This document shows, one piece after another, positions 1-58,780 of a stretch of 58,780 bases of DNA. A model generated the notes under the pieces. The model was given only the letters and a program-made list of their open reading frames with translations. It did no database searches and had not been told where the DNA came from. The stretch lies in the NCBI GenBank assembly GCA_042570605.1, contig JBHPGK010000002.1, positions 1 to 58,780 of the forward strand, read 5' to 3'. The position numbers and the translations under genes were made by a program. This DNA comes from Candidatus Zhuqueibacterota bacterium (GTDB taxonomy: Bacteria > SM23-31 > JBHPGK01). Each line of letters starts with the position of its first letter. Position 1 is the stretch's first letter.

Positions 1-51
1 TCCTGTGCCTGTGGATGCAATTCCCGATATTGGTGAAAATCAGCAGATAGT
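1..51. repeat. Terminal 51-nt perfect inverted copy of an internal cusA segment (reverse complement of nt 1904-1954)
   Basis: By direct comparison, the reverse complement of 1-51 is actatctgctgattttcaccaatatcgggaattgcatccacaggcacagga, which is identical to 1904-1954. The match breaks at nt 52 versus 1903. Confidence 0.95.
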
Positions 52-2115
52 CTTTTCAGAAAATCCGACAGTTCTTAATACTTTCTCAACCGGAGTAAAA
101 GTCCAGTCAAATCCTTTCCAGATTACAAGCCCAAAGATCAAGATGGCTGCCGGAAGAGAGTAGAAAATTATTTTATGTTTAAGAAAATACCTGAGAAGGT
201 TCTCATAATATTTTAGAAAGAGTTTAAAAAATCCGAGTACAAGACCAATGAGTAATATTACAAATATTAAGTTTACAAAAAGTGACTTTCCTACACCAAG
301 CGGCATCCAGTGATTTGTCAAAAATATTACTACGAAAAATGCCGCTGCATAATTAATTGATTTTCGTACCTTATTTTGAACATTATCGGTAAGAAGCGAT
401 TGGACAAACCGGTATACACCGAAAAACAATATAATTATACCTACCCACCATGTAATAAAAATAAAAGCTGTTATTCCTGCAAAGACAATTAATAAATTAG
501 CCAATTTAAGCCATTTTACTTTTACCGGATTCTTTTTATTCCCAAAAAAGAAGTATGCAAAAGTCGGGAGCAAAAAAAGTGCAGTAAGAACAGAAGCTAT
601 AAGCGCAAAAGTTTTTGTAAATGCAAGAGGTTTAAAAAGTTTCCCTTCGGGTCCTGTCATTACGAAAACCGGCAGAAATGCGACGACCGTTGTGCTGATC
701 GCAGTAATTACAGCACCACCCACCTCGGTAGCTGCAGAGTAAATTATATCAAATTTCTTTTCATCAGGACCGGCATTATCAAAATGCCTGACAATATTTT
801 CAGACATGATTATACCCATGTCAACAATTGTTCCGATCGCAATAGCGATCCCTGAAAGCGACATGATATTTGAGTCGATCTTACCGATCTTCATGGCAAT
901 GAAGGACATTAATACAGCTAAAGGAAGCAGCCCTGATACCAGTATCGAGCTTCTTAAATTTATCAGTAAAATAATTACTACAATTATGGTTATAAGTATC
1001 TCACTCGTGATCGCATCCTTAAGGGTTCCCAGTGTCTCATTAATTAGTTTGGTCCTGTCATAGAACGGAACAATTTTCACCTTGGAAATAGTACCATCTG
1101 CTAATTCTTTTGACGGCAGGCCGGATGATATCTGTTCGATCTTCTTTTTGACGCCGTTTATTACAGCTAACGGATTTTCACCATGCCTGACGACAACAAC
1201 ACCGCCGACAACCTGTGCACCTTCTTTATCAAGCGCACCTCTTCTGGAAGCAGGTCCGAAAGATACACGGGCAAAGTTTTTCAGAAATACCGGAGTGTTG
1301 TCATGTTCTTTAATAACGATATTTTCAACATCTTCAAGATTTTTCAAAAAACCGAGGCTTCTTACAATATATTCTACACGGTTGACTTCGATCGTCTTTG
1401 CACCTACATCGATATTACTTTTCCTGACCGCATTTACAACCTCTCCAAGAGTAATATTAAATGCCCGCATTGCATCGGGGTCAATATCGATCTGGTATTC
1501 CTTGACATACCCTCCTACCGAAGCAACCTCGCTGACACCTTCTACAGATGCAAGCTGATACTTGACATAATAGTCCTGTATCGTCCGCAGCTCATGAAGG
1601 CTGAAATCCCTGCCTTCGAGCGTATACCAGAATATCTGACCTAGTGCGGTAGCATCAGGACCAAGCGAGGGTTCCACACCTTCAGGCAGATCCTTTTTCG
1701 AAGTACTTAGCTTTTCAAGAATCCGCGATCTCGACCAGTAAAAATCAATATCCTCTTTAAAGATCACATAAATAGACGAAAAGCCAAAATATGAAAAACT
1801 TCGGATAGTTTTTACTCCGGGAACTCCGAGAAGAGACACAGTTAAAGGATAAGTTACCTGGTCTTCTACATCCTGGGGTGACCTGCCCATCCATTCTGTA
1901 AATACTATCTGCTGATTTTCACCAATATCGGGAATTGCATCCACAGGCACAGGATTGCGGGGGAATATATCAGAATTTATGTCAAAAGGCATTACATAAA
2001 TGCCCCAGAAAAAAAGCAGCATGAACAGTACTATTACAATAAGTCTGTTTTCAAGTCCAAAACGGATAAGATTATTAAGCAGACTGTTTTTTACTCCTGA
2101 ATTTTTATATTCCAT
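40..2115 (-). CDS. cusA: CusA/CzcA-family heavy-metal efflux RND permease, N-terminal part only. The apparent stop at 40-42 lies inside the terminal inverted copy, so the gene is truncated.
   Basis: The N-terminus (LIRFGLENRLIVIVL..., DAIPDIGENQQIV, first large periplasmic loop, TM2-6) is typical of HME-RND pumps. At 691 aa it is short of the >1000 aa expected. It sits downstream of an adaptor and an outer-membrane-factor gene in the same operon. An AAGGAG RBS lies upstream of the ATG at 2115. Confidence 0.85.
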   Translation of the reverse strand: MEYKNSGVKNSLLNNLIRFGLENRLIVIVLFMLLFFWGIYVMPFDINSDIFPRNPVPVDAIPDIGENQQIVFTEWMGRSPQDVEDQVTYPLTVSLLGVPGVKTIRSFSYFGFSSIYVIFKEDIDFYWSRSRILEKLSTSKKDLPEGVEPSLGPDATALGQIFWYTLEGRDFSLHELRTIQDYYVKYQLASVEGVSEVASVGGYVKEYQIDIDPDAMRAFNITLGEVVNAVRKSNIDVGAKTIEVNRVEYIVRSLGFLKNLEDVENIVIKEHDNTPVFLKNFARVSFGPASRRGALDKEGAQVVGGVVVVRHGENPLAVINGVKKKIEQISSGLPSKELADGTISKVKIVPFYDRTKLINETLGTLKDAITSEILITIIVVIILLINLRSSILVSGLLPLAVLMSFIAMKIGKIDSNIMSLSGIAIAIGTIVDMGIIMSENIVRHFDNAGPDEKKFDIIYSAATEVGGAVITAISTTVVAFLPVFVMTGPEGKLFKPLAFTKTFALIASVLTALFLLPTFAYFFFGNKKNPVKVKWLKLANLLIVFAGITAFIFITWWVGIIILFFGVYRFVQSLLTDNVQNKVRKSINYAAAFFVVIFLTNHWMPLGVGKSLFVNLIFVILLIGLVLGFFKLFLKYYENLLRYFLKHKIIFYSLPAAILIFGLVIWKGFDWTFTPVEKVLRTVGFSEKTIC

Positions 2116-2130
2116 AATCCGCAGCGCTCC

Positions 2131-3627
2131 TTAATGTTTATGTATCTCCTGAGAAACAGCAGGTTTATTCTGCACATCCAGAGTCATCATACTCTGCCTG
2201 GCTTTTATCTGCATCTCGCTGTCGATCTTGAAATTACCTTCAATTACTACATTCTCACCCTCTTCAAGCCCCGATTTTACAATGTATAAGTCACCTGCTC
2301 TTGGTCCCAGCTCAATCACCCTGCCTTCATATGTGGGCTTTTCTGCATCCGGGATCTCTACATATACAACTGCTCTTTTCCCGGTAATAAGGGGCGCCGA
2401 GGCAGGAATTACAAGGGGAAGCATTGTATGCATCTTCTGTGATTCCTTGTCAGGTACTTTTCCCTTTACAAGTTTCATTTTGCAGACACTGCAAGTTCCG
2501 GGTTCATCTTTGGGCTCCTGGCAATCCATCGGGCAGACATACTTTTCCACATAAGTCATTTCATGTTCATGAGCACCTTTTGGGATATGTACCTGCAGTT
2601 CACCTTTAACCAGCATTTCAGGCTTTAATTTCCTGTCGTTGTTTGGAATATTTACACGGACTCTAACAGTACGGGATTTTTCATTCATATACGGGTCTAT
2701 AAATCCGATCTTTCCTTGAAATGTCTCACCGGGGTATGCTTCAACCTCGAATTTCACCTCTTGACCTTTTTCCAGCCAGATCATATCAGATTCATAAACA
2801 TCCAGCCATGCCCATACGCCCGATAGATCTGCAATTGTATATATCCTTGTTCCCGTATTCAGGTACATTCCTTCGCTGCCGTTTTTGTTGATAACAGTAC
2901 CTGAAACCGGAGAAAAAATTGTTATGTGATCAGAGGGATTTCCATTTTCTATAATTTCATTGACCTGTTTTTCGCCTAAACCAAGAAGTTTCAATTTCTT
3001 TTGAGCCGATTCCAAAATTGATGCAGCCATTTTTACCGATTCGGGATTTCCTCTATCTTCAAATTCTTTTTTCGCTTTTACTGCCTGAAGTAGTTCTTCC
3101 TGCGCCGCTAAAAGCTCAGGACTGTATATATAAACCATTTCAGAACCTTTTTTAACTTCCGAACCTGTAAAATCATAGTAAAGTTTGTCAATTCTGCCGG
3201 GGATCCATGCCGTAACATAAGAGAGCCTGCTTTCATCAAAATCTATCTTCCCGGACAGTTTCACTGATTTGATAACACTTCTTCTTTCAACAGGAGCAGT
3301 TTTTATCTCAGCAAGAGCTTTAGCTGATTCTGACATTGTTAATGTTATTTCGCTTTCATCTTCTTCAGTATCCTCCAGCGGAATAAGATCCATAAAACAT
3401 ATCGGGCATTTACCCGGTTTTGGCAGTTTTATCTGAGGATGCATGGAACATGTCCATAATGTCTGGCTTCCGCCCCCATCTTCTTCTTTATGCTGATGTT
3501 CTCCTTCAGCCATAATCATGGTTTTTTCATTTTTTGTATTAGAAGAAGGAGCAAACAAATAACCTGTAATGAATGCTAAAATAATAAATACAGGTATTGC
3601 AGCTTTTTTAAGATTAAATGATCTCAT
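2131..3627 (-). CDS. cusB: CusB-like efflux RND periplasmic adaptor (membrane fusion protein) with two Cys-rich heavy-metal-binding modules
   Basis: It has an N-terminal signal/anchor. WTCSMHPQIKLPKPGKCPICFMDL and a second YVCPMDCQEPKDEPGTCSVCKMKL match the CPMHP...CPxCxM-type metal-binding module. Lipoyl/beta-barrel MFP core motifs are present, along with a His-rich N-terminus and C-terminus. Confidence 0.85.
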   Translation of the reverse strand: MRSFNLKKAAIPVFIILAFITGYLFAPSSNTKNEKTMIMAEGEHQHKEEDGGGSQTLWTCSMHPQIKLPKPGKCPICFMDLIPLEDTEEDESEITLTMSESAKALAEIKTAPVERRSVIKSVKLSGKIDFDESRLSYVTAWIPGRIDKLYYDFTGSEVKKGSEMVYIYSPELLAAQEELLQAVKAKKEFEDRGNPESVKMAASILESAQKKLKLLGLGEKQVNEIIENGNPSDHITIFSPVSGTVINKNGSEGMYLNTGTRIYTIADLSGVWAWLDVYESDMIWLEKGQEVKFEVEAYPGETFQGKIGFIDPYMNEKSRTVRVRVNIPNNDRKLKPEMLVKGELQVHIPKGAHEHEMTYVEKYVCPMDCQEPKDEPGTCSVCKMKLVKGKVPDKESQKMHTMLPLVIPASAPLITGKRAVVYVEIPDAEKPTYEGRVIELGPRAGDLYIVKSGLEEGENVVIEGNFKIDSEMQIKARQSMMTLDVQNKPAVSQEIHKH

Positions 3628-3647
3628 TATTAACCTCTTTATATCTT

Positions 3648-4952
3648 TTATTGAAAATTTAGTTCAGCACCTGTTAAGAACTCGAGTTCTGCTGCTTTTT
3701 TAAAATAACTGCTGATTGATTTTTCGTATTCAAGCTGAAACTGCAGCAGCAGTTTCTGAGAATCAATCAGATCCAGAAAACCGGATTTGCCTACTTTATA
3801 ACTTTCAAGTGTTACGTTAAGCGCTTGCTGAAGCCTCGGGATTATATTATCTCTATAAAGCTTTATTTTTCTTTCAGCATTAATTAATCCAAAATGTGCA
3901 TTCTTTATATCTGCAAGCCTCATATTTTCAAAGTCTTTATAATTAAATTCCTGAGATACAGCTTTCATTTCGGCATCATTGACTCTTGCCCTGTTTTTCC
4001 CGAACCAGAGCGGAATATTCATCGAAATCATTACCGATTGTGCATTTTTACCGGCATCACTGCTTAACGGGGCATCATCGGCTATCCACTGGTAATTATA
4101 CCCGATACTGAAATCAGGATAGTTCTCAAGTTTAGAAAGGTTAAATTCTCCGTCAGCTTTTTTTATCATCTTCATCCGCATTTTTAAATGTGGAGAATTT
4201 TTCCTGAAGACAGCGTATAGTGAGTCAATATTTATCTCAACCGGTTTAAACTCGATCTCTTCAGGATTTCCCGTCGCTTCAAAGGGAGCTTTTCCCAGCA
4301 GACCATTGAGTTTAACTTCAAATGTTTTTCTCATTTCAACATAAGTTTCATGGTCATTATATAGTTTTGACAATTCCACCTGGGCTTTCAGTACATCCTG
4401 CTGAGGTACTTGCCCTGAAGCATACATTGCCCTTGAGACACTCTCAAATTGCTTTAAAAGGTCAATATTGCGTTCAGTAATGGAAACTGCCTGCCATATC
4501 CAATAGAGGTCATAATAGACTTTTTTAACATTCGCAATAACTTCCAGTTTAACCGCCTTTAGGGCTTCTGAGAAAATTTCTGCGTCAGTTTCTTTTATCT
4601 TTGATTTTGCTGATAATTTACCGAACCATGGAAATTTCTGGGCAATCGATACGCCGCCTTTGATTGAACCGTTCCGCGTGGATATCTCTTCATTGAAATA
4701 AGTGAATCCTATTGTTGGATCCGGCAGTCCGGAAACGATCCCGGGTTGATTTAAAGAGGCTTTCCATCTCGATTCTGCAGCTGTGATCTTTGGATTATTT
4801 TCTAAAGCATAGGAAATTATTTCATTAAGTGATAAGGCTGAAATATTTTGCGGAAGAGTTGTTTTATTGTAATTCTCTTGCGGATATAGTGTCCCTTTAA
4901 TAAATAACATTACCGCAAAAATAAAAACCAGTTGAAGATGACTTTTTTTCAT
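3648..4952 (-). CDS. TolC-family outer membrane efflux protein (CusC-like)
   Basis: About 430 aa with a signal peptide and two repeated OEP-type coiled-coil/beta halves. Operon position is upstream of the adaptor and the RND pump. I prefer the second ATG (4952) because a GGGAG sits 6 nt upstream of it. Confidence 0.8.
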   Translation of the reverse strand: MKKSHLQLVFIFAVMLFIKGTLYPQENYNKTTLPQNISALSLNEIISYALENNPKITAAESRWKASLNQPGIVSGLPDPTIGFTYFNEEISTRNGSIKGGVSIAQKFPWFGKLSAKSKIKETDAEIFSEALKAVKLEVIANVKKVYYDLYWIWQAVSITERNIDLLKQFESVSRAMYASGQVPQQDVLKAQVELSKLYNDHETYVEMRKTFEVKLNGLLGKAPFEATGNPEEIEFKPVEINIDSLYAVFRKNSPHLKMRMKMIKKADGEFNLSKLENYPDFSIGYNYQWIADDAPLSSDAGKNAQSVMISMNIPLWFGKNRARVNDAEMKAVSQEFNYKDFENMRLADIKNAHFGLINAERKIKLYRDNIIPRLQQALNVTLESYKVGKSGFLDLIDSQKLLLQFQLEYEKSISSYFKKAAELEFLTGAELNFQ

Positions 4953-4982
4953 TAACATCTCCCAATAAAGTTTAAAAAATTT

Positions 4983-5264
4983 TTACTTTAACCTGCAGTT
5001 CGAATAAACCTTAATAAGTTCACCAACTTTCTCCTCAATATCCTTTTCATTACTGGACCTGAAAGCATGATTAACACATGTTTTAATATGGTTTTCAAGC
5101 AGTTTTTCGCTTAACTTGTGAAGTGCGGATTCTGCTGCTTTGATCTGGTTAATAATATCAATGCAGTACCGCCTCTCCTTAACCATATTGCCTATTCCCC
5201 TGATCTGTCCTTCGATCCTGTTGAGCCTTTTCAGACTTTCCTGTTCAAGTTTTTCATCCAGCAT
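4983..5264 (-). CDS. csoR: CsoR/RcnR-family (DUF156) metal-sensing transcriptional repressor
   Basis: 93 aa. RLNRIEGQIRGIGNMV...RYCIDI...H..TC is the family signature and includes the Cys-His-Cys Cu(I) ligand pattern. An AAGGAG RBS is present. It is the first gene of the copper efflux operon. Confidence 0.85.
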   Translation of the reverse strand: MLDEKLEQESLKRLNRIEGQIRGIGNMVKERRYCIDIINQIKAAESALHKLSEKLLENHIKTCVNHAFRSSNEKDIEEKVGELIKVYSNCRLK

Positions 5265-5294
5265 TCTTTACTCCTTCTTTAATGCATCACATAC

Positions 5295-5313
5295 TATACC
5301 CCCCTATGGTATA
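5295..5313 (-). promoter_or_regulatory. Candidate CsoR operator: C/G-tract pseudo-palindrome TATACC-CCCCTAT-GGTATA
   Basis: The arms TATACC and GGTATA are inverted repeats flanking a C-run, about 30 nt upstream of the csoR start. This resembles published CsoR sites of the ATACCC..GGGGTAT type. No binding data exist. Confidence 0.45.
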
Positions 5314-5392
5314 ACAACGCCAACTAATTATAAAGAAGTTCCGGATAATTCTCAAAATTGAAAATCCCTACTGTACGGGTAACTATAATATT

Positions 5393-5622
5393 GAGATTCT
5401 TCGCTGCCAGACTGTGTGAAAACGAGTATAAAGCGTAATAATAGGCTGTCATTACGAGGGAATCCTATTTTCCGGGACGACTGTCGTAATCTCATATCTC
5501 CTTACAAAACAATACTTTAACAGTGAGATTGCCACGTCGCTTCGCTCCTCGCAATGACAATCTTGGATAACGAAAATGTAAAAAACAAACGTTTTCACAC
5601 AGTCTGTGCGCTCAGAATGACG
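5393..5622 (-). repeat. Nested hairpin element of the GTCATT...AATCTC family, with two smaller family members inserted in its loop
   Basis: Read on the minus strand, the outer termini are GTCATTCTGAGCGCA ... GCAGCGAAGAATCTC. A 17-nt perfect inverted repeat (cagactgtgtgaaaacg at 5408-5424 and 5590-5606) forms the stem. The interior holds tgtcattacgag...tcgtaatctc (about 5447-5495) and gagattgccacgtcgcttcgctcctcgcaatgaca (5525-5559). Confidence 0.8.
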
Positions 5623-5642
5623 TTTTAGCCTGAACGGTGAGC

Positions 5643-5679
5643 GTCATTCTGAGCTTAACGAAGTGAAGTGAAGAATCTC
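5643..5679 (+). repeat. GTCATT...AATCTC hairpin repeat unit (37 nt)
   Basis: gtcattctgagcttaacgaagtgaagtgaagaatctc has about 31/37 identity to the unit at 20813-20849, and the next 6 nt (nTTGTT) are also shared. Confidence 0.8.
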
Positions 5680-5889
5680 ATTGTTTCCGCCCGAGGCGGA
5701 TCTGCCTCAGGTAGACAATTTGAAGTTGTTTTGTCCTCTAACTTATTATATAATAATAAATTATGTTTTAAATACATATTTTTTACCGGACAGTTCTAAC
5801 TGAAAATGATACAGTTTTTTGTTGTATTTCAATAAAGTCTGAAACAGAATATTTTACTGACGTAAAAAGTATATAAAAAATTCCGGGAA

Positions 5890-6240
5890 TTACTGTTTAA
5901 TTATTTTTTCCTTTTTTTCTTCCTTCTTTTCTTCCGGCTTTTCTTCAGGTTTTTTATCGTTTGCGGTATATCCTGCCTTAATAATTGCTTTTTCGAGATC
6001 TTCAACTTTTACTTTTGACTTATCATATTCGACATAAGCAACCTCAAGTTTAAGACCAACTTCGGCTTTTGTAACTCCGTCAACTCCATTAAGTGCCTTT
6101 TTTACCTTGTTAACGCACATTCCGCAGGTCATCCCTTTAATGCTGATAAAACTTTTGCCTGTTTCACCCCCGGCAAAGGACATCACTGAAAACGCAGCTA
6201 TCAGCAAGATAGTGAATAAAAATAGTGTTCCTTTTTTCAT
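5890..6240 (-). CDS. Secreted heavy-metal-associated (HMA) domain protein, CopZ-like, with a Lys/Glu-rich tail
   Basis: Signal peptide, GMTCGMCVNKV (MxCxxC) motif, and a C-terminal KPEEKPEEKKEEKKEK low-complexity tail. A GGAGG RBS is present. Confidence 0.8.
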   Translation of the reverse strand: MKKGTLFLFTILLIAAFSVMSFAGGETGKSFISIKGMTCGMCVNKVKKALNGVDGVTKAEVGLKLEVAYVEYDKSKVKVEDLEKAIIKAGYTANDKKPEEKPEEKKEEKKEKIIKQ

Positions 6241-6510
6241 ATCGCCTCCAAAAACTTTTAAACATTTTATTTAAGTATTTGCGTACTAAAATACTAATAT
6301 TATTTAAATTTGTCAATTTAAATTCAGGTAAATCTTTGGATTTCAAAACACAGTTGCTCTAACACAGCAAAAATTCTTAATATTTGAATAGACATTTATG
6401 GTTTTTGTATTATATTTAATTCCATATTACTTTTAATAAAAAATCATTTGTTTTTTTAATTTCAAATCCTGATTTTATGCTTTAATATCAATTCCATGTA
6501 TGGAGGATTC

Positions 6511-7962
6511 ATGAGTGATATAGATCCCGGCGAAATAAACAGGAGACAATTTTTCAAAATTTCCGGGGCAGCAGGTGCTGTTCTCGGCAGTGCAGGACTT
6601 GGGATGTTCGGTTATGCATCCGGAAAAGATCCGGGCACTTATCCCGGATGGGAAACATTTGAAGGCGGTGCTCAGACATTTGACAGGTCAGGTTGGGAAG
6701 TCGATAAACCTACTTACGAAAAGGTTGGTTCCACAAGAAGAGTGGACGCAAGAGTAGAAAATATTTTTGATAGACGAGGAAGGTTTTTCAGGCAGTGGAA
6801 AAATGAAAAGGGAATTGAGGGTCTTGATGAACTTCTGCAGAATTATTATAATGAGCATCCCGGAGACATTGAGCTTGACCTGCTGGACATGAATGAGATA
6901 AGCCCGAAACACAGGGAAGATACGGGAAAATACAGAGATAAGTTTATAATATCTACAGCCTGGTCAAATGCAATGGGTGCAGTATCTCCCCGCCCCGACA
7001 GCAGACCCCCTGAAGAGTCGGATTTTCCAAGGCGCAGTCGTTCCGGTGAAATGCCCGAACCTCTAAAAATGAAAGATCCGGAAAAAACTTCAAAACTGAT
7101 AAAAAAAATCGCTCACGAACTGGGGTCCACTCTCGTTGGAATAGCAAAGTTGAATCCGGACTGGGTTTACAGCTATCCTCACAGAGGGAGAGGTTTTGAT
7201 CCTGACAAACCTCTTGAAGTCCCAAAACACTGGGAATTTGCAGTGGTGGTTGGAACACCCATGTCCTGGGATCCGATGTATGCAAATCCAAACTACGGAA
7301 CCTCAAATGATGCATATTCAAGATCAAGGATTGCTGCTTACAGGCTCTCCTCGTTTATCAAACAGCTTGGATATGCAGCAAGACCGCATACACCGGGCAA
7401 CAGTTATGACCTCCTTGTTCCCCCGATCTGTATCGATGCCGGTATAGGTGAACAGGGGCGCCATTCTGTTCTCATAACTCCTGAACTCGGCAGCAACTTC
7501 AGACCTGCAATAGTTACTACAAATCTTCCTTTGAAACCCGACAAACCGATAGATATTGGAGTTCAGGACTTTTGCAGAACCTGCAAGATCTGTGCTGAAA
7601 ACTGTCCGAGTAATTCTATACAGTTTGGAGACAAAACTGAAGTACGCGGTTACAGGAAATACCAGATAAATGTAGCATCTTGCCTGAATTTCTGGAACTC
7701 CAATCTCGGCAACATGGGATGCAGGATATGTGTTGCGGTCTGCCCTTATACAAGAAAATCCAACTGGCTTCACAAAACAGCGTTCAATGTTTCTCTGCAC
7801 GACCCGACCGGTCTGGCAGACAAGGCTTTAACAGGGCTTCAGAAACGCCTTTACCCTGCTCCCGATCCGCAGAAATATTATATGCCCTCCATGGGCGGCG
7901 AAAATGCATCGTACAGGAAACCGCCGTGGTGGTTGAGGTCGGAAGATTTTATAGATTTTTAG
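6511..7962 (+). CDS. rdhA: Reductive dehalogenase homologue (RdhA) with a Tat signal and two Fe-S cluster motifs
   Basis: Twin-arginine motif RRQFFKISGAAGAVLG. CRTCKICAENCP (CxxCxxCxxxCP) plus C-x13-CRICVAVCPY is the characteristic RdhA second-cluster spacing. About 480 aa. The GGAGG at 6502-6506 favours the ATG at 6511 over the ORF-track start at 6496. Confidence 0.7.
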   Translation: MSDIDPGEINRRQFFKISGAAGAVLGSAGLGMFGYASGKDPGTYPGWETFEGGAQTFDRSGWEVDKPTYEKVGSTRRVDARVENIFDRRGRFFRQWKNEKGIEGLDELLQNYYNEHPGDIELDLLDMNEISPKHREDTGKYRDKFIISTAWSNAMGAVSPRPDSRPPEESDFPRRSRSGEMPEPLKMKDPEKTSKLIKKIAHELGSTLVGIAKLNPDWVYSYPHRGRGFDPDKPLEVPKHWEFAVVVGTPMSWDPMYANPNYGTSNDAYSRSRIAAYRLSSFIKQLGYAARPHTPGNSYDLLVPPICIDAGIGEQGRHSVLITPELGSNFRPAIVTTNLPLKPDKPIDIGVQDFCRTCKICAENCPSNSIQFGDKTEVRGYRKYQINVASCLNFWNSNLGNMGCRICVAVCPYTRKSNWLHKTAFNVSLHDPTGLADKALTGLQKRLYPAPDPQKYYMPSMGGENASYRKPPWWLRSEDFIDF

Positions 7963-7974
7963 GAGATTTTAATT

Positions 7975-8271
7975 ATGCAATTCTTTAACAGCGGATTTTT
8001 CTGGTTTATTGAAGGAATATTATTCTGCCTGGTAATTGCAGGATTTTATACCTGGACCAGGGAAAAAGGTATCCTGATGACGTTCTGGAAATGGGTGCTG
8101 TTTTTTGGATGGATACTGCTTTTTGGATTCACTATAGCATTTACAACAACAAGTCTTGGAGAAAATGAACCCGCCGCAGCTTTAAGAGGCGGTATACTGT
8201 TTGGAATAATTACAATTCTGTCCGGTGTTGGTCTGTGGAGGTTTATTATTTCAGGTTCTAAAACAAAGTAA
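7975..8271 (+). CDS. rdhB: Small three-TM membrane protein, RdhB-like putative dehalogenase anchor
   Basis: 98 aa with three predicted TM helices. It starts 12 nt after the rdhA stop and has its own AGGAG RBS. Size, topology and position match RdhB; the sequence family itself is poorly conserved. Confidence 0.5.
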   Translation: MQFFNSGFFWFIEGILFCLVIAGFYTWTREKGILMTFWKWVLFFGWILLFGFTIAFTTTSLGENEPAAALRGGILFGIITILSGVGLWRFIISGSKTK

Positions 8272-8293
8272 CTAAAAACCGGTGGTGTTTTTT

Positions 8294-9151
8294 ATGAAGA
8301 AAGTTCTTTTATTATTTAGCTTCTTAATATTATTTTCATGTACAGAGAAGAATATCCCTCTTAATGTAATGTCTTTTAATATACGATATAATAATCCGAA
8401 TGATGGCGAGAATGCCTGGCCTAACCGCAAAGACAAAGCGGCAAGCATGATAAAATTCCACAAAGCAGACATAGTAGGTATGCAGGAAGTTCTGAAAGAC
8501 CAGCTTGACGATCTGACTGCCCTTTTGCCGGAATACGGATGGTATGGATTAGGCAGGGATGACGGAAAGGAAGCCGGGGAATTCATGGCGGTATTTTACC
8601 GGGAGGAAAGACTTGAAGCACTGGAATATTCGACATTCTGGTTATCCGAAACACCTGAAAAAGTGTCTATGGGATGGGATGCAGCATGTTTCCGGACAAT
8701 CACTGTGATAAAATTCAAAGACAGACTGACTAATAATATTTTCTATTTTTTTAATACACATTTTGACCACCGGGGGCAGACAGCACGCAGGGAAAGTTCA
8801 CTGCTGCTGCTGAAAAAGATAAGTGAAATTGCAGGGCATATTCCGGTAATAGTCACGGGTGATTTTAATGCAGTGCCTTCATCCGAACCGTATAAGATTT
8901 TAACGACCGGTAATATTGAAAGCGGATTAATTCCGCTTAAAGATACGCGTCATCTCTCTGAAATTTCACACCACGGTCCTACAGGTAGTTTTACCGGATT
9001 TACAAATCCTGTAACGCCCGGTGCACAAATAGACTTCATTTTTGTGAAGGATAAAGTAAGAGTACTTCGCCACGGCATTCTCTCGGACACGTTCGACGGC
9101 TTCTACCCTTCCGACCATCTGCCTGTACTTGTGGAAGTGGTTATTGAATAG
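8294..9151 (+). CDS. Endonuclease/exonuclease/phosphatase (EEP) family protein, probable lipoprotein
   Basis: MKKVLLLFSFLILFSC signal/lipobox. Motifs NIRYNN, GMQEV, TGDFN and SDH(L)P are the EEP catalytic blocks in the correct order. Confidence 0.75.
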   Translation: MKKVLLLFSFLILFSCTEKNIPLNVMSFNIRYNNPNDGENAWPNRKDKAASMIKFHKADIVGMQEVLKDQLDDLTALLPEYGWYGLGRDDGKEAGEFMAVFYREERLEALEYSTFWLSETPEKVSMGWDAACFRTITVIKFKDRLTNNIFYFFNTHFDHRGQTARRESSLLLLKKISEIAGHIPVIVTGDFNAVPSSEPYKILTTGNIESGLIPLKDTRHLSEISHHGPTGSFTGFTNPVTPGAQIDFIFVKDKVRVLRHGILSDTFDGFYPSDHLPVLVEVVIE

Positions 9152-9183
9152 GCTTTTGTTGTCTTAAAAAGCGAAAATAAAGC

Positions 9184-9850
9184 TGTCATGCGAGTAGCGA
9201 AGCGACGAAGCAATCTACCTCCACGAAGTACAATTACAACTGGATTCCCGATTACGTGCGTGTGGCTCAACTGGTTGATAATAAAATTCATGGTTCCAAA
9301 GTGTCTAATAGAATTCAAGTCTCCAGAGTGTCATCCTCGCAAAAGCGGGGATCTCTTACCACGAAGTACGTAATGATAATGCAATGAGATTCCCGTTTTC
9401 ACCACAGCCGTTGGCGGGACAGGCGGGAATGACACATCAGGGCTATAGATTCTTTTGAGATCGAGTTGAGCCACACCCACTTTCAAGGGAATGACACATT
9501 AAAAGGACGTCATTCTGACCCCGAGTGCTCGGAGGAAGCAATCTCCTACCACATGCAACAAAACATCCTGTGGCTTTGCTCCTTTACCTGTTTTTCTCCA
9601 GAGTAATCAGGGGAATCTCGTCATCATTTACACAGTATTGTCTGCTGTAGTAAAATAAACTGTCATTGCGAGGAGCGAAGCGACGTGGCAATCTCCTACC
9701 ACGAAGAAATTTACTATGAGATTCCCTTTTTCAAGGGAATGACACATTAAAAGGACGTCATTCTGACCCCGAGTGCTCGGGGGAAGAATCTCCTCTTTTA
9801 CTATGGAGACCCCAATCCCGAACATAAGGACGGGATTACTCGCAATGACA
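9184..9850. repeat. Hotspot of at least 9 GTCATT...AATCTC-family hairpin units in both orientations; includes a 52-nt perfect direct repeat
   Basis: 9481-9532 equals 9729-9780 (tttcaagggaatgacacattaaaaggacgtcattctgaccccgagtgctcgg). 9661-9695 (tgtcattgcgaggagcgaagcgacgtggcaatctc) is the exact reverse complement of 5525-5559. A diverged copy lies at 9184-9228. Further units lie at about 9329-9366, 9386-9434, 9718-9744 and 9810-9850. Confidence 0.85.
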
Positions 9851-9915
9851 GATATGCTGTGTTTTATTCCTCTCGTTCACTTTTGGGGAATCTACTAATC
9901 ATGTCAAAAAAAAGT

Positions 9916-10662
9916 CTATTTACTCATCCTCCCCCTCACCTTCTCCCACGATTCCGTGATCAGAAAACTCTCATCCATATTATCGATCATTTGGACAAAC
10001 CGGTTAAAGGGGACAGCAAATGTAAGTACATTCTTTTCCACACACGGGCGTGCGGAAACGTCGAACATCCCGATGACTGCTCTCGGGCGTTCTTTATCCC
10101 TTTCAAGATACGGATAAGTAATAATTGTACCGCATCCGGAGCCGAATGGCGTGTATACGGAGTTTGCCTCAGCTTCATCAAAATTTACCAATGTGAACAG
10201 CCCGGAAAGAACATCAGGTTTTGCAAAAAATATTATCACTTCCGGAGTGTCTTCTACATCGAGGTTATCCCATCTTTTAAAGACAGCATATTTTGCAGGT
10301 GCTTTGAATTTAGGCATTTTTTTCATTGCTTCTTCCACAAGTTCAGGTGTCTTCAAATACCGCTCCCCTTCCAGTTCACCCTCGATCCCGCATGAGAGAA
10401 AATACTTAAATTGAGGACCGAACTCGTGCACATAGCCGAGATATCTCTTTGCACCTCCACAGTTAGCGATTCCCTCATGAAAACACAGCGATTTTCCTTT
10501 TCTTACTGCTTTTATGTCGGCTATAATACAGCTCCATTTTTTCTGGCCGGCAAATCCTACATCAATTGGTTTATCCGTATAATACATTGTAACCGGCAGT
10601 TCTGAATTGCCAAAATATTTCTGCCATTTTTCCAAAAATTTCTCTTTCAGTTTTAAATCCAT
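9916..10662 (-). CDS. Probable DUF169-family protein (function unknown)
   Basis: 248 aa, soluble. Its size and the conserved Cys/Gly block (SLCFHEGIANCGGAKRYLGY) recall DUF169 (COG2043). An AGGAG RBS is present. The assignment comes from motif memory only. Confidence 0.45.
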   Translation of the reverse strand: MDLKLKEKFLEKWQKYFGNSELPVTMYYTDKPIDVGFAGQKKWSCIIADIKAVRKGKSLCFHEGIANCGGAKRYLGYVHEFGPQFKYFLSCGIEGELEGERYLKTPELVEEAMKKMPKFKAPAKYAVFKRWDNLDVEDTPEVIIFFAKPDVLSGLFTLVNFDEAEANSVYTPFGSGCGTIITYPYLERDKERPRAVIGMFDVSARPCVEKNVLTFAVPFNRFVQMIDNMDESFLITESWEKVRGRMSK

Positions 10663-10715
10663 ATTTATTCTCCTAAAATCTAAAATTCATAGTTCACACC
10701 ATCGCTCTGAACTGT

Positions 10716-11399
10716 TTATTCGACATTGTCTGCATCCGGATTATTTTTCTTAAAAAGGTTTTTGGCAATAGGGGCAAATCCAATAAGAATAAGGATAACA
10801 AAGATAATCAAAAGCAGGTAATCAGGAATATTTATTACGTAGCCGAGTAATGCCAGTAAATAAAATCTGGGAGTCCTCGATAAAAAAACTGCAAGCAGGT
10901 ACATTTTAACCGGATATTTTGCCAGTACAACGAGGAAACGCATAGGATAAAACGGGACTGGTGTAAATCCTGCAATCCATAATGCGGCAAAAGGGAACTT
11001 GTTAAAAAGCTTTATCAGTTTTTCAGTAAATTTATTTTCCCGAAGTTTAAGAAAAAGCTTAATATCGGCAAAATACTCAAAAACGGAATAATTTAATGCT
11101 TCTGTAAGAAGAGTCCCGGCCACTGATACGACTGCAATAATAAATGCCGAATAAAACTTGCTGAAATAAAAAAGAATAGGTTCATGCGGAACGATTGCGA
11201 TTAAAAACTCAGCCGGGAAACAGTATAAAAAGAGAACCCATAGATTTGTACTTTTTTTTATTGTTCCTGAACTCAGCCAGATAAAAAGCAGGACGGCAAC
11301 AAAAGCGATCTCCAGGATTACTAATGCCGTTTTGATATTAAAAGAGGCTCTTTTCCCAATCAGGTTATAGTCTTCTTTAGGATTCTTGTTTTCGACCAT
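10716..11399 (-). CDS. Polytopic membrane protein, possibly VTT/DedA-YqaA-like
   Basis: 227 aa with about 5-6 hydrophobic helices. A VPHEP-type motif after TM2 and a basic RTPRF segment resemble the YqaA/DedA (VTT) family. It lies in the same strand run as the radical SAM and CDP-alcohol transferase genes. Confidence 0.35.
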   Translation of the reverse strand: MVENKNPKEDYNLIGKRASFNIKTALVILEIAFVAVLLFIWLSSGTIKKSTNLWVLFLYCFPAEFLIAIVPHEPILFYFSKFYSAFIIAVVSVAGTLLTEALNYSVFEYFADIKLFLKLRENKFTEKLIKLFNKFPFAALWIAGFTPVPFYPMRFLVVLAKYPVKMYLLAVFLSRTPRFYLLALLGYVINIPDYLLLIIFVILILIGFAPIAKNLFKKNNPDADNVE

Positions 11400-11434
11400 T
11401 AAAATAACAAAGGAATTTATATTTGCAAATATCC

Positions 11435-12400
11435 TTAGATATTCAAATTATCCCTGATTAAATAAAAGGCTGGTTTTTCGGTATTGGCACGGATGCTTGT
11501 ATTACAATATGTACACGTATTTGTTTTTAAAAAACCTTCAACAAGCTCCTCTTTAGTATTAAAACTGCCGGCAATCAAGCCGCAGGGAGAAAGTGTTCCG
11601 TCCGGATTTATTATTAAAAACTTTTCACCTGTACGGCAGTCCGGGATAGACTCATTCTCAAAGAATTCAACAACCTTTCCAAAAACATATTTTGAAGTGA
11701 ATACAGTATTATATTTCTTTTTAAACTCAAGAAGTTTATTTATCATTTCCTTCAGTTCCGGAATTTCCTTTTTCGGTATAAGATAGTCTTTCTTATGAGT
11801 TCTCAGCCATGTATAAGTGCTGAAACTCACCTTCACACCCCACTTATATGCAAACTCTGCAATGTTCATTAGTTCTTTGTAATTATACGTGTGTATCACA
11901 CATGCAAGTGTTATTCTTTTGCACTTTTCATCTTTAACAGATTCAAGAAGATTAACAATCTTGTTATACAGACCCGGGATCCCGCGGAAATCGTCATGGC
12001 GCTCATCAGGATAATCAAATGACACAGAAAATTCATCAACACCGGCATCTACCAGTTTATCGTATTTTTCCCTGTTAAGCAGGGCTGCATTAGTTGTAAG
12101 AACTACCAGAGGTACATTGTTTGGGTTTTTAATTGCTCTGATTACCTCTTCAAGGTCCTGTCTTAATAGAGGTTCACCACCGGATACCTGTGCAACAACA
12201 GGTTTTATCTGCCTGCAAATTTCCCGGTATTTTTCCGGAGCTGCCCTTACCTCATCTTTGATCATACCGCCAAGATGGCAGTGTTTACATTTTGCGTTGC
12301 AGCTGTATGTTGTTTCAAAGGAGACACAAAGAGGTTTTTTTGTGATGTAGTTTTTAATTCCCCTGTTAATTAATGCAGTGTATTGAATAAATTTACTCAT
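11435..12400 (-). CDS. Radical SAM enzyme with a C-terminal auxiliary Cys cluster (SPASM/twitch-like)
   Basis: CNAKCKHC (Cx3Cx2C) at residues about 34-41, a GGEPLL glycine-rich SAM motif, and C-terminal CRTG...PCG...CTYC cysteines. Its start overlaps the upstream gene by 8 nt. Confidence 0.8.
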   Translation of the reverse strand: MSKFIQYTALINRGIKNYITKKPLCVSFETTYSCNAKCKHCHLGGMIKDEVRAAPEKYREICRQIKPVVAQVSGGEPLLRQDLEEVIRAIKNPNNVPLVVLTTNAALLNREKYDKLVDAGVDEFSVSFDYPDERHDDFRGIPGLYNKIVNLLESVKDEKCKRITLACVIHTYNYKELMNIAEFAYKWGVKVSFSTYTWLRTHKKDYLIPKKEIPELKEMINKLLEFKKKYNTVFTSKYVFGKVVEFFENESIPDCRTGEKFLIINPDGTLSPCGLIAGSFNTKEELVEGFLKTNTCTYCNTSIRANTEKPAFYLIRDNLNI

Positions 12401-13025
12401 TCCTGTTGATCTCCACGGTTTGATTAGCGTATTTACTCGACGCCTTTTTTCTTTTTTGTAATAAAATGTAAACAGAATAACTTTTTACCCCCACCAGACA
12501 GCATGCCAGTAAAGTTGAAATAGCTATCATACCGGGCAGAAAAATCACAAGAACTGCAAAAAGTGTTGAGTTAACAAATTTACCTACTTTACTGAAATTC
12601 AGCAGATGCACAGTTTTGTCTACTTTGAAAAAATAATCGGGTGAAATTATGTCATACTTGTTAAACTGATAACCCAGATAAAAATCTACAAATGCATAAT
12701 CCATTAGATAGATCAGAACCGGCAGATAGAGTTCGGAATTGAAATGAAGCAGGTTTACATAAAAATAAATAACTTCTATTCTATCCGCGATTAAGTCTAT
12801 TTCTGCTCCTAAAATTGTCTCCTGTTTGAAAAGTTTTGCACATGCACCATCTATAAAATCCCCGATAAGATGAATTCCAAATCCAATTAAGTTATAAGTT
12901 GGATTTTGCTCGATAACTGCCATCGTATAAAATGTTATCGACAGAACCAGCCTGATTAATGTAATAAGATTTGCTTCCGTCAAATAGGAATCGGGTGTTC
13001 TTGATTTAAATATTTTTCCGGGCAT
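12393..13025 (-). CDS. CDP-alcohol phosphatidyltransferase family protein
   Basis: DFIDGACAKLFKQETILGAEIDLIADR fits DGx2A(R/K)x8Gx3Dx3D. 210 aa with multiple TM helices. Confidence 0.8.
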   Translation of the reverse strand: MPGKIFKSRTPDSYLTEANLITLIRLVLSITFYTMAVIEQNPTYNLIGFGIHLIGDFIDGACAKLFKQETILGAEIDLIADRIEVIYFYVNLLHFNSELYLPVLIYLMDYAFVDFYLGYQFNKYDIISPDYFFKVDKTVHLLNFSKVGKFVNSTLFAVLVIFLPGMIAISTLLACCLVGVKSYSVYILLQKRKKASSKYANQTVEINRNE

Positions 13026-13183
13026 AATAACCTTTCGTTCCTGGATTAAATTATTTTAAATATAGAAATTTTCATACAAAATGCAATTCAATTTAGATAA
13101 AATACGCAATATTCATGAAATTAAATTTGCTTATTTTGATTTTACGAAAGTGCGGCTCATGAAAGCGACATAAACTTAAATTT

Positions 13184-15064
13184 TTATCCCATGATTCTGA
13201 AAGCAATTTTTCCTTTTGAATAAATTGTAATTTTTCCGTCAAGTTCGACGACCAGGCATACTGCGTTTGTCAAATATGACATTTTTGCAGCTATATTATA
13301 CCTGCTCGCCTTGCTTATCTCAATTTCAGGATCCTTTATTTCCGGGGGGCGCAAAAAGGTCATACCCTGTTTAATATTTCCAATATTATCGATTATTGCC
13401 GCACCTTTTCTTGAAAACAGCTGAAGTAAAAAGTCTGAGGAATATTTCTTTATATATTCCTCTTTACACTTAACAAAACTTTTAGACAAATCAGCGTATT
13501 TTAGAATATTCTCATGATCACCAACCGTAATAAAAGTGCCTTTGCCTTCATCAGAAATTTTATATGCTTGTTTTAATAAAAACGATAAAATATCACTATC
13601 CACAGAATGCTTTTCAGCAATAAAATTGATACCTTTTTTAATATCACAAGGATGAATATGCCACGTCGCGCGCTGGTGGGATAAGATCCTTTTACCCTTG
13701 AAAAACATTTTAATTCTTCCGTTTCCGTCAAAAAGCAATAACAGTCCATTAGTCAATGCTGAAGCTGTTGCCGGTTTCAGGTATTTTTCAGGGAGAAAAC
13801 TTTCGACTTCCGGGCTATCCTCCTTAAAAATAAGGCTTCCAACTAATTCACCGTTTGACTTCAAAACAAAAGAACCAACATAACCGCTTACAATTGTTGA
13901 TGAGGACACCACAGCATCCAATGAATTCAGGATATTTCCCGGGCAAGATAAGATCACTCTCTGAAAAGCGCTGTTATCGGACTTACCTTCAGGGATTATT
14001 AATATTGAAGTACAGATACTTTTGTTATCACGCTCCCTGTATTTTAATCTGTCGATCAGATCTATTAACCGTGACAGCACATTCTCTTTTATATTCAATT
14101 CATCAAGTATAGGTGCGAGCACAAGAAATATTGATGACAAACGAAATTCGTTAAAGATCTTTACAGCAACTTCTGAAGAGAACCGGTATTTATCAAGCTG
14201 AATATTTTCCTGAATAACACGTTTTTGAGATGTCAGAAATGTTCCGTTTTTTAAATCATAATCATGGGTAATAAGGTTTTCCGGATCAATATAAGTTTCT
14301 CCCCTTGGCAATAGAGGTTTCCAGTCCGCTTTATATGACCAGAAAACCGGCAGTGTATTAGTAGGTGTACTGTAAAAAAATCCTACCAGCAGTTCACTTG
14401 AAGCATAACCAAATGGATGATCCGGGAATAAGTGTTTACCGTATTTCTGCAGGATATTTCTGGCGTGGACTCTTTCTTCGGTTATTTCAAATATCCGGGA
14501 ATCTTCAGCAAAAGGCGATTCGGAGGATAATACCTTATCAGCCACTATTATTTTAAATTCTGTATTTTTATGAAGATATTCTATGCCGTTCTCATAACCG
14601 ACCAATGCTGCAAAAATTATATTGGATTGTTTTTCATGAGATACAATTGGCGCTATTATTTCACGCCACAGCGCTGCTGCCTGATGTCCGGAGCCAATAA
14701 AATCGTCGATAAAAACTATTGCTGAGTCTTTTCCTGTTTTCAGATTTCTAAAATCTTCGGTTGATATAAATTGGGAAGCTTTCAGGTTATTACGGTTTTT
14801 ATAAAAATAAGCAACGACTCCCCCGCTTTTTGCAACATATCCAACTGGTACAAACCGGATCTTTTCAGACGTCATTCCAAGAAAATTAGTAATATTATTA
14901 TGCAGTACATGGACCAGTTTGTCAACTTTTTTTGGACTGTAATATTTAAAATGTGTCAGCAGCTTGTTTATTATCGGACGTTCCTCTTCCTCAAACTGGT
15001 TTAACCATGAAACAACAGTTTCTTTTTTTACATCGCCATCAAATAAACTCTGGATTTTGTTCAT
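13184..15064 (-). CDS. Uncharacterised 626-aa protein: N-terminal PRTase-like domain plus two degenerate DAC (DisA_N)-like modules
   Basis: AIVFIDDFIGSGHQ is a PRPP-loop-like motif (residues about 115-128). C-terminal blocks KGTFITVG / RKGAAIID / SRYNIAAKMS...CLVVELDGKITIYSKGK follow the order of DAC-domain blocks, but the catalytic DGA and RHR residues are replaced. A weaker earlier copy spans residues about 330-470. Confidence 0.4.
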   Translation of the reverse strand: MNKIQSLFDGDVKKETVVSWLNQFEEEERPIINKLLTHFKYYSPKKVDKLVHVLHNNITNFLGMTSEKIRFVPVGYVAKSGGVVAYFYKNRNNLKASQFISTEDFRNLKTGKDSAIVFIDDFIGSGHQAAALWREIIAPIVSHEKQSNIIFAALVGYENGIEYLHKNTEFKIIVADKVLSSESPFAEDSRIFEITEERVHARNILQKYGKHLFPDHPFGYASSELLVGFFYSTPTNTLPVFWSYKADWKPLLPRGETYIDPENLITHDYDLKNGTFLTSQKRVIQENIQLDKYRFSSEVAVKIFNEFRLSSIFLVLAPILDELNIKENVLSRLIDLIDRLKYRERDNKSICTSILIIPEGKSDNSAFQRVILSCPGNILNSLDAVVSSSTIVSGYVGSFVLKSNGELVGSLIFKEDSPEVESFLPEKYLKPATASALTNGLLLLFDGNGRIKMFFKGKRILSHQRATWHIHPCDIKKGINFIAEKHSVDSDILSFLLKQAYKISDEGKGTFITVGDHENILKYADLSKSFVKCKEEYIKKYSSDFLLQLFSRKGAAIIDNIGNIKQGMTFLRPPEIKDPEIEISKASRYNIAAKMSYLTNAVCLVVELDGKITIYSKGKIAFRIMG

Positions 15065-15100
15065 TGCTTTAATATTTGTTGTCTCTGTCAGGATTCTATA

Positions 15101-17539
15101 CTATTTCTTGTTTTTTACATACTTTTCAAGCCAGTTGTACGTTTCCCAGAGCATATGTAAAACAGATTCTCTTGCTCTGTATCCGTGGCTTTCATGAGGC
15201 AGCATGACCAGCCTGACCGTTGCCCCGTGTCCCTTAAGAGCGCTGTAATACCTTTTACTTTGAATTGGGAAAGTACCCGAATTGTTGTCGGCTTCCCCAT
15301 GAATAAGAAGTAATGGTTCATTAACTTTTTGAGCGTGCATAAACGGAGACATGGCAAAGTAGATTTCAGGCGCTTCCCAGAAAGTTCTTGATTCATTTTG
15401 AAATCCAAAAGGCGTAAGTGACCGGTTGTAGGCTCCGCTTCTTGCTATACCTGCAGCAAAAAGGTCGGAATGAGCCAGCAGATTTGCAGTCATAAATGCA
15501 CCATACGAATGACCTCCGACTGCTACTCTTAGAGGATCGGCAGCACCTCTGCCTGCAACAGCATCAATTGCAGCTTTACCGTTTGCCACAAGCTGCTTTA
15601 TGAAGGTATCGTTTGGTTCTGTATCACCTTCTCCTATAATAGGCATTTCCGCCCCGTCAAGTACTGCATAACCCTGTGTAAGAAATAACAAGATAGATGT
15701 CGGGCTTAGTCTGGTAAACCTGTATTTTGATCCTCTTACCTGTCCTGCAGCTCTTGCACTCTTGAATTCTCTTGGGTATGCCCATATCAACAGTGGTAAT
15801 GGACCTTGATCCTTTGTGTAACCGGCTGGAAGATATAAGGTGCCTGTTAAATCCAATCCGTCATCACGTTTATATTTTATATATTCCTTATAAATATCTT
15901 TCATTTGGGGAAACGGATGGGGAAAATCTGTAATTTGTGTGGTTTTATTATTATTTAAATCCCTGATAAAATAATTAGGAGGTTCTTGGGTAGACTCCCT
16001 GCTTGTGATAAAAATTTTACCGTTTTCACTTATTAAATTTACAAAATTTTCATAGTACGGGGCTTCACACTGCCACAAACGTTCGGTTTTTTTTGTATTC
16101 AGGTTCATTTTATCAAAAAATGGGAAACTTCCCTCCGGGGATGAGCCGGAACCTGACAGATATATATTATCGTTCTTATCTTTTAAAAGAACCCTTCTGG
16201 CATATTTGTTCTGAATGGTTAGAGGACTTCCTGGATCAGAATACGTGTCTTCAGTCGAACGGTCAAAAAGAAGTTCAGGTTTTGCGTCCGGATTGCCGGG
16301 ATTGAAAATCCATGTTTTTGTTTTGCGGGACGGTCTCCAATTCTCGGTTGCCAGTGCAATTTTTTCATTACACCAGGTAATGCCTCTGTATCTGAGATTT
16401 AATGAAACAAGTTCTTTTGGACCGCTGTCAAAAGGAGGTTCAAGAAAATATACTTTATCTCGAAATTCTACTTTTTTCTTTGGATCGCCTTCATCCTGTG
16501 CCTCTACATAATATAAAGTTGAAGGAACATCGGCACGCCAGCTGAAATTACGAGGTCCCGGTGTTGTTGAACCGGAACCTAAAGGTACTTCTTCCATCAA
16601 TGGTATATCAGCAATTTTCCGGATCAATCTGCCCATCATATCCCAGACTTCAACAGAATGCGGAAATCTATATGAAGGAACAATATAGGAAAATGGGTGG
16701 TGAATGATGTTAACCAGAATATACTTTCCATCCGGAGAAACTGAAAGATCAGAAAAAATGCCGGTTTCGCCGATTTTATTTATTTTACCGTCTACAGTTA
16801 CCTTACAAATACAGGACGCAAAATAATATTCAAAGAGTTTTTCATCGTAAGAATTTTTCAGGAGGTCCTGATATGTCCAGGCAGGAGCAACTTTTCCAAT
16901 GTTCTCCTGTACAGTAGGTCCGGAGGGGACTTTTGGTATTTCAGGTGGATCATTCCTGTCCGAAGACACAAATTTACATAAAATTGTCCTGCTGTCCGAA
17001 GTCCACTCTATTGGAGAACCGAATGTCCCGTTTAAAACAGGTTCCGTGAGTTTTTTAGCAGTAAAATTTTCTATTTCAACAATCCATAATTCAATGCCTG
17101 AATCAACCGTGTTGGTAAAAGCGATAAACTTACAGTCGGGTGACCAGAGAATACTTCTTCCACCATATCTGGAAACTTGACCGATTTGTGGATTTTCAGG
17201 AAGACCTTTAACAGGGTATTCTTTGTTACTCGTCAGGTTTTTCAAAATCAGGTTCTTAAAATGAGATACCCTGCTTTGACCATTGATCGCCGGATTTATC
17301 CTGTGACCTGCAATTCTAAATTCAGGCTGCGCAAGTTCTTTAATTGCCGGCAGACTCCGGCGTTCCATGATCAGCATCCATTTTGCATCCGGGCTGAATC
17401 CTACTGAAGGTGTGACAGGTGCATCCACAAGGTCAACTATCTCCTTTGGAGGTGTCATGTATTCGGCAGATTCCTGCGGAAAAGAGGATATAAATGAACA
17501 TAAAATTATAATTACTGAAAAAACATATATCTTTTTCAT
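15101..17539 (-). CDS. Secreted S9-family serine peptidase (prolyl oligopeptidase / dipeptidyl-peptidase type) with an N-terminal beta-propeller
   Basis: Signal peptide. GGHSYGAFM (GxSxG nucleophile), HGEADNN (Asp) and ESHGY (His) appear in canonical S9 order. A long propeller-like N-terminal region carries TolB/WD-like repeats. Confidence 0.85.
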   Translation of the reverse strand: MKKIYVFSVIIILCSFISSFPQESAEYMTPPKEIVDLVDAPVTPSVGFSPDAKWMLIMERRSLPAIKELAQPEFRIAGHRINPAINGQSRVSHFKNLILKNLTSNKEYPVKGLPENPQIGQVSRYGGRSILWSPDCKFIAFTNTVDSGIELWIVEIENFTAKKLTEPVLNGTFGSPIEWTSDSRTILCKFVSSDRNDPPEIPKVPSGPTVQENIGKVAPAWTYQDLLKNSYDEKLFEYYFASCICKVTVDGKINKIGETGIFSDLSVSPDGKYILVNIIHHPFSYIVPSYRFPHSVEVWDMMGRLIRKIADIPLMEEVPLGSGSTTPGPRNFSWRADVPSTLYYVEAQDEGDPKKKVEFRDKVYFLEPPFDSGPKELVSLNLRYRGITWCNEKIALATENWRPSRKTKTWIFNPGNPDAKPELLFDRSTEDTYSDPGSPLTIQNKYARRVLLKDKNDNIYLSGSGSSPEGSFPFFDKMNLNTKKTERLWQCEAPYYENFVNLISENGKIFITSRESTQEPPNYFIRDLNNNKTTQITDFPHPFPQMKDIYKEYIKYKRDDGLDLTGTLYLPAGYTKDQGPLPLLIWAYPREFKSARAAGQVRGSKYRFTRLSPTSILLFLTQGYAVLDGAEMPIIGEGDTEPNDTFIKQLVANGKAAIDAVAGRGAADPLRVAVGGHSYGAFMTANLLAHSDLFAAGIARSGAYNRSLTPFGFQNESRTFWEAPEIYFAMSPFMHAQKVNEPLLLIHGEADNNSGTFPIQSKRYYSALKGHGATVRLVMLPHESHGYRARESVLHMLWETYNWLEKYVKNKK

Positions 17540-17594
17540 AGCCCTTTCCCCTTTACTAAATAATTAATACGAATTATTACAAAATCAACGGAAA

Positions 17595-18509
17595 TTAGTG
17601 GATTCTCTCTTTAAAACTTTGTGCAATTTTTTCTGCTTTTACTTTTTCCGTACCAATTACAATAATAATATAATTTGAAGCTGAATTGATGAAAACAGGA
17701 TCCTGTTTTTTATCGATCACAAACATATTGCTTCCATCTTTGGAAAAATCGGTGAAATCACCACTGTTTTTGAAAAAGTCAGCCGAATTTTTATATTTCT
17801 CATTACACAGTGTTTCATTATCATATTCAAATATGAGTATTCTCTCTGAATCGTATTTCCCATACAAGCCCTTTTTTACATTAAATATATTCCCGGGAGC
17901 ATACTCATAAATATTAAATAAGGCTAAACCGCCTTCAATATACTTGATATGCTGTGAACTTGAAAATTTATCCTGAAATCTTTCTGCAATGTCAGGTTTC
18001 TCACCTGATACTTCAATTTTGCCGGCAATAACTTCTGCGATTTTCACCAGCCCGTCAAGTGTTTCTTTTTCAGAATCAAATCCGATCAGAGTAATAACAT
18101 AATCCCCTTTCCAGACATTCAGGTAATAGTCATCTAAAACTCCGGCATCACCGATGTCCACCGGTTTTCCCTTTTCACTGATCTTAAATGAATACATTCC
18201 ATAAGCACTTGCATTATCGGTCATCTGATAGAGTTCAAGATTCATTGACTTGCCGTTACTATTTTCAAACGACTGACCGGCAGCCTGTTTGAAACCATAC
18301 TCAAGGTATATTTCAGCACCCCCGTTAATGAATTCAAAAAGTTCATCTCTTTTAAACACCTGAGCATCATCTGAAATTTTCCAGTCTCCGGTTTCACCGG
18401 TTTCCGGTAAAACAGATAAAATATTATCAGAGTTATTTGATCCATCCCCGCAAAAACTGATAAAAATCATCACAATTAACAAAAAAGTAAAAAAATATCT
18501 TAACTTCAT
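17595..18509 (-). CDS. Hypothetical exported protein/lipoprotein
   Basis: Signal peptide ending ISFCGDG. It contains ELFEFINGGAEIYLEYGF, a motif I associate with an uncharacterised DUF family. No catalytic motif is recognisable. Confidence 0.5.
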   Translation of the reverse strand: MKLRYFFTFLLIVMIFISFCGDGSNNSDNILSVLPETGETGDWKISDDAQVFKRDELFEFINGGAEIYLEYGFKQAAGQSFENSNGKSMNLELYQMTDNASAYGMYSFKISEKGKPVDIGDAGVLDDYYLNVWKGDYVITLIGFDSEKETLDGLVKIAEVIAGKIEVSGEKPDIAERFQDKFSSSQHIKYIEGGLALFNIYEYAPGNIFNVKKGLYGKYDSERILIFEYDNETLCNEKYKNSADFFKNSGDFTDFSKDGSNMFVIDKKQDPVFINSASNYIIIVIGTEKVKAEKIAQSFKERIH

Positions 18510-18551
18510 AAATGTCCTTTGGTGAGAAATTAATATCGGTAAAAAAAGAGA

Positions 18552-19505
18552 TCAGATTTCTATTTCTTTAATATTAACCTTGTTCAGATCGATTTCACCG
18601 AGTTTGTATTCAAAGGCTTTTTTAATATGTACTACATCAGTTCCTTTGAGACCTAATAGAGTGGCGCAGTAAGAATCAACTGCTACCCTGTCAACACCGG
18701 CTACTACCTTCATCGGCTTGATAATTTCACCGGGTCCAAAAGGACCATTTGTTGTTATAAACTCGGTAGCATCGACAACACAAAGATCGGGTTTAACAGT
18801 CAGATTTAGATCTGCAATACAGTGATCCAGATGTTTAATCGCTTCAACATCTTTTGTCCAGTTTGCCTTGTGGAAAGACCTGTTACTTTTTCCTAAATTC
18901 AATCCCATTAAGTTTTTTAAGGTGCCCGTAAACTTATTTCCGGCATGGTCTTTAGTAATAGGCACATTTATAAACACATCATTTGCCAGAAATCCTTCAA
19001 TAATAAATGCCTCTTTAAGAACTTTGTCATCTCCAATAGGGATGGATTTAAACTTTGATTCATCCTGCCGGTCAACATAAATATAGTTTGCGCCCTCTTC
19101 TTGTACTACTTTGAGCAAACCTGTACTTTCCCAATTCCCTTCTGCAAGCTGACTGATGCAATTTACCTCTTTTGCCCCGGCGTCTTTACACATTTTTATT
19201 ACTGCGCGAAGAACTTCAGGTTTGGTATAAGCTCCGGGATTATTTCTCTGCGGATTAGCCAGAACTGCAACTTTTGAGCCTTTGGGGACAAATTTCTCCA
19301 TGCCTCCAAGCTGTTCTACAGCTTTAACAGCATTTTCAAAATAATTCTCACCTTTAACTACAGACACATCGACTTTTGCTGAACCATAAGCTATTCCTGT
19401 TTTACTTTTAAAGGCACTTGGTATGATTGCTCCACCAATCACAGTTGATGCTCCCGCAGCAGCAGTTTTTTTAATAAATGATCTGCGGCTTATCTTTTTT
19501 GCCAT
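18552..19505 (-). CDS. Tat-signal DUF362 domain protein
   Basis: SRRSFIKKTAAAGAS twin-arginine signal. DHAGNKFTG..KNLMG, VVDA..., and VVAG.DRVAVD blocks are typical of DUF362. I prefer the ATG at 19505, which has a GAGG 7 nt upstream. Confidence 0.65.
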   Translation of the reverse strand: MAKKISRRSFIKKTAAAGASTVIGGAIIPSAFKSKTGIAYGSAKVDVSVVKGENYFENAVKAVEQLGGMEKFVPKGSKVAVLANPQRNNPGAYTKPEVLRAVIKMCKDAGAKEVNCISQLAEGNWESTGLLKVVQEEGANYIYVDRQDESKFKSIPIGDDKVLKEAFIIEGFLANDVFINVPITKDHAGNKFTGTLKNLMGLNLGKSNRSFHKANWTKDVEAIKHLDHCIADLNLTVKPDLCVVDATEFITTNGPFGPGEIIKPMKVVAGVDRVAVDSYCATLLGLKGTDVVHIKKAFEYKLGEIDLNKVNIKEIEI

Positions 19506-19724
19506 TGATAGCCTCACTTTTTTTGATTAGCAAATAAAAATATTACTTCATTTTAACAAAAAATAGAAATTTATTTATGCAAAATCAAGCTTAATAATTC
19601 ACTTTATTTTTATCAAAAATTAAGTCTGGAAATAATTTAGTATAATTTCATGATTTTATGAAACTTACAGCTGTTTTTTTCGTCTTTAAATTATTGATAA
19701 TATTACAGAAACGAGGAGATTGAG

Positions 19725-20726
19725 ATGAGAATAAAGTTTTTATCATTGATGTTATTAACATTAATTTTCTGTTCAAAAAATACCAATTCCCCTGAAGAAT
19801 ATGAAGGAGACGCTAAATTCAGAATACTTGCTCTTGACAATAATAATGAAGCTTACGCTTCCGGAATGGGAAAAATAGTTGTTGAATTAAACGAAAATAA
19901 GGGTAACGGAAATATTGAACCTGTTGAAAAAACTTTTCTCATATCTCTTAATGGTGCAGGTGTCGGGGAATTTGTTTTCAAAGGACAAGACCTGGCTGAT
20001 CATAATGATAATATTAAAATAAAAGAAGTCTCGGTTCTTAACCATGTATTTGAAGAGGTTGGAAAAACGGAAAGCGAAATCATAGTCGGTTTTGGTAAAA
20101 TGATTTACGAAACTGTCAATCTCGATGTTGAGTGCAAAAATGTTTTCTGGGAAAGGCTTGATTTTAGAAGAGAATTTGACCTTTCTGGTATTAAAGTTTT
20201 AATTATTGTAGGCAGAGATTTCGATTATAATGAGTGTATGTATATTTCCAATTACCTTGAATATTACGGTGCTGAAGTAAAAATTGCAAGCTGCCTTGAA
20301 ACAATTCAGGGGCATGACATAGATATACCACCCTTGTCTCCAATTATCTACACTAATTATTCCATTACGGTTGATATTCTCCTTGATGATGTAAATCTGG
20401 ATGATTATGACTGTTTATTCTTTCCCGGCGGCAGCGGTCCTGCGAACATGCTGAATGATTACCCGCAGATAACTGACCTGGTGGTTAGTGCATATAACAA
20501 AAATATTCTTATCGCAGCTATATGCCATGGACCCCTGGTACTTGCGGAAGCCGGGATCCTGAATGGAATACAGGCAACAGGGTATGAGGATACCCAGGAT
20601 ACAATTGTAAACAACGGCGGTATTTATGTAACCGAAAAAATCGTGGTATCAGGAAGAGTAATTACCGGAAACTGGCCTTACTTCAATACAATGGCAACAA
20701 CGATCGCAGAGCACTTACAAAATTAA
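19725..20726 (+). CDS. Exported protein with a C-terminal DJ-1/PfpI domain
   Basis: Signal/lipobox-like LTLIFCS, an N-terminal domain of about 150 aa of unknown fold, then a FFPGGSGP ... AAICHGPLVLAEAG nucleophile-elbow Cys-His of the DJ-1/PfpI family. An AGGAG RBS is present. Confidence 0.7.
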   Translation: MRIKFLSLMLLTLIFCSKNTNSPEEYEGDAKFRILALDNNNEAYASGMGKIVVELNENKGNGNIEPVEKTFLISLNGAGVGEFVFKGQDLADHNDNIKIKEVSVLNHVFEEVGKTESEIIVGFGKMIYETVNLDVECKNVFWERLDFRREFDLSGIKVLIIVGRDFDYNECMYISNYLEYYGAEVKIASCLETIQGHDIDIPPLSPIIYTNYSITVDILLDDVNLDDYDCLFFPGGSGPANMLNDYPQITDLVVSAYNKNILIAAICHGPLVLAEAGILNGIQATGYEDTQDTIVNNGGIYVTEKIVVSGRVITGNWPYFNTMATTIAEHLQN

Positions 20727-20812
20727 TATCATTATTTTCTGGTTAATTTTAAAATTGAGATTTTTATCAGGTAAACCGGGATCAAAATGAAAAAGTAAAA
20801 TAGATAGTCAGC

Positions 20813-20849
20813 GTCATTCTGAATGTAGCGCAATGAAGTGAAGAATCTC
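20813..20849 (+). repeat. GTCATT...AATCTC hairpin repeat unit (37 nt)
   Basis: gtcattctgaatgtagcgcaatgaagtgaagaatctc is a paralogue of 5643-5679. Confidence 0.8.
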
Positions 20850-21050
20850 TTTGTTCATTTAGTCTTCATAAAAGCAGCATGTATCTTCACATTTGACGGC
20901 TTCACCGAATCCGCTTTAAGTGGTGTTCTTCACCACGTCCTTCAGCACCAGATACTGTTTATTCCCAACTTTACAATATTTTATATTTCTTGATTTTTTA
21001 ACCATAATATGTATATTTCTAAAAACCAACTTTTTTCCAAAGGGGTATAT

Positions 21051-21434
21051 ATGGAAAAACATGTAAATATACTTGGAGTATTATATATAATTGTCAGTGC
21101 TTTTCACCTGTTTGCTGCAGTTATCGTATTTGTGATCTTATTCGGAGCCGGTCTCATATCTGCCGATATGGAAGCTCTTACCATTACTACAATAGTAGGT
21201 TCGGTAATAGCCGCTATCATAATATTTACATCCTTACCGGGATTGATTGGCGGCATAGGACTTCTGAAACTGAAGAACTGGGCACGGATCCTTGTTCTAA
21301 TACTGGGATTCTTCAACCTGCTTGCAGTACCTTTAGGGACAATTCTCGGTGTATACACGCTCTGGGTATTATTGAATAAAGATGCAGAACAGGTTTTTCA
21401 GCAGAACCTAAGTAAGCAGGAAGAAAATCTTTAA
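21051..21434 (+). CDS. Small membrane protein (4 TM), function unknown
   Basis: 127 aa counted from the ATG preceded by AAGGGG. It has four hydrophobic helices and no recognisable motif. Confidence 0.55.
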   Translation: MEKHVNILGVLYIIVSAFHLFAAVIVFVILFGAGLISADMEALTITTIVGSVIAAIIIFTSLPGLIGGIGLLKLKNWARILVLILGFFNLLAVPLGTILGVYTLWVLLNKDAEQVFQQNLSKQEENL

Positions 21435-21473
21435 GATTTAATATATTTTTTTACGCTTTGCTAAAAGGTTTTT

Positions 21474-22499
21474 CTAAAATTTGTAATAAAATGTTAATCT
21501 TGGAATTAAATCTGAACCTGGTTTATAACCACTTTCATTTTCCTGATAAAATACTGCTTCAATATTCGGTATAATATGAACATCTTTACCTGCGTTAAAA
21601 TCAAATCCCGCAATTATCAAATTTGATTTAGCTTTTTTACTAATGAGTATATACGATATTTTTTCATCAGGATCCGGATCATAATTCTTATCAAACCGGA
21701 AATAAATCCATACCTTTTCTGAAATCTTATTTGCGCCAAATATTGAGACCAATTTCATTTTCTGGTCATCAGTGTTTGGGCCTATTCTCCTTGACTGCAC
21801 TGTATATTGGAAACCAGACCTGAAAGTCTGACCTTTATATCCTAAAAATCCCTGTAAAGTTGTTCTTCTCTTTCCCTGTGCCTTATCTTCAACATCGAAA
21901 TATCCTTCAATTACCAGCCCGGAATTAAAATGATAAGACAGGGCTGTCATGAGTTTTTTACCTTTTTTAACTTCAGGCTTACTGCTGCTTCCGTTTCCGA
22001 ACATTATATGGTATTGAAATTTATTATCCGGATCAAATGATCCTTTAAATGCAAGTCCGAAATCCCTGGATGGACCAAGCTTGTAAAGATCAACAGGTGC
22101 TTTTTCAACAGAACGGTACCCCCATACATTTTCTATAAGACCAAATGTCGGTGTTGGTGATATTCCAAAAATTATTGAGTTATTGCCTTTCGCATATTCC
22201 AGGTAAGCATCTTTAGCTTTAGCAGACAAAGAACCGGAGGTCGTAAAATCCCCTGCACTTGCCATTTCGAAACGGAGTCTAACTTTAAATTCACTGCTGA
22301 TTTTCCTGTCAAAAGTGAAATAAATTCTTCTGAACCGGAAGCCGTTTGCACCCTTTAAATCACCGTCATGATTTTTCATAACATAATAATAATCACCAAA
22401 CATATAACCGCTGAATTTTGGTTTTTCCTGAGAATAAGCATTAAAATATAACGATATTATCATTATTAACGATAAGCAGTGCAGACTAAGTTTTCTCAT
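21474..22499 (-). CDS. Outer-membrane beta-barrel porin-like protein
   Basis: Signal peptide, alternating amphipathic beta-strand pattern, aromatic C-terminal ...TFYYKF. It resembles phosphate-selective (OprO/P-like) porins. The ATG at 22499 has an AAGGAG RBS. Confidence 0.55.
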   Translation of the reverse strand: MRKLSLHCLSLIMIISLYFNAYSQEKPKFSGYMFGDYYYVMKNHDGDLKGANGFRFRRIYFTFDRKISSEFKVRLRFEMASAGDFTTSGSLSAKAKDAYLEYAKGNNSIIFGISPTPTFGLIENVWGYRSVEKAPVDLYKLGPSRDFGLAFKGSFDPDNKFQYHIMFGNGSSSKPEVKKGKKLMTALSYHFNSGLVIEGYFDVEDKAQGKRRTTLQGFLGYKGQTFRSGFQYTVQSRRIGPNTDDQKMKLVSIFGANKISEKVWIYFRFDKNYDPDPDEKISYILISKKAKSNLIIAGFDFNAGKDVHIIPNIEAVFYQENESGYKPGSDLIPRLTFYYKF

Positions 22500-22576
22500 C
22501 AATTACTCCTTATAAACTCTATTTAATTTAATCTCCATAACTCCAAACGAACGGAATTTTATTTCCCTCACAGTTA

Positions 22577-23110
22577 TCAAAACCATACTCTTCCAAATAT
22601 TTTACTCATAAACAATGCTAATAGTCCCGCAATCGGCGGGAAGAAAAAAGTACATGCCAGACGCAAAGCAGTAAATTTCCAGCCGAGTATCCCAATTTCC
22701 ATCGGCAGCCTGCCAATAGCCCAGAGTGACCAGCTTGTTAGAAATGCGACCATAGTGCCTGCACCGGCACCTGATTTTAAAAGCCCTGCAACCAGCGGGA
22801 GGCTGACATATGGACCTCCCGGGGTAAATCCTCCTGCTATAGTACCAATAATTATCCCCTTGATCCCGGATTCTGCACCAACCCATTTCGTTAAAAGGTC
22901 TTTTGGCAGAAGAGTCTGTACCAGCCCGGCAACTATAAATGCAAAAACGAGCAAAGGGATTATCTCTATTATCATTTTATATGCTGCTTTTAATCCCGTC
23001 ACATGCTGTCCTTCACCATTTTTTATAGCGATAACAAACAAAACTGCGGCTAATACCGCCATTATTATTGTTGGTATTACCATTTGAGATTTTCCCTTTT
23101 TTTTGGTCAT
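22577..23110 (-). CDS. Small permease-like membrane protein (half-size UPF0718/ArsP-like)
   Basis: 177 aa with about 5 TM. The G-rich segment IGTIAGGFTPGGPYVSLPLVAGLLKSGAGAGTMVAFL resembles predicted-permease families. Confidence 0.4.
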   Translation of the reverse strand: MTKKKGKSQMVIPTIIMAVLAAVLFVIAIKNGEGQHVTGLKAAYKMIIEIIPLLVFAFIVAGLVQTLLPKDLLTKWVGAESGIKGIIIGTIAGGFTPGGPYVSLPLVAGLLKSGAGAGTMVAFLTSWSLWAIGRLPMEIGILGWKFTALRLACTFFFPPIAGLLALFMSKIFGRVWF

Positions 23111-23290
23111 GATTTGATCCCTGAAAAAAACTTAAACAAGTGTTTAATGAAAATAAATCCAGGTTTTTTGAACTATTTAACTAATTAGTTTGTTAATGAA
23201 TATTACTAAAATTATTGAATAATTCAAGAGATTTTCCATGAATAAAAAATCTCAAAAACTAAGATAAATTTTGTGATTATCTATAGATTT

Positions 23291-23306
23291 TGTGATACAG
23301 GTCACA
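23291..23306. promoter_or_regulatory. Perfect CRP-type palindrome TGTGATACAGGTCACA in a divergent promoter region
   Basis: Exact TGTGA-N6-TCACA, 167 nt upstream of the giant-protein start and 181 nt upstream of the divergent permease. ATTTTGTGAT occurs twice (23268-23277 and 23287-23296). Confidence 0.35.
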
Positions 23307-23472
23307 TTTTTTTATCTTGAAATATTTTATATTAAGAATGAGGGTTATTATAAAACAATTTTCAGACTTTTGTAAAAATTTTGACAAAAAATTAGAAAAG
23401 TGCTTCGGATTTTATTAAATTAGTTAAGTCTATCCTTTAAATTTTCGATATATAGAAAAAGGAGTTTTTTTT

Positions 23473-26400
23473 ATGCTAAGTATACACAAAAGGATTTGTG
23501 TCCTGTTCGGCATTTTTGTATTCTTTTCCCCCTCCCTAATTTTTGCTCAGAAATGGACTACAAAAACTTCTATGCCCACTGCCAGAAGGGATTTAACCGT
23601 AAGTGCAGCAGGAGATAAAATTTATGCAATCGGTGGTTTAACACCTTCTTATCAATACAGCACAGCTAATGAAGAATATGACCCTTCTTTAAACAGCTGG
23701 ACATCAAAAGCATCAATCCCGGTATCATATTATTATTTAAAGAGTGATACAGTTGGTGGTAAAATATACGTTGTCGGGAGAGAAATCCCCATATCTGTAT
23801 ATGAATATAATCCATCAACAAATACCTGGACTGCAAAAAGCGGTACGACATCCGACAGAAGTGAATATTCTCTCGCTTCCGCAAACGGGAAGCTGTATAT
23901 ATTCGGAGGCTACGATAACAACCAGACCCTCGATACTGTCGAAGAATATGACCCTGTATTAGAAACATGGACCACAAAGACATCCATGCCAACTCCAAGG
24001 TCAGGGGCTGCCGCAGTGGCATACAATGGAAAAATATATCTGGTTGGTGGAGAAAGAACAGTAGGATTCATTTCAGTATTTGTTGATTCGGTTCATGTTT
24101 ATGACCCGGATACAGATAGTTGGGAAGCTAAAGGACCAATTCCAACATCCAGAAGGAATCTGCAGGCGCAGGTTGTTGACGGGAAGCTTTACGCAATAGG
24201 TGGTTACTCAGAAAGCTATGAATCCACCGTTGAAGAATTCGATCTCGTATCTGAAACCTGGGCTGTTTCAGACACAATGCTCACTGCAAGAGAATCTTTC
24301 GGTACAAGCATTGTGAATAACAAAATATATTCTGTTGGAGGTATTGGAGGTGCCAGTTCTTCAATATTATCAACAAATGAAGAATTTAATCCTGCAAATC
24401 CGCATGTACCTTTAGGGCTTACTGCTGTGGCTGATGACGGGGAAGTAAATCTTATCTGGAACAGCAATACAGATACGGATATTCTGCAATATAACATATA
24501 CAGAAGTACGACTAACGGTTTTTCACCTGTACCCGGCGATTCCATCGGGAGATCTTTCCATCCGGATACTACTTATACTGATAATTCAGTGAATAATGCT
24601 ACCACGTATTATTACCGTGTTGCTTCTATTGATTCAAATTTTAATATGAGTGATTACAGCAACCAGGTAAGCGCAACACCAAGAGATACGATACTACCTG
24701 ATGCTCCGGCTAATTTAGCTGCTCAGCCTGATTATGAGATAGTAACACTCACCTGGGATGCTAACTCTGAACAGGATCTAGATTATTACCAGATTTACAG
24801 AAGTCTGATACCGGGCTTTACTCCATCTGTTTCAGATTCAGCCGCAATAGTTCTGAAACCGGCTACTTCTTATATAGACAGCTTTTTAACTAATTACCAG
24901 ACCTATTATTATGTGATCTCGGCTTTTGACAGCAGCGGTAATGAGAGCAGTTTCAGTTCAGAAGTAAACGCAACACCATTTGATTCAATAGCTCCGGCGA
25001 TACCACAGAATTTAACCGCGACCGGTCAGCACCACCAGGACAGTTTACACTGGAATTTTGTATCCGATGCTGATCTTTATTATTATAAAATATATAGAAG
25101 CCAGACAGGCGGATTCACACCTTCATCATCTGATTCAATTGGAATTATTTTAAAACCGGATTCAACTTATATAGATACTGTAGTAATTCCCGGGCAGACT
25201 TATTATTACATAGTATCAGCAGTCGACAGTAATTTTAATGAAAGCGGCTTCAGTAACGAAGCTTCAGCAGTACCGATTGATACATTAGCCCCTGGAATAC
25301 CTCAAAACCTTGCGGTCACAAGTGGAGACAGGTTCCTGGATTTAAGCTGGGATTCCAATGCTGAATCGGATATGTTTTATTACACGATTTATAAAAGCAG
25401 GACAAACGGCTTTACACCTTCCTCCTCTGACTCAATTGCAGCAATTGTTTTCCCGGATTCAACTTATAGAGACAGCACCGTTCTTGTGGATTCCACCTAT
25501 TATTACGTAATAGCTGCAGTTGACAGTTATTTTAACCAGAGTGATTTCAGTGCTCAGGCATCCGGAGTACCTTATGATTCAACCGGACCTGCTGCTCCGC
25601 AGAACCTGACGGCAACCGGCGGTCAGGACCATATAGCTCTCGTATGGGATCCAAATACGGAAAATGATCTCTTAAAATATATTATATACAGGAATACAAG
25701 CTCCGGTTTCAATCCCTCATCTTCAGACTCAGTTACCGTTGTTTTCTACCCGGATACAACATACAATGACAGTTCAGTAATAAACTACACCACTTATTAC
25801 TATAAGATCGCAGCAGTTGATAGTTTCAACAATATAGGTACATTCAGCAATGAAGCGAGTGCTTCATCATTTGACACTTTAGCTCCGGCTGCACCCCAGA
25901 ACCTCGCAGCATCAAGCGGCAACAAGCAGGTCGATCTAATATGGGATCAGAATACGGAACCTGATATGCTTTATTACGTAGTTTACAGAAGCCTGAATAA
26001 TGGTTTCACGCCGACTTCAGGTGATTCGATCGGGGTGGTTACATTTACAGATACAACATATACAGATAACAGTGTATTTAATGATATAACATATTACTAT
26101 AAAGTCGCGGCTGCAGACAGTTCGTATAACTATAGTGATTTCAGCAACCAGGCTTCTGCAACACCTGCTCCTGTAACAGATTATACATGGCAGACAAAGT
26201 CTCCGATGAATAATGCGAGGTCAGGTCCCATTTCAGGTACAATAAACGGAAAAATATACACTGTTGGCGGGTGGACCGGTGCTGCAAGAACACCGGTGGT
26301 TGAAGAATATGATCACGAAACCAACACCTGGGCTGCAAAAACTTCCATGATCTCAGACAGGGAAGATTTTGGAGGAGATGTTCTTGATGGACATTTATAC

Positions 26401-28608
26401 ATAGTCGGTGGCAGAACCAACGGCACAAGATATACCACAGTTGAAGCTTATATGCCGGAAACAGACAGTTGGAAAACCGTTCCTTCAATGGCTAATGTAA
26501 GAAGAGAACTCGCTGTAGCGACAGCCAACGGGAAATTATATGCGATCGGCGGCCGTGAAGGAGGTCCGCAGTACAGGGATCATGTTGAAGAATTCAATCC
26601 TGCTGACAGCTCATGGACAACAAAAACAGCTATGACCACAGCAAGGTATGGTCTTGCTGCGGCAGTCGTTAATAATAAAATATACCTTATAGGCGGATCT
26701 AATGCTGCAATTTTAAATACAGTTGAAGAATATGATCCAATCCTCGATCAATGGACGGCAAAAACAGCAATGCCCACTGCAAGAAGATTTCTGACTGCAA
26801 CAACTATTTCCGGAAAAATATATGCTATCGGTGGAGAAAGTGCAGCAGGCAATGTGGATATCGTTGAAATCTATAATCCTGATACCGATTCCTGGACTAC
26901 CGGTGATTCAATGCTGACAGTGAGATACAAACACAGCGCTGCGGCTGTCAATGACGTAAAAATTTATGCTATAGGTGGTACTATTGATGGTGTCAGCTCA
27001 TTTGCTGTTAACGAGGAATATAATCCTCCACCGTGGCAGCCACAGGATCTAACTGCGAACTTTGTCACCCAGCAGATCGAACTTACCTGGACTGCAAATA
27101 TCGAACCTGACCTTAGCTATTACATTGTATACAGAAGCCAGTCATTTGGATTTACACCGGCAGTTGACGATATAATCGGCGAAGCTGCAAGGGATGAAAC
27201 TTCTTTTACAGATACCAATTTTGTGCCGGATACGTCTTATTATTATGTGCTGGCAGCCGTTGACAGCGCCGGACATGAAAGTGTTCTCAGCTCACAGGCA
27301 AGTGTTACTACACCAAGTATTTCTTTTCAACTGGGCATCCCGGATACTCTTCTTACAAATGGTGATACGCTGTCAATGCCTCTGACGTTTTACGGGAATT
27401 TGGACAGCGCAGAAATCTACAGCTTTCAATTTAAAATTTCATACGATTCAAATATATTAAACGGCCTGGAAGTCGACACAAGCGGTTTTGGGAACCCGAT
27501 AACCTATTACACGAATGTCGTTCCGGGCTCATTAAAAGTGGCGGCATACTCTACTGAAAATTTAACAGGAACAAACCGGAGTATGACTCTCACTTTTGAG
27601 GTTGATGACGATGCAGCGAGAGATACAACATATTTAAGGTTTTCCGAGGCATATTTTAATGAAGGTAATCCTGCGGCTGATACATCATCTGCCCGGATAA
27701 GGATAAAACCGAGGTACGGAGACGTTACGGGTGACAGAACTATCTCAGCTTATGATGCATCTTACGTTCTGCAGTATGTTGTCGGACTGCAAAACTTCTC
27801 TCAGGGACAGCTCGAAAAGGGTGATGTTACATATAACGGAGTGGTATCATCTTTTGATGCATATTATATACTGCTAAGGGTGATCGGTTCCATTTCAACT
27901 TTCCCGGTGGAAGACACGCTATTTTCAAAGATATCTTTAGTTCAGAATCCCGATATCGCTTTAAATATTTCAAAAGAAATAAATGAAAGCGAATTAACGG
28001 TTAAAATATCCGCAAATAACGTTAAGAATATTTCCTCTCTATACCTGAACATGGGCTTTAACACATCGGCTCTTGATTATAAGTACAGCGAGTTAGAAGA
28101 AAAATATGCAGACTTCATACATGCTGAAAATTCCGAGAACGGAAATTTCAGGCTGGCTATGGCAGGAGGCAGTCCAATAAAGAGGGATGGAGAAATACTA
28201 ACTTTACGGTTCAATATAAAAGATGAAGAAAGTATAACGGATGAAAATATCCTTATATTGAACATCCTGGAAATTAATGATGCCGTAATTGGTAAAAAAT
28301 CGATCAAAGATGAGACGATCGGATTGCCCAAAACTTATGATTTAAGCCAGAATTACCCTAACCCATTTAACCCGGAAACCAGTATTAAATACCAGCTTCC
28401 GAAAGCATCAAAAGTAATGTTAAAAATATTTAATATCCTGGGACAGGAAGTTAAAACGCTTCTGAATGAGACTAAAAAAGCCGGGTATTATAATATCAAA
28501 TGGGACGGAAGAAACAACCTTGGTTTGAAAGCGGCAAGCGGAATATACATATACAGAATTTCTGCAGGAGAATTTATTAAAACAAGAAAGATGGTTCTGC
28601 TGAAATAA
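23473..28608 (+). CDS. Giant secreted surface protein: Kelch propeller, 6 tandem FN3, second Kelch propeller, FN3, cohesin-like, dockerin, cohesin-like, T9SS C-terminal sorting domain
   Basis: Signal peptide. Two sets of six (I/L)Y(A/V/I)(I/V)GG Kelch blades. Repeated PQNL...W...Y.IYRS...Y.Y.V.A.D FN3 modules. GDVTGDRTISAYDASYVL plus GDVTYNGVVSSFDAYYIL are dockerin Ca-binding repeats. The C-terminal NYPNPFNPETSIKYQLP...IYRISAG...KMVLLK is a Por/T9SS tail. An AGGAG RBS is present. Confidence 0.85.
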   Translation: MLSIHKRICVLFGIFVFFSPSLIFAQKWTTKTSMPTARRDLTVSAAGDKIYAIGGLTPSYQYSTANEEYDPSLNSWTSKASIPVSYYYLKSDTVGGKIYVVGREIPISVYEYNPSTNTWTAKSGTTSDRSEYSLASANGKLYIFGGYDNNQTLDTVEEYDPVLETWTTKTSMPTPRSGAAAVAYNGKIYLVGGERTVGFISVFVDSVHVYDPDTDSWEAKGPIPTSRRNLQAQVVDGKLYAIGGYSESYESTVEEFDLVSETWAVSDTMLTARESFGTSIVNNKIYSVGGIGGASSSILSTNEEFNPANPHVPLGLTAVADDGEVNLIWNSNTDTDILQYNIYRSTTNGFSPVPGDSIGRSFHPDTTYTDNSVNNATTYYYRVASIDSNFNMSDYSNQVSATPRDTILPDAPANLAAQPDYEIVTLTWDANSEQDLDYYQIYRSLIPGFTPSVSDSAAIVLKPATSYIDSFLTNYQTYYYVISAFDSSGNESSFSSEVNATPFDSIAPAIPQNLTATGQHHQDSLHWNFVSDADLYYYKIYRSQTGGFTPSSSDSIGIILKPDSTYIDTVVIPGQTYYYIVSAVDSNFNESGFSNEASAVPIDTLAPGIPQNLAVTSGDRFLDLSWDSNAESDMFYYTIYKSRTNGFTPSSSDSIAAIVFPDSTYRDSTVLVDSTYYYVIAAVDSYFNQSDFSAQASGVPYDSTGPAAPQNLTATGGQDHIALVWDPNTENDLLKYIIYRNTSSGFNPSSSDSVTVVFYPDTTYNDSSVINYTTYYYKIAAVDSFNNIGTFSNEASASSFDTLAPAAPQNLAASSGNKQVDLIWDQNTEPDMLYYVVYRSLNNGFTPTSGDSIGVVTFTDTTYTDNSVFNDITYYYKVAAADSSYNYSDFSNQASATPAPVTDYTWQTKSPMNNARSGPISGTINGKIYTVGGWTGAARTPVVEEYDHETNTWAAKTSMISDREDFGGDVLDGHLYIVGGRTNGTRYTTVEAYMPETDSWKTVPSMANVRRELAVATANGKLYAIGGREGGPQYRDHVEEFNPADSSWTTKTAMTTARYGLAAAVVNNKIYLIGGSNAAILNTVEEYDPILDQWTAKTAMPTARRFLTATTISGKIYAIGGESAAGNVDIVEIYNPDTDSWTTGDSMLTVRYKHSAAAVNDVKIYAIGGTIDGVSSFAVNEEYNPPPWQPQDLTANFVTQQIELTWTANIEPDLSYYIVYRSQSFGFTPAVDDIIGEAARDETSFTDTNFVPDTSYYYVLAAVDSAGHESVLSSQASVTTPSISFQLGIPDTLLTNGDTLSMPLTFYGNLDSAEIYSFQFKISYDSNILNGLEVDTSGFGNPITYYTNVVPGSLKVAAYSTENLTGTNRSMTLTFEVDDDAARDTTYLRFSEAYFNEGNPAADTSSARIRIKPRYGDVTGDRTISAYDASYVLQYVVGLQNFSQGQLEKGDVTYNGVVSSFDAYYILLRVIGSISTFPVEDTLFSKISLVQNPDIALNISKEINESELTVKISANNVKNISSLYLNMGFNTSALDYKYSELEEKYADFIHAENSENGNFRLAMAGGSPIKRDGEILTLRFNIKDEESITDENILILNILEINDAVIGKKSIKDETIGLPKTYDLSQNYPNPFNPETSIKYQLPKASKVMLKIFNILGQEVKTLLNETKKAGYYNIKWDGRNNLGLKAASGIYIYRISAGEFIKTRKMVLLK
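24400..26170 (+). repeat. Six tandem coding repeats of about 295 bp (FN3 modules) inside the giant protein gene
   Basis: Protein-level periodicity of about 98 aa, with recurring blocks (AP..PQNL, W(D/N).N.E.D, YY.IYRS, GF(T/S)PS.SDS, TYYY.(I/V).A(V/F)D) repeated six times. Confidence 0.8.
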
Positions 28609-28632
28609 GATTCAATCTGAATATTTACATAT

Positions 28633-28666
28633 AAAAAAGCCGGTGAATTTTAACCGGCTTTTTTTA
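28633..28666 (+). terminator. Bidirectional Rho-independent terminator between convergent genes
   Basis: aaaaaa-GCCGGT-gaatttta-ACCGGC-tttttttt: a 6-bp GC-rich stem flanked by an A-run and a T-run, 25 nt after the giant-protein stop. Confidence 0.8.
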
Positions 28667-28711
28667 TTCTTTAACTGACACTACTGATTTCAAATATGTA
28701 AAAATTCTTTG

Positions 28712-29767
28712 TTAAAATTTACCAACAGATACCATGGGTTCGCCTGTACTCATGGGCGGAGTCCCGATTATATATAATACAATCCCGGTATGCGGAGCAT
28801 GAACTTTTTGAATGATATTTCCAAAAAAATCCGTTAAGTACCCGGCAAGTTCACCTTTCTGAACATGATCGCCTCTTGAAACAAGAGGATAAAATAAGCC
28901 GTCATGTTCGGATCTTATTATTTGATACTCCTGAACCCAGACAGGTTCAAATAACAGTTCCGGTTCGCCTTTTATCATCTTGAGGTGTTTTAGAATATTA
29001 AAACAACCCGTGACTACGCGAATAATGTCATCCTCATCTGATCTGCCGAGTTTACCTGCCTCAGTAGAAATTGCAGGTTTACCTCTTAAGATCGCAGTAT
29101 TGCTCAAATACAGGGACTGGTTTACCTCTTTTGTCCTTCCCGTCTCACGGACAATAACTTTTAATCCAAAACTCGTGGCAAGTCCCTTTATTTTTTTATC
29201 CAATTCCGAATCCCCTGTTTCAGCAGTACAGTACAGGTAAGGCATAAGGTCTTCATTGCCGTCTCCGCAGTGATTATCAATAAGAGCATCGCACTTATCT
29301 ACAACTTCTTTTGTTATCTGGTATGCAATCCTTTCGGATATAGTACCGTCGATCTTACCGGGAAAAACACGGTTCATATTTTTCCAGTCTTTGGGAGTAT
29401 AATAGACCGTTCTTTTTAAGAATGACGGGATATTTGCCACATGTACAAGAATGACCTTACCAGATATTTCCGCAGGATCAAGCAACTTGATAAGCCTCTG
29501 AAGTGCAAGAACGGGTGGATATTCATATCCGTGTACAGCAGCCACGAGGGCTAGTACCGGACCTGATTTTGCACCGTTAATAACGGTGATAGGTATTTGT
29601 ACTTCATCACCGTCACTGCCTGCAGGAACTATTATATATCCTGATTTTTTTTCACCTGATTTTACAGATACTTCACCTACCTTGAAAGTACCCTGTGCAA
29701 ATAATGATACTGAAAAAGTAAATATCAAAATAAACGGGATAATTCTTACCAGTTTTTTATTTAACAC
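28712..29767 (-). CDS. Secreted succinylglutamate desuccinylase/aspartoacylase (AstE/AspA, M14-like) family protein
   Basis: VHGYEYPP (HxxE zinc site) and NHCGDGNED blocks, plus a signal peptide. I prefer the GTG at 29767, which lies 8 nt after a GGAGG. Confidence 0.55.
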   Translation of the reverse strand: MLNKKLVRIIPFILIFTFSVSLFAQGTFKVGEVSVKSGEKKSGYIIVPAGSDGDEVQIPITVINGAKSGPVLALVAAVHGYEYPPVLALQRLIKLLDPAEISGKVILVHVANIPSFLKRTVYYTPKDWKNMNRVFPGKIDGTISERIAYQITKEVVDKCDALIDNHCGDGNEDLMPYLYCTAETGDSELDKKIKGLATSFGLKVIVRETGRTKEVNQSLYLSNTAILRGKPAISTEAGKLGRSDEDDIIRVVTGCFNILKHLKMIKGEPELLFEPVWVQEYQIIRSEHDGLFYPLVSRGDHVQKGELAGYLTDFFGNIIQKVHAPHTGIVLYIIGTPPMSTGEPMVSVGKF

Positions 29768-29838
29768 GATAATTTCCTCCAATTAGAAAGTAAAACATAT
29801 AAATATAACACATTATTTAAAAAACACTGCTTTAAAGT

Positions 29839-31524
29839 TTATTTAGCTTTACCTACTCTTGTTTCCCATTCAGCCCAGTCCCCTCCAAACGGTTTTAAAC
29901 CCAGATCCGTCGGGCTTGTCGGAGGCGGTACAAGAGCTTCATATACCTGCAGTGAATGTGCCTGAGCCCTTGCATAAGCAGTTGCTGCCTTTGCCAGATA
30001 AAAATTTATTTCGTTTCCGGCTGCAGCTCCCGCTTTATTTAGCGCATTGTTACCCATATAATATTCTTTATTTGCAAGTGAATATAGTTCACTCAATACA
30101 TCGTAACCCGGATCAGTAAGGTTAAGCTGCATAAATTTTTCATATGCGGTTGCAATATCACTTCTTGCAGAGGATTTTGCTCTTCTGACAACCTCTAATG
30201 GATCTTTACCCAGAATCAATTTATAAAACGTATGTGTACCGTTTATATATTGATAGTTGGTACGCATTTTCCTTCCGCCGGGTCCCATTGAAGATTGTAT
30301 TACTCTGCCGGCAGGCCCGGTACAGATATAAGCTTCTCCTCTATCCCCATTATCGGGTAAAAGCACTGAAACCCATGAGTTTGAGGGGCGGCATACCTTT
30401 GCATCCCAACCGCCGTCAGGTGGATAAGGCGGAGGATTTCCCGGAAAACGGAGCATCATTTTTACAAACTCTACATCAACCTGCCCATGATAATTATTCA
30501 GCATATCCCACAGCATTATATTTCTTGGTGCTGCATAAGCGCCGTAACCGCCGTGTTTCTTTACAAAATCCCCCCGTTTAGTCACTTTCATCTTTTTACT
30601 AAGGTAATTATTTGTAGAATATAAAAAGTCCTTTTCCCCAAAATCACCCGGCTTCCGAACGTCCTGAATTGCAGAGGTTTTTTCAACGACATAGGCATTT
30701 CCATCTACATCAACAAAATGAAAATTTTCAGCAATATCTATCTGCCATTTAACCATCATATCCCTTGCTTCGGTTGCATTGTTGGCAAATCTGGCAATAT
30801 AAGGCAGACCGCTGAACCAGGATATCCCGTAATTTGAATCAATATCCCTTGGTGAGCCGCCTCCACCGCTGTTCCCTATAAAAAGACCCTTATTGTTCAT
30901 TAAAAAATGAGACCCGATCGATCCTGCAAGAGATCCGGTCATGTAATTATTCCCTTTATCGGGAAAAGCGACAATAACAACACCAAAATAGGCTTCACCT
31001 CCGTCAAGAGTATCCATACCGATAAGTTTACCTTCTTTGGTTGTACTCCCCCAAGCGGAACAGACCGAACACTTTTTTGTCGGGAGTTCGTCATTTTCTG
31101 CTCCTTCCGGAAATGTTGAAGTCTCAGGTTTAGGTATAGTACAGTTCATCAAAACAACATCTCTATAGTTTACATTATATCCTGAAGCCTTACATCCATC
31201 CGCAATTCCCTTCATAACTTCAATATGTTCAGGTGTGTGTTTCCTGATATAATACTGATTTGCCTGAAGTGTTTTGTTAATTTCTTCACGGGTGTATCTT
31301 CGAAGTCCATCAGCCCAGGCTTCATCTTTTCTTTTTTCGATCAAAAGTCCCGCCTGCTGGCCGTATTGAAAGCCCATTTCATAATCGGAGCCGCTGACTA
31401 TTACAACCGGTAAAATATCCGGCGGTAATCCCTGCTGATCCGGTGTTTGCGCTGTTAATAAACCCGGAATTAAAAAAGCAGAAAAGAAAAATAATAAGCT
31501 AAAAAATCTGACCACTTTTTTCAT
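29839..31524 (-). CDS. Secreted C45-like (Ntn-hydrolase, acyltransferase/peptidase) family protein
   Basis: Signal peptide MKKVVRFFSLLFFFSAF...TAQ after an AGGAGG RBS (ATG at 31524). CSVCSAWGSTTKEGKLIGMDTLDG resembles the N-terminal-nucleophile Cys block of the C45/AAT family. Confidence 0.4.
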   Translation of the reverse strand: MKKVVRFFSLLFFFSAFLIPGLLTAQTPDQQGLPPDILPVVIVSGSDYEMGFQYGQQAGLLIEKRKDEAWADGLRRYTREEINKTLQANQYYIRKHTPEHIEVMKGIADGCKASGYNVNYRDVVLMNCTIPKPETSTFPEGAENDELPTKKCSVCSAWGSTTKEGKLIGMDTLDGGEAYFGVVIVAFPDKGNNYMTGSLAGSIGSHFLMNNKGLFIGNSGGGGSPRDIDSNYGISWFSGLPYIARFANNATEARDMMVKWQIDIAENFHFVDVDGNAYVVEKTSAIQDVRKPGDFGEKDFLYSTNNYLSKKMKVTKRGDFVKKHGGYGAYAAPRNIMLWDMLNNYHGQVDVEFVKMMLRFPGNPPPYPPDGGWDAKVCRPSNSWVSVLLPDNGDRGEAYICTGPAGRVIQSSMGPGGRKMRTNYQYINGTHTFYKLILGKDPLEVVRRAKSSARSDIATAYEKFMQLNLTDPGYDVLSELYSLANKEYYMGNNALNKAGAAAGNEINFYLAKAATAYARAQAHSLQVYEALVPPPTSPTDLGLKPFGGDWAEWETRVGKAK

Positions 31525-31693
31525 GGTTAAATCTCCTCCTAAACTTAATTCTGTATTATTATGATTGAATACCCTTGTCAATTTCAAATTAACATAATTT
31601 TAACTTAATTCAAGTTTTTTTTTCAAATAGGTAAGATTAAATTTAAGTAAAAGTGGATTAATTCTTAAAACGCGATAAAATCGAAAATTCAGT

Positions 31694-32968
31694 TTAGAGT
31701 TTTTTAATAACAACAACCGTAATATCATCAGATTGCGGTACATTTTTCGAGTGTTCTGATACCGATGCAAGTATTTTATCAATTATTTCACATGATGAAA
31801 GTGTCCTGTTCTTCTTTACGACCTCTTCAAGCCTATTCAGGCTGAATTCATTTTCTGATGAATCCATTGCCTCAGTAATACCATCAGAATAAAGCACGCA
31901 AATATCCCCTGAATTGAAAGCAACTGTCTCATCAGAGTATTCTATATTATCGAGGAATCCAAGTACAGGTCCGCTTGCTTTGAGCAGTTTTGTTTTTGAT
32001 TTTCCCCTGAGATAAATGGCAGGATCATGCCCCGCATTTGTATATAAGAACTTATTGTCTTTCAGGTTTAATATTCCATAGAACAAAGTGGCAAATTTAT
32101 TTGATTCGGTACTTCGGTATAATAAAGTATTTGAGCGGCAGATCGTTTCCTTCGGCATACTGCCGATTATTGCCTGACCCCTGATAGTTGCCTGGAGATT
32201 GGACATTAAAAGTGCTGCAGGCATACCTTTGCCGGAAATATCTCCAAGACAAATTGCATAATTTTCGCTGTCGATAATAATAAAATCGAAATAGTCACCT
32301 CCGACACTCATTGCAGGTATACTCCGCCCCGCTATATCGTACCCCGGTATTTCAGGAGCGGATTTCGGCAGCAGGTTTATTTGAATTTGACGTGCAAGCC
32401 TTGTTTCTTCCTGAAGTTTTAGAAAAGCCTGCTCATCTTCATAAAGCCTTGCGTTCTCAACGATCTGCGCAGATTGAGCAGCAATAATCGTCAACAATCT
32501 TAGATCGTCATCTGTGAAATTTGAATTACCTTTCTTATTAAACATGGAAAGTATTCCGGTTAATTTCGACTTCACTATTAAAGGAACACAGGCAACATTT
32601 CTGACGGTATCATCCCATTTTACCCCGGGAAAACGTTCATCGTTTTGCGGATTGGTAATATTAAGAGGTTTTTTGTTTAACTGCATCCATCCCAGGAAAC
32701 ACTGGTCAAGGCTGAATGCTCTTCCACTGCCGTGGCTGACCATGGAACGGACAAGTGTTCTCATTTCAGCTTCCTCTTCTTCCGCAACCAGACATATTGC
32801 CCCCTGCTCTGCATTAATTGCTCTGATTGACTTTCTTATGATATTCTGCATTATTTCACCGGAATTAAATGAAGCCCCGATCGCTCGTGAAAGGTCGTTC
32901 AAGAATGCAAGCTCGTCAACAGCACGTTTAAGATGTTGATTTTCCTGCTGTATTGCGTCAATATCCAT
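31694..32968 (-). CDS. GAF-domain PP2C/SpoIIE-type serine phosphatase (RsbU-like)
   Basis: An N-terminal coiled coil plus GAF, then GGDYFDF, GDISGKGMPAALLM, YTNAGHDP, LYSDGITEA and DDITVVV, the PPM/SpoIIE blocks in order. Confidence 0.85.
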   Translation of the reverse strand: MDIDAIQQENQHLKRAVDELAFLNDLSRAIGASFNSGEIMQNIIRKSIRAINAEQGAICLVAEEEEAEMRTLVRSMVSHGSGRAFSLDQCFLGWMQLNKKPLNITNPQNDERFPGVKWDDTVRNVACVPLIVKSKLTGILSMFNKKGNSNFTDDDLRLLTIIAAQSAQIVENARLYEDEQAFLKLQEETRLARQIQINLLPKSAPEIPGYDIAGRSIPAMSVGGDYFDFIIIDSENYAICLGDISGKGMPAALLMSNLQATIRGQAIIGSMPKETICRSNTLLYRSTESNKFATLFYGILNLKDNKFLYTNAGHDPAIYLRGKSKTKLLKASGPVLGFLDNIEYSDETVAFNSGDICVLYSDGITEAMDSSENEFSLNRLEEVVKKNRTLSSCEIIDKILASVSEHSKNVPQSDDITVVVIKKL

Positions 32969-32989
32969 TCTCACTCCAAATTAATAGAC

Positions 32990-33748
32990 TTATTTTAAAC
33001 TTTTTCCGGTTAATATATTGTATCCCATTATTGTAATATCTTCACTTGTGACCGCTTTATGATGCTCCTCCTTTTCAAGTGCCATTTTCCACTGAAAAAG
33101 GTGGGCAAAAGTATCTTTATGTTTTTCGATCAATTCTTCAAACAGCCCGCTTTTTTCGTAGTTTTCCGCATCTTCTCTGCTGTCCCATAATGTTACTGAA
33201 ACGACTTCGTTCTTTTCCTCTGCGCTTTTTGTCAGGTAGGCAAACCTGCATCCTTTGACCTTTTTTAAAGCAGGAATTGTTTCGGAAGAGTACTGTTTCC
33301 TGAAATCTTCCATTTTTTCAGGTTTTATTTTTAGTGAAACAACTCTCAGGTACATTATTGTCTTATTTTGGTCCGCAGGTAATTCAGGATCTGACTGTAC
33401 GACCGTTGCGAACGATTTCACCACGGGTTCCTCAGGTACCGGTGCATATTCCAGCTTCATATCTTTTGACAACTGAACCTTCCAGACGGATGATTCCGAC
33501 AAAAGAGGCAGAACTTTACCAAGAAGTTCATAGTATAAACCGACCTTTTCATATTCTTCGACATGCTCTTTTGAATCCCAGAGAGTAAAAGAGATGCCTT
33601 CATCAGGATGGCTTTCACTTATTACAAGACTCGCAAAAAGGCAGCCCTCAACATCCTTAAGACCCGGAATGATCTTATTTTCATAAACATCCCTTATTTT
33701 CGAAAGATTTTCAGGCGGATATTTTACATGAACAAATCTCATATACAT
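32990..33748 (-). CDS. Tandem ABM (antibiotic biosynthesis monooxygenase / Dabb-like) domain protein
   Basis: Two homologous halves of about 100 aa (…VEGCLFASLV…ISFTLWDSKEHVEEYEKVGLY… and …VKGCRFAYLT…VSVTLWDSREDAENYEKSGLF…). The ATG at 33748 follows a GGAGG. Confidence 0.6.
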   Translation of the reverse strand: MYMRFVHVKYPPENLSKIRDVYENKIIPGLKDVEGCLFASLVISESHPDEGISFTLWDSKEHVEEYEKVGLYYELLGKVLPLLSESSVWKVQLSKDMKLEYAPVPEEPVVKSFATVVQSDPELPADQNKTIMYLRVVSLKIKPEKMEDFRKQYSSETIPALKKVKGCRFAYLTKSAEEKNEVVSVTLWDSREDAENYEKSGLFEELIEKHKDTFAHLFQWKMALEKEEHHKAVTSEDITIMGYNILTGKSLK

Positions 33749-33917
33749 CCCTTTTTCCTCCATTTATTTATCAATAACTATTCTTAATGGTGGTTAATTA
33801 ATATATTTTGAATACTAATTAAAATAGAACTGTATGTGCAAACAGCCGTTAGCCCCTACTCATTCTATATCTGAAATCGTTTTACCGATCATAAATCTAA
33901 CCAATAAACTGTTCTTA

Positions 33918-34070
33918 GATTTCTCACTGCGTTCGAAATGACAAAAAGAGCGCTCGAAATAACATCACAGGGTTCAAAGGAAAACAAAAAACATTTTATG
34001 TCATTTCGAGTGTAACGAGAAATCTTATCATTTCGTCTGTCCTCCTTTGGGGAAATATAACGAGAAATCT
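33918..34070. repeat. Cluster of GTCATTTCGA...GAGAAATC hairpin units, a sub-family of the GTCATT repeats
   Basis: gatttctcactgcgttcgaaatgac (33918-33942, inverted orientation), gtcatttcgagtgtaacgagaaatc (34000-34024), and tcatttcg...acgagaaatc (34028-34069). Confidence 0.75.
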
Positions 34071-34087
34071 AATTTATCACATTTTTT

Positions 34088-36811
34088 TCACTTATAATAC
34101 CTGCTCAGTCCCGTTTTTTCCATCAGTTCAACAAATCTTGGGTCCGGCCTGACAGGATCGAAAAACGGTAATAGTAAAAATTCCGGAACAAATGAATACC
34201 ATTTATTTAATTCAATAAAAACGTCATTAATTTCACCTGCATAAAGATAAATGAATGCCATATTTGTTGGCTGATTTAAAAGAGGATGATTTATTTTTTT
34301 TGCCTCTTCAATATAATTGATAAAAAACTCCTGATAGGTCTCCTTGTTAAATTTACGCCCGGTAAACGTCTGATCATATATTTTATCAATGAATGGAACC
34401 CCCACGGCTTTTGCTGTCTGGACAGTTATATTTATACTCATCTTATATTGTCTCATCCGGTGAAATGTCAAAGCAGTAAAAATGAGACCGATAGCATAAT
34501 TTTCATCATCAGGAGGGATTTCATTAAATGATTGTAAAGATTTTTCATAGTCTTTTGAGATAAGATACGAAACGCCTAACCTTAATCTTGATATTCCATA
34601 GGATGGATCGCTTTTTTTTATTTTTCTAAACTGCTCGGCTGCTTTACTATTTTCGTTTCTACTCATAAAAATTAATCCTGACTCCATAATAAGGATGGGA
34701 TGGTCAACGTTGAGTTCCAAAGCAGTACTGACAGCTTCTCTCGCCTTATCAAAATTTCCTGCAACCCTGTGGTTTTTGGATAAACTCCAGTATGAAAATG
34801 CATATTCAGGATCGAGTTTTACTGCTCTTTCTGCCTGCCTGATTCCCTTATCATGCTCCTCCGCTGACGAATAGCACATCGCAAGTGCCCTGTTTACAAC
34901 TATTGATTGAGGATCAAGCTCTAATGCTTTTTCGCATTTTTCTACAGCTTCCTGAGGCTTACCTTCAATGAGATTCAGTACCTCCCCGTACCAGTGATAT
35001 GCCTGTGAATAATTCGGTTTGAGTGCTATAGCAATCTCAAAAGACCTTCTTCCTTCCTCAATCATTCCTTCAAAATATTGAATATATCCTAATGTTGAGT
35101 GTGCCTCTGCAAGAGAAGGATCGAGTTGAAGAGCTTTCTCTATTTCTTTTTTTACTTCCGAAAAATCTTGCAAAGGTAGAAATCCTGTTTCATAATACGG
35201 TTTCAGAATAATAGCATCTGCTTTGCCGGAATATGCCAATGCAAAATCAGGGTCGATCCGGATCGCTTGTTCAAAGTATTCTTTTGCCTTTCTGATATCC
35301 TCTACTGTTCGTTTCTCTAATAAATCTCTGCCTTTTTTGTAAAAATCCCATGCTGCCGGATTATCAGTATGCTTTTTTGTCATGCTGGTTTCCTGCTCAC
35401 CGGAAAATTGAATATTCAACGCCTCAATGATCTGCTTTGTAAGTGAAGTTTCCATATCCTGCAGTGACGTCCGCGGACTGGAATACCTCTCACCCCAGAT
35501 TATGCTGTTATCTCTACCGTTTTTCAGCTCAATATCCACAATAATGTTCTCTTCAATAAGATTCATAACACCCATTACAACTGCTTTCACATTTACCTCA
35601 TCTGCAACAGTTTCGGCATCAACGGTTTTACCTGTATATCTCTGCAGAGAAGAAGTCGAGATCACCTTCAGATCCGGAGAATGTGAAAGCCTGTTGCTTA
35701 TCCCCCTGGATATACCGCTGCTCAGGTAATCCAGAGCAGGATCACCTGTATTGTTCTCAAGAGCAAGAACCGCAATGGAATCTAAAGTCCCGCCTCCACC
35801 TGTAAAGGAAGGTAAAATCCATATGAAAAATGCGATAAACGCAATAACCGCAACTGCTGTACCGCTAACCAGAACCTTTTTACTGAAGGATTTATGAATA
35901 TCAACCGTTACGTGCGTTGACTTTGTTTTGGATTTCGTTTCCGTTTTCGGTTCAGGTTTACTTTGTACCGGCGATGTTGTAATATCCCTCCCCTCATACA
36001 AGGATTCAAGATAATCTATTACTTCACGAAATGTTCGAATTCTTTCATCCGGATTTTTCAGGAATACTTTTGCAAAAAAATTATCAACCTCATCCGGAAG
36101 ACCGGACACTATCGATGTTGCTGCATCAGGATCGGTATTTAAAATTGAATAAATTAAAGCCTGCTCATATTCACCCTTAAACGGTCTCCTGCCGCACAGC
36201 ATCTCAAATAATACTATCCCGAACGACCAGATATCCGTTCGATGATCAACCTTGTCTCCCTTAGCCTGTTCGGGCGACATATAAGCTGCCGTGCCGAGTG
36301 TTGAGCCGTCTTTTGTTATGACCGAACTCTCAGTTATCTTCGCAAGTCCGAAATCCATTATCTTCGCCTGCCCCGATTCGGTCAGCATAATGTTTGACGT
36401 CTTTATATCACGATGAACTACCCCGTTCTTATGTGCTTCATAGAGACCCTCGGCTACCTGTTTTGCAAATTTCATAGCTTCATCATACGTATATGGATCG
36501 GTCTCGATCTTTTTCTTTAATGTCTTGCCTTTTACGTATTCCATCACTATGAACAGGGAATCCTCTGCTTCCTCAACTGCATAGATCGTAGCTATATTAG
36601 GATGGTTCAGTGCTGCTGCTGCCTGTGCTTCGATCATGAACCGCTCACGTGCCGTTTCATCTGATGCGATCTGCGTCGGAAGAAATTTTATGGCAACGGA
36701 TCGTTTAAGCTTCGTATCCTCCGCTTTATATACGACACCCATTCCGCCTTCGCCTAATTTTTCTAATATCTTATAGTGACTGAAAGTTTCACCAATCATA
36801 GGCATTCTCAT
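34088..36811 (-). CDS. Ser/Thr protein kinase with one TM, a TolB-N-like periplasmic module and C-terminal TPR repeats
   Basis: GEGGMGVVYKA, AIK, HRDIKTSN, DFGLAK and GT..YMSPE Hanks motifs, one TM helix, SIAVLALENNTGDP... module, and multiple TPR-like repeats. Confidence 0.9.
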   Translation of the reverse strand: MRMPMIGETFSHYKILEKLGEGGMGVVYKAEDTKLKRSVAIKFLPTQIASDETARERFMIEAQAAAALNHPNIATIYAVEEAEDSLFIVMEYVKGKTLKKKIETDPYTYDEAMKFAKQVAEGLYEAHKNGVVHRDIKTSNIMLTESGQAKIMDFGLAKITESSVITKDGSTLGTAAYMSPEQAKGDKVDHRTDIWSFGIVLFEMLCGRRPFKGEYEQALIYSILNTDPDAATSIVSGLPDEVDNFFAKVFLKNPDERIRTFREVIDYLESLYEGRDITTSPVQSKPEPKTETKSKTKSTHVTVDIHKSFSKKVLVSGTAVAVIAFIAFFIWILPSFTGGGGTLDSIAVLALENNTGDPALDYLSSGISRGISNRLSHSPDLKVISTSSLQRYTGKTVDAETVADEVNVKAVVMGVMNLIEENIIVDIELKNGRDNSIIWGERYSSPRTSLQDMETSLTKQIIEALNIQFSGEQETSMTKKHTDNPAAWDFYKKGRDLLEKRTVEDIRKAKEYFEQAIRIDPDFALAYSGKADAIILKPYYETGFLPLQDFSEVKKEIEKALQLDPSLAEAHSTLGYIQYFEGMIEEGRRSFEIAIALKPNYSQAYHWYGEVLNLIEGKPQEAVEKCEKALELDPQSIVVNRALAMCYSSAEEHDKGIRQAERAVKLDPEYAFSYWSLSKNHRVAGNFDKAREAVSTALELNVDHPILIMESGLIFMSRNENSKAAEQFRKIKKSDPSYGISRLRLGVSYLISKDYEKSLQSFNEIPPDDENYAIGLIFTALTFHRMRQYKMSINITVQTAKAVGVPFIDKIYDQTFTGRKFNKETYQEFFINYIEEAKKINHPLLNQPTNMAFIYLYAGEINDVFIELNKWYSFVPEFLLLPFFDPVRPDPRFVELMEKTGLSRYYK

Positions 36812-36956
36812 TTATATGGTTAAAGGCTACGGCGTGACAGGTCCGCCTTCGCCTAATTTTTCTAATATCTTATAGTGACTGAAAGTTTCACCAATCATAG
36901 GCATTCTCATTTATATGGTTAAAGGCTACGGCGTGACAAATCCGCCTTCGCCTAAT
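36743..36956. repeat. 99-bp tandem duplication (2.16 copies) covering the kinase start codon, first 23 codons and 30 nt of leader
   Basis: Copy 1 is 36743-36841, copy 2 is 36842-36940 (they differ only at the last 2 nt), and a 16-nt third start tccgccttcgcctaat lies at 36941-36956. Confidence 0.95.
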
Positions 36957-37060
36957 GAAAACCGTTTATCGTAGGGGCTGGTTGCCCTTAAATTATATCA
37001 GCCTGCCCATATTTTATATTGTCTGATTTCTGGGCCTGCTTATTTACAGAATTCCTCAAA

Positions 37061-37086
37061 GGGCACCTACGGGGAGGTGCCCCTAC
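37061..37086 (-). repeat. GTAGGG-hairpin repeat unit
   Basis: On the minus strand it reads GTAG-GGGCACCT-ccccgt-AGGTGCCC, a perfect 8-bp stem. A related short unit gtaggggctggttgccc lies at 36971-36987. Confidence 0.7.
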
Positions 37087-37132
37087 AAATACATTTCTCT
37101 GCGTCGCAGCGGTTTTTTCTTATTTCTCTTCT

Positions 37133-37216
37133 CTCCTAACTCCTAACTCTTAACTCCTAATTCCTAACTCCTAATTCTTAACTCTTCATTCTTCATTCTT
37201 CATTCTTCATTCTCTT
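37133..37216. repeat. Heptanucleotide array (12 units: CTCCTAA-type then TTCTTCA-type) abutting or overlapping the amidohydrolase stop codon
   Basis: The units, in order, are ctcctaa x2, ctcttaa, ctcctaa, ttcctaa, ctcctaa, ttcttaa, ctcttca, ttcttca x3, ttctctt. The TGA stop (tca at 37207-37209) is the last 3 nt of a unit. Confidence 0.9.
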
Positions 37217-38907
37217 TGGTATACAACCTTCCCGCCAACAATTGTATAGTCCACTTTTGTTGACATTATTTCCTCATGAGGAATTGTCGTCAGGTCCTGA
37301 TTTAAAATAACCATATCGGCAAGATAACCATTTTTGAGCATACCCTTCCGGTCTTCCATAAATTCTGCATACGCTGAACTGAGAGTGTATAATTCTATCG
37401 CCTGCTCCATTGACAGTTTCTGTTCAGGGAACCAGCCGTTCCCCGGCTCTCCCATTCGGTCTTTTCTCGTAACGGCCGCATATAGTCCCTCCATCGGGTT
37501 GAGCGGTTCAACACCGTAGTCTGTCCCGAATGCAATTTTTGCATCTGTATCCAGCAGACTTCTCCAGGCATATGCTCCTTTACATCTTTCGCGACCCAAT
37601 CGTTTTTCCGCAAACCTTTTATCAGTGATGCAGTGTGTCGGCTGCATGGAGGCGATCACTCCAAGTTCGCCAAATCTTGGTATATCGCTTTCTATCAGTA
37701 TCTGGGCATGTTCACTGCGGTGTCTGTGATCACGCATGCCGTTGGTCTCTATTGCGGCTCTTACTGCATTAAGAGTATAAAAATTTCCCCTTGGACCTAT
37801 CGCATGTATTGCTGTCTGATACCCTCTCCTGTCGGCTTCAGTAATAATACGTTCAAGTTCTTCATAAGCCTGGTAAGGCAGCCCCGTCTTATCCGGCTCG
37901 TCCTCGAACGGCTTAAATACAAGCATGGTTGCTGAACCGAGAGTCCCGTCAATATGCCCCTTGAGAACACCGAACCTTATCCAGTTATCTTCAAGCGGAT
38001 ATTTTTTCTTTAGTTCGTCATACTTGTCCAGGTCCTCCTCAGTAAGACCATCAAGGGGCTGACCATTGTAAACCCTGAGTGTCAGCTTTCCCATATCCCT
38101 GAACTTCTGGTACATTTCAAAACTCCCGGGCATAGTTTGTATAGAAGTAACACCCAGCCTCTTTGCCATATCAAATGCGGTCTGCCATTCAAGAATACGG
38201 CGCTCTTCTTTTTCTTCATCAGTCATCTTTATTTCAACTGCACCGTATTTCAGCATCCGTGTTGCCAGTTCTTTGATTATTCCTGTAGGTTCACCCGTTG
38301 CAGGGTCTCTCTGTATCTCTCCGCCGTAGGGATCCGGGGTATTTTTTGTTATTCCGGATTTCCTGAGTACATAGCTGTTTACAAGTACAGAATGTCCGTC
38401 TGCACGGCTTAGAACCACAGGGTTATCGGGTGAAACGTTATCTATGAGCTCTTTTGTAGGCCACTGCCTGTTATTGAACATTTCATGCTCCCAGCGCCCT
38501 CCCCTGATCAACTGCCCCGGTTTTGCCTGAGCAACTTTTTCTTTTACACGCTCTGTAATTATATTGGGATCGGTAATATAACGCAGGTCAATATAATCAG
38601 GGTTTATTCCGCCGAAATGGATATGGGCATCATTAAATCCGGGGATAACAAGCCTTCCTTCTGCATCGATTACATTCGTTTTGCCCTCTTCTATGAATCC
38701 TTCGATATAACTGTCCGACCCTATACCGATAATGAATTCACCTTTAACAGCAACTGCTTCTGCTCTCAGATTTCTCTTATTGATCGTAAGTATCCTGGCA
38801 TTTTTGATAACAAGGTCAGCAGACGGACCGGTATATTTTTCTGCACAACCGGTGAAAAATAAGATTAAATAAGCAGATAAGATCAAAATTGTAATTTTTT
38901 TGTACAT
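37207..38907 (-). CDS. Amidohydrolase-family (YtcJ-like, Amidohydro_3) metal-dependent hydrolase, lipoprotein
   Basis: MYKKITILILSAYLILFFTGC lipobox after a GGGAGG RBS. PGFNDAHIH metal-binding start motif and C-terminal ...AFGTDYGVEP... block. The ORF-track N-terminal extension (38908-39006) is a translation of a GTAGGG repeat. Confidence 0.8.
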   Translation of the reverse strand: MYKKITILILSAYLILFFTGCAEKYTGPSADLVIKNARILTINKRNLRAEAVAVKGEFIIGIGSDSYIEGFIEEGKTNVIDAEGRLVIPGFNDAHIHFGGINPDYIDLRYITDPNIITERVKEKVAQAKPGQLIRGGRWEHEMFNNRQWPTKELIDNVSPDNPVVLSRADGHSVLVNSYVLRKSGITKNTPDPYGGEIQRDPATGEPTGIIKELATRMLKYGAVEIKMTDEEKEERRILEWQTAFDMAKRLGVTSIQTMPGSFEMYQKFRDMGKLTLRVYNGQPLDGLTEEDLDKYDELKKKYPLEDNWIRFGVLKGHIDGTLGSATMLVFKPFEDEPDKTGLPYQAYEELERIITEADRRGYQTAIHAIGPRGNFYTLNAVRAAIETNGMRDHRHRSEHAQILIESDIPRFGELGVIASMQPTHCITDKRFAEKRLGRERCKGAYAWRSLLDTDAKIAFGTDYGVEPLNPMEGLYAAVTRKDRMGEPGNGWFPEQKLSMEQAIELYTLSSAYAEFMEDRKGMLKNGYLADMVILNQDLTTIPHEEIMSTKVDYTIVGGKVVYQRE

Positions 38908-38941
38908 ATCCTGTATTCCTCCCTGGTGATATTTGGTTAAT

Positions 38942-39000
38942 GTAGGGCAAACCTTCAGGTTTGCATAGAAAATATCTGCAAGGCTAAAGCCTCGCCCTAC
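38942..39000. repeat. Composite GTAGGG element: two hairpins bracketed by GTAGGGC...GCCCTAC
   Basis: gtagggCAAACCttcaGGTTTGcatagaaaatatctgcaAGGCtaaaGCCTcgccctac. The outer 7-nt inverted repeat and both inner stems were verified by eye. Confidence 0.75.
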
Positions 39001-39027
39001 ATACAAATAGGCAATTATTTAGACCGA

Positions 39028-39321
39028 TTATGGCAGTTCCTTAATTATCCTTCTGTATTCATCTTCGGTATAGGCGCGCATTGTTTCTGAGCGGATATTC
39101 CCCATCGATACAATTTTCAATGCAATTTTTGCGGCAATATCATCAGTGGGAACTTCACTGATAACAACTGCGTCATACTGCCCCATCACCGAATAGAATT
39201 CCCTTATTTTCCCGCCCATTTCATCAAAGACTTTCTTTGCTTCCTCAAGCCCGTGAGGCGCATTTTTTATCCTCTCAACACCTTTTTGTGTGTAATTAAG
39301 TAGCGTTATGTATATCGGCAT
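39028..39321 (-). CDS. GYD domain protein
   Basis: 97 aa. MPIYITLLNYTQKG...MGQYDAVVI... matches the GYD family signature. A GGGGAGG RBS is present. Confidence 0.7.
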   Translation of the reverse strand: MPIYITLLNYTQKGVERIKNAPHGLEEAKKVFDEMGGKIREFYSVMGQYDAVVISEVPTDDIAAKIALKIVSMGNIRSETMRAYTEDEYRRIIKELP

Positions 39322-39399
39322 TTTTGCCTCCCCTTTAATGCTTCAATTTATAATAAAATCCAATCATGCATCGCTAATTGAATTTATTACATCCCGTTG

Positions 39400-39534
39400 G
39401 GGCGAAGCATTTTTTGACAAATTACAAGATACAAAGATACCATCTCTCTAAAAATGCTTCGCCCTTACATAATCATTTCACCACGTCTAATTATCTCTAT
39501 GGCTTTTTCGGACAGGACAATGTCCTGTCCCTAC
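39400..39534. repeat. Two GTAGGG/GTAAGGG-type hairpins
   Basis: A 14-bp stem gggcgaagcatttt (39400-39413) / aaaatgcttcgccc (39451-39464) is followed by ttac. Then ggacaggaca-a-tgtcctgtcc (39510-39530) is followed by ctac. Confidence 0.75.
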
Positions 39535-39585
39535 ATTAATTCTCTGCGTTTTTTGCGCCTCCGCGGTTTCTTTTCTCCTTCTTTC

Positions 39586-39620
39586 CCATTATTAATTCTT
39601 AATTATTAATTGTTAATACT
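39586..39620. repeat. Heptanucleotide array (TAATTNT type, about 5 units)
   Basis: ccattat taattct taattat taattgt taatact. It is preceded by ttctctgcgttttttgcgcctccgcggtttc, a block also present upstream of the 37133 array. Confidence 0.75.
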
Positions 39621-39675
39621 GTTTCGCCTATCATAAATTCCCCTATTAAATGGAACGCGGATGGCAATTTAACTG

Positions 39676-39724
39676 ATTTTCACGGATTTATGATTTTATC
39701 TGTGTTTATCCGTGTTATCCGTGT
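39676..39724. repeat. Short tandem/inverted ATCCGTG repeats
   Basis: gattttcacggat, then tatctgtgt, tatccgtgt, tatccgtgt (39697-39724), just downstream of the lipoprotein gene stop. Confidence 0.6.
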
Positions 39725-39747
39725 TCTATTCGGCCCTTTCCAGTGTT

Positions 39748-40161
39748 TTAAAAATCATATTCCAGTTTCAATGTCTCGCCTATTTCTACGACTTTTTGTA
39801 CCGAATCTTCCGCCATAACTGTATTCAGCTTTTTTATTGTTACTTTTTCCACTCTGATAGCATCTATTTCAGGAATGGACTGGTCCTCATATGTAAAATT
39901 TGCCTTGCCGTAACTGTTGGTCGTTTCCTGGTCTGTCTGCGAAATTTCATATGCGATCATACCTACAGCCCTGACCCTAACAGGCTCGGTTACAGTGGCA
40001 TCTATGATGACGAAAATATTTTGAGCAGGCACCCCGTTCTCCCTGACCAGCACCTCAACTTTTATTATATCTTCCTCAGGTTCGGAACTTGTGCTGTCCT
40101 TTTTGCAGAAAGCAAAAATTAAAGTAGAAACTAATATAATAAAAATAGCAGTTTTTTTCAT
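39748..40161 (-). CDS. Small lipoprotein, function unknown
   Basis: MKKTAIFIILVSTLIFAFC lipobox after a GGGAG RBS. 137 aa, beta-rich, no known motif. Confidence 0.6.
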   Translation of the reverse strand: MKKTAIFIILVSTLIFAFCKKDSTSSEPEEDIIKVEVLVRENGVPAQNIFVIIDATVTEPVRVRAVGMIAYEISQTDQETTNSYGKANFTYEDQSIPEIDAIRVEKVTIKKLNTVMAEDSVQKVVEIGETLKLEYDF

Positions 40162-40249
40162 TTTTTGCTCCCGAATTAAGTATTTTAGATTTCTATAAGG
40201 GTATATCCTCCTACTCAACTCTCAACTTTTTCCAGCTTAGCGGGGCGGG

Positions 40250-40305
40250 TAACTATTAATTATTAACTATTAATTATTAATTGTTAATTATTAACTATTA
40301 ATTCA
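40250..40305. repeat. Heptanucleotide array (8 units, TAACTAT/TAATTAT) whose last unit contains the STAS gene stop codon
   Basis: taactat taattat taactat taattat taattgt taattat taactat taattca. The tca at 40303-40305 is the TGA stop on the minus strand. Confidence 0.9.
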
Positions 40306-40638
40306 AAAGTTAGCCACCGCCCTGTCGGCTGTTTCATAGGTTTCGAAAAATGAAATTAGCTGCGTTATCATCAGCAGGCTTTTTATTTTCTCTCCGACAC
40401 CTGCCAGCCTGACAAATCCGCCCTCTTTAATAAGAGACGAGTAACTCGCCATCAGCATTCCGATACCCTGGCTGTTGATCCATTTTACCTTGGAAAGGTC
40501 TATAACGACTTTTTTAACATCATCTGCAATAAGTCTTTTAATGTGTTCATGTATCTCCAGAGTTTCTTTCCCGCCCATTAGGTCACCGCTTATATAAAGC
40601 ACTGCAACATCTTTAACTATTTTTTCTTTCAATCCCAT
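40303..40638 (-). CDS. STAS-domain anti-sigma-factor antagonist (SpoIIAA/RsbV-like)
   Basis: 111 aa. ...DLSKVKWINSQGIGML... carries the conserved phosphorylatable Ser context. An AAGGAG RBS is present. Confidence 0.8.
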   Translation of the reverse strand: MGLKEKIVKDVAVLYISGDLMGGKETLEIHEHIKRLIADDVKKVVIDLSKVKWINSQGIGMLMASYSSLIKEGGFVRLAGVGEKIKSLLMITQLISFFETYETADRAVANF

Positions 40639-41098
40639 ACTTTTCTCCTTTTATATTAATGTAAATCCTTGATATACCTGAAAATAATTTTATTTTATTT
40701 TTTATTTTAGTGATGAGATATTATCACCTTAACCTCTTTTTTTCAATACAACATATAAGATAAACGACTTGTCTGAATTTGACATTCCTTTACATCATAA
40801 TATTTATGAATTTTTAAAACAGAAAATAACATATTTCCAGAGGATGAGAATCTTATTAAGACCGAAATATATTTTAAACAGAAAATAATGATTTATTACC
40901 CTGATGTCAAGATGTTTATAATGCTTTGTCGAGCCGAATTTTACTGTTTCATACAATCCGTTATTCAGTGTGCAAAAAAATATAAGGAACCGGTATTCTT
41001 ACTTAAATTACTTAATGAAATAAAATTATCAGGAAAAATAAGTTGAATAGAACAAAGTTCTTTCGTAAATTTCCGGTTGTATCATCTAATTTTATATT

Positions 41099-42076
41099 AT
41101 GACTAAATTACATAAAGGCATAATTTCCATCGCCGGGGGAAAAGGCGGAACAGGTAAATCATTCCTGACTGCAAACCTCGGAGCAGCTTTAGCATTATTA
41201 GGTAATAAAGTTATTATCATAGATACTGATTTCGGCTGTCCAAATCTAAACCAGTTTACTTCTGTAAGAAAACCGCAGGTTTCCCTTACAAACTTTTTTT
41301 TAAGTGAAAATTATTACCTTCCGGATTTGGTTGTCGATACCAGTATTGATAATCTGAAAATAATCCCGTGCGGTTCAAAAGCATATGGTATTGCAAATTT
41401 ACCTTATGGAAAAAAGCGCAGTCTGTTAGACAAGATCCGGCACCTTGAAGCAGACTATATTTTGATAGATATAGGAGCCGGCTCAAATTTTAATACCATT
41501 GATTTTTTTAATTTGTCAGATGAAGGGATCCTCGTTTCATCTCCAAATTCTATCAGCAGGACAAATTCAATGATATTTCTGAAAACAGCCCTATATAGGA
41601 AAATTATCCAGACAATAAGACAGAACAAAGAAGTATGGGCTGAGATCACAAAATATATTAAAGAAAAAAAAAGGGAAGCATTCGATATTAATGCTGTATT
41701 AACCTGGGTAGTCCTGAACAGCAAACCGATGGTAGTAGAGCTTCATAAACTACTTAATCACTATAAACCCAGATTTATGTTCAACAATGTGCAAGACCAG
41801 GACGTAAAAACAATTGCACATACAATTATTAGACTAACCAAGCAACATCTTCAAATTGATCTTGGCTACATTGGGGCAGTCCGCCACGATCATATTATTG
41901 AAAATTCCGATGATGTTCCCGAGATATTTCTTCTTCAGCATCCGAATTCAAAAGGAGCTGAAGACATCTTTAGGGTTGCCACAAGAGCCATTGATCACCA
42001 TCATACCTCATATAAAGAATTCGTTAATATTATTAATAATATCACCCAGAATACCGATTTGGAAAACACAGACTGA
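41099..42076 (+). CDS. MinD/ParA-superfamily P-loop ATPase with a C-terminal extension
   Basis: Deviant Walker A IAGGKGGTGKS, a IIIDTD Walker A' / switch I-like block and a LIDIGAG Walker B-like block. There is no adjacent minC/E, parB or flagellar genes. Confidence 0.7.
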   Translation: MTKLHKGIISIAGGKGGTGKSFLTANLGAALALLGNKVIIIDTDFGCPNLNQFTSVRKPQVSLTNFFLSENYYLPDLVVDTSIDNLKIIPCGSKAYGIANLPYGKKRSLLDKIRHLEADYILIDIGAGSNFNTIDFFNLSDEGILVSSPNSISRTNSMIFLKTALYRKIIQTIRQNKEVWAEITKYIKEKKREAFDINAVLTWVVLNSKPMVVELHKLLNHYKPRFMFNNVQDQDVKTIAHTIIRLTKQHLQIDLGYIGAVRHDHIIENSDDVPEIFLLQHPNSKGAEDIFRVATRAIDHHHTSYKEFVNIINNITQNTDLENTD

Positions 42077-42208
42077 CCTACCCTGTTTTAGAACAATTAG
42101 CATATATTACAGGTTTTAACAAACCAAATGTAAAGGTTGAAACTTTCCTTGGATATAGACGTAAAATTATATAAATTTAATGGGCGACCGCCCGGTCAAG
42201 TTTGGCTT

Positions 42209-42232
42209 TTAGAACAAATTGATTTGAACTAA
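42209..42232. promoter_or_regulatory. Candidate TetR operator: 24-bp imperfect palindrome TTAGAACAAATTGATTTGAACTAA
   Basis: Half-sites match 9/11. It lies about 40 nt upstream of the tetR ATG. The TTTTAGAACAA half-site also occurs at 42086-42096. Confidence 0.4.
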
Positions 42233-42273
42233 TTAAAAATTTTCGAAACCCATATTTGCATAAAGGTGTTATC

Positions 42274-42873
42274 ATGTCAAAGCTTATTAGCAAAGAAGCA
42301 AAACGCCAGGAAGTTATGGACGCTGCTCTTTCACTCTTTCTTGAAAAGGGTTTTAAATCGGTTACAACACGGGAAATAACCGAAAAGGCGGGCATCTCAA
42401 AAGGCAGCCTTTACGATTACTTCGAAAATAAAGATGATCTGTTTTACCAGACTATTCATGAGGGCATGTCAAAAAAATTAGTACATAAAACCGTAATGGA
42501 CGTAAATTTGAGTTCCGAGGAAAAATTTATGAAACTCTCGGAAATACCGTTAAAGTCTCCGGAGATAAGAAAACAGCGGCTTTTTTTGATGTTCGATTTC
42601 TATATGAACTGCCAGGACAATCAAAAAATAAACGAGATCATAGGTAACATTTATAATGTAGCGCATTCATATGTTAACAGAACTATCACCGGAGCATTTC
42701 CGGAATTGAAGGAAGATGAAGAAAAAGCAGTATTGTACGCAAATATATTTATCGCCTTTATGGACGGCGTTGTGCTGCAGCATCTGTTTGATCCCGAAAG
42801 AGCAAAATCTACTGAAACAGTGGAACTTTTCTGGGAAATAATGTTTGATAAACTTAAATCGCTGTCAAAATAA
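42274..42873 (+). CDS. TetR/AcrR-family transcriptional regulator
   Basis: The N-terminal HTH (F.EKGF...T.REI...AGISKGSLY.YF..K..L) is the canonical TetR_N signature. It is the first gene of the efflux operon. Confidence 0.85.
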   Translation: MSKLISKEAKRQEVMDAALSLFLEKGFKSVTTREITEKAGISKGSLYDYFENKDDLFYQTIHEGMSKKLVHKTVMDVNLSSEEKFMKLSEIPLKSPEIRKQRLFLMFDFYMNCQDNQKINEIIGNIYNVAHSYVNRTITGAFPELKEDEEKAVLYANIFIAFMDGVVLQHLFDPERAKSTETVELFWEIMFDKLKSLSK

Positions 42874-42899
42874 AAGCTTTTTATAGATTGGAGGATTAC

Positions 42900-44228
42900 G
42901 TGATACAAAAAACGGTCATTAATATTGTTATTATACTGTTAATTACATTTCTAACAGGTGCTTCTCCAGCCCAGGATATCAGCCGGGACAAAATGACACT
43001 TACTCTTGATGATGCAATATCTCTTGCTATGGAAAGGAATAAAGATATTCTAATTGCAAATGAGGGATTAAAAAAAGGCGAAAAACAGATCAAGGAAGCA
43101 AAATCCGGGGCATTTCCTCAGATCAGCCTGAACACAATGTACACAAGGACGTTCAAAAAGCCCCAGTTTATTGTCAGAGTGAACGGTGAGGTAACAAAAT
43201 TTGAAATGGGTTTTAATAACTCCATACAATCAGCTTTCCAGATAAACCAGACATTATATTCAGGAGGAATCACCTGGACTGCACTTAAAATAGCAAAAAT
43301 TTATTCAAACTCTTTAAAAGAATCTTTCCAGATGATAAAAAAGAGAGTTACTCTTGATGTTAAAAAGGGATTTCTGGGAGTATTATTGAGTGAAGAAGTA
43401 CATAAAATTAATACCCAGAGTCTGGGTCTTGCAGAAGCTCATTTGAAAAACATTCAGGTCATGTATAAAAACGGTATGGCTTCGGAGTTCGATCTGATCA
43501 GAGCTGAGGTCCAGGTCGCTAATACAAAACCGAGAGTTATTAGTTCTGAAAACAATCTCAAATTACAATTAGACTTTTTGAAAAATACTTTAGGATTACC
43601 ACTTGACCGTGAGATTGAAGTTGTTGGTGACCTGAAACCGGGTTATATTAGCGAAAAGACCCTAAATGAAGCCAGCAAAGATGTTCATTTAGAAAGAAAT
43701 GATTATAAAAACCTTGAATTGTTAAGAAATATTTTAAATGAGAACACAAAAATTGAACGGTCAGGTTATTTCCCGAAATTATCTGCCAATTATACTTATC
43801 AATACCAGGGACAGTCTGACAATTTCGGTTTCAAAAACAGCTACAGGTCACAGACTGCCTCATTAAATTTATCAATACCGATCTTTAACGGATTCAGAAC
43901 GGGCGCAAAGGTCCAGCAGGCAAGAATTGCTGTTAAAGAAATGGATTATCAGCTCGCGCAGATGAGAGATGGGATCGAGATACAGGTGAAACAGGCTTTA
44001 AATATGCTTGACGATGCCTATAAGAGAATAACATCCACAGAAAAAACGGTTGAACTGGCAAAAAAGGCATATGATATTTCTGAAGTCAGGTTTAAATCCG
44101 GTCAAGGGACGCAGCTTGAAATTTTCGATTCACATTTACAGTTAGAATTAGCTCAGTTAAATAAATTACAAAGTGTTTTTGACTATGAAATAGCAAGAGC
44201 CCAATGGGAAAATGCCATTGGCAATTAA
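42900..44228 (+). CDS. TolC-family outer membrane efflux protein
   Basis: Signal peptide and two OEP repeats. I prefer the GTG at 42900, 5 nt after a GGAGG. Confidence 0.8.
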   Translation: MIQKTVINIVIILLITFLTGASPAQDISRDKMTLTLDDAISLAMERNKDILIANEGLKKGEKQIKEAKSGAFPQISLNTMYTRTFKKPQFIVRVNGEVTKFEMGFNNSIQSAFQINQTLYSGGITWTALKIAKIYSNSLKESFQMIKKRVTLDVKKGFLGVLLSEEVHKINTQSLGLAEAHLKNIQVMYKNGMASEFDLIRAEVQVANTKPRVISSENNLKLQLDFLKNTLGLPLDREIEVVGDLKPGYISEKTLNEASKDVHLERNDYKNLELLRNILNENTKIERSGYFPKLSANYTYQYQGQSDNFGFKNSYRSQTASLNLSIPIFNGFRTGAKVQQARIAVKEMDYQLAQMRDGIEIQVKQALNMLDDAYKRITSTEKTVELAKKAYDISEVRFKSGQGTQLEIFDSHLQLELAQLNKLQSVFDYEIARAQWENAIGN

Positions 44229-44267
44229 AATATGGACAAATAAAAAAATTATTAAGGAGATAAATTC

Positions 44268-45320
44268 ATGAAAAAAGTAGTATTTGCTGTTTTATTTGCT
44301 GCAGTAGTATTTCTTGTTTTCAAAGGAGTCCGGGCAAGTATCGAACGGTCTAAAACCGAGATCCTTACAATAGAAGATATCCAGGTACGGGACGGCGTCC
44401 CGGTTCGCGTATCCCCTGTCGTTCAGAAAGATTTAAGGACTATCAGGAGTTTTACCGGTTCGATAAAGGGAATAACTCAGGCTGATGCGGTATCTGTTAT
44501 TATGGAAAAAGTGCTGGATATTAAGGTTTCTCTTGGTGATAAGGTTAAAAACGGGCAGCACCTGATAACTCTTGACCACAGAAACACGTCAGCATACAGA
44601 AATATTTCCGAAGCTCTTGATGATGCTAAGCTGGACTTGAAAAGGACTGGAGAACTTTTTAAAGCAGGCGCAGTATCACAGCAGATCTATGATAAGGCAT
44701 TATTAAGGGTAAAAGTTGCACAGGCGGACATGGACGCTGCTGAATGGCGTCAGAAAATTGCCGCTCCTATCGATGGAATTGTCACTGACATTTTTATCAG
44801 AAATGGTGAATCTGTCGCTCCTGGAATTCCTCTGGTCAGAATAGCTCAACTGGATAAAGTGATTACTGAAATATTTGTTTCAGAGTCTGATATTTCGCTG
44901 ATCAAAAACGGTCAAAGATCTAAAATCAAGATCAGTTCTTACACGGACAGGGAATTTGACGGACTTGTCAGCAGAGTTGCGTTATCAACAAATCCCGGAG
45001 CACGTAATTTTACTGTAAGAATTGATATCCTAAATCCTGAACATCTTCTGAAACCGGGTATGTTTGCTTCGGTTGATCTCATTGTGGGCGAAAAAAAGAA
45101 TGTAACTGCTGTACCCGCTAATGCTTTGATCAAGGAGAACGGAACATGTTATGTCTATACTGTCCGGCCTGATAATACTGTGAAGAAAGTTTCTGTTATC
45201 CCGGGTATATCCGAAGGTGAATGGATTGAAATATCAGGGGATATCAAAACTGATGATACTATTGTAGTCGAAGGTCATAATAAACTTTCAGACGGTGCAA
45301 AAATTGTGGTTGTTTCTTAA
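44268..45320 (+). CDS. Efflux RND periplasmic adaptor subunit (HlyD/MFP family)
   Basis: N-terminal anchor, lipoyl/hairpin/beta-barrel order (…AP.DG.V…, …PG….). It lies between the TolC and RND genes. An AAGGAG RBS is present. Confidence 0.85.
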   Translation: MKKVVFAVLFAAVVFLVFKGVRASIERSKTEILTIEDIQVRDGVPVRVSPVVQKDLRTIRSFTGSIKGITQADAVSVIMEKVLDIKVSLGDKVKNGQHLITLDHRNTSAYRNISEALDDAKLDLKRTGELFKAGAVSQQIYDKALLRVKVAQADMDAAEWRQKIAAPIDGIVTDIFIRNGESVAPGIPLVRIAQLDKVITEIFVSESDISLIKNGQRSKIKISSYTDREFDGLVSRVALSTNPGARNFTVRIDILNPEHLLKPGMFASVDLIVGEKKNVTAVPANALIKENGTCYVYTVRPDNTVKKVSVIPGISEGEWIEISGDIKTDDTIVVEGHNKLSDGAKIVVVS

Positions 45321-45360
45321 AAATATTGAACATTAACTATTTTACTGGAAGGTAATTTGT

Positions 45361-48300
45361 ATGTTTTTAGTAAAAATTTCAGTTAAACGCCCTGTATTAG
45401 CAACGATGATAATAATGACGTTTGTTATTCTGGGTTTATATGCTTTTCTCGGGTTGGGTATAGAACTTATGCCTGAGATTGAATTCCCTTTTGTGACTGT
45501 ACAGACAATATATATAGGAGCAGGTCCGGTTGAAATAGAAAACCTGATCACAAAAAAGATAGAAGAACAGGTCAGTGCTATAAATGGTGTTAAAACGATT
45601 TCCTCTACATCAGTTGAAGGGGTTTCAATTGTGGCAATTGAATTTGAGGTCGGAGTGGAGGTAGACATTGCTGCACTGGATGTAAAAGATAAAGTTGAAA
45701 TCGTAAAACCCGATCTTCCTGATGATGCTTTTGACCCGATCGTTCTAAAATTCGATATGGGTGCCAGACCTGTTATGAACCTGGCGGTCTCAGGTGACAG
45801 ACCTTTAAATGAGATATATGAGATCACAGATGATATGATAAGGCCGGAACTTATGAAAATACAGGGTCTTGCATCTGTAGACATTATCGGTGGAAAAATA
45901 CGTGAGATAAAGGTCCGCCTTAAAAGGGAAATAATGAGGTCGCAGAATATTGGTGTTATGGATGTGATCATGGCGCTGTCAACCGAAAACTTGAATATAC
46001 CCAGCGGTCATATTACCGAGGAAAGACGGGAATTTAATATCAGAGTGGATGGGGAATTCAAAAGCGTTGATGATCTTTATGATGTAAATATTACGCCTCA
46101 AAACAGCGGTCCTATCCGCTTAAGAGACGTTGCCTACATTGTTGATGATTTTGAAGAACAGAGACTTTTTTCAAGATTTAACAGTAATTCAAGTGTCGGA
46201 GTATCTCTGATAAAAAGGTCGGATGCAAATATTGTTGAGGTTGTTGATGATGTTCTGGAAAATCTCGACAGGATAAAAGCAGTCATTCCGCAGGACATCC
46301 AGATTCAGATCGCCAGTGATGAATCAACATTTATCAGACAATCCATCAGCGAGGTTGTAAATAATATCGGTATCGGTATTATTTTAACCGGATTGATCCT
46401 GTTCCTTTTCTTGCATTCCTGGCAGGGAACTGTCATTGCTGCTCTCTCGATGCCCACTTCGATAATCGCTACATTCATTCTGGTATCTTCTGCCGGTTTT
46501 ACATTAAATTTCATGACTTTACTGGGGCTTGCAGTTACTGTAGGAGTGCTCGTAACCAATTCGATCGTTGTTCTTGAAAACATCATGAGGTTCACAAAAA
46601 TTGAAAAGGATATGGACGAGGCCGCAATAAAAGGAACTACAGAAATTGCAAAAGCGGTTGTTGCAAGTACATTGACTAACATAGTTGTGTTCACACCTAT
46701 TGCGTTTATGGGTGGGATCATCGGACAATTCTTTTATCAATTTGGCCTGACAGTCGCCTTTGCTACAACATTTTCATTACTTGTTGCTTTTACACTTACA
46801 CCCATGCTGGCAGCAAAGCTTTTGAAGAAAAAAGAAGAATTAACACATGGTTTTGATCTGTTTGTTCTTTCATTGACCACTTTCCTGGCAGGTGCAGCCT
46901 CTGTAGCATTCTTTGTATTTTTAGGTATGCAGCTTTCAAATCTTATCGGAAGTATTGGAACAATACTTGGTTTACTTGCCGGATTCGGCATTGCAGGAAT
47001 TCTCGGCAAACTGATATTCAAACCGACGTTTGCACAGTTAAGATCAAATATATTCTATGTCCTGTGGTATTATATTATTAAATCGGTCCTGTATATTTTA
47101 ATTACTGTTATTGCTTTCCTGATTTTCAGATACCTTTTCGGACAGATCCCGGCTGTAGTTATTACTATTGTTTTCGGGTTGATAATAATTGTCAATCTGA
47201 AAAACAATTTTCTTGTAGGTTTTGGTAAAGCATGGGACAGGGTTTACGATAAACTTGCTTTGGATTACAAATCCGGTTTATCATGGGCACTGAATCATCA
47301 GGGTACATTTGTCCTGATAATACTTGCAGTGTTCACAGTTTCTACATCACTTTTTAAATATGTAGGTTCAGAATTTATGCCGGCGACCGACAGCGGCTAT
47401 ATCGAGATATCCATAGAATTACCACCCGGCTCAAACCTGGATCAGACAGACAGGGTACTATTCAGTATTGAAAGTATTTTTGAAAAAATCCCGGAAATTG
47501 AAAGTTTCTATACCGTTGTCGGGCAGTCACCGGGAACATTTATCGGTGTAAACCAGGGTATTCAATATGGTCAGATCATTATAAAACTGGTGCCAATGGA
47601 TGACAGAACAATAGAAACTCAGGATCTTGTTGAACAATTAAAGCCCGATCTTGCAAAGATCCCGATCGCAGATATCGCTATTCAAATGACACAGTCAATG
47701 GGTGGAGGCGGTGGATCAGACCTGCAGATTGAGATCACCGGCGAAGATATAGACAAACTTAACAATATTGGCGAAGAAGTTCTGAATATTGCTAAAAGTA
47801 TCCCGGGGGCAGTAGATATTAAATCAAGCTCACGGGAAGGAGTCCCGGAGATAAGATTACGTCCAAACCGCAAGAAAATGGCTGATTATGGTATTTCACT
47901 TGCTACCCTGGCAGGCGTAATGCGCGCAAATATTGATGGAAATGTAGCATCAAAATACAGGATCGGTAACAAGGAATATGATATCCGCGTACAGCTTGAC
48001 AGGTCGTATATAGAATATGCTGAACAGATAAAAGATATTGTCATTAAAGTAAAAGATAATTATATCCCGATCACAGAGCTTGCTCATATTGAAGAAACGG
48101 AAGGACCTACTTCTGTTCTAAGAAAGAACAAAAAGAGAATGATCATTATATCAGGAAACGTGGCAAATAGGAATATCGGTGATGTTACTGCAGATATAAA
48201 TGCTGAAACTGACAAAATTGAACTGGATCCAGGGTATGAAATAAATTTTGGCGGGCAGGCAGAGATAATGATGGAATCTTTCATTGAACTATTAAAAACG

Positions 48301-48789
48301 CTGATTTTAGCAATTATCCTTGCGTTTATTGTCCTCGCTGCAATAATGGAGTCATATATCCATCCTTTTATAATAATGATGACACTGCCGCTTGCAATGA
48401 TTGGAGTCGTACTTTCTCTGGTCATTACAGGCAAAGCTATCAGCATCATTTCTCTTATGGCGGTAGTTATGCTTGTAGGTATAGTTGTTAATAACGGAAT
48501 TCTACTTGTTGAGTATATACAGCAGTTACGTGAAGAAGGTAAGGAATTATTTGAAGCAATAGTTGAAGCTTCATCGGTCAGGCTCCGTCCGATCATCATG
48601 ACAAACCTTGCAACTGCAATAAGTATGCTTCCGCTTGCGCTTGAACTTGGTGAAGGAGCTGAATTCCGGTCACCAATGGCAATAGTATCTATTGGTGCAT
48701 TGATAACATCAACAATTTTTACTCTGTTCCTGATACCGATATTGTATAATATTATTGAGACTGTTAAGAATAAAGTAAATTCAAAATAA
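45361..48789 (+). CDS. HAE1-type efflux RND permease (AcrB-like) with an extra membrane insertion of about 125 aa
   Basis: Canonical AcrB blocks (SVKRPVLATM..., two large periplasmic loops, C-terminal …LRPI.MT..A…P.A). It is 1142 aa versus about 1040 expected, with four additional hydrophobic helices between TM6 and the I-alpha/TM7 region. Confidence 0.9.
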   Translation: MFLVKISVKRPVLATMIIMTFVILGLYAFLGLGIELMPEIEFPFVTVQTIYIGAGPVEIENLITKKIEEQVSAINGVKTISSTSVEGVSIVAIEFEVGVEVDIAALDVKDKVEIVKPDLPDDAFDPIVLKFDMGARPVMNLAVSGDRPLNEIYEITDDMIRPELMKIQGLASVDIIGGKIREIKVRLKREIMRSQNIGVMDVIMALSTENLNIPSGHITEERREFNIRVDGEFKSVDDLYDVNITPQNSGPIRLRDVAYIVDDFEEQRLFSRFNSNSSVGVSLIKRSDANIVEVVDDVLENLDRIKAVIPQDIQIQIASDESTFIRQSISEVVNNIGIGIILTGLILFLFLHSWQGTVIAALSMPTSIIATFILVSSAGFTLNFMTLLGLAVTVGVLVTNSIVVLENIMRFTKIEKDMDEAAIKGTTEIAKAVVASTLTNIVVFTPIAFMGGIIGQFFYQFGLTVAFATTFSLLVAFTLTPMLAAKLLKKKEELTHGFDLFVLSLTTFLAGAASVAFFVFLGMQLSNLIGSIGTILGLLAGFGIAGILGKLIFKPTFAQLRSNIFYVLWYYIIKSVLYILITVIAFLIFRYLFGQIPAVVITIVFGLIIIVNLKNNFLVGFGKAWDRVYDKLALDYKSGLSWALNHQGTFVLIILAVFTVSTSLFKYVGSEFMPATDSGYIEISIELPPGSNLDQTDRVLFSIESIFEKIPEIESFYTVVGQSPGTFIGVNQGIQYGQIIIKLVPMDDRTIETQDLVEQLKPDLAKIPIADIAIQMTQSMGGGGGSDLQIEITGEDIDKLNNIGEEVLNIAKSIPGAVDIKSSSREGVPEIRLRPNRKKMADYGISLATLAGVMRANIDGNVASKYRIGNKEYDIRVQLDRSYIEYAEQIKDIVIKVKDNYIPITELAHIEETEGPTSVLRKNKKRMIIISGNVANRNIGDVTADINAETDKIELDPGYEINFGGQAEIMMESFIELLKTLILAIILAFIVLAAIMESYIHPFIIMMTLPLAMIGVVLSLVITGKAISIISLMAVVMLVGIVVNNGILLVEYIQQLREEGKELFEAIVEASSVRLRPIIMTNLATAISMLPLALELGEGAEFRSPMAIVSIGALITSTIFTLFLIPILYNIIETVKNKVNSK

Positions 48790-48914
48790 ACTTAAATTCC
48801 CCCCACTGAAACGGGGATGTTGCAGAACTCTGTCGTTCCAACGGAGAGACCGTTGGAACGAGAACCTTTTATTTTAGCCATCTGGTTACAATGCTCTGCG
48901 TTGTAATCCTCTCT

Positions 48915-48941
48915 CCCCCTGCACCAGCGGGGGCATTTTTT
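48915..48941 (+). terminator. Rho-independent terminator after the RND operon
   Basis: CCCCC(t)GC-acca-GC-GGGGG followed by cattttttatt. Confidence 0.6.
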
Positions 48942-48952
48942 ATTATAAAAAA

Positions 48953-50368
48953 TTAATTCGACAATCCTTTTCTTTCCATAACACCCCAGGTCTTTTTACC
49001 TTTAATAAAATCTATAAAACCTGTAAAACGCCACCATGTATGCAGCTGTCTGTATCCAAAATTCTCAAGGATACTGAATAAGAACAGCTTTATCAGATGA
49101 GACAATTTAGGATATTTTCTATATGAGAGTTCTTCCAAAAGCAAAGACATTAATGATAATACCACACCAAGAATTATCGCAACGAAAAGAAATAACATGG
49201 CGAAATTGAAATTTATCACGCCAAAATACCAGGAAGCAAAGAAAATTATATAGCCGGTCACCTCTACAATTGGTCCCAGCATTTCAAAAAAGAAAAAGAA
49301 TGGCATAGCCAGCATCCCTACAGGCCCGAACTTCGGATTCAGCAGCATTTTTTTATGAATTAAGAGCGTATCCATCAAACCGCGCTGCCACCGATTGCGC
49401 TGCCTGCCAAGTATTTTTAATGATTCGGGAACTTCTGTCCAGCAAACCGGTTCAGGCATAAAAGTAATTCTGTACGGTTTTTTCTTTTCCCTCATTTTCC
49501 TGTGCATCCTGACTACGAGCTCCATATCTTCCCCGACTGTATCATGCCTGTAGCCGCCCGCTTCTATTATTGCATCTTTTTTGAACAGACCAAAAGCACC
49601 CGAAATAACAAGGAGGCTGTTCAAAACATCCCACCCTACCCTGCCGAAAAGAAAAGCCCTGAAATACTCAACTGCCTGAAAATTGGGAAGCCACTTTTTA
49701 GACAGTGAAATTTCAACAACTTCACCTGCGCGAATTTTACAGCCGTTCGCAACCCGGACTATTCCGCCGACTGCAATAACACTGTCATCTTCCAGAAATG
49801 GTCTTACAAGTTTCAGCATTACATCCCTCTCCAGCAATGAGTCAGAATCAATAGTACTGACCAGAGGATACCTGGAAACATTGATCCCTGCATTCAATGC
49901 ATCTGCTTTTCTACCGTTCACCTTGTCCACAACTGTCAGATTTGGGTAATCCTCAGAAACATATATTGCAATTATTTCCTTTGAAGGGATAAGATTACGG
50001 ACCGGGCGAAGGCTCTTTTTCAGATTATATTCCTGTTTTAAGACTTCAAGAGTCCTGTCTTTAGAACCATCATTTACAACAACAATTTCAAATTCAGGAT
50101 ATTGAAGCTGCAGTTGAGATTTGACACTCTCTTTAATAGTTGCTTCTTCGTTAAATGCAGGTGCTATTATCGATACCGGTTTAAAAAATGAGGACTGAAA
50201 AAGCCGTTTCGGCTTTATCAGCTTGTATTCATCAAGATATTTTCTTATAGCGAGGAAAGACAATATAGTCAATATAATATAAGATCCGTTCAAAAGAATA
50301 AAATAAGCTAAAATCAGATAATTATAGACATAAATTGACTTTATTAGAAATGTTATCAAAAAATCCAT
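48953..50368 (-). CDS. Processive family-2 glycosyltransferase (PgaC/IcaA/NfrB-type exopolysaccharide synthase)
   Basis: VVNDGSKD, IDSDS, GEDMEL and QRNRWQRG (QxxRW) motifs, TM helices at both ends, 471 aa. Confidence 0.85.
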   Translation of the reverse strand: MDFLITFLIKSIYVYNYLILAYFILLNGSYIILTILSFLAIRKYLDEYKLIKPKRLFQSSFFKPVSIIAPAFNEEATIKESVKSQLQLQYPEFEIVVVNDGSKDRTLEVLKQEYNLKKSLRPVRNLIPSKEIIAIYVSEDYPNLTVVDKVNGRKADALNAGINVSRYPLVSTIDSDSLLERDVMLKLVRPFLEDDSVIAVGGIVRVANGCKIRAGEVVEISLSKKWLPNFQAVEYFRAFLFGRVGWDVLNSLLVISGAFGLFKKDAIIEAGGYRHDTVGEDMELVVRMHRKMREKKKPYRITFMPEPVCWTEVPESLKILGRQRNRWQRGLMDTLLIHKKMLLNPKFGPVGMLAMPFFFFFEMLGPIVEVTGYIIFFASWYFGVINFNFAMLFLFVAIILGVVLSLMSLLLEELSYRKYPKLSHLIKLFLFSILENFGYRQLHTWWRFTGFIDFIKGKKTWGVMERKGLSN

Positions 50369-50378
50369 TAATTACTGC

Positions 50379-51470
50379 CTATTGATTTTCTTTCTCGTAC
50401 CATACGTATTTAATAATCTGTCTGGTGTCTTCATCATTTGATTCGGAATATATTTTTTTCAGTATCTTTTTCCAACCAGGGGTTGATGTTTTTATTGCAG
50501 ATGCAGAATGCAGTTTTACCCAGTAATGATCATCATTTGTTAATAACTCTGTCATTTGGGGAACCGCTTCATCCCAACCTATTATCCCTAAAGCTTTAGC
50601 TGCCTGGCTGCGGCATATCCAGTTATCCGAATCCAGACATTCCAATAAAAAAGGAACGCCGTCCAAAAATTCCAGATCTCCAAGAGTCTTAATACAGGCA
50701 ATTTTCAATTCATCATCATCAGATAACATGGCTATCTTTAATACTGCTTCTCCTGTTTCAAAATTACCATGGTATTTTAAGACCTCGCTGATTATTTTTT
50801 TTCTCTCAACAGTTACCTCAGGATCTTCCAGAAGCTTTTCAAGTTCAGGTAGAATTGAGCTCCCGTATCCCATTATAATTTCGATCATCTTGGTATTACT
50901 GATATTCTTAATGGAAAGAAATGTTCTCAGAATTTTATAAAGTTGTGTTTTACTGCTGATATGATGAATTGCTTCATAAGCACTGAGATAAACAATGGGA
51001 GATTTATCATACATCAGATTTAACAGCTCGTCATCAGCCCTTGCATACTTCATTAAACCTAAAAAATGTGCTGCATATGCTTTTTCCCACTTTTTTCCTC
51101 TCTTTAAAGCCTTTAAAAGAATTTCGCCATACCAGACCCTGGTTTTCAGGAATTTCATGATATTTTCATAATCTTCCCCGGAAATATTTATCAGATAATC
51201 CTCGATAAAATTTCCGAAAAGGATAAAGTCTTTCTGTTTGACGGAAATAGATATGTCTTTTTCGTCAATATCCCCGCTGAGAAATTCTAAAATTGTAATT
51301 TCCCATTGTAGCTTTTTTCTTGAGTCTCTTTTTTCTTTTAGATTCAGGTACACCCTGAGATAAATTGTGTAAAGGAATAATATTAAGACCAGTAATAAAA
51401 GAATTACAATTGAAAATACAAGGATTTTTTCACTCAGATTGAAAGAATTCACGAAATCAAATTCAGGCAT
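50379..51470 (-). CDS. Membrane-anchored HEAT-repeat protein
   Basis: One N-terminal TM helix, then repeated about 30-aa helical units (…D..W.(V/C)R..AA.ALG.IG…) typical of HEAT/PBS-lyase repeats. Confidence 0.65.
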   Translation of the reverse strand: MPEFDFVNSFNLSEKILVFSIVILLLLVLILFLYTIYLRVYLNLKEKRDSRKKLQWEITILEFLSGDIDEKDISISVKQKDFILFGNFIEDYLINISGEDYENIMKFLKTRVWYGEILLKALKRGKKWEKAYAAHFLGLMKYARADDELLNLMYDKSPIVYLSAYEAIHHISSKTQLYKILRTFLSIKNISNTKMIEIIMGYGSSILPELEKLLEDPEVTVERKKIISEVLKYHGNFETGEAVLKIAMLSDDDELKIACIKTLGDLEFLDGVPFLLECLDSDNWICRSQAAKALGIIGWDEAVPQMTELLTNDDHYWVKLHSASAIKTSTPGWKKILKKIYSESNDEDTRQIIKYVWYEKENQ

Positions 51471-51485
51471 TTCATTATAAAGATA

Positions 51486-52787
51486 TTAAAATAAATAAAA
51501 TATACTTGAGCCATAAGTTTTTCTGTTATATGACCCTTCCCTATCGGTATTGATAAAGGATAACCGAATTTTAAAATTCCCAGAAATTCTCAGCTGGAGA
51601 TTCATAAAAACAGAATTGCTTTTGAATTCATTTAGATCCTGTTTGCCTACAACATGAAAAACCTCACCACCGCTGGAATAACCTAAAGATAACCGGGAAT
51701 CGTTAAAAAATATCTTGTTAATACTTAATAAATTTGTTGAACTGACCACATTTATATCACCGGAACTGTAATAATATCTGTATGTAAAATAGAAATTCTT
51801 AGGAAGGTACAGATCAGTACCGGTTATATATATATTAACATATCCCTCATTAAATTTCAAATAATTCATTCCAATATTTAATACAGTCCCCTTGAACATC
51901 TCGTAACCAATACTTGCATTAACTCTGTTTTTCGGCAGAAATTTATTATCAAATCCTATTCCAAATCCGCTTTCTATAATTATTTTGTTAATTAACATAA
52001 ACTTATACCCCAAGTCCAACTTTCTATCCTTAAGGCTAAATCTATTAAAAAAACCGGCATTCAGAAAAACAGAATTATTCCTGTTAGGTTTATATTCAAA
52101 TGATACATACTTTTCTTCCCAGTCATCCATTACTGAAAGATTATCATAATTATATCCAATCTCAAATGAATTCAGTTTCAGGATTTTGGCAAACTCAAGT
52201 CCTCTTTGTGAAAGAGGATCAAAATATAATAACTTTGAATTATAAAATTTCGCTTTTTTATAATTACCATTTGCATAATATACATTGACTTTTAGTATCA
52301 TAGATTCCGCATTTTCAGAGAATTTATTTTCAGTTCTTTCTAAAATTGAAATTGATTTTTTATATTCACTTTTCCAGTAATAAACTCGTGCAAGACTGAT
52401 ATATGCGTCATAATAAGAATCTGAACTTTCAATAATATCTTTAAAAATATGCTCGGCTTTATCATAATCTGTTTTCCATGCATAGACCAATCCAAGTTGA
52501 AGCTTAATATCTAAATCATCCGGGTATTTTTTTAAAATAGAATCATAAATCTTTATTGATTCGTCATAGTCGTTTAGCCAGCTGTATACTTTAGCCAGAT
52601 CCTTTTGGATTTCAAAATCACCGGGAGTTTGAAGAAGAATCTTTTGGTAAGTTTCAATTGCTTTCTGATATTTTTTTTCTTCCATGAACTTTTTAGCAGT
52701 TTCATGGAGATTTTCTTGAGAAAAAGAAACATCACAGATAAAAAATAATACAAAGATGAAGATAGCAGAGGTAAATGATCTTTGCAT
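51486..52787 (-). CDS. TPR plus C-terminal beta-barrel outer-membrane protein (PgaA/NfrA/YaiO-like exopolysaccharide porin)
   Basis: Signal peptide, about 5 TPR units (…Y..A...Y..(I/L)L...P.D…), then alternating beta-strand pattern ending …SSIFYLF. Confidence 0.6.
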   Translation of the reverse strand: MQRSFTSAIFIFVLFFICDVSFSQENLHETAKKFMEEKKYQKAIETYQKILLQTPGDFEIQKDLAKVYSWLNDYDESIKIYDSILKKYPDDLDIKLQLGLVYAWKTDYDKAEHIFKDIIESSDSYYDAYISLARVYYWKSEYKKSISILERTENKFSENAESMILKVNVYYANGNYKKAKFYNSKLLYFDPLSQRGLEFAKILKLNSFEIGYNYDNLSVMDDWEEKYVSFEYKPNRNNSVFLNAGFFNRFSLKDRKLDLGYKFMLINKIIIESGFGIGFDNKFLPKNRVNASIGYEMFKGTVLNIGMNYLKFNEGYVNIYITGTDLYLPKNFYFTYRYYYSSGDINVVSSTNLLSINKIFFNDSRLSLGYSSGGEVFHVVGKQDLNEFKSNSVFMNLQLRISGNFKIRLSFINTDREGSYNRKTYGSSIFYLF

Positions 52788-52793
52788 TAGGTA

Positions 52794-53162
52794 TTACCCT
52801 TTGAGTATTTTCTTAATTCTTGAGACCAGTTCGGCTGGTCTGAACGGTTTGACAATATAGTCCTCACTTCCGAGATCAAATCCTTTAACTACATCCCTTT
52901 CCTGTCCTTTAGCAGTAAGCATGATCACAGGAGTATCTTTCAGATTTTCGTCTTCCTTTATCTTTTTCAGAACCTGGTATCCATCCATTACAGGCATCAT
53001 TACATCGAGCAGTACAAGATCAGGTTTATGTTCTTTTACGCTGTCCAGCGCATCAGCACCATTATCTTTCCAAATTATTTCAAATCCTTCCTTTTGCAGT
53101 TTAAATTGTATCAGCCTGGCGATTTGCGGTTCATCCTCTGCAAGTACTATTTTATGACTCAT
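52794..53162 (-). CDS. Single-domain CheY-like response regulator
   Basis: ILAEDEP, DLVLLDVMMPVMDG, MLTAKG and KPF are the receiver motifs, with the phospho-acceptor Asp. Its ATG overlaps the upstream stop (ATGA). Confidence 0.9.
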   Translation of the reverse strand: MSHKIVLAEDEPQIARLIQFKLQKEGFEIIWKDNGADALDSVKEHKPDLVLLDVMMPVMDGYQVLKKIKEDENLKDTPVIMLTAKGQERDVVKGFDLGSEDYIVKPFRPAELVSRIKKILKG

Positions 53163-54169
53163 TTTTCCCCCGATTCTTTTATTACCTTCTTATCGATTAT
53201 ATGCTTTCCATCTTTCGATTTACTGTAAAACTGAAACTGAACATTCCTGTTTTTACCCTCTTCTTTCGCATTCTTCAAAGAGGTTTCCGTAATTGACAGG
53301 AGTTTTTCTGAAGATACCCCTTCCACTTTATCCCACGTCACTAATCCCATACTTACCGTAACTTCCTTAGCCCTTATATCAATTTCATCAACCATATCCA
53401 TTGGAAACGCTTTATTGCGTATTTCTTTAGACATCTCTCCTGCAATAATTCGGATTTTATCCTCGTTCATTTTAGGTAATATAACGAATATTTTGTCAGT
53501 ATTGGAGTTTAAAATTATACCATATTGATTTAAACGGTCATACGTGATCTCTCTCACATTTTTTATTACAATGTCTCCTGTTTTATGTCCATAAATAGTA
53601 TTTATCAATTTAGTATTATCAACGTCCAGATATAAAATAGATAAAGGTTTTTTCTCTTTCCTGCATTTCCCGAATTCAACCTCGATTCTTTCAAACAGGT
53701 GCTGATAATCAAAAAGACTGTCGGAAATTGCTTTTTTATCCTCACTTTTGAGAACCTGATCCTGAAGGTCCTTTGTTCTTAAGATCGATCTTATTCGGGC
53801 AACAAGCGTAATTAAATCAATGGGCTTGGTTATATAATCATCGGCACCCAGTGAAAAAGCGGCAGCTTTACTTTTAAGATCCTTGATAGCTGAAACAATT
53901 ATAATAGGAATATATTTGAGATCTTTATGCTCTTTCAGGTAATGGCATGCTTTGGCACCATCCATAATGGGCATTCTCAGATCGAGTGTAATAAGATCCG
54001 GTCTGAATTTTTTCGCTTTCTCTATGGCTTCATGACCATTTGGAGCCTCAATAATATTATACCCAATTTTTGACAATTTGATCTTAAGGAAAGTCCTGAT
54101 ATCTCTATCATCATCTACAACCAGAATTAATCTCAGCTTTTGGTCAAGATTATTCTTTATATTTTCCAT
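53159..54169 (-). CDS. Response regulator with a degenerate GGDEF domain
   Basis: REC (VVDDD, DLITLDLRMPIMDG, KP), then a GGDEF fold (LDVDNTKLINTIYGHKTGD…VTVSMG…AKEEGKNR). The signature position reads NTDKI instead of GG(D/E)EF, and no RxxD I-site is visible. Confidence 0.8.
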   Translation of the reverse strand: MENIKNNLDQKLRLILVVDDDRDIRTFLKIKLSKIGYNIIEAPNGHEAIEKAKKFRPDLITLDLRMPIMDGAKACHYLKEHKDLKYIPIIIVSAIKDLKSKAAAFSLGADDYITKPIDLITLVARIRSILRTKDLQDQVLKSEDKKAISDSLFDYQHLFERIEVEFGKCRKEKKPLSILYLDVDNTKLINTIYGHKTGDIVIKNVREITYDRLNQYGIILNSNTDKIFVILPKMNEDKIRIIAGEMSKEIRNKAFPMDMVDEIDIRAKEVTVSMGLVTWDKVEGVSSEKLLSITETSLKNAKEEGKNRNVQFQFYSKSKDGKHIIDKKVIKESGEK

Positions 54170-54263
54170 ATTTAAAAATTTTAAAATTGTTGAATTTACT
54201 TTAACTTTAACAATATAATCATATTTTTCAACAATTTTTTCTTTTTTTTACAGGGAAAAATTA

Positions 54264-57200
54264 TTATTTTTTCATCGGGATAATAATTCTGAATTCAGAT
54301 CCCTGCCCTAATTCGCTTTTTATTTTTACCATGCCGCCATGTTTTTCCACGATTGCTTGAACAATTGATAGTCCCAGACCTGTACCTCCGACTTCTCTCA
54401 CATATTCATTATCTGCACGGAAAAACTTTTTGAATAGATTTTTCTGGTCAACCTTACTTATCCCAATTCCCGTATCACGGACAATTATTAGCGATTTTTC
54501 CTGAATTGCCTTTAACTCAACTGAAATTTCACCTTGTTTGGTAAACTTTATGGAGTTAGATATCAGGTTAGTCAATACCTGAACAAGCTTATCACGGTCA
54601 CCAATAATTTCAATACCATCTTTAATTTTTGAATCAAAATTCAATCCTTTTTCATCCGCCAAATTATGCATCGTTTTTACAGCATGACTCACCAGGTCGC
54701 TTAAAGAGATTTTTTCGAACTTCAAATCAATTTTACCGGATTCAATTTTCTCTACATCAAGAAGGTCGTTGATCAGATTATTAAGCCTGTCTGAATTCTG
54801 GTAGACAATATCGAGAAACTCCTGCTGAAGTTCATTTATTTCACCTGTATCCCCGGAAAGAATAAGATCAATATAGCCCTTTATCGAAGTCAGTGGAGTT
54901 CTTAATTCATGTGAAACGGTTGAAATGAATTCATTTTTCATTTTATCGATCTCAGCTTCTCTTGATACATCTCTGAAAGAGAAAACACTGCCAATTATTT
55001 TGCCTTCAATGTTTTTCATAGGTGAATTGATCGCCTCGAGAGTAATTTTCTTTCCTTCATGATTTTCAATCGCAAACCGTCTTGATGTTTTCTGACCGCT
55101 GTTTACAGCTTCAAGCATTAGCCCCCTCAAATCGGCAATATTGTCTTTAGAATGCTCATCCATCTTCATAATATCAGTGCAGAGTTGCCCCCTGATCCTG
55201 TACATCGGCAAACCCATCAGATCTGCAAATGCAGGATTAGATGATAAAACATTAAGTTTATCATCGGTAACAACGATCCCGTCTCCAACACTGTTCAAGG
55301 TAATATTCAACTGGCTTGATTTTTCCTGCAGCTTATCTATCAGCCTGTTTCTTTCTTCTTCCCCTCTTTTCCTTTCAGTTATATCTTTAACAATTCCGAC
55401 AAAGGCTGATTTGCTGCCGAATCTCATTTCGCCTACAGCAAGCTCGATGGGGAAAATAATCCCGTCTTTTCTTTTTGCTTTTACTTGTCTTCCAATTCCT
55501 ATAATTTTTGCTTCACCGGTTTTAAGATAATTACTTAAAAAACCATCATGATTGCCGTGATAAGGTTCCGGCATTAAAATATTGACATTTTTTCCTATAA
55601 CTTCTTCCTTATCATAACCAAAAAGCGCCTCAGCGGCAAGATTAAAACTCTCGACAATACCATTATCATTAATAGTTATTACTGCATCCACAAGTGTGTT
55701 TATTACTGTTCTTGTCCTTTCCTCACTTTCTGTTAATTCCTTTTCAATCCTTTTTCTTTCGGTAATATCTTCTGCTACCTTTATAAATGAAGTTATATTA
55801 CCTTCAATGTCTTTAATTGGTGAAATTGATGCAGATTCCCAGTAATGTTCTCCATTCTTTTTCTTATTTATAAACTCTCCCCTCCAGATTTTACCTGCAG
55901 TCACAGTCTCCCAGAGCGGTTTATATTCAGCACTGGGTCTTTCAGTGGATTTCAGTATCCTTGGATTTTTGCCTATTACTTCTTTTTCTTTATACCCGGT
56001 TAAATCCGTGAACTTCGGATTAACATATATAATATTGCCATTAATGTCGGTTATTACAACTGTACTCGGGCTCTGTTCTACAGCGACAGAAAGTTTTCGC
56101 TTCTCTTCTTCTGTTTTTTTCCGCTCTGTATTTACCTCTTCATAAGCAATAAATTTTCCAATACTCTCTGCCATTAATTCTATAATGTCAAATTCATAAT
56201 CCTGAAAAGCCTGTTCTCTTTTAACCGGTGATGAAAAATTCAGTGTACCGTATATTTTACCATTAACAAAAACTGGTGCGCTTATGTAAGATTCAAAATA
56301 TTCATTGGGAAAGATCGGGTGGATCTTGTTCTTATGAACTTCTTTAGCGCTGTTAAAAGCAATAGTTTTTACTTTTGTAACAACTAATTTACAATAAGTA
56401 TCTTTCAGTTCAAAAACAAGTTCGGGTTTTAAAAAATCAAGGTCTGTTTTTGTCGCACGGACCAAATATTCATTTCCTTTTATTTCACTTAATATTCCCG
56501 TCGAAAGATTAAAGATCTTTTTTCCTGCATCCAGATAATCAGTAATAAGAGCATTAAAACTGTCGTATTGGGTAGTAGCTATATTATTTAATATCTTTAG
56601 ATTTGAGCTGTAGTTTTCTAACATATCAGTTTTCTTAATTAACTCATCTTCCGATATTTTACGTTCGGTTATATCCAGATGAGTACCGGTTGCTCTTAAA
56701 GGATTACCTTTTTTATCTCTTTCAAAGACCCTGCCCCGGTCTAAAATCCACTTCCATTCCCCTGATTTTGTTTTCATCCTGTGTTCTGTTTCATAAATTT
56801 CGGTTTTACCCTCAAAATGATCTTTAAGAGCTTTTTCAATAAGAGGTACATCCTCCGGATGATTTAGTTTATACCATGAATCTACATTAGGTATAATTTC
56901 ATCCAGGGAATAACCAAGCATTTCTGCCCATCTTTGATTAAAAACTACTTCACCTGTTTTTATATTCCAATCCCACAATCCGAGATCTGCCCCCTTTAAT
57001 GCCAGTTCAAGTCTGCCCTCACTTTCTTCAAGCGCTTTTTCAGCCTCTTTTCGATGTCTTCTTGTCGAATAACCTTCAATTAAATTAGCACATGTAGATA
57101 AAAACGGTTTAAGATATTCGATAATATCTTCAGAATATCCATCCGGTCTGTTTGCGATTCCAACCATTCCGATCATTTTTTTACCGCTGTAAAAAGGTAT

Positions 57201-58742
57201 CCCCAGAAAACTGTTAAGGGGTGGATGCCCTTTTGGGAGACCGCCGCTCCGGTTGTCTTTTGACGGACTATTTGAGATCACTGGTTTTCCAGAGGTCATT
57301 ACAGTACCGAATAGAGTTTTTAAATTATGAAATTCCATCCCTTTCGGGGCATTTTTTTTATAAAAATCTCTTGTTTCCTTATTCCAGGCAATATTTGTGA
57401 TGGCATGGCTTTTTAAAAAAGGATCACCATTATCTGATAACAGGACCTCGCCAATATAACCATATTCACTTTTTGTCAGGGCAAGTAAATTTTCGAGCAG
57501 TTCATCAAATATATATCTGGGCTCAATTTCTGCAATAAACTTGGATTGAGAACGACTGATAATGTCCAGCATATCATTTCTGGTTTTCAGAAGTACTTCG
57601 GCTTTATTCCTTTCGGTTATATCCCAATTTACTCCAACCATCCGTAAAGGTTTCCCATCATTATCACGCATTACAGTTGCTATGGCTCTAATGGAATGAA
57701 TTGAATCATCAGGCCAAACAACACGGAATTCTGTATCAAAATATTTTTCGCCCTTTAGCGCCATTTCAATTTCCTTCTCACCTGATTCTTTATCATCCGA
57801 ATGTAATCCCTGGACCCAAGCCTCATAGGCGCCTGAGAAATCTTCCTTTTTAACACCATAGAGGTTATACATAGAGTCGTCCCAAACGAGAATATTATTT
57901 TTAACATCCCAATCCCAAATCCCTATTTCTGCTGATCTTGTTGCAAGAGAAAGCCGCTCAGTCAAAAGCTTAAGTTCTTCTTCGGTTCTTTTCCTGTTAG
58001 TAATATCTCTTACTACTACAAGGTCACATTTTGTGCCGTCATCCAGATCAATAATATTTGCATTGACCTCGCCGTTCAGCTTTTCTCCGTCATAACGGAT
58101 AAATTCCAACTCATAAGATCCGACTCCCCTGCTGCTTAAGCGTTCTTTAAAACTCTCAAAGGCTTTTCTTTTATCTTCTTTTGAAAGAAAGGAAACTTTC
58201 ATCAGGTTCTGCCCGATAACATTTGATCTTTCTCCCCCGACAAACTCTGACGCTTTTTCGTTCAATTCTATTATGTTTCCTTTTTCATCAATTAAAATTA
58301 TATAATCATTTGCCTTATTAAACAGACTCTGGTATTTTTGCTGGTTATTTTTTAACTCCTGGTCTATTCTCTTTCGTTCCGTAATATCCCTGGCAATTGC
58401 ATAGATTAAATTCTGTCCGGTTATTGGGATTGCGTTCCATGAGAACCATTTGTATTCTCCATTTTTGCATTTAAACCTGTTTTCAAAAACGATCGCATTT
58501 TCACCTGCAGTCAGGTTTTGAATAACTTTTATCGTTTTTTCTCTGTCTTCAGGATGTACGAACTCGATAAATGGTTTGTCTAAAAGCTCTTCATTAGTCC
58601 AACCGAGAGTCTGTTCCCACGATAAGTTTAAATGCTTGAAATACCCATCTAATCCGGCTATACACAGCATATCAATTGACAGATTAAAGAAATGTTCCTG
58701 AGTTACATTAGTCATGTTTTTTGTTTTTTTTGAATTGCTCAT
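54264..58742 (-). CDS. Cytoplasmic multi-PAS/GAF sensor histidine kinase (1492 aa)
   Basis: Seven PAC-type boundaries (D(I/V)T(E/N)RK…), two GAF-like regions, H-box SHELRTPLTSI, and N/G1/G2 boxes (…GGTGLGLSIV…). There is no TM segment and no receiver domain. Confidence 0.9.
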   Translation of the reverse strand: MSNSKKTKNMTNVTQEHFFNLSIDMLCIAGLDGYFKHLNLSWEQTLGWTNEELLDKPFIEFVHPEDREKTIKVIQNLTAGENAIVFENRFKCKNGEYKWFSWNAIPITGQNLIYAIARDITERKRIDQELKNNQQKYQSLFNKANDYIILIDEKGNIIELNEKASEFVGGERSNVIGQNLMKVSFLSKEDKRKAFESFKERLSSRGVGSYELEFIRYDGEKLNGEVNANIIDLDDGTKCDLVVVRDITNRKRTEEELKLLTERLSLATRSAEIGIWDWDVKNNILVWDDSMYNLYGVKKEDFSGAYEAWVQGLHSDDKESGEKEIEMALKGEKYFDTEFRVVWPDDSIHSIRAIATVMRDNDGKPLRMVGVNWDITERNKAEVLLKTRNDMLDIISRSQSKFIAEIEPRYIFDELLENLLALTKSEYGYIGEVLLSDNGDPFLKSHAITNIAWNKETRDFYKKNAPKGMEFHNLKTLFGTVMTSGKPVISNSPSKDNRSGGLPKGHPPLNSFLGIPFYSGKKMIGMVGIANRPDGYSEDIIEYLKPFLSTCANLIEGYSTRRHRKEAEKALEESEGRLELALKGADLGLWDWNIKTGEVVFNQRWAEMLGYSLDEIIPNVDSWYKLNHPEDVPLIEKALKDHFEGKTEIYETEHRMKTKSGEWKWILDRGRVFERDKKGNPLRATGTHLDITERKISEDELIKKTDMLENYSSNLKILNNIATTQYDSFNALITDYLDAGKKIFNLSTGILSEIKGNEYLVRATKTDLDFLKPELVFELKDTYCKLVVTKVKTIAFNSAKEVHKNKIHPIFPNEYFESYISAPVFVNGKIYGTLNFSSPVKREQAFQDYEFDIIELMAESIGKFIAYEEVNTERKKTEEEKRKLSVAVEQSPSTVVITDINGNIIYVNPKFTDLTGYKEKEVIGKNPRILKSTERPSAEYKPLWETVTAGKIWRGEFINKKKNGEHYWESASISPIKDIEGNITSFIKVAEDITERKRIEKELTESEERTRTVINTLVDAVITINDNGIVESFNLAAEALFGYDKEEVIGKNVNILMPEPYHGNHDGFLSNYLKTGEAKIIGIGRQVKAKRKDGIIFPIELAVGEMRFGSKSAFVGIVKDITERKRGEEERNRLIDKLQEKSSQLNITLNSVGDGIVVTDDKLNVLSSNPAFADLMGLPMYRIRGQLCTDIMKMDEHSKDNIADLRGLMLEAVNSGQKTSRRFAIENHEGKKITLEAINSPMKNIEGKIIGSVFSFRDVSREAEIDKMKNEFISTVSHELRTPLTSIKGYIDLILSGDTGEINELQQEFLDIVYQNSDRLNNLINDLLDVEKIESGKIDLKFEKISLSDLVSHAVKTMHNLADEKGLNFDSKIKDGIEIIGDRDKLVQVLTNLISNSIKFTKQGEISVELKAIQEKSLIIVRDTGIGISKVDQKNLFKKFFRADNEYVREVGGTGLGLSIVQAIVEKHGGMVKIKSELGQGSEFRIIIPMKK

Positions 58743-58780
58743 ACTTTTACCTGAAATTGTTTTAATTCAATACATAAAAT

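Follow-up and report, generated by a model that had tools for sequence, protein, structure and literature searches.

We found that the window (the whole stretch of 58,780 nucleotides analyzed here) codes for a 626-residue protein in which a phosphoribosyltransferase-like head of the retron/conflict-effector type (PRTase-CE) is followed by two folds of the diadenylate cyclase (DAC) type, a middle pseudo-DAC domain (DAC') and a C-terminal DAC-like domain. The gene is a complete and intact open reading frame with an ATG start and a stop codon (13184..15064, minus strand, as are all the features of this protein given below). The best explanation, which we hold with moderate confidence, is that this single polypeptide is a conflict effector directed at PRPP or nucleotides and kept under the control of a non-catalytic tandem DAC-fold module. 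The PRTase-CE domain would be the enzymatic output, a PRPP-binding protein of phosphoribosyltransferase type from the same family as the effectors of type III-A retrons; once switched on, it would drain the PRPP or nucleotide pools and cause growth arrest, and the DAC'-DAC unit would control this output. We counted in support of this explanation the identity of the PRTase-CE domain, a relative tagged with the domain EAD7 (P0028), the island context of the relatives, and the Lon_C and CHAT partners of the tandem DAC. A first, sequence-only reading of the gene had already suggested that a dead DAC fold regulates a PRTase effector, which agrees with our findings and is the model that we prefer; we infer that the PRTase domain serves as the output and the DAC folds as ligand binders, in a role that is anti-phage or derived from defense.

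The peptide strings on which that reading drew were all found at the residues claimed, and its three-domain anatomy was borne out by Pfam, PADLOC, hhalign, and AF2 models compared with Foldseek. The separate domain profile searches that it had proposed, together with AF2 and Foldseek, gave significant similarity to both PRTase and DAC, and the AF2 model of the full-length protein had a pLDDT of 85.6 and a pTM of 0.83. A phmmer search of the PDB with the whole protein returned only noise (best match, a nicotinamide N-methyltransferase with an E value of ~1). The protein is not the orphan that it had been taken for, since at least 28 proteins share its architecture and both the PRTase-CE and the DAC domain already have Pfam names. 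These homologs form an uncharacterized family spread over Verrucomicrobiota, Acidobacteriota, Bacteroidota, and one archaeon. There were no matches in phage genomes, and those in plasmids covered the PRTase-CE part only. The NCBIfam family DS32_1_antiphage was considered and rejected (23 bits against a cutoff of 250). A search of the published literature for PRTase-CE, and for DisA_N together with phosphoribosyltransferase, found nothing relevant, although the fusion may have been mentioned earlier in surveys of PRTase-CE or DAC.

The PRTase-CE domain (residues 18 to 254, 14303..15013) matched Pfam PF24390 with an E value of 1.9e-49 and 169.3 bits (cutoff of 27), over positions 2 to 253 of the 253 in the profile, and the PADLOC model PDLC02934, PRTase_III-A (the PRTase of type III-A retrons), with an E value of 5.2e-56. 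Its PRPP-binding loop, DSAIVFIDDFIGSGHQAA (residues 113 to 130, 14675..14728), is the counterpart of VVILTDTIGSGNQ in the Retron-Eco11 effector, and the loop sequence AIVFIDDFIGSGHQ follows the type-I PRTase pattern of a hydrophobic strand, an acidic pair, and a G-S/T-G loop. The DDF[IV]GSG core of this loop is kept in all 26 aligned members of the family. Mutation of the PRPP loop of the Retron-Eco11 effector abolishes defense, and activation of this retron lowers PRPP by ~50% (PMC12746101). The second signature of retron-type PRTases, the G-x14-PNN motif described in the same work (PMC12746101), appears in our alignment as G-x14-P(T/N)N-x2-P (residues 219 to 239, GYASSELLVGFFYSTPTNTLP, 14348..14410). 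The window protein reads G219-x14-P234-T-N-x2-P, with Thr for the first Asn, and this replacement is found only there and in two relatives, P0002 and P0003; hence, the chemistry of the PRTase may also have shifted in this subclade of three.

PRTase-CE is said to have been defined by Nicastro et al. in 2023 (NAR) and, to our knowledge, Retron-Eco11 is the only context in which effectors of this kind have been studied experimentally. Fusions of the domain with STAND/AAA ATPases, with an HD domain, and with wHTH-PRTase_assc also occur, and, judging from these architectures, it behaves as a portable effector; a homolog search with the PRTase domain alone gave only three matches. The window protein resembles the type III-A retron effectors in its homologous PRTase domain, with the xDxIGSGxQ PRPP loop and the G-x14-PNN motif, and by analogy the same logic of attack on PRPP or nucleotide pools would be expected. 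However, there is no adjacent reverse transcriptase (the flanking ORFs code for an S9 peptidase and a CDP-alcohol phosphatidyltransferase), PTN replaces PNN, and the gene has a chromosomal, non-island setting. The C-terminal winged helix is also missing (no Pfam match to wHTH-PRTase_assc in the window protein), and its place is taken by the two DAC-fold domains.

The C-terminal DAC-like domain (residues 467 to 626, 13187..13666) was recognized by three routes. Pfam PF02457 (DAC) matched residues 502 to 619 over positions 6 to 118 of 119, at 27.4 bits (cutoff of 27) and an E value of 2.8e-6. The family profile (A3) searched against the PDB matched DisA (9y4s, E value of 2.4e-6) and CdaA (6gyw, 2.5e-6). 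Foldseek returned 82 PDB matches with an E value of at most 1e-3 for the full-length AF2 model, the top 50 all being DisA, CdaA, or DacM, and an E value of 1.4e-6 for this domain. The register of this profile against DisA and CdaA places RKGAA of the window protein on DGA and SRYN on TRHR. In HMM-guided columns, the degenerate DGA motif R552-K553-G554-A555-A556 (13397..13411) stands against a family consensus of Q-D-G-A-T, and the degenerate RHR motif R588-Y589-N590 (13295..13303) against K/R-H-S/D/N in the family and R-H-R in canonical enzymes. The two replacements that had been pointed out from the sequence, Lys for the Asp of DGA and RYN for RHR, are therefore confirmed by the alignment columns.

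The middle domain, DAC' (residues ~296 to 466, 13667..14179), is invisible both to Pfam and to a PDB search with a profile of this domain, so that hhalign and AF2 with Foldseek were needed to recognize its fold. BLASTP of residues 270 to 480 against 481 to 626 gave an E value of 6e-6, and the comparison of the middle and C-terminal profiles with hhalign gave a probability of 95.3% and an E value of 2e-8 over 130 columns. The AF2 model of residues 283 to 466 alone had a pLDDT of 87, and Foldseek matched it to CdaA (9g0g, E value of 3.8e-6, target-normalized TM score of 0.60), with DAC enzymes making up all of the top 50. These scores put the resemblance to DAC far beyond chance and corroborate the weaker second copy that had been suspected in the middle of the protein. 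In the profile alignment, DAC' has a variable residue in place of the Asp of DGA and P-E-K-Y at the RHR site, with K-Y-L facing RHR itself. The structural Gly and Ser residues of the DAC pocket are invariant in both halves (G397 and G554, G405 and G562, S435 and S596), which at the sequence level indicates that the pocket scaffold is retained in each.

Compared with CdaA, DisA, and DacM (PF02457), the window protein thus has the DAC fold in both its middle and C-terminal domains (Foldseek E values of ~1e-6 to 4e-6, target-normalized TM score of ~0.6), the latter aligning across the whole Pfam profile. It differs in carrying two such folds in tandem per chain, with KGA for DGA and RYN for RHR in one of them and neither motif in the other. 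Considering that the metal-binding Asp is gone and the His has become Tyr, neither half should be able to act as a cyclase; the window protein is predicted not to synthesize c-di-AMP and should not be labeled a cyclase. Its DAC'-DAC unit is therefore most likely a switch without catalytic activity, which would bind a nucleotide ligand, drive oligomerization, or do both.

The description of both DAC modules as degenerate holds for the window protein and the two relatives closest to it but not for the family, because DGA and (K/R)H persist in the C-terminal DAC of 23 of the 26 aligned members; by these motifs, the domain may be an active cyclase there. The Asp of DGA and the His of RH are lost only in the window protein, P0002, and P0003, in which the PRTase loop is kept. 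Catalysis is therefore probably important across the family, which counts against a non-catalytic reading. In the three-member subclade, however, all three domains are under purifying selection (pN of 0.25 to 0.41 against pS of 0.68 to 0.84, reported in place of dS because synonymous sites are saturated), and the cyclase-dead DAC domain is constrained as much as the PRTase domain. The persistence of selection after the loss of the cyclase residues points to a non-catalytic role for the DAC fold, since a cyclase output would not survive such a loss. The window protein is thus a natural cyclase-dead variant that is still selected, and offers a clean test of whether a DAC fold can do the work of a regulator or receptor instead of that of an enzyme.

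The tandem DAC'-DAC module extends well beyond this family, with 480 representative clusters (50% identity) at E values of at most 1e-10; proteins of the PRTase-CE-DAC'-DAC type make up roughly 45 clusters. A word-index homolog search with the DAC'-DAC alignment (A4) gave no matches although the family exists, which we attribute to the limits of the word index. Besides PRTase-CE, the partners of the module include Lon_C, CHAT, PAS/GAF, and AMP-binding domains, and it is also found C-terminal to PAS-GAF-PAS, REC, CBS, and zf-HC2. This result is perhaps weightier than the window protein itself, since the module is common and its partners are interchangeable; if it holds, the annotation of "DisA_N domain proteins" and the counts of c-di-AMP signaling repertoires would change. 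The widespread module and the island context of the relatives were both absent from the sequence-only reading.

These architectures also bear on the view that members of the family are diadenylate or other dinucleotide cyclases, in which the tandem DAC would be the output and the PRTase-like domain a sensor of PRPP or nucleotides, leaving the window copy as a cyclase-dead receptor or regulator, or as a gene being lost. We consider this unlikely, although the PRT domains of PurR and PyrR do sense PRPP or nucleotides. Besides the motifs kept in most relatives, DGA and RH are present in ~90% of ~170 tandem-DAC proteins, and the position of DAC'-DAC behind PAS, GAF, REC, and CBS domains follows the usual order of sensor then output, so that the module looks like an output with PRTase-CE in the "sensor" position, which speaks against the effector explanation. 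DACs associated with defense do have cyclase activity, with c-di-AMP or cUA as the product (bioRxiv 10.64898/2026.08.10.743927), and mutation of the DAC catalytic residues abolishes defense by DS-2 (PMC13092281). Nevertheless, a cyclase function does not fit the selected subclade without cyclase residues, nor the full, catalytic-type PRPP loop in every PRTase-CE member; PRTase-CE fills the effector slot in STAND and retron systems, and the EAD7-tagged member points to an effector cassette.

DS-2 and Panoptoo provided in 2026 the first anti-phage roles for DAC domains (PMC13092281; bioRxiv 10.64898/2026.08.10.743927). Two classes of defense DAC have been described, DS-2C, a DACNG-DACNH-DAC protein in CBASS-like operons, and PanS of Panoptoo, a minimal DAC of 150 aa with an S2TM-beta effector, neither of which has two DACs in tandem or a fused PRTase (bioRxiv 10.64898/2026.08.10.743927). 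Relatives of the window protein share with DS-2C and PanS the occurrence of a DAC in an anti-phage context, being found in defense islands, but here effector and DAC form one chain, the DAC comes in two copies of which one is invariably degenerate, and, by its motifs, the window copy is catalytically dead. The window protein had no Pfam match to DACNG or DACNH with an E value of 10 or less, and no S2TM-beta or CBASS gene is adjacent. The theme of PRTase-CE effectors and that of DAC immunity are thus joined in one polypeptide.

The pairing of the tandem DAC with Lon_C and CHAT is also reminiscent of the SAVED and CARF domains fused to Lon, CHAT, or TIR effectors in CBASS and type III CRISPR systems. 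SAVED, which arose from CARF, combines two related nucleotide-binding folds in one chain as a pseudo-dimer and is placed beside effector domains. By analogy, DAC'-DAC could be a new kind of receptor, a pseudo-dimer within a single chain that would sense dinucleotides of the c-di-AMP type and gate PRTase-CE, Lon_C, and CHAT; an enzyme dimer would here have become a sensor, much as CARF gave rise to SAVED. The window protein would then be the pure receptor form, reading the cell's own or a phage-perturbed dinucleotide pool and collapsing the PRPP/nucleotide supply. We regard this as a doubtful proposal. The SAVED/CARF fold is unrelated to DAC, ligand binding by the tandem DAC is putative, and most tandem-DAC proteins, unlike SAVED, keep catalytic residues in one half.

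The collection of homologs and their gene neighborhoods, which had been suggested as a check, showed that most relatives lie in defense or mobile islands. Their neighbors include type I R-M with ParD; GmrSD, M78/HTH, and ThiF; DruA; a pair of PRTase-CE and ORC-CDC6 genes; an HD-CE/HATPase gene directly upstream; integrase, RT, resolvase, and PrimPol; and an overlapping PRTase-CE paralog. An all-against-all BLASTP of 16 neighboring genes found no homology that would reveal a conserved partner, so the PRTase-CE-DAC'-DAC gene appears to stand alone. Two relatives have further domains, one with NADAR and P0028 as EAD7-PRTase-CE-DAC'-DAC. EAD7 is one of the effector-associated domains, which "primarily recruit other effectors" (PMC7159879).

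In P0028, PRTase-CE-DAC'-DAC is joined to EAD7 as one whole cassette, which would also suit an effector with two enzymes: the DAC would use up ATP and release PPi, a toxic dinucleotide, or both, and PRTase-CE would consume PRPP or carry out pyrophosphorolysis of nucleotides. The window lineage would retain only the PRTase arm, with the DAC folds as an oligomerization scaffold. The NADAR fusion and the adjacent second PRTase-CE gene fit such a multi-enzyme attack on nucleotides, and there are precedents in PUA-Calcineurin-CE with HAD, a two-enzyme nucleotide-depletion effector (PMC12871103), and in ShosT, in which PRTase and pyrophosphatase activities are coupled (PMC11961720). We nonetheless find this option quite improbable. 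Each chain has one catalytic DAC, whereas c-di-AMP needs a second active DAC; coupling through PPi is unsupported; and both the always non-catalytic DAC' and the presence of DAC'-DAC behind PAS/GAF sensors are left unexplained.

The effector explanation has to account for the setting of the window gene, which lies outside any defense island, with no mobile or defense genes nearby, and this counts against a defense role. As had been noted from the sequence, no defense partner gene adjoins it, and it starts 36 nt past the stop codon of the S9 peptidase ORF (15101-17539). It is flanked on one side by the S9 peptidase, DUF6599, and DUF362 and on the other by a CDP-alcohol phosphatidyltransferase, a radical SAM enzyme, and a VTT protein. 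Scans for promoters and terminators around the gene gave nothing informative, and no tRNA was found in the window. The genes for P0002 and P0003 are syntenic with it, each preceded by the S9 peptidase and none of the three in a defense island.

Conservation of this order in three genomes whose fusion proteins are only 52 to 58% identical, the lack of mobile or defense genes near the window gene, and the restriction to this clade of the losses in the cyclase motifs and in the first Asn of PNN would suit a housekeeping role, with the protein domesticated in this lineage as a regulator or an enzyme in the homeostasis of purines, PRPP, or c-di-AMP, perhaps with a functional tie to the S9 peptidase. 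We consider this very improbable, since the fusion protein evolves faster than the S9 peptidase (64 to 69% identity), the spacing between the two varies (36, 126, and 290 nt), and the other relatives are patchy in distribution and mostly island-borne. Moreover, the S9 orthologs of Aminicenantes MAGs (55 to 56% identity) have no such gene downstream, which indicates that the window-type gene is accessory. As a conflict effector under the control of a tandem DAC, the window copy, in its stable chromosomal position, may have been domesticated.

The ORF at 13184-15064 (-) is uninterrupted and codes for 626 aa; 36 nt separate its start from the stop codon of the preceding gene, which encodes an S9 peptidase. 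In a Pfam profile search, PF24390 (PRTase-CE, in which CE means "conflict effector" [PMC12871103]) matched residues 18 to 254 over the full model length (E 1.9e-49), and the PADLOC retron type III-A PRTase models also matched the protein (E 5.2e-56). The motifs PVGYVAKSG, DDFIGSG and GFFYSTPxNT are kept in all aligned family members; in the subclade that unites the window protein with the two relatives nearest to it, the PNN motif has Thr in place of its first Asn. Profile and motifs thus assign the window protein to PRTase-CE. In the PRTase effector of Retron-Eco11, which combines the PRPP motif VVILTDTIGSGNQ with a Gx14PNNxP signature, mutation of the PRPP motif abolishes defence; activation of the effector halves cellular PRPP (PMC12746101). 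In ShosT, PRTase activity is coupled with pyrophosphatase activity (PMC11961720). Although the window protein matches the retron profile, its context is not that of a retron.

PF02457, the diadenylate cyclase (DAC) family, matched residues 502 to 619 over the whole model, with 27.4 bits against a gathering score of 27 (E 2.8e-6). A profile built from the last 160 residues of 26 family members matched DisA and CdaA among solved structures (E 2.4e-6), in a register that places the family QDGAT on DGA and GSKHS on GTRHR. With the AlphaFold2 model of the full-length protein (pLDDT 85.6, pTM 0.83) as query, 82 chains in the PDB matched at E<=1e-3; DisA, CdaA and DacM account for all of the best 50. 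The middle region matched nothing in Pfam or in a PDB sequence profile search. Its identification as a DAC fold (DAC') comes from BLASTP of the middle against the last third of the protein (E 6e-6, final beta-hairpin region), from profile-profile comparison of the two regions (95.3% probability, E 2e-8, 130 columns) and from a separate AlphaFold2 model of residues 283 to 466 (pLDDT 87), whose top 50 structural matches are diadenylate cyclases only (best, BsCdaA 9g0g; E 3.8e-6, target-normalised TM 0.60). Profile searches, profile-profile comparison and models therefore bore out the anatomy proposed in the sequence-only reading (PRTase, degenerate DAC and DAC-like domain), and the peptides it quoted were all found at the residues it gave.

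The same reading had called the protein an orphan, which no longer holds, since a search of 5.8 billion proteins found 28 homologues (30-58% identity), the majority metagenomic and almost all of them full-length with PF24390 plus PF02457 annotation. The PRTase-CE-DAC'-DAC family is nevertheless rare and patchy: the full architecture occurs in 4 of 185,579 species-representative genomes (a Verrucomicrobiae, an Acidobacteriota and a Saprospiraceae MAG, and the archaeon Ca. Bathycorpusculum), and a further 67 match the PRTase-CE part only. No homologue was found in the phage genomes searched, and the plasmids searched matched the PRTase-CE part and nothing beyond it. Some members have added domains, namely an N-terminal NADAR (P0011), a TPR insert (P0034) and an N-terminal EAD7 (P0028), one of the effector-associated domains that "primarily recruit other effectors" (PMC7159879).

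An exhaustive HMMER search of 1.84 billion cluster representatives with a DAC'-DAC profile returned 2,042 proteins at E<=1e-3, 480 at E<=1e-10 and 84 at E<=1e-30, of many lengths and with both halves covered in one stretch; judged by the 480 clusters, the tandem is a widespread module. On its N-terminal side it is joined, among others, to zf-HC2 plus Lon_C, CHAT, AMP-binding enzymes, PAS-GAF-PAS, REC, CBS, LRR and FGE-sulfatase. The zf-HC2 plus Lon_C arrangement recalls RadA, the partner of DisA. Elsewhere, PRTase-CE stands alone, follows STAND/AAA ATPases at their C-terminal end, or is combined with an HD domain or wHTH-PRTase_assc. Given such varied partners on both sides, each half of the window protein is a portable module. 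Stand-alone DAC'-DAC forms of about 350-390 aa also exist; those closest to the fused module (P0033, P0036 and P0044, ~385 aa, E 1e-94 to 1e-110) have an N-terminal tail of ~55 residues rich in lysine and arginine, and no PRTase-CE gene is visible upstream on their short contigs (L085, L086).

The C-terminal DAC carries [QE]DGA and G-[ST]-[KR]-H in 23 of the 26 aligned members; the window protein and the two relatives nearest to it are alone in having [RK][KR]GA and S-[RK]-Y-N. The Asp is never present in the middle domain, whose conserved P-x-R-Y aligns with the K/R-H of the C-terminal copy; the C-terminal domain of the window protein has shifted to this R-Y state too. In both halves, the structural Gly and Ser of the nucleotide pocket are invariant, which would fit a binding pocket without chemistry. 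The window protein has two DAC folds but, by its catalytic motifs, does not qualify as a diadenylate cyclase. The description of two degenerate DACs is right for this protein and wrong for the family, the "dead DAC" being clade-specific. In an HMM-guided census of ~170 tandem-DAC proteins, Asp and His are kept in about 90%, another PRTase-CE fusion (P0120) has lost motif residues independently, and the Lon_C-linked group shows recurrent Asp-to-Lys changes (P0140, P0162 and P0168 have KGA instead of DGA, with RHR kept). The main rival explanation, that the family consists of regulated cyclases with the PRTase-like domain as sensor, draws on the intact DGA and RH of most relatives and on the existence of PAS/GAF-DAC'-DAC architectures, but leaves the window protein itself unexplained.

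An S9 peptidase gene lies directly upstream of all three motif-degenerate genes (window, L003 and L013). L003 is syntenic with the window (DUF362, DUF6599, S9, PRTase-DAC gene, DUF169) except for three genes at 10716-13025 (-), between the PRTase-DAC gene and DUF169 and missing from L003, for a CDP-alcohol phosphatidyltransferase, a radical SAM enzyme and a VTT/DedA-type membrane protein, which look like an inserted lipid-modification cassette. The three proteins share 52-58% pairwise identity, versus 64-69% for their S9 peptidases. With synonymous sites at saturation (pS 0.68-0.84), pN is 0.25-0.29 in the PRTase domain, 0.27-0.28 in the C-terminal DAC and 0.36-0.41 in the middle domain; therefore, all three domains are under purifying selection, the "dead" DAC included. 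The nearest reference-genome S9 orthologues (Aminicenantes MAGs, 55-56% identity) have no PRTase-DAC gene downstream, hence the gene is accessory even in the window lineage. The window also has two very large ORFs, at 23473-28608 (+) (1711 aa) and 54264-58742 (-) (1492 aa), and codes for RND efflux components, a Ser/Thr kinase with TPR repeats and a GAF-SpoIIE phosphatase, a content in keeping with a diderm chromosome.

The protein is most economically read as a single-chain effector cassette, whose output would be PRTase-CE and whose control module would be the tandem of DAC folds. The earlier proposal of a dead DAC regulating a PRTase effector stands in part. The window subclade amounts to a natural experiment: the cyclase residues are lost while the PRPP loop and the entire DAC scaffold are under selection, so the DAC folds must act non-catalytically, perhaps in ligand binding or assembly; the regulation itself we infer. 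It is a rather doubtful idea that the DAC pseudo-dimer in one chain is a dinucleotide receptor gating effectors. DACs in defence were validated only recently, DS-2 requiring the DAC catalytic residues (PMC13092281). The window protein belongs to neither of the two classes described, DS-2C and minimal PanS (bioRxiv 10.64898/2026.08.10.743927, August 2026), and the text of that preprint does not mention PRTase, tandem or fusion. The window copy may either have retained an immunity role or have been domesticated.

Relatives outside the motif-degenerate trio are located among defence or mobile genes: type I R-M with ParD; DruA; integrase, RT, resolvase and PrimPol; a Y1 transposase with a PD-(D/E)xK protein; GmrSD, M78/HTH, a ThiF/multi-ubiquitin pair and a PRTase-CE plus ORC/CDC6-like pair; an HD-CE/iHD-CE-HATPase gene immediately upstream; or a second, overlapping PRTase-CE gene. 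These neighbours have no homology to each other, and therefore there is no obligate partner gene. The overlapping gene, in a Verrucomicrobiae MAG (L001, 8943-12559), codes for a separate 353-aa PRTase-CE whose stop codon overlaps the start of P0011 (NADAR-PRTase-CE-DAC'-DAC) at 10001-10004, among a Y1 transposase, DUF3631, a helicase and a PD-(D/E)xK plus HTH pair. The GmrSD, M78/HTH, ThiF/multi-ubiquitin and ORC-CDC6-like genes share an island with the 975-aa P0023 (L007, 7000-11490), which is flanked by 211-aa and 64-aa pieces of an apparently split N6_N4 methyltransferase, as if inserted into that gene. In L011 (1151-5565), P0016 is preceded at a distance of 80 nt by a same-strand gene for an 818-aa iHD-CE/HD-CE plus HATPase_c_3 protein, a pairing that could be a two-effector arrangement. 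In L009 (11388-14018), an 876-aa protein with Pfam matches to Lactamase_B and Anti-Pycsar_Apyc1 is encoded on the other strand, ~1.7 kb downstream of P0027.
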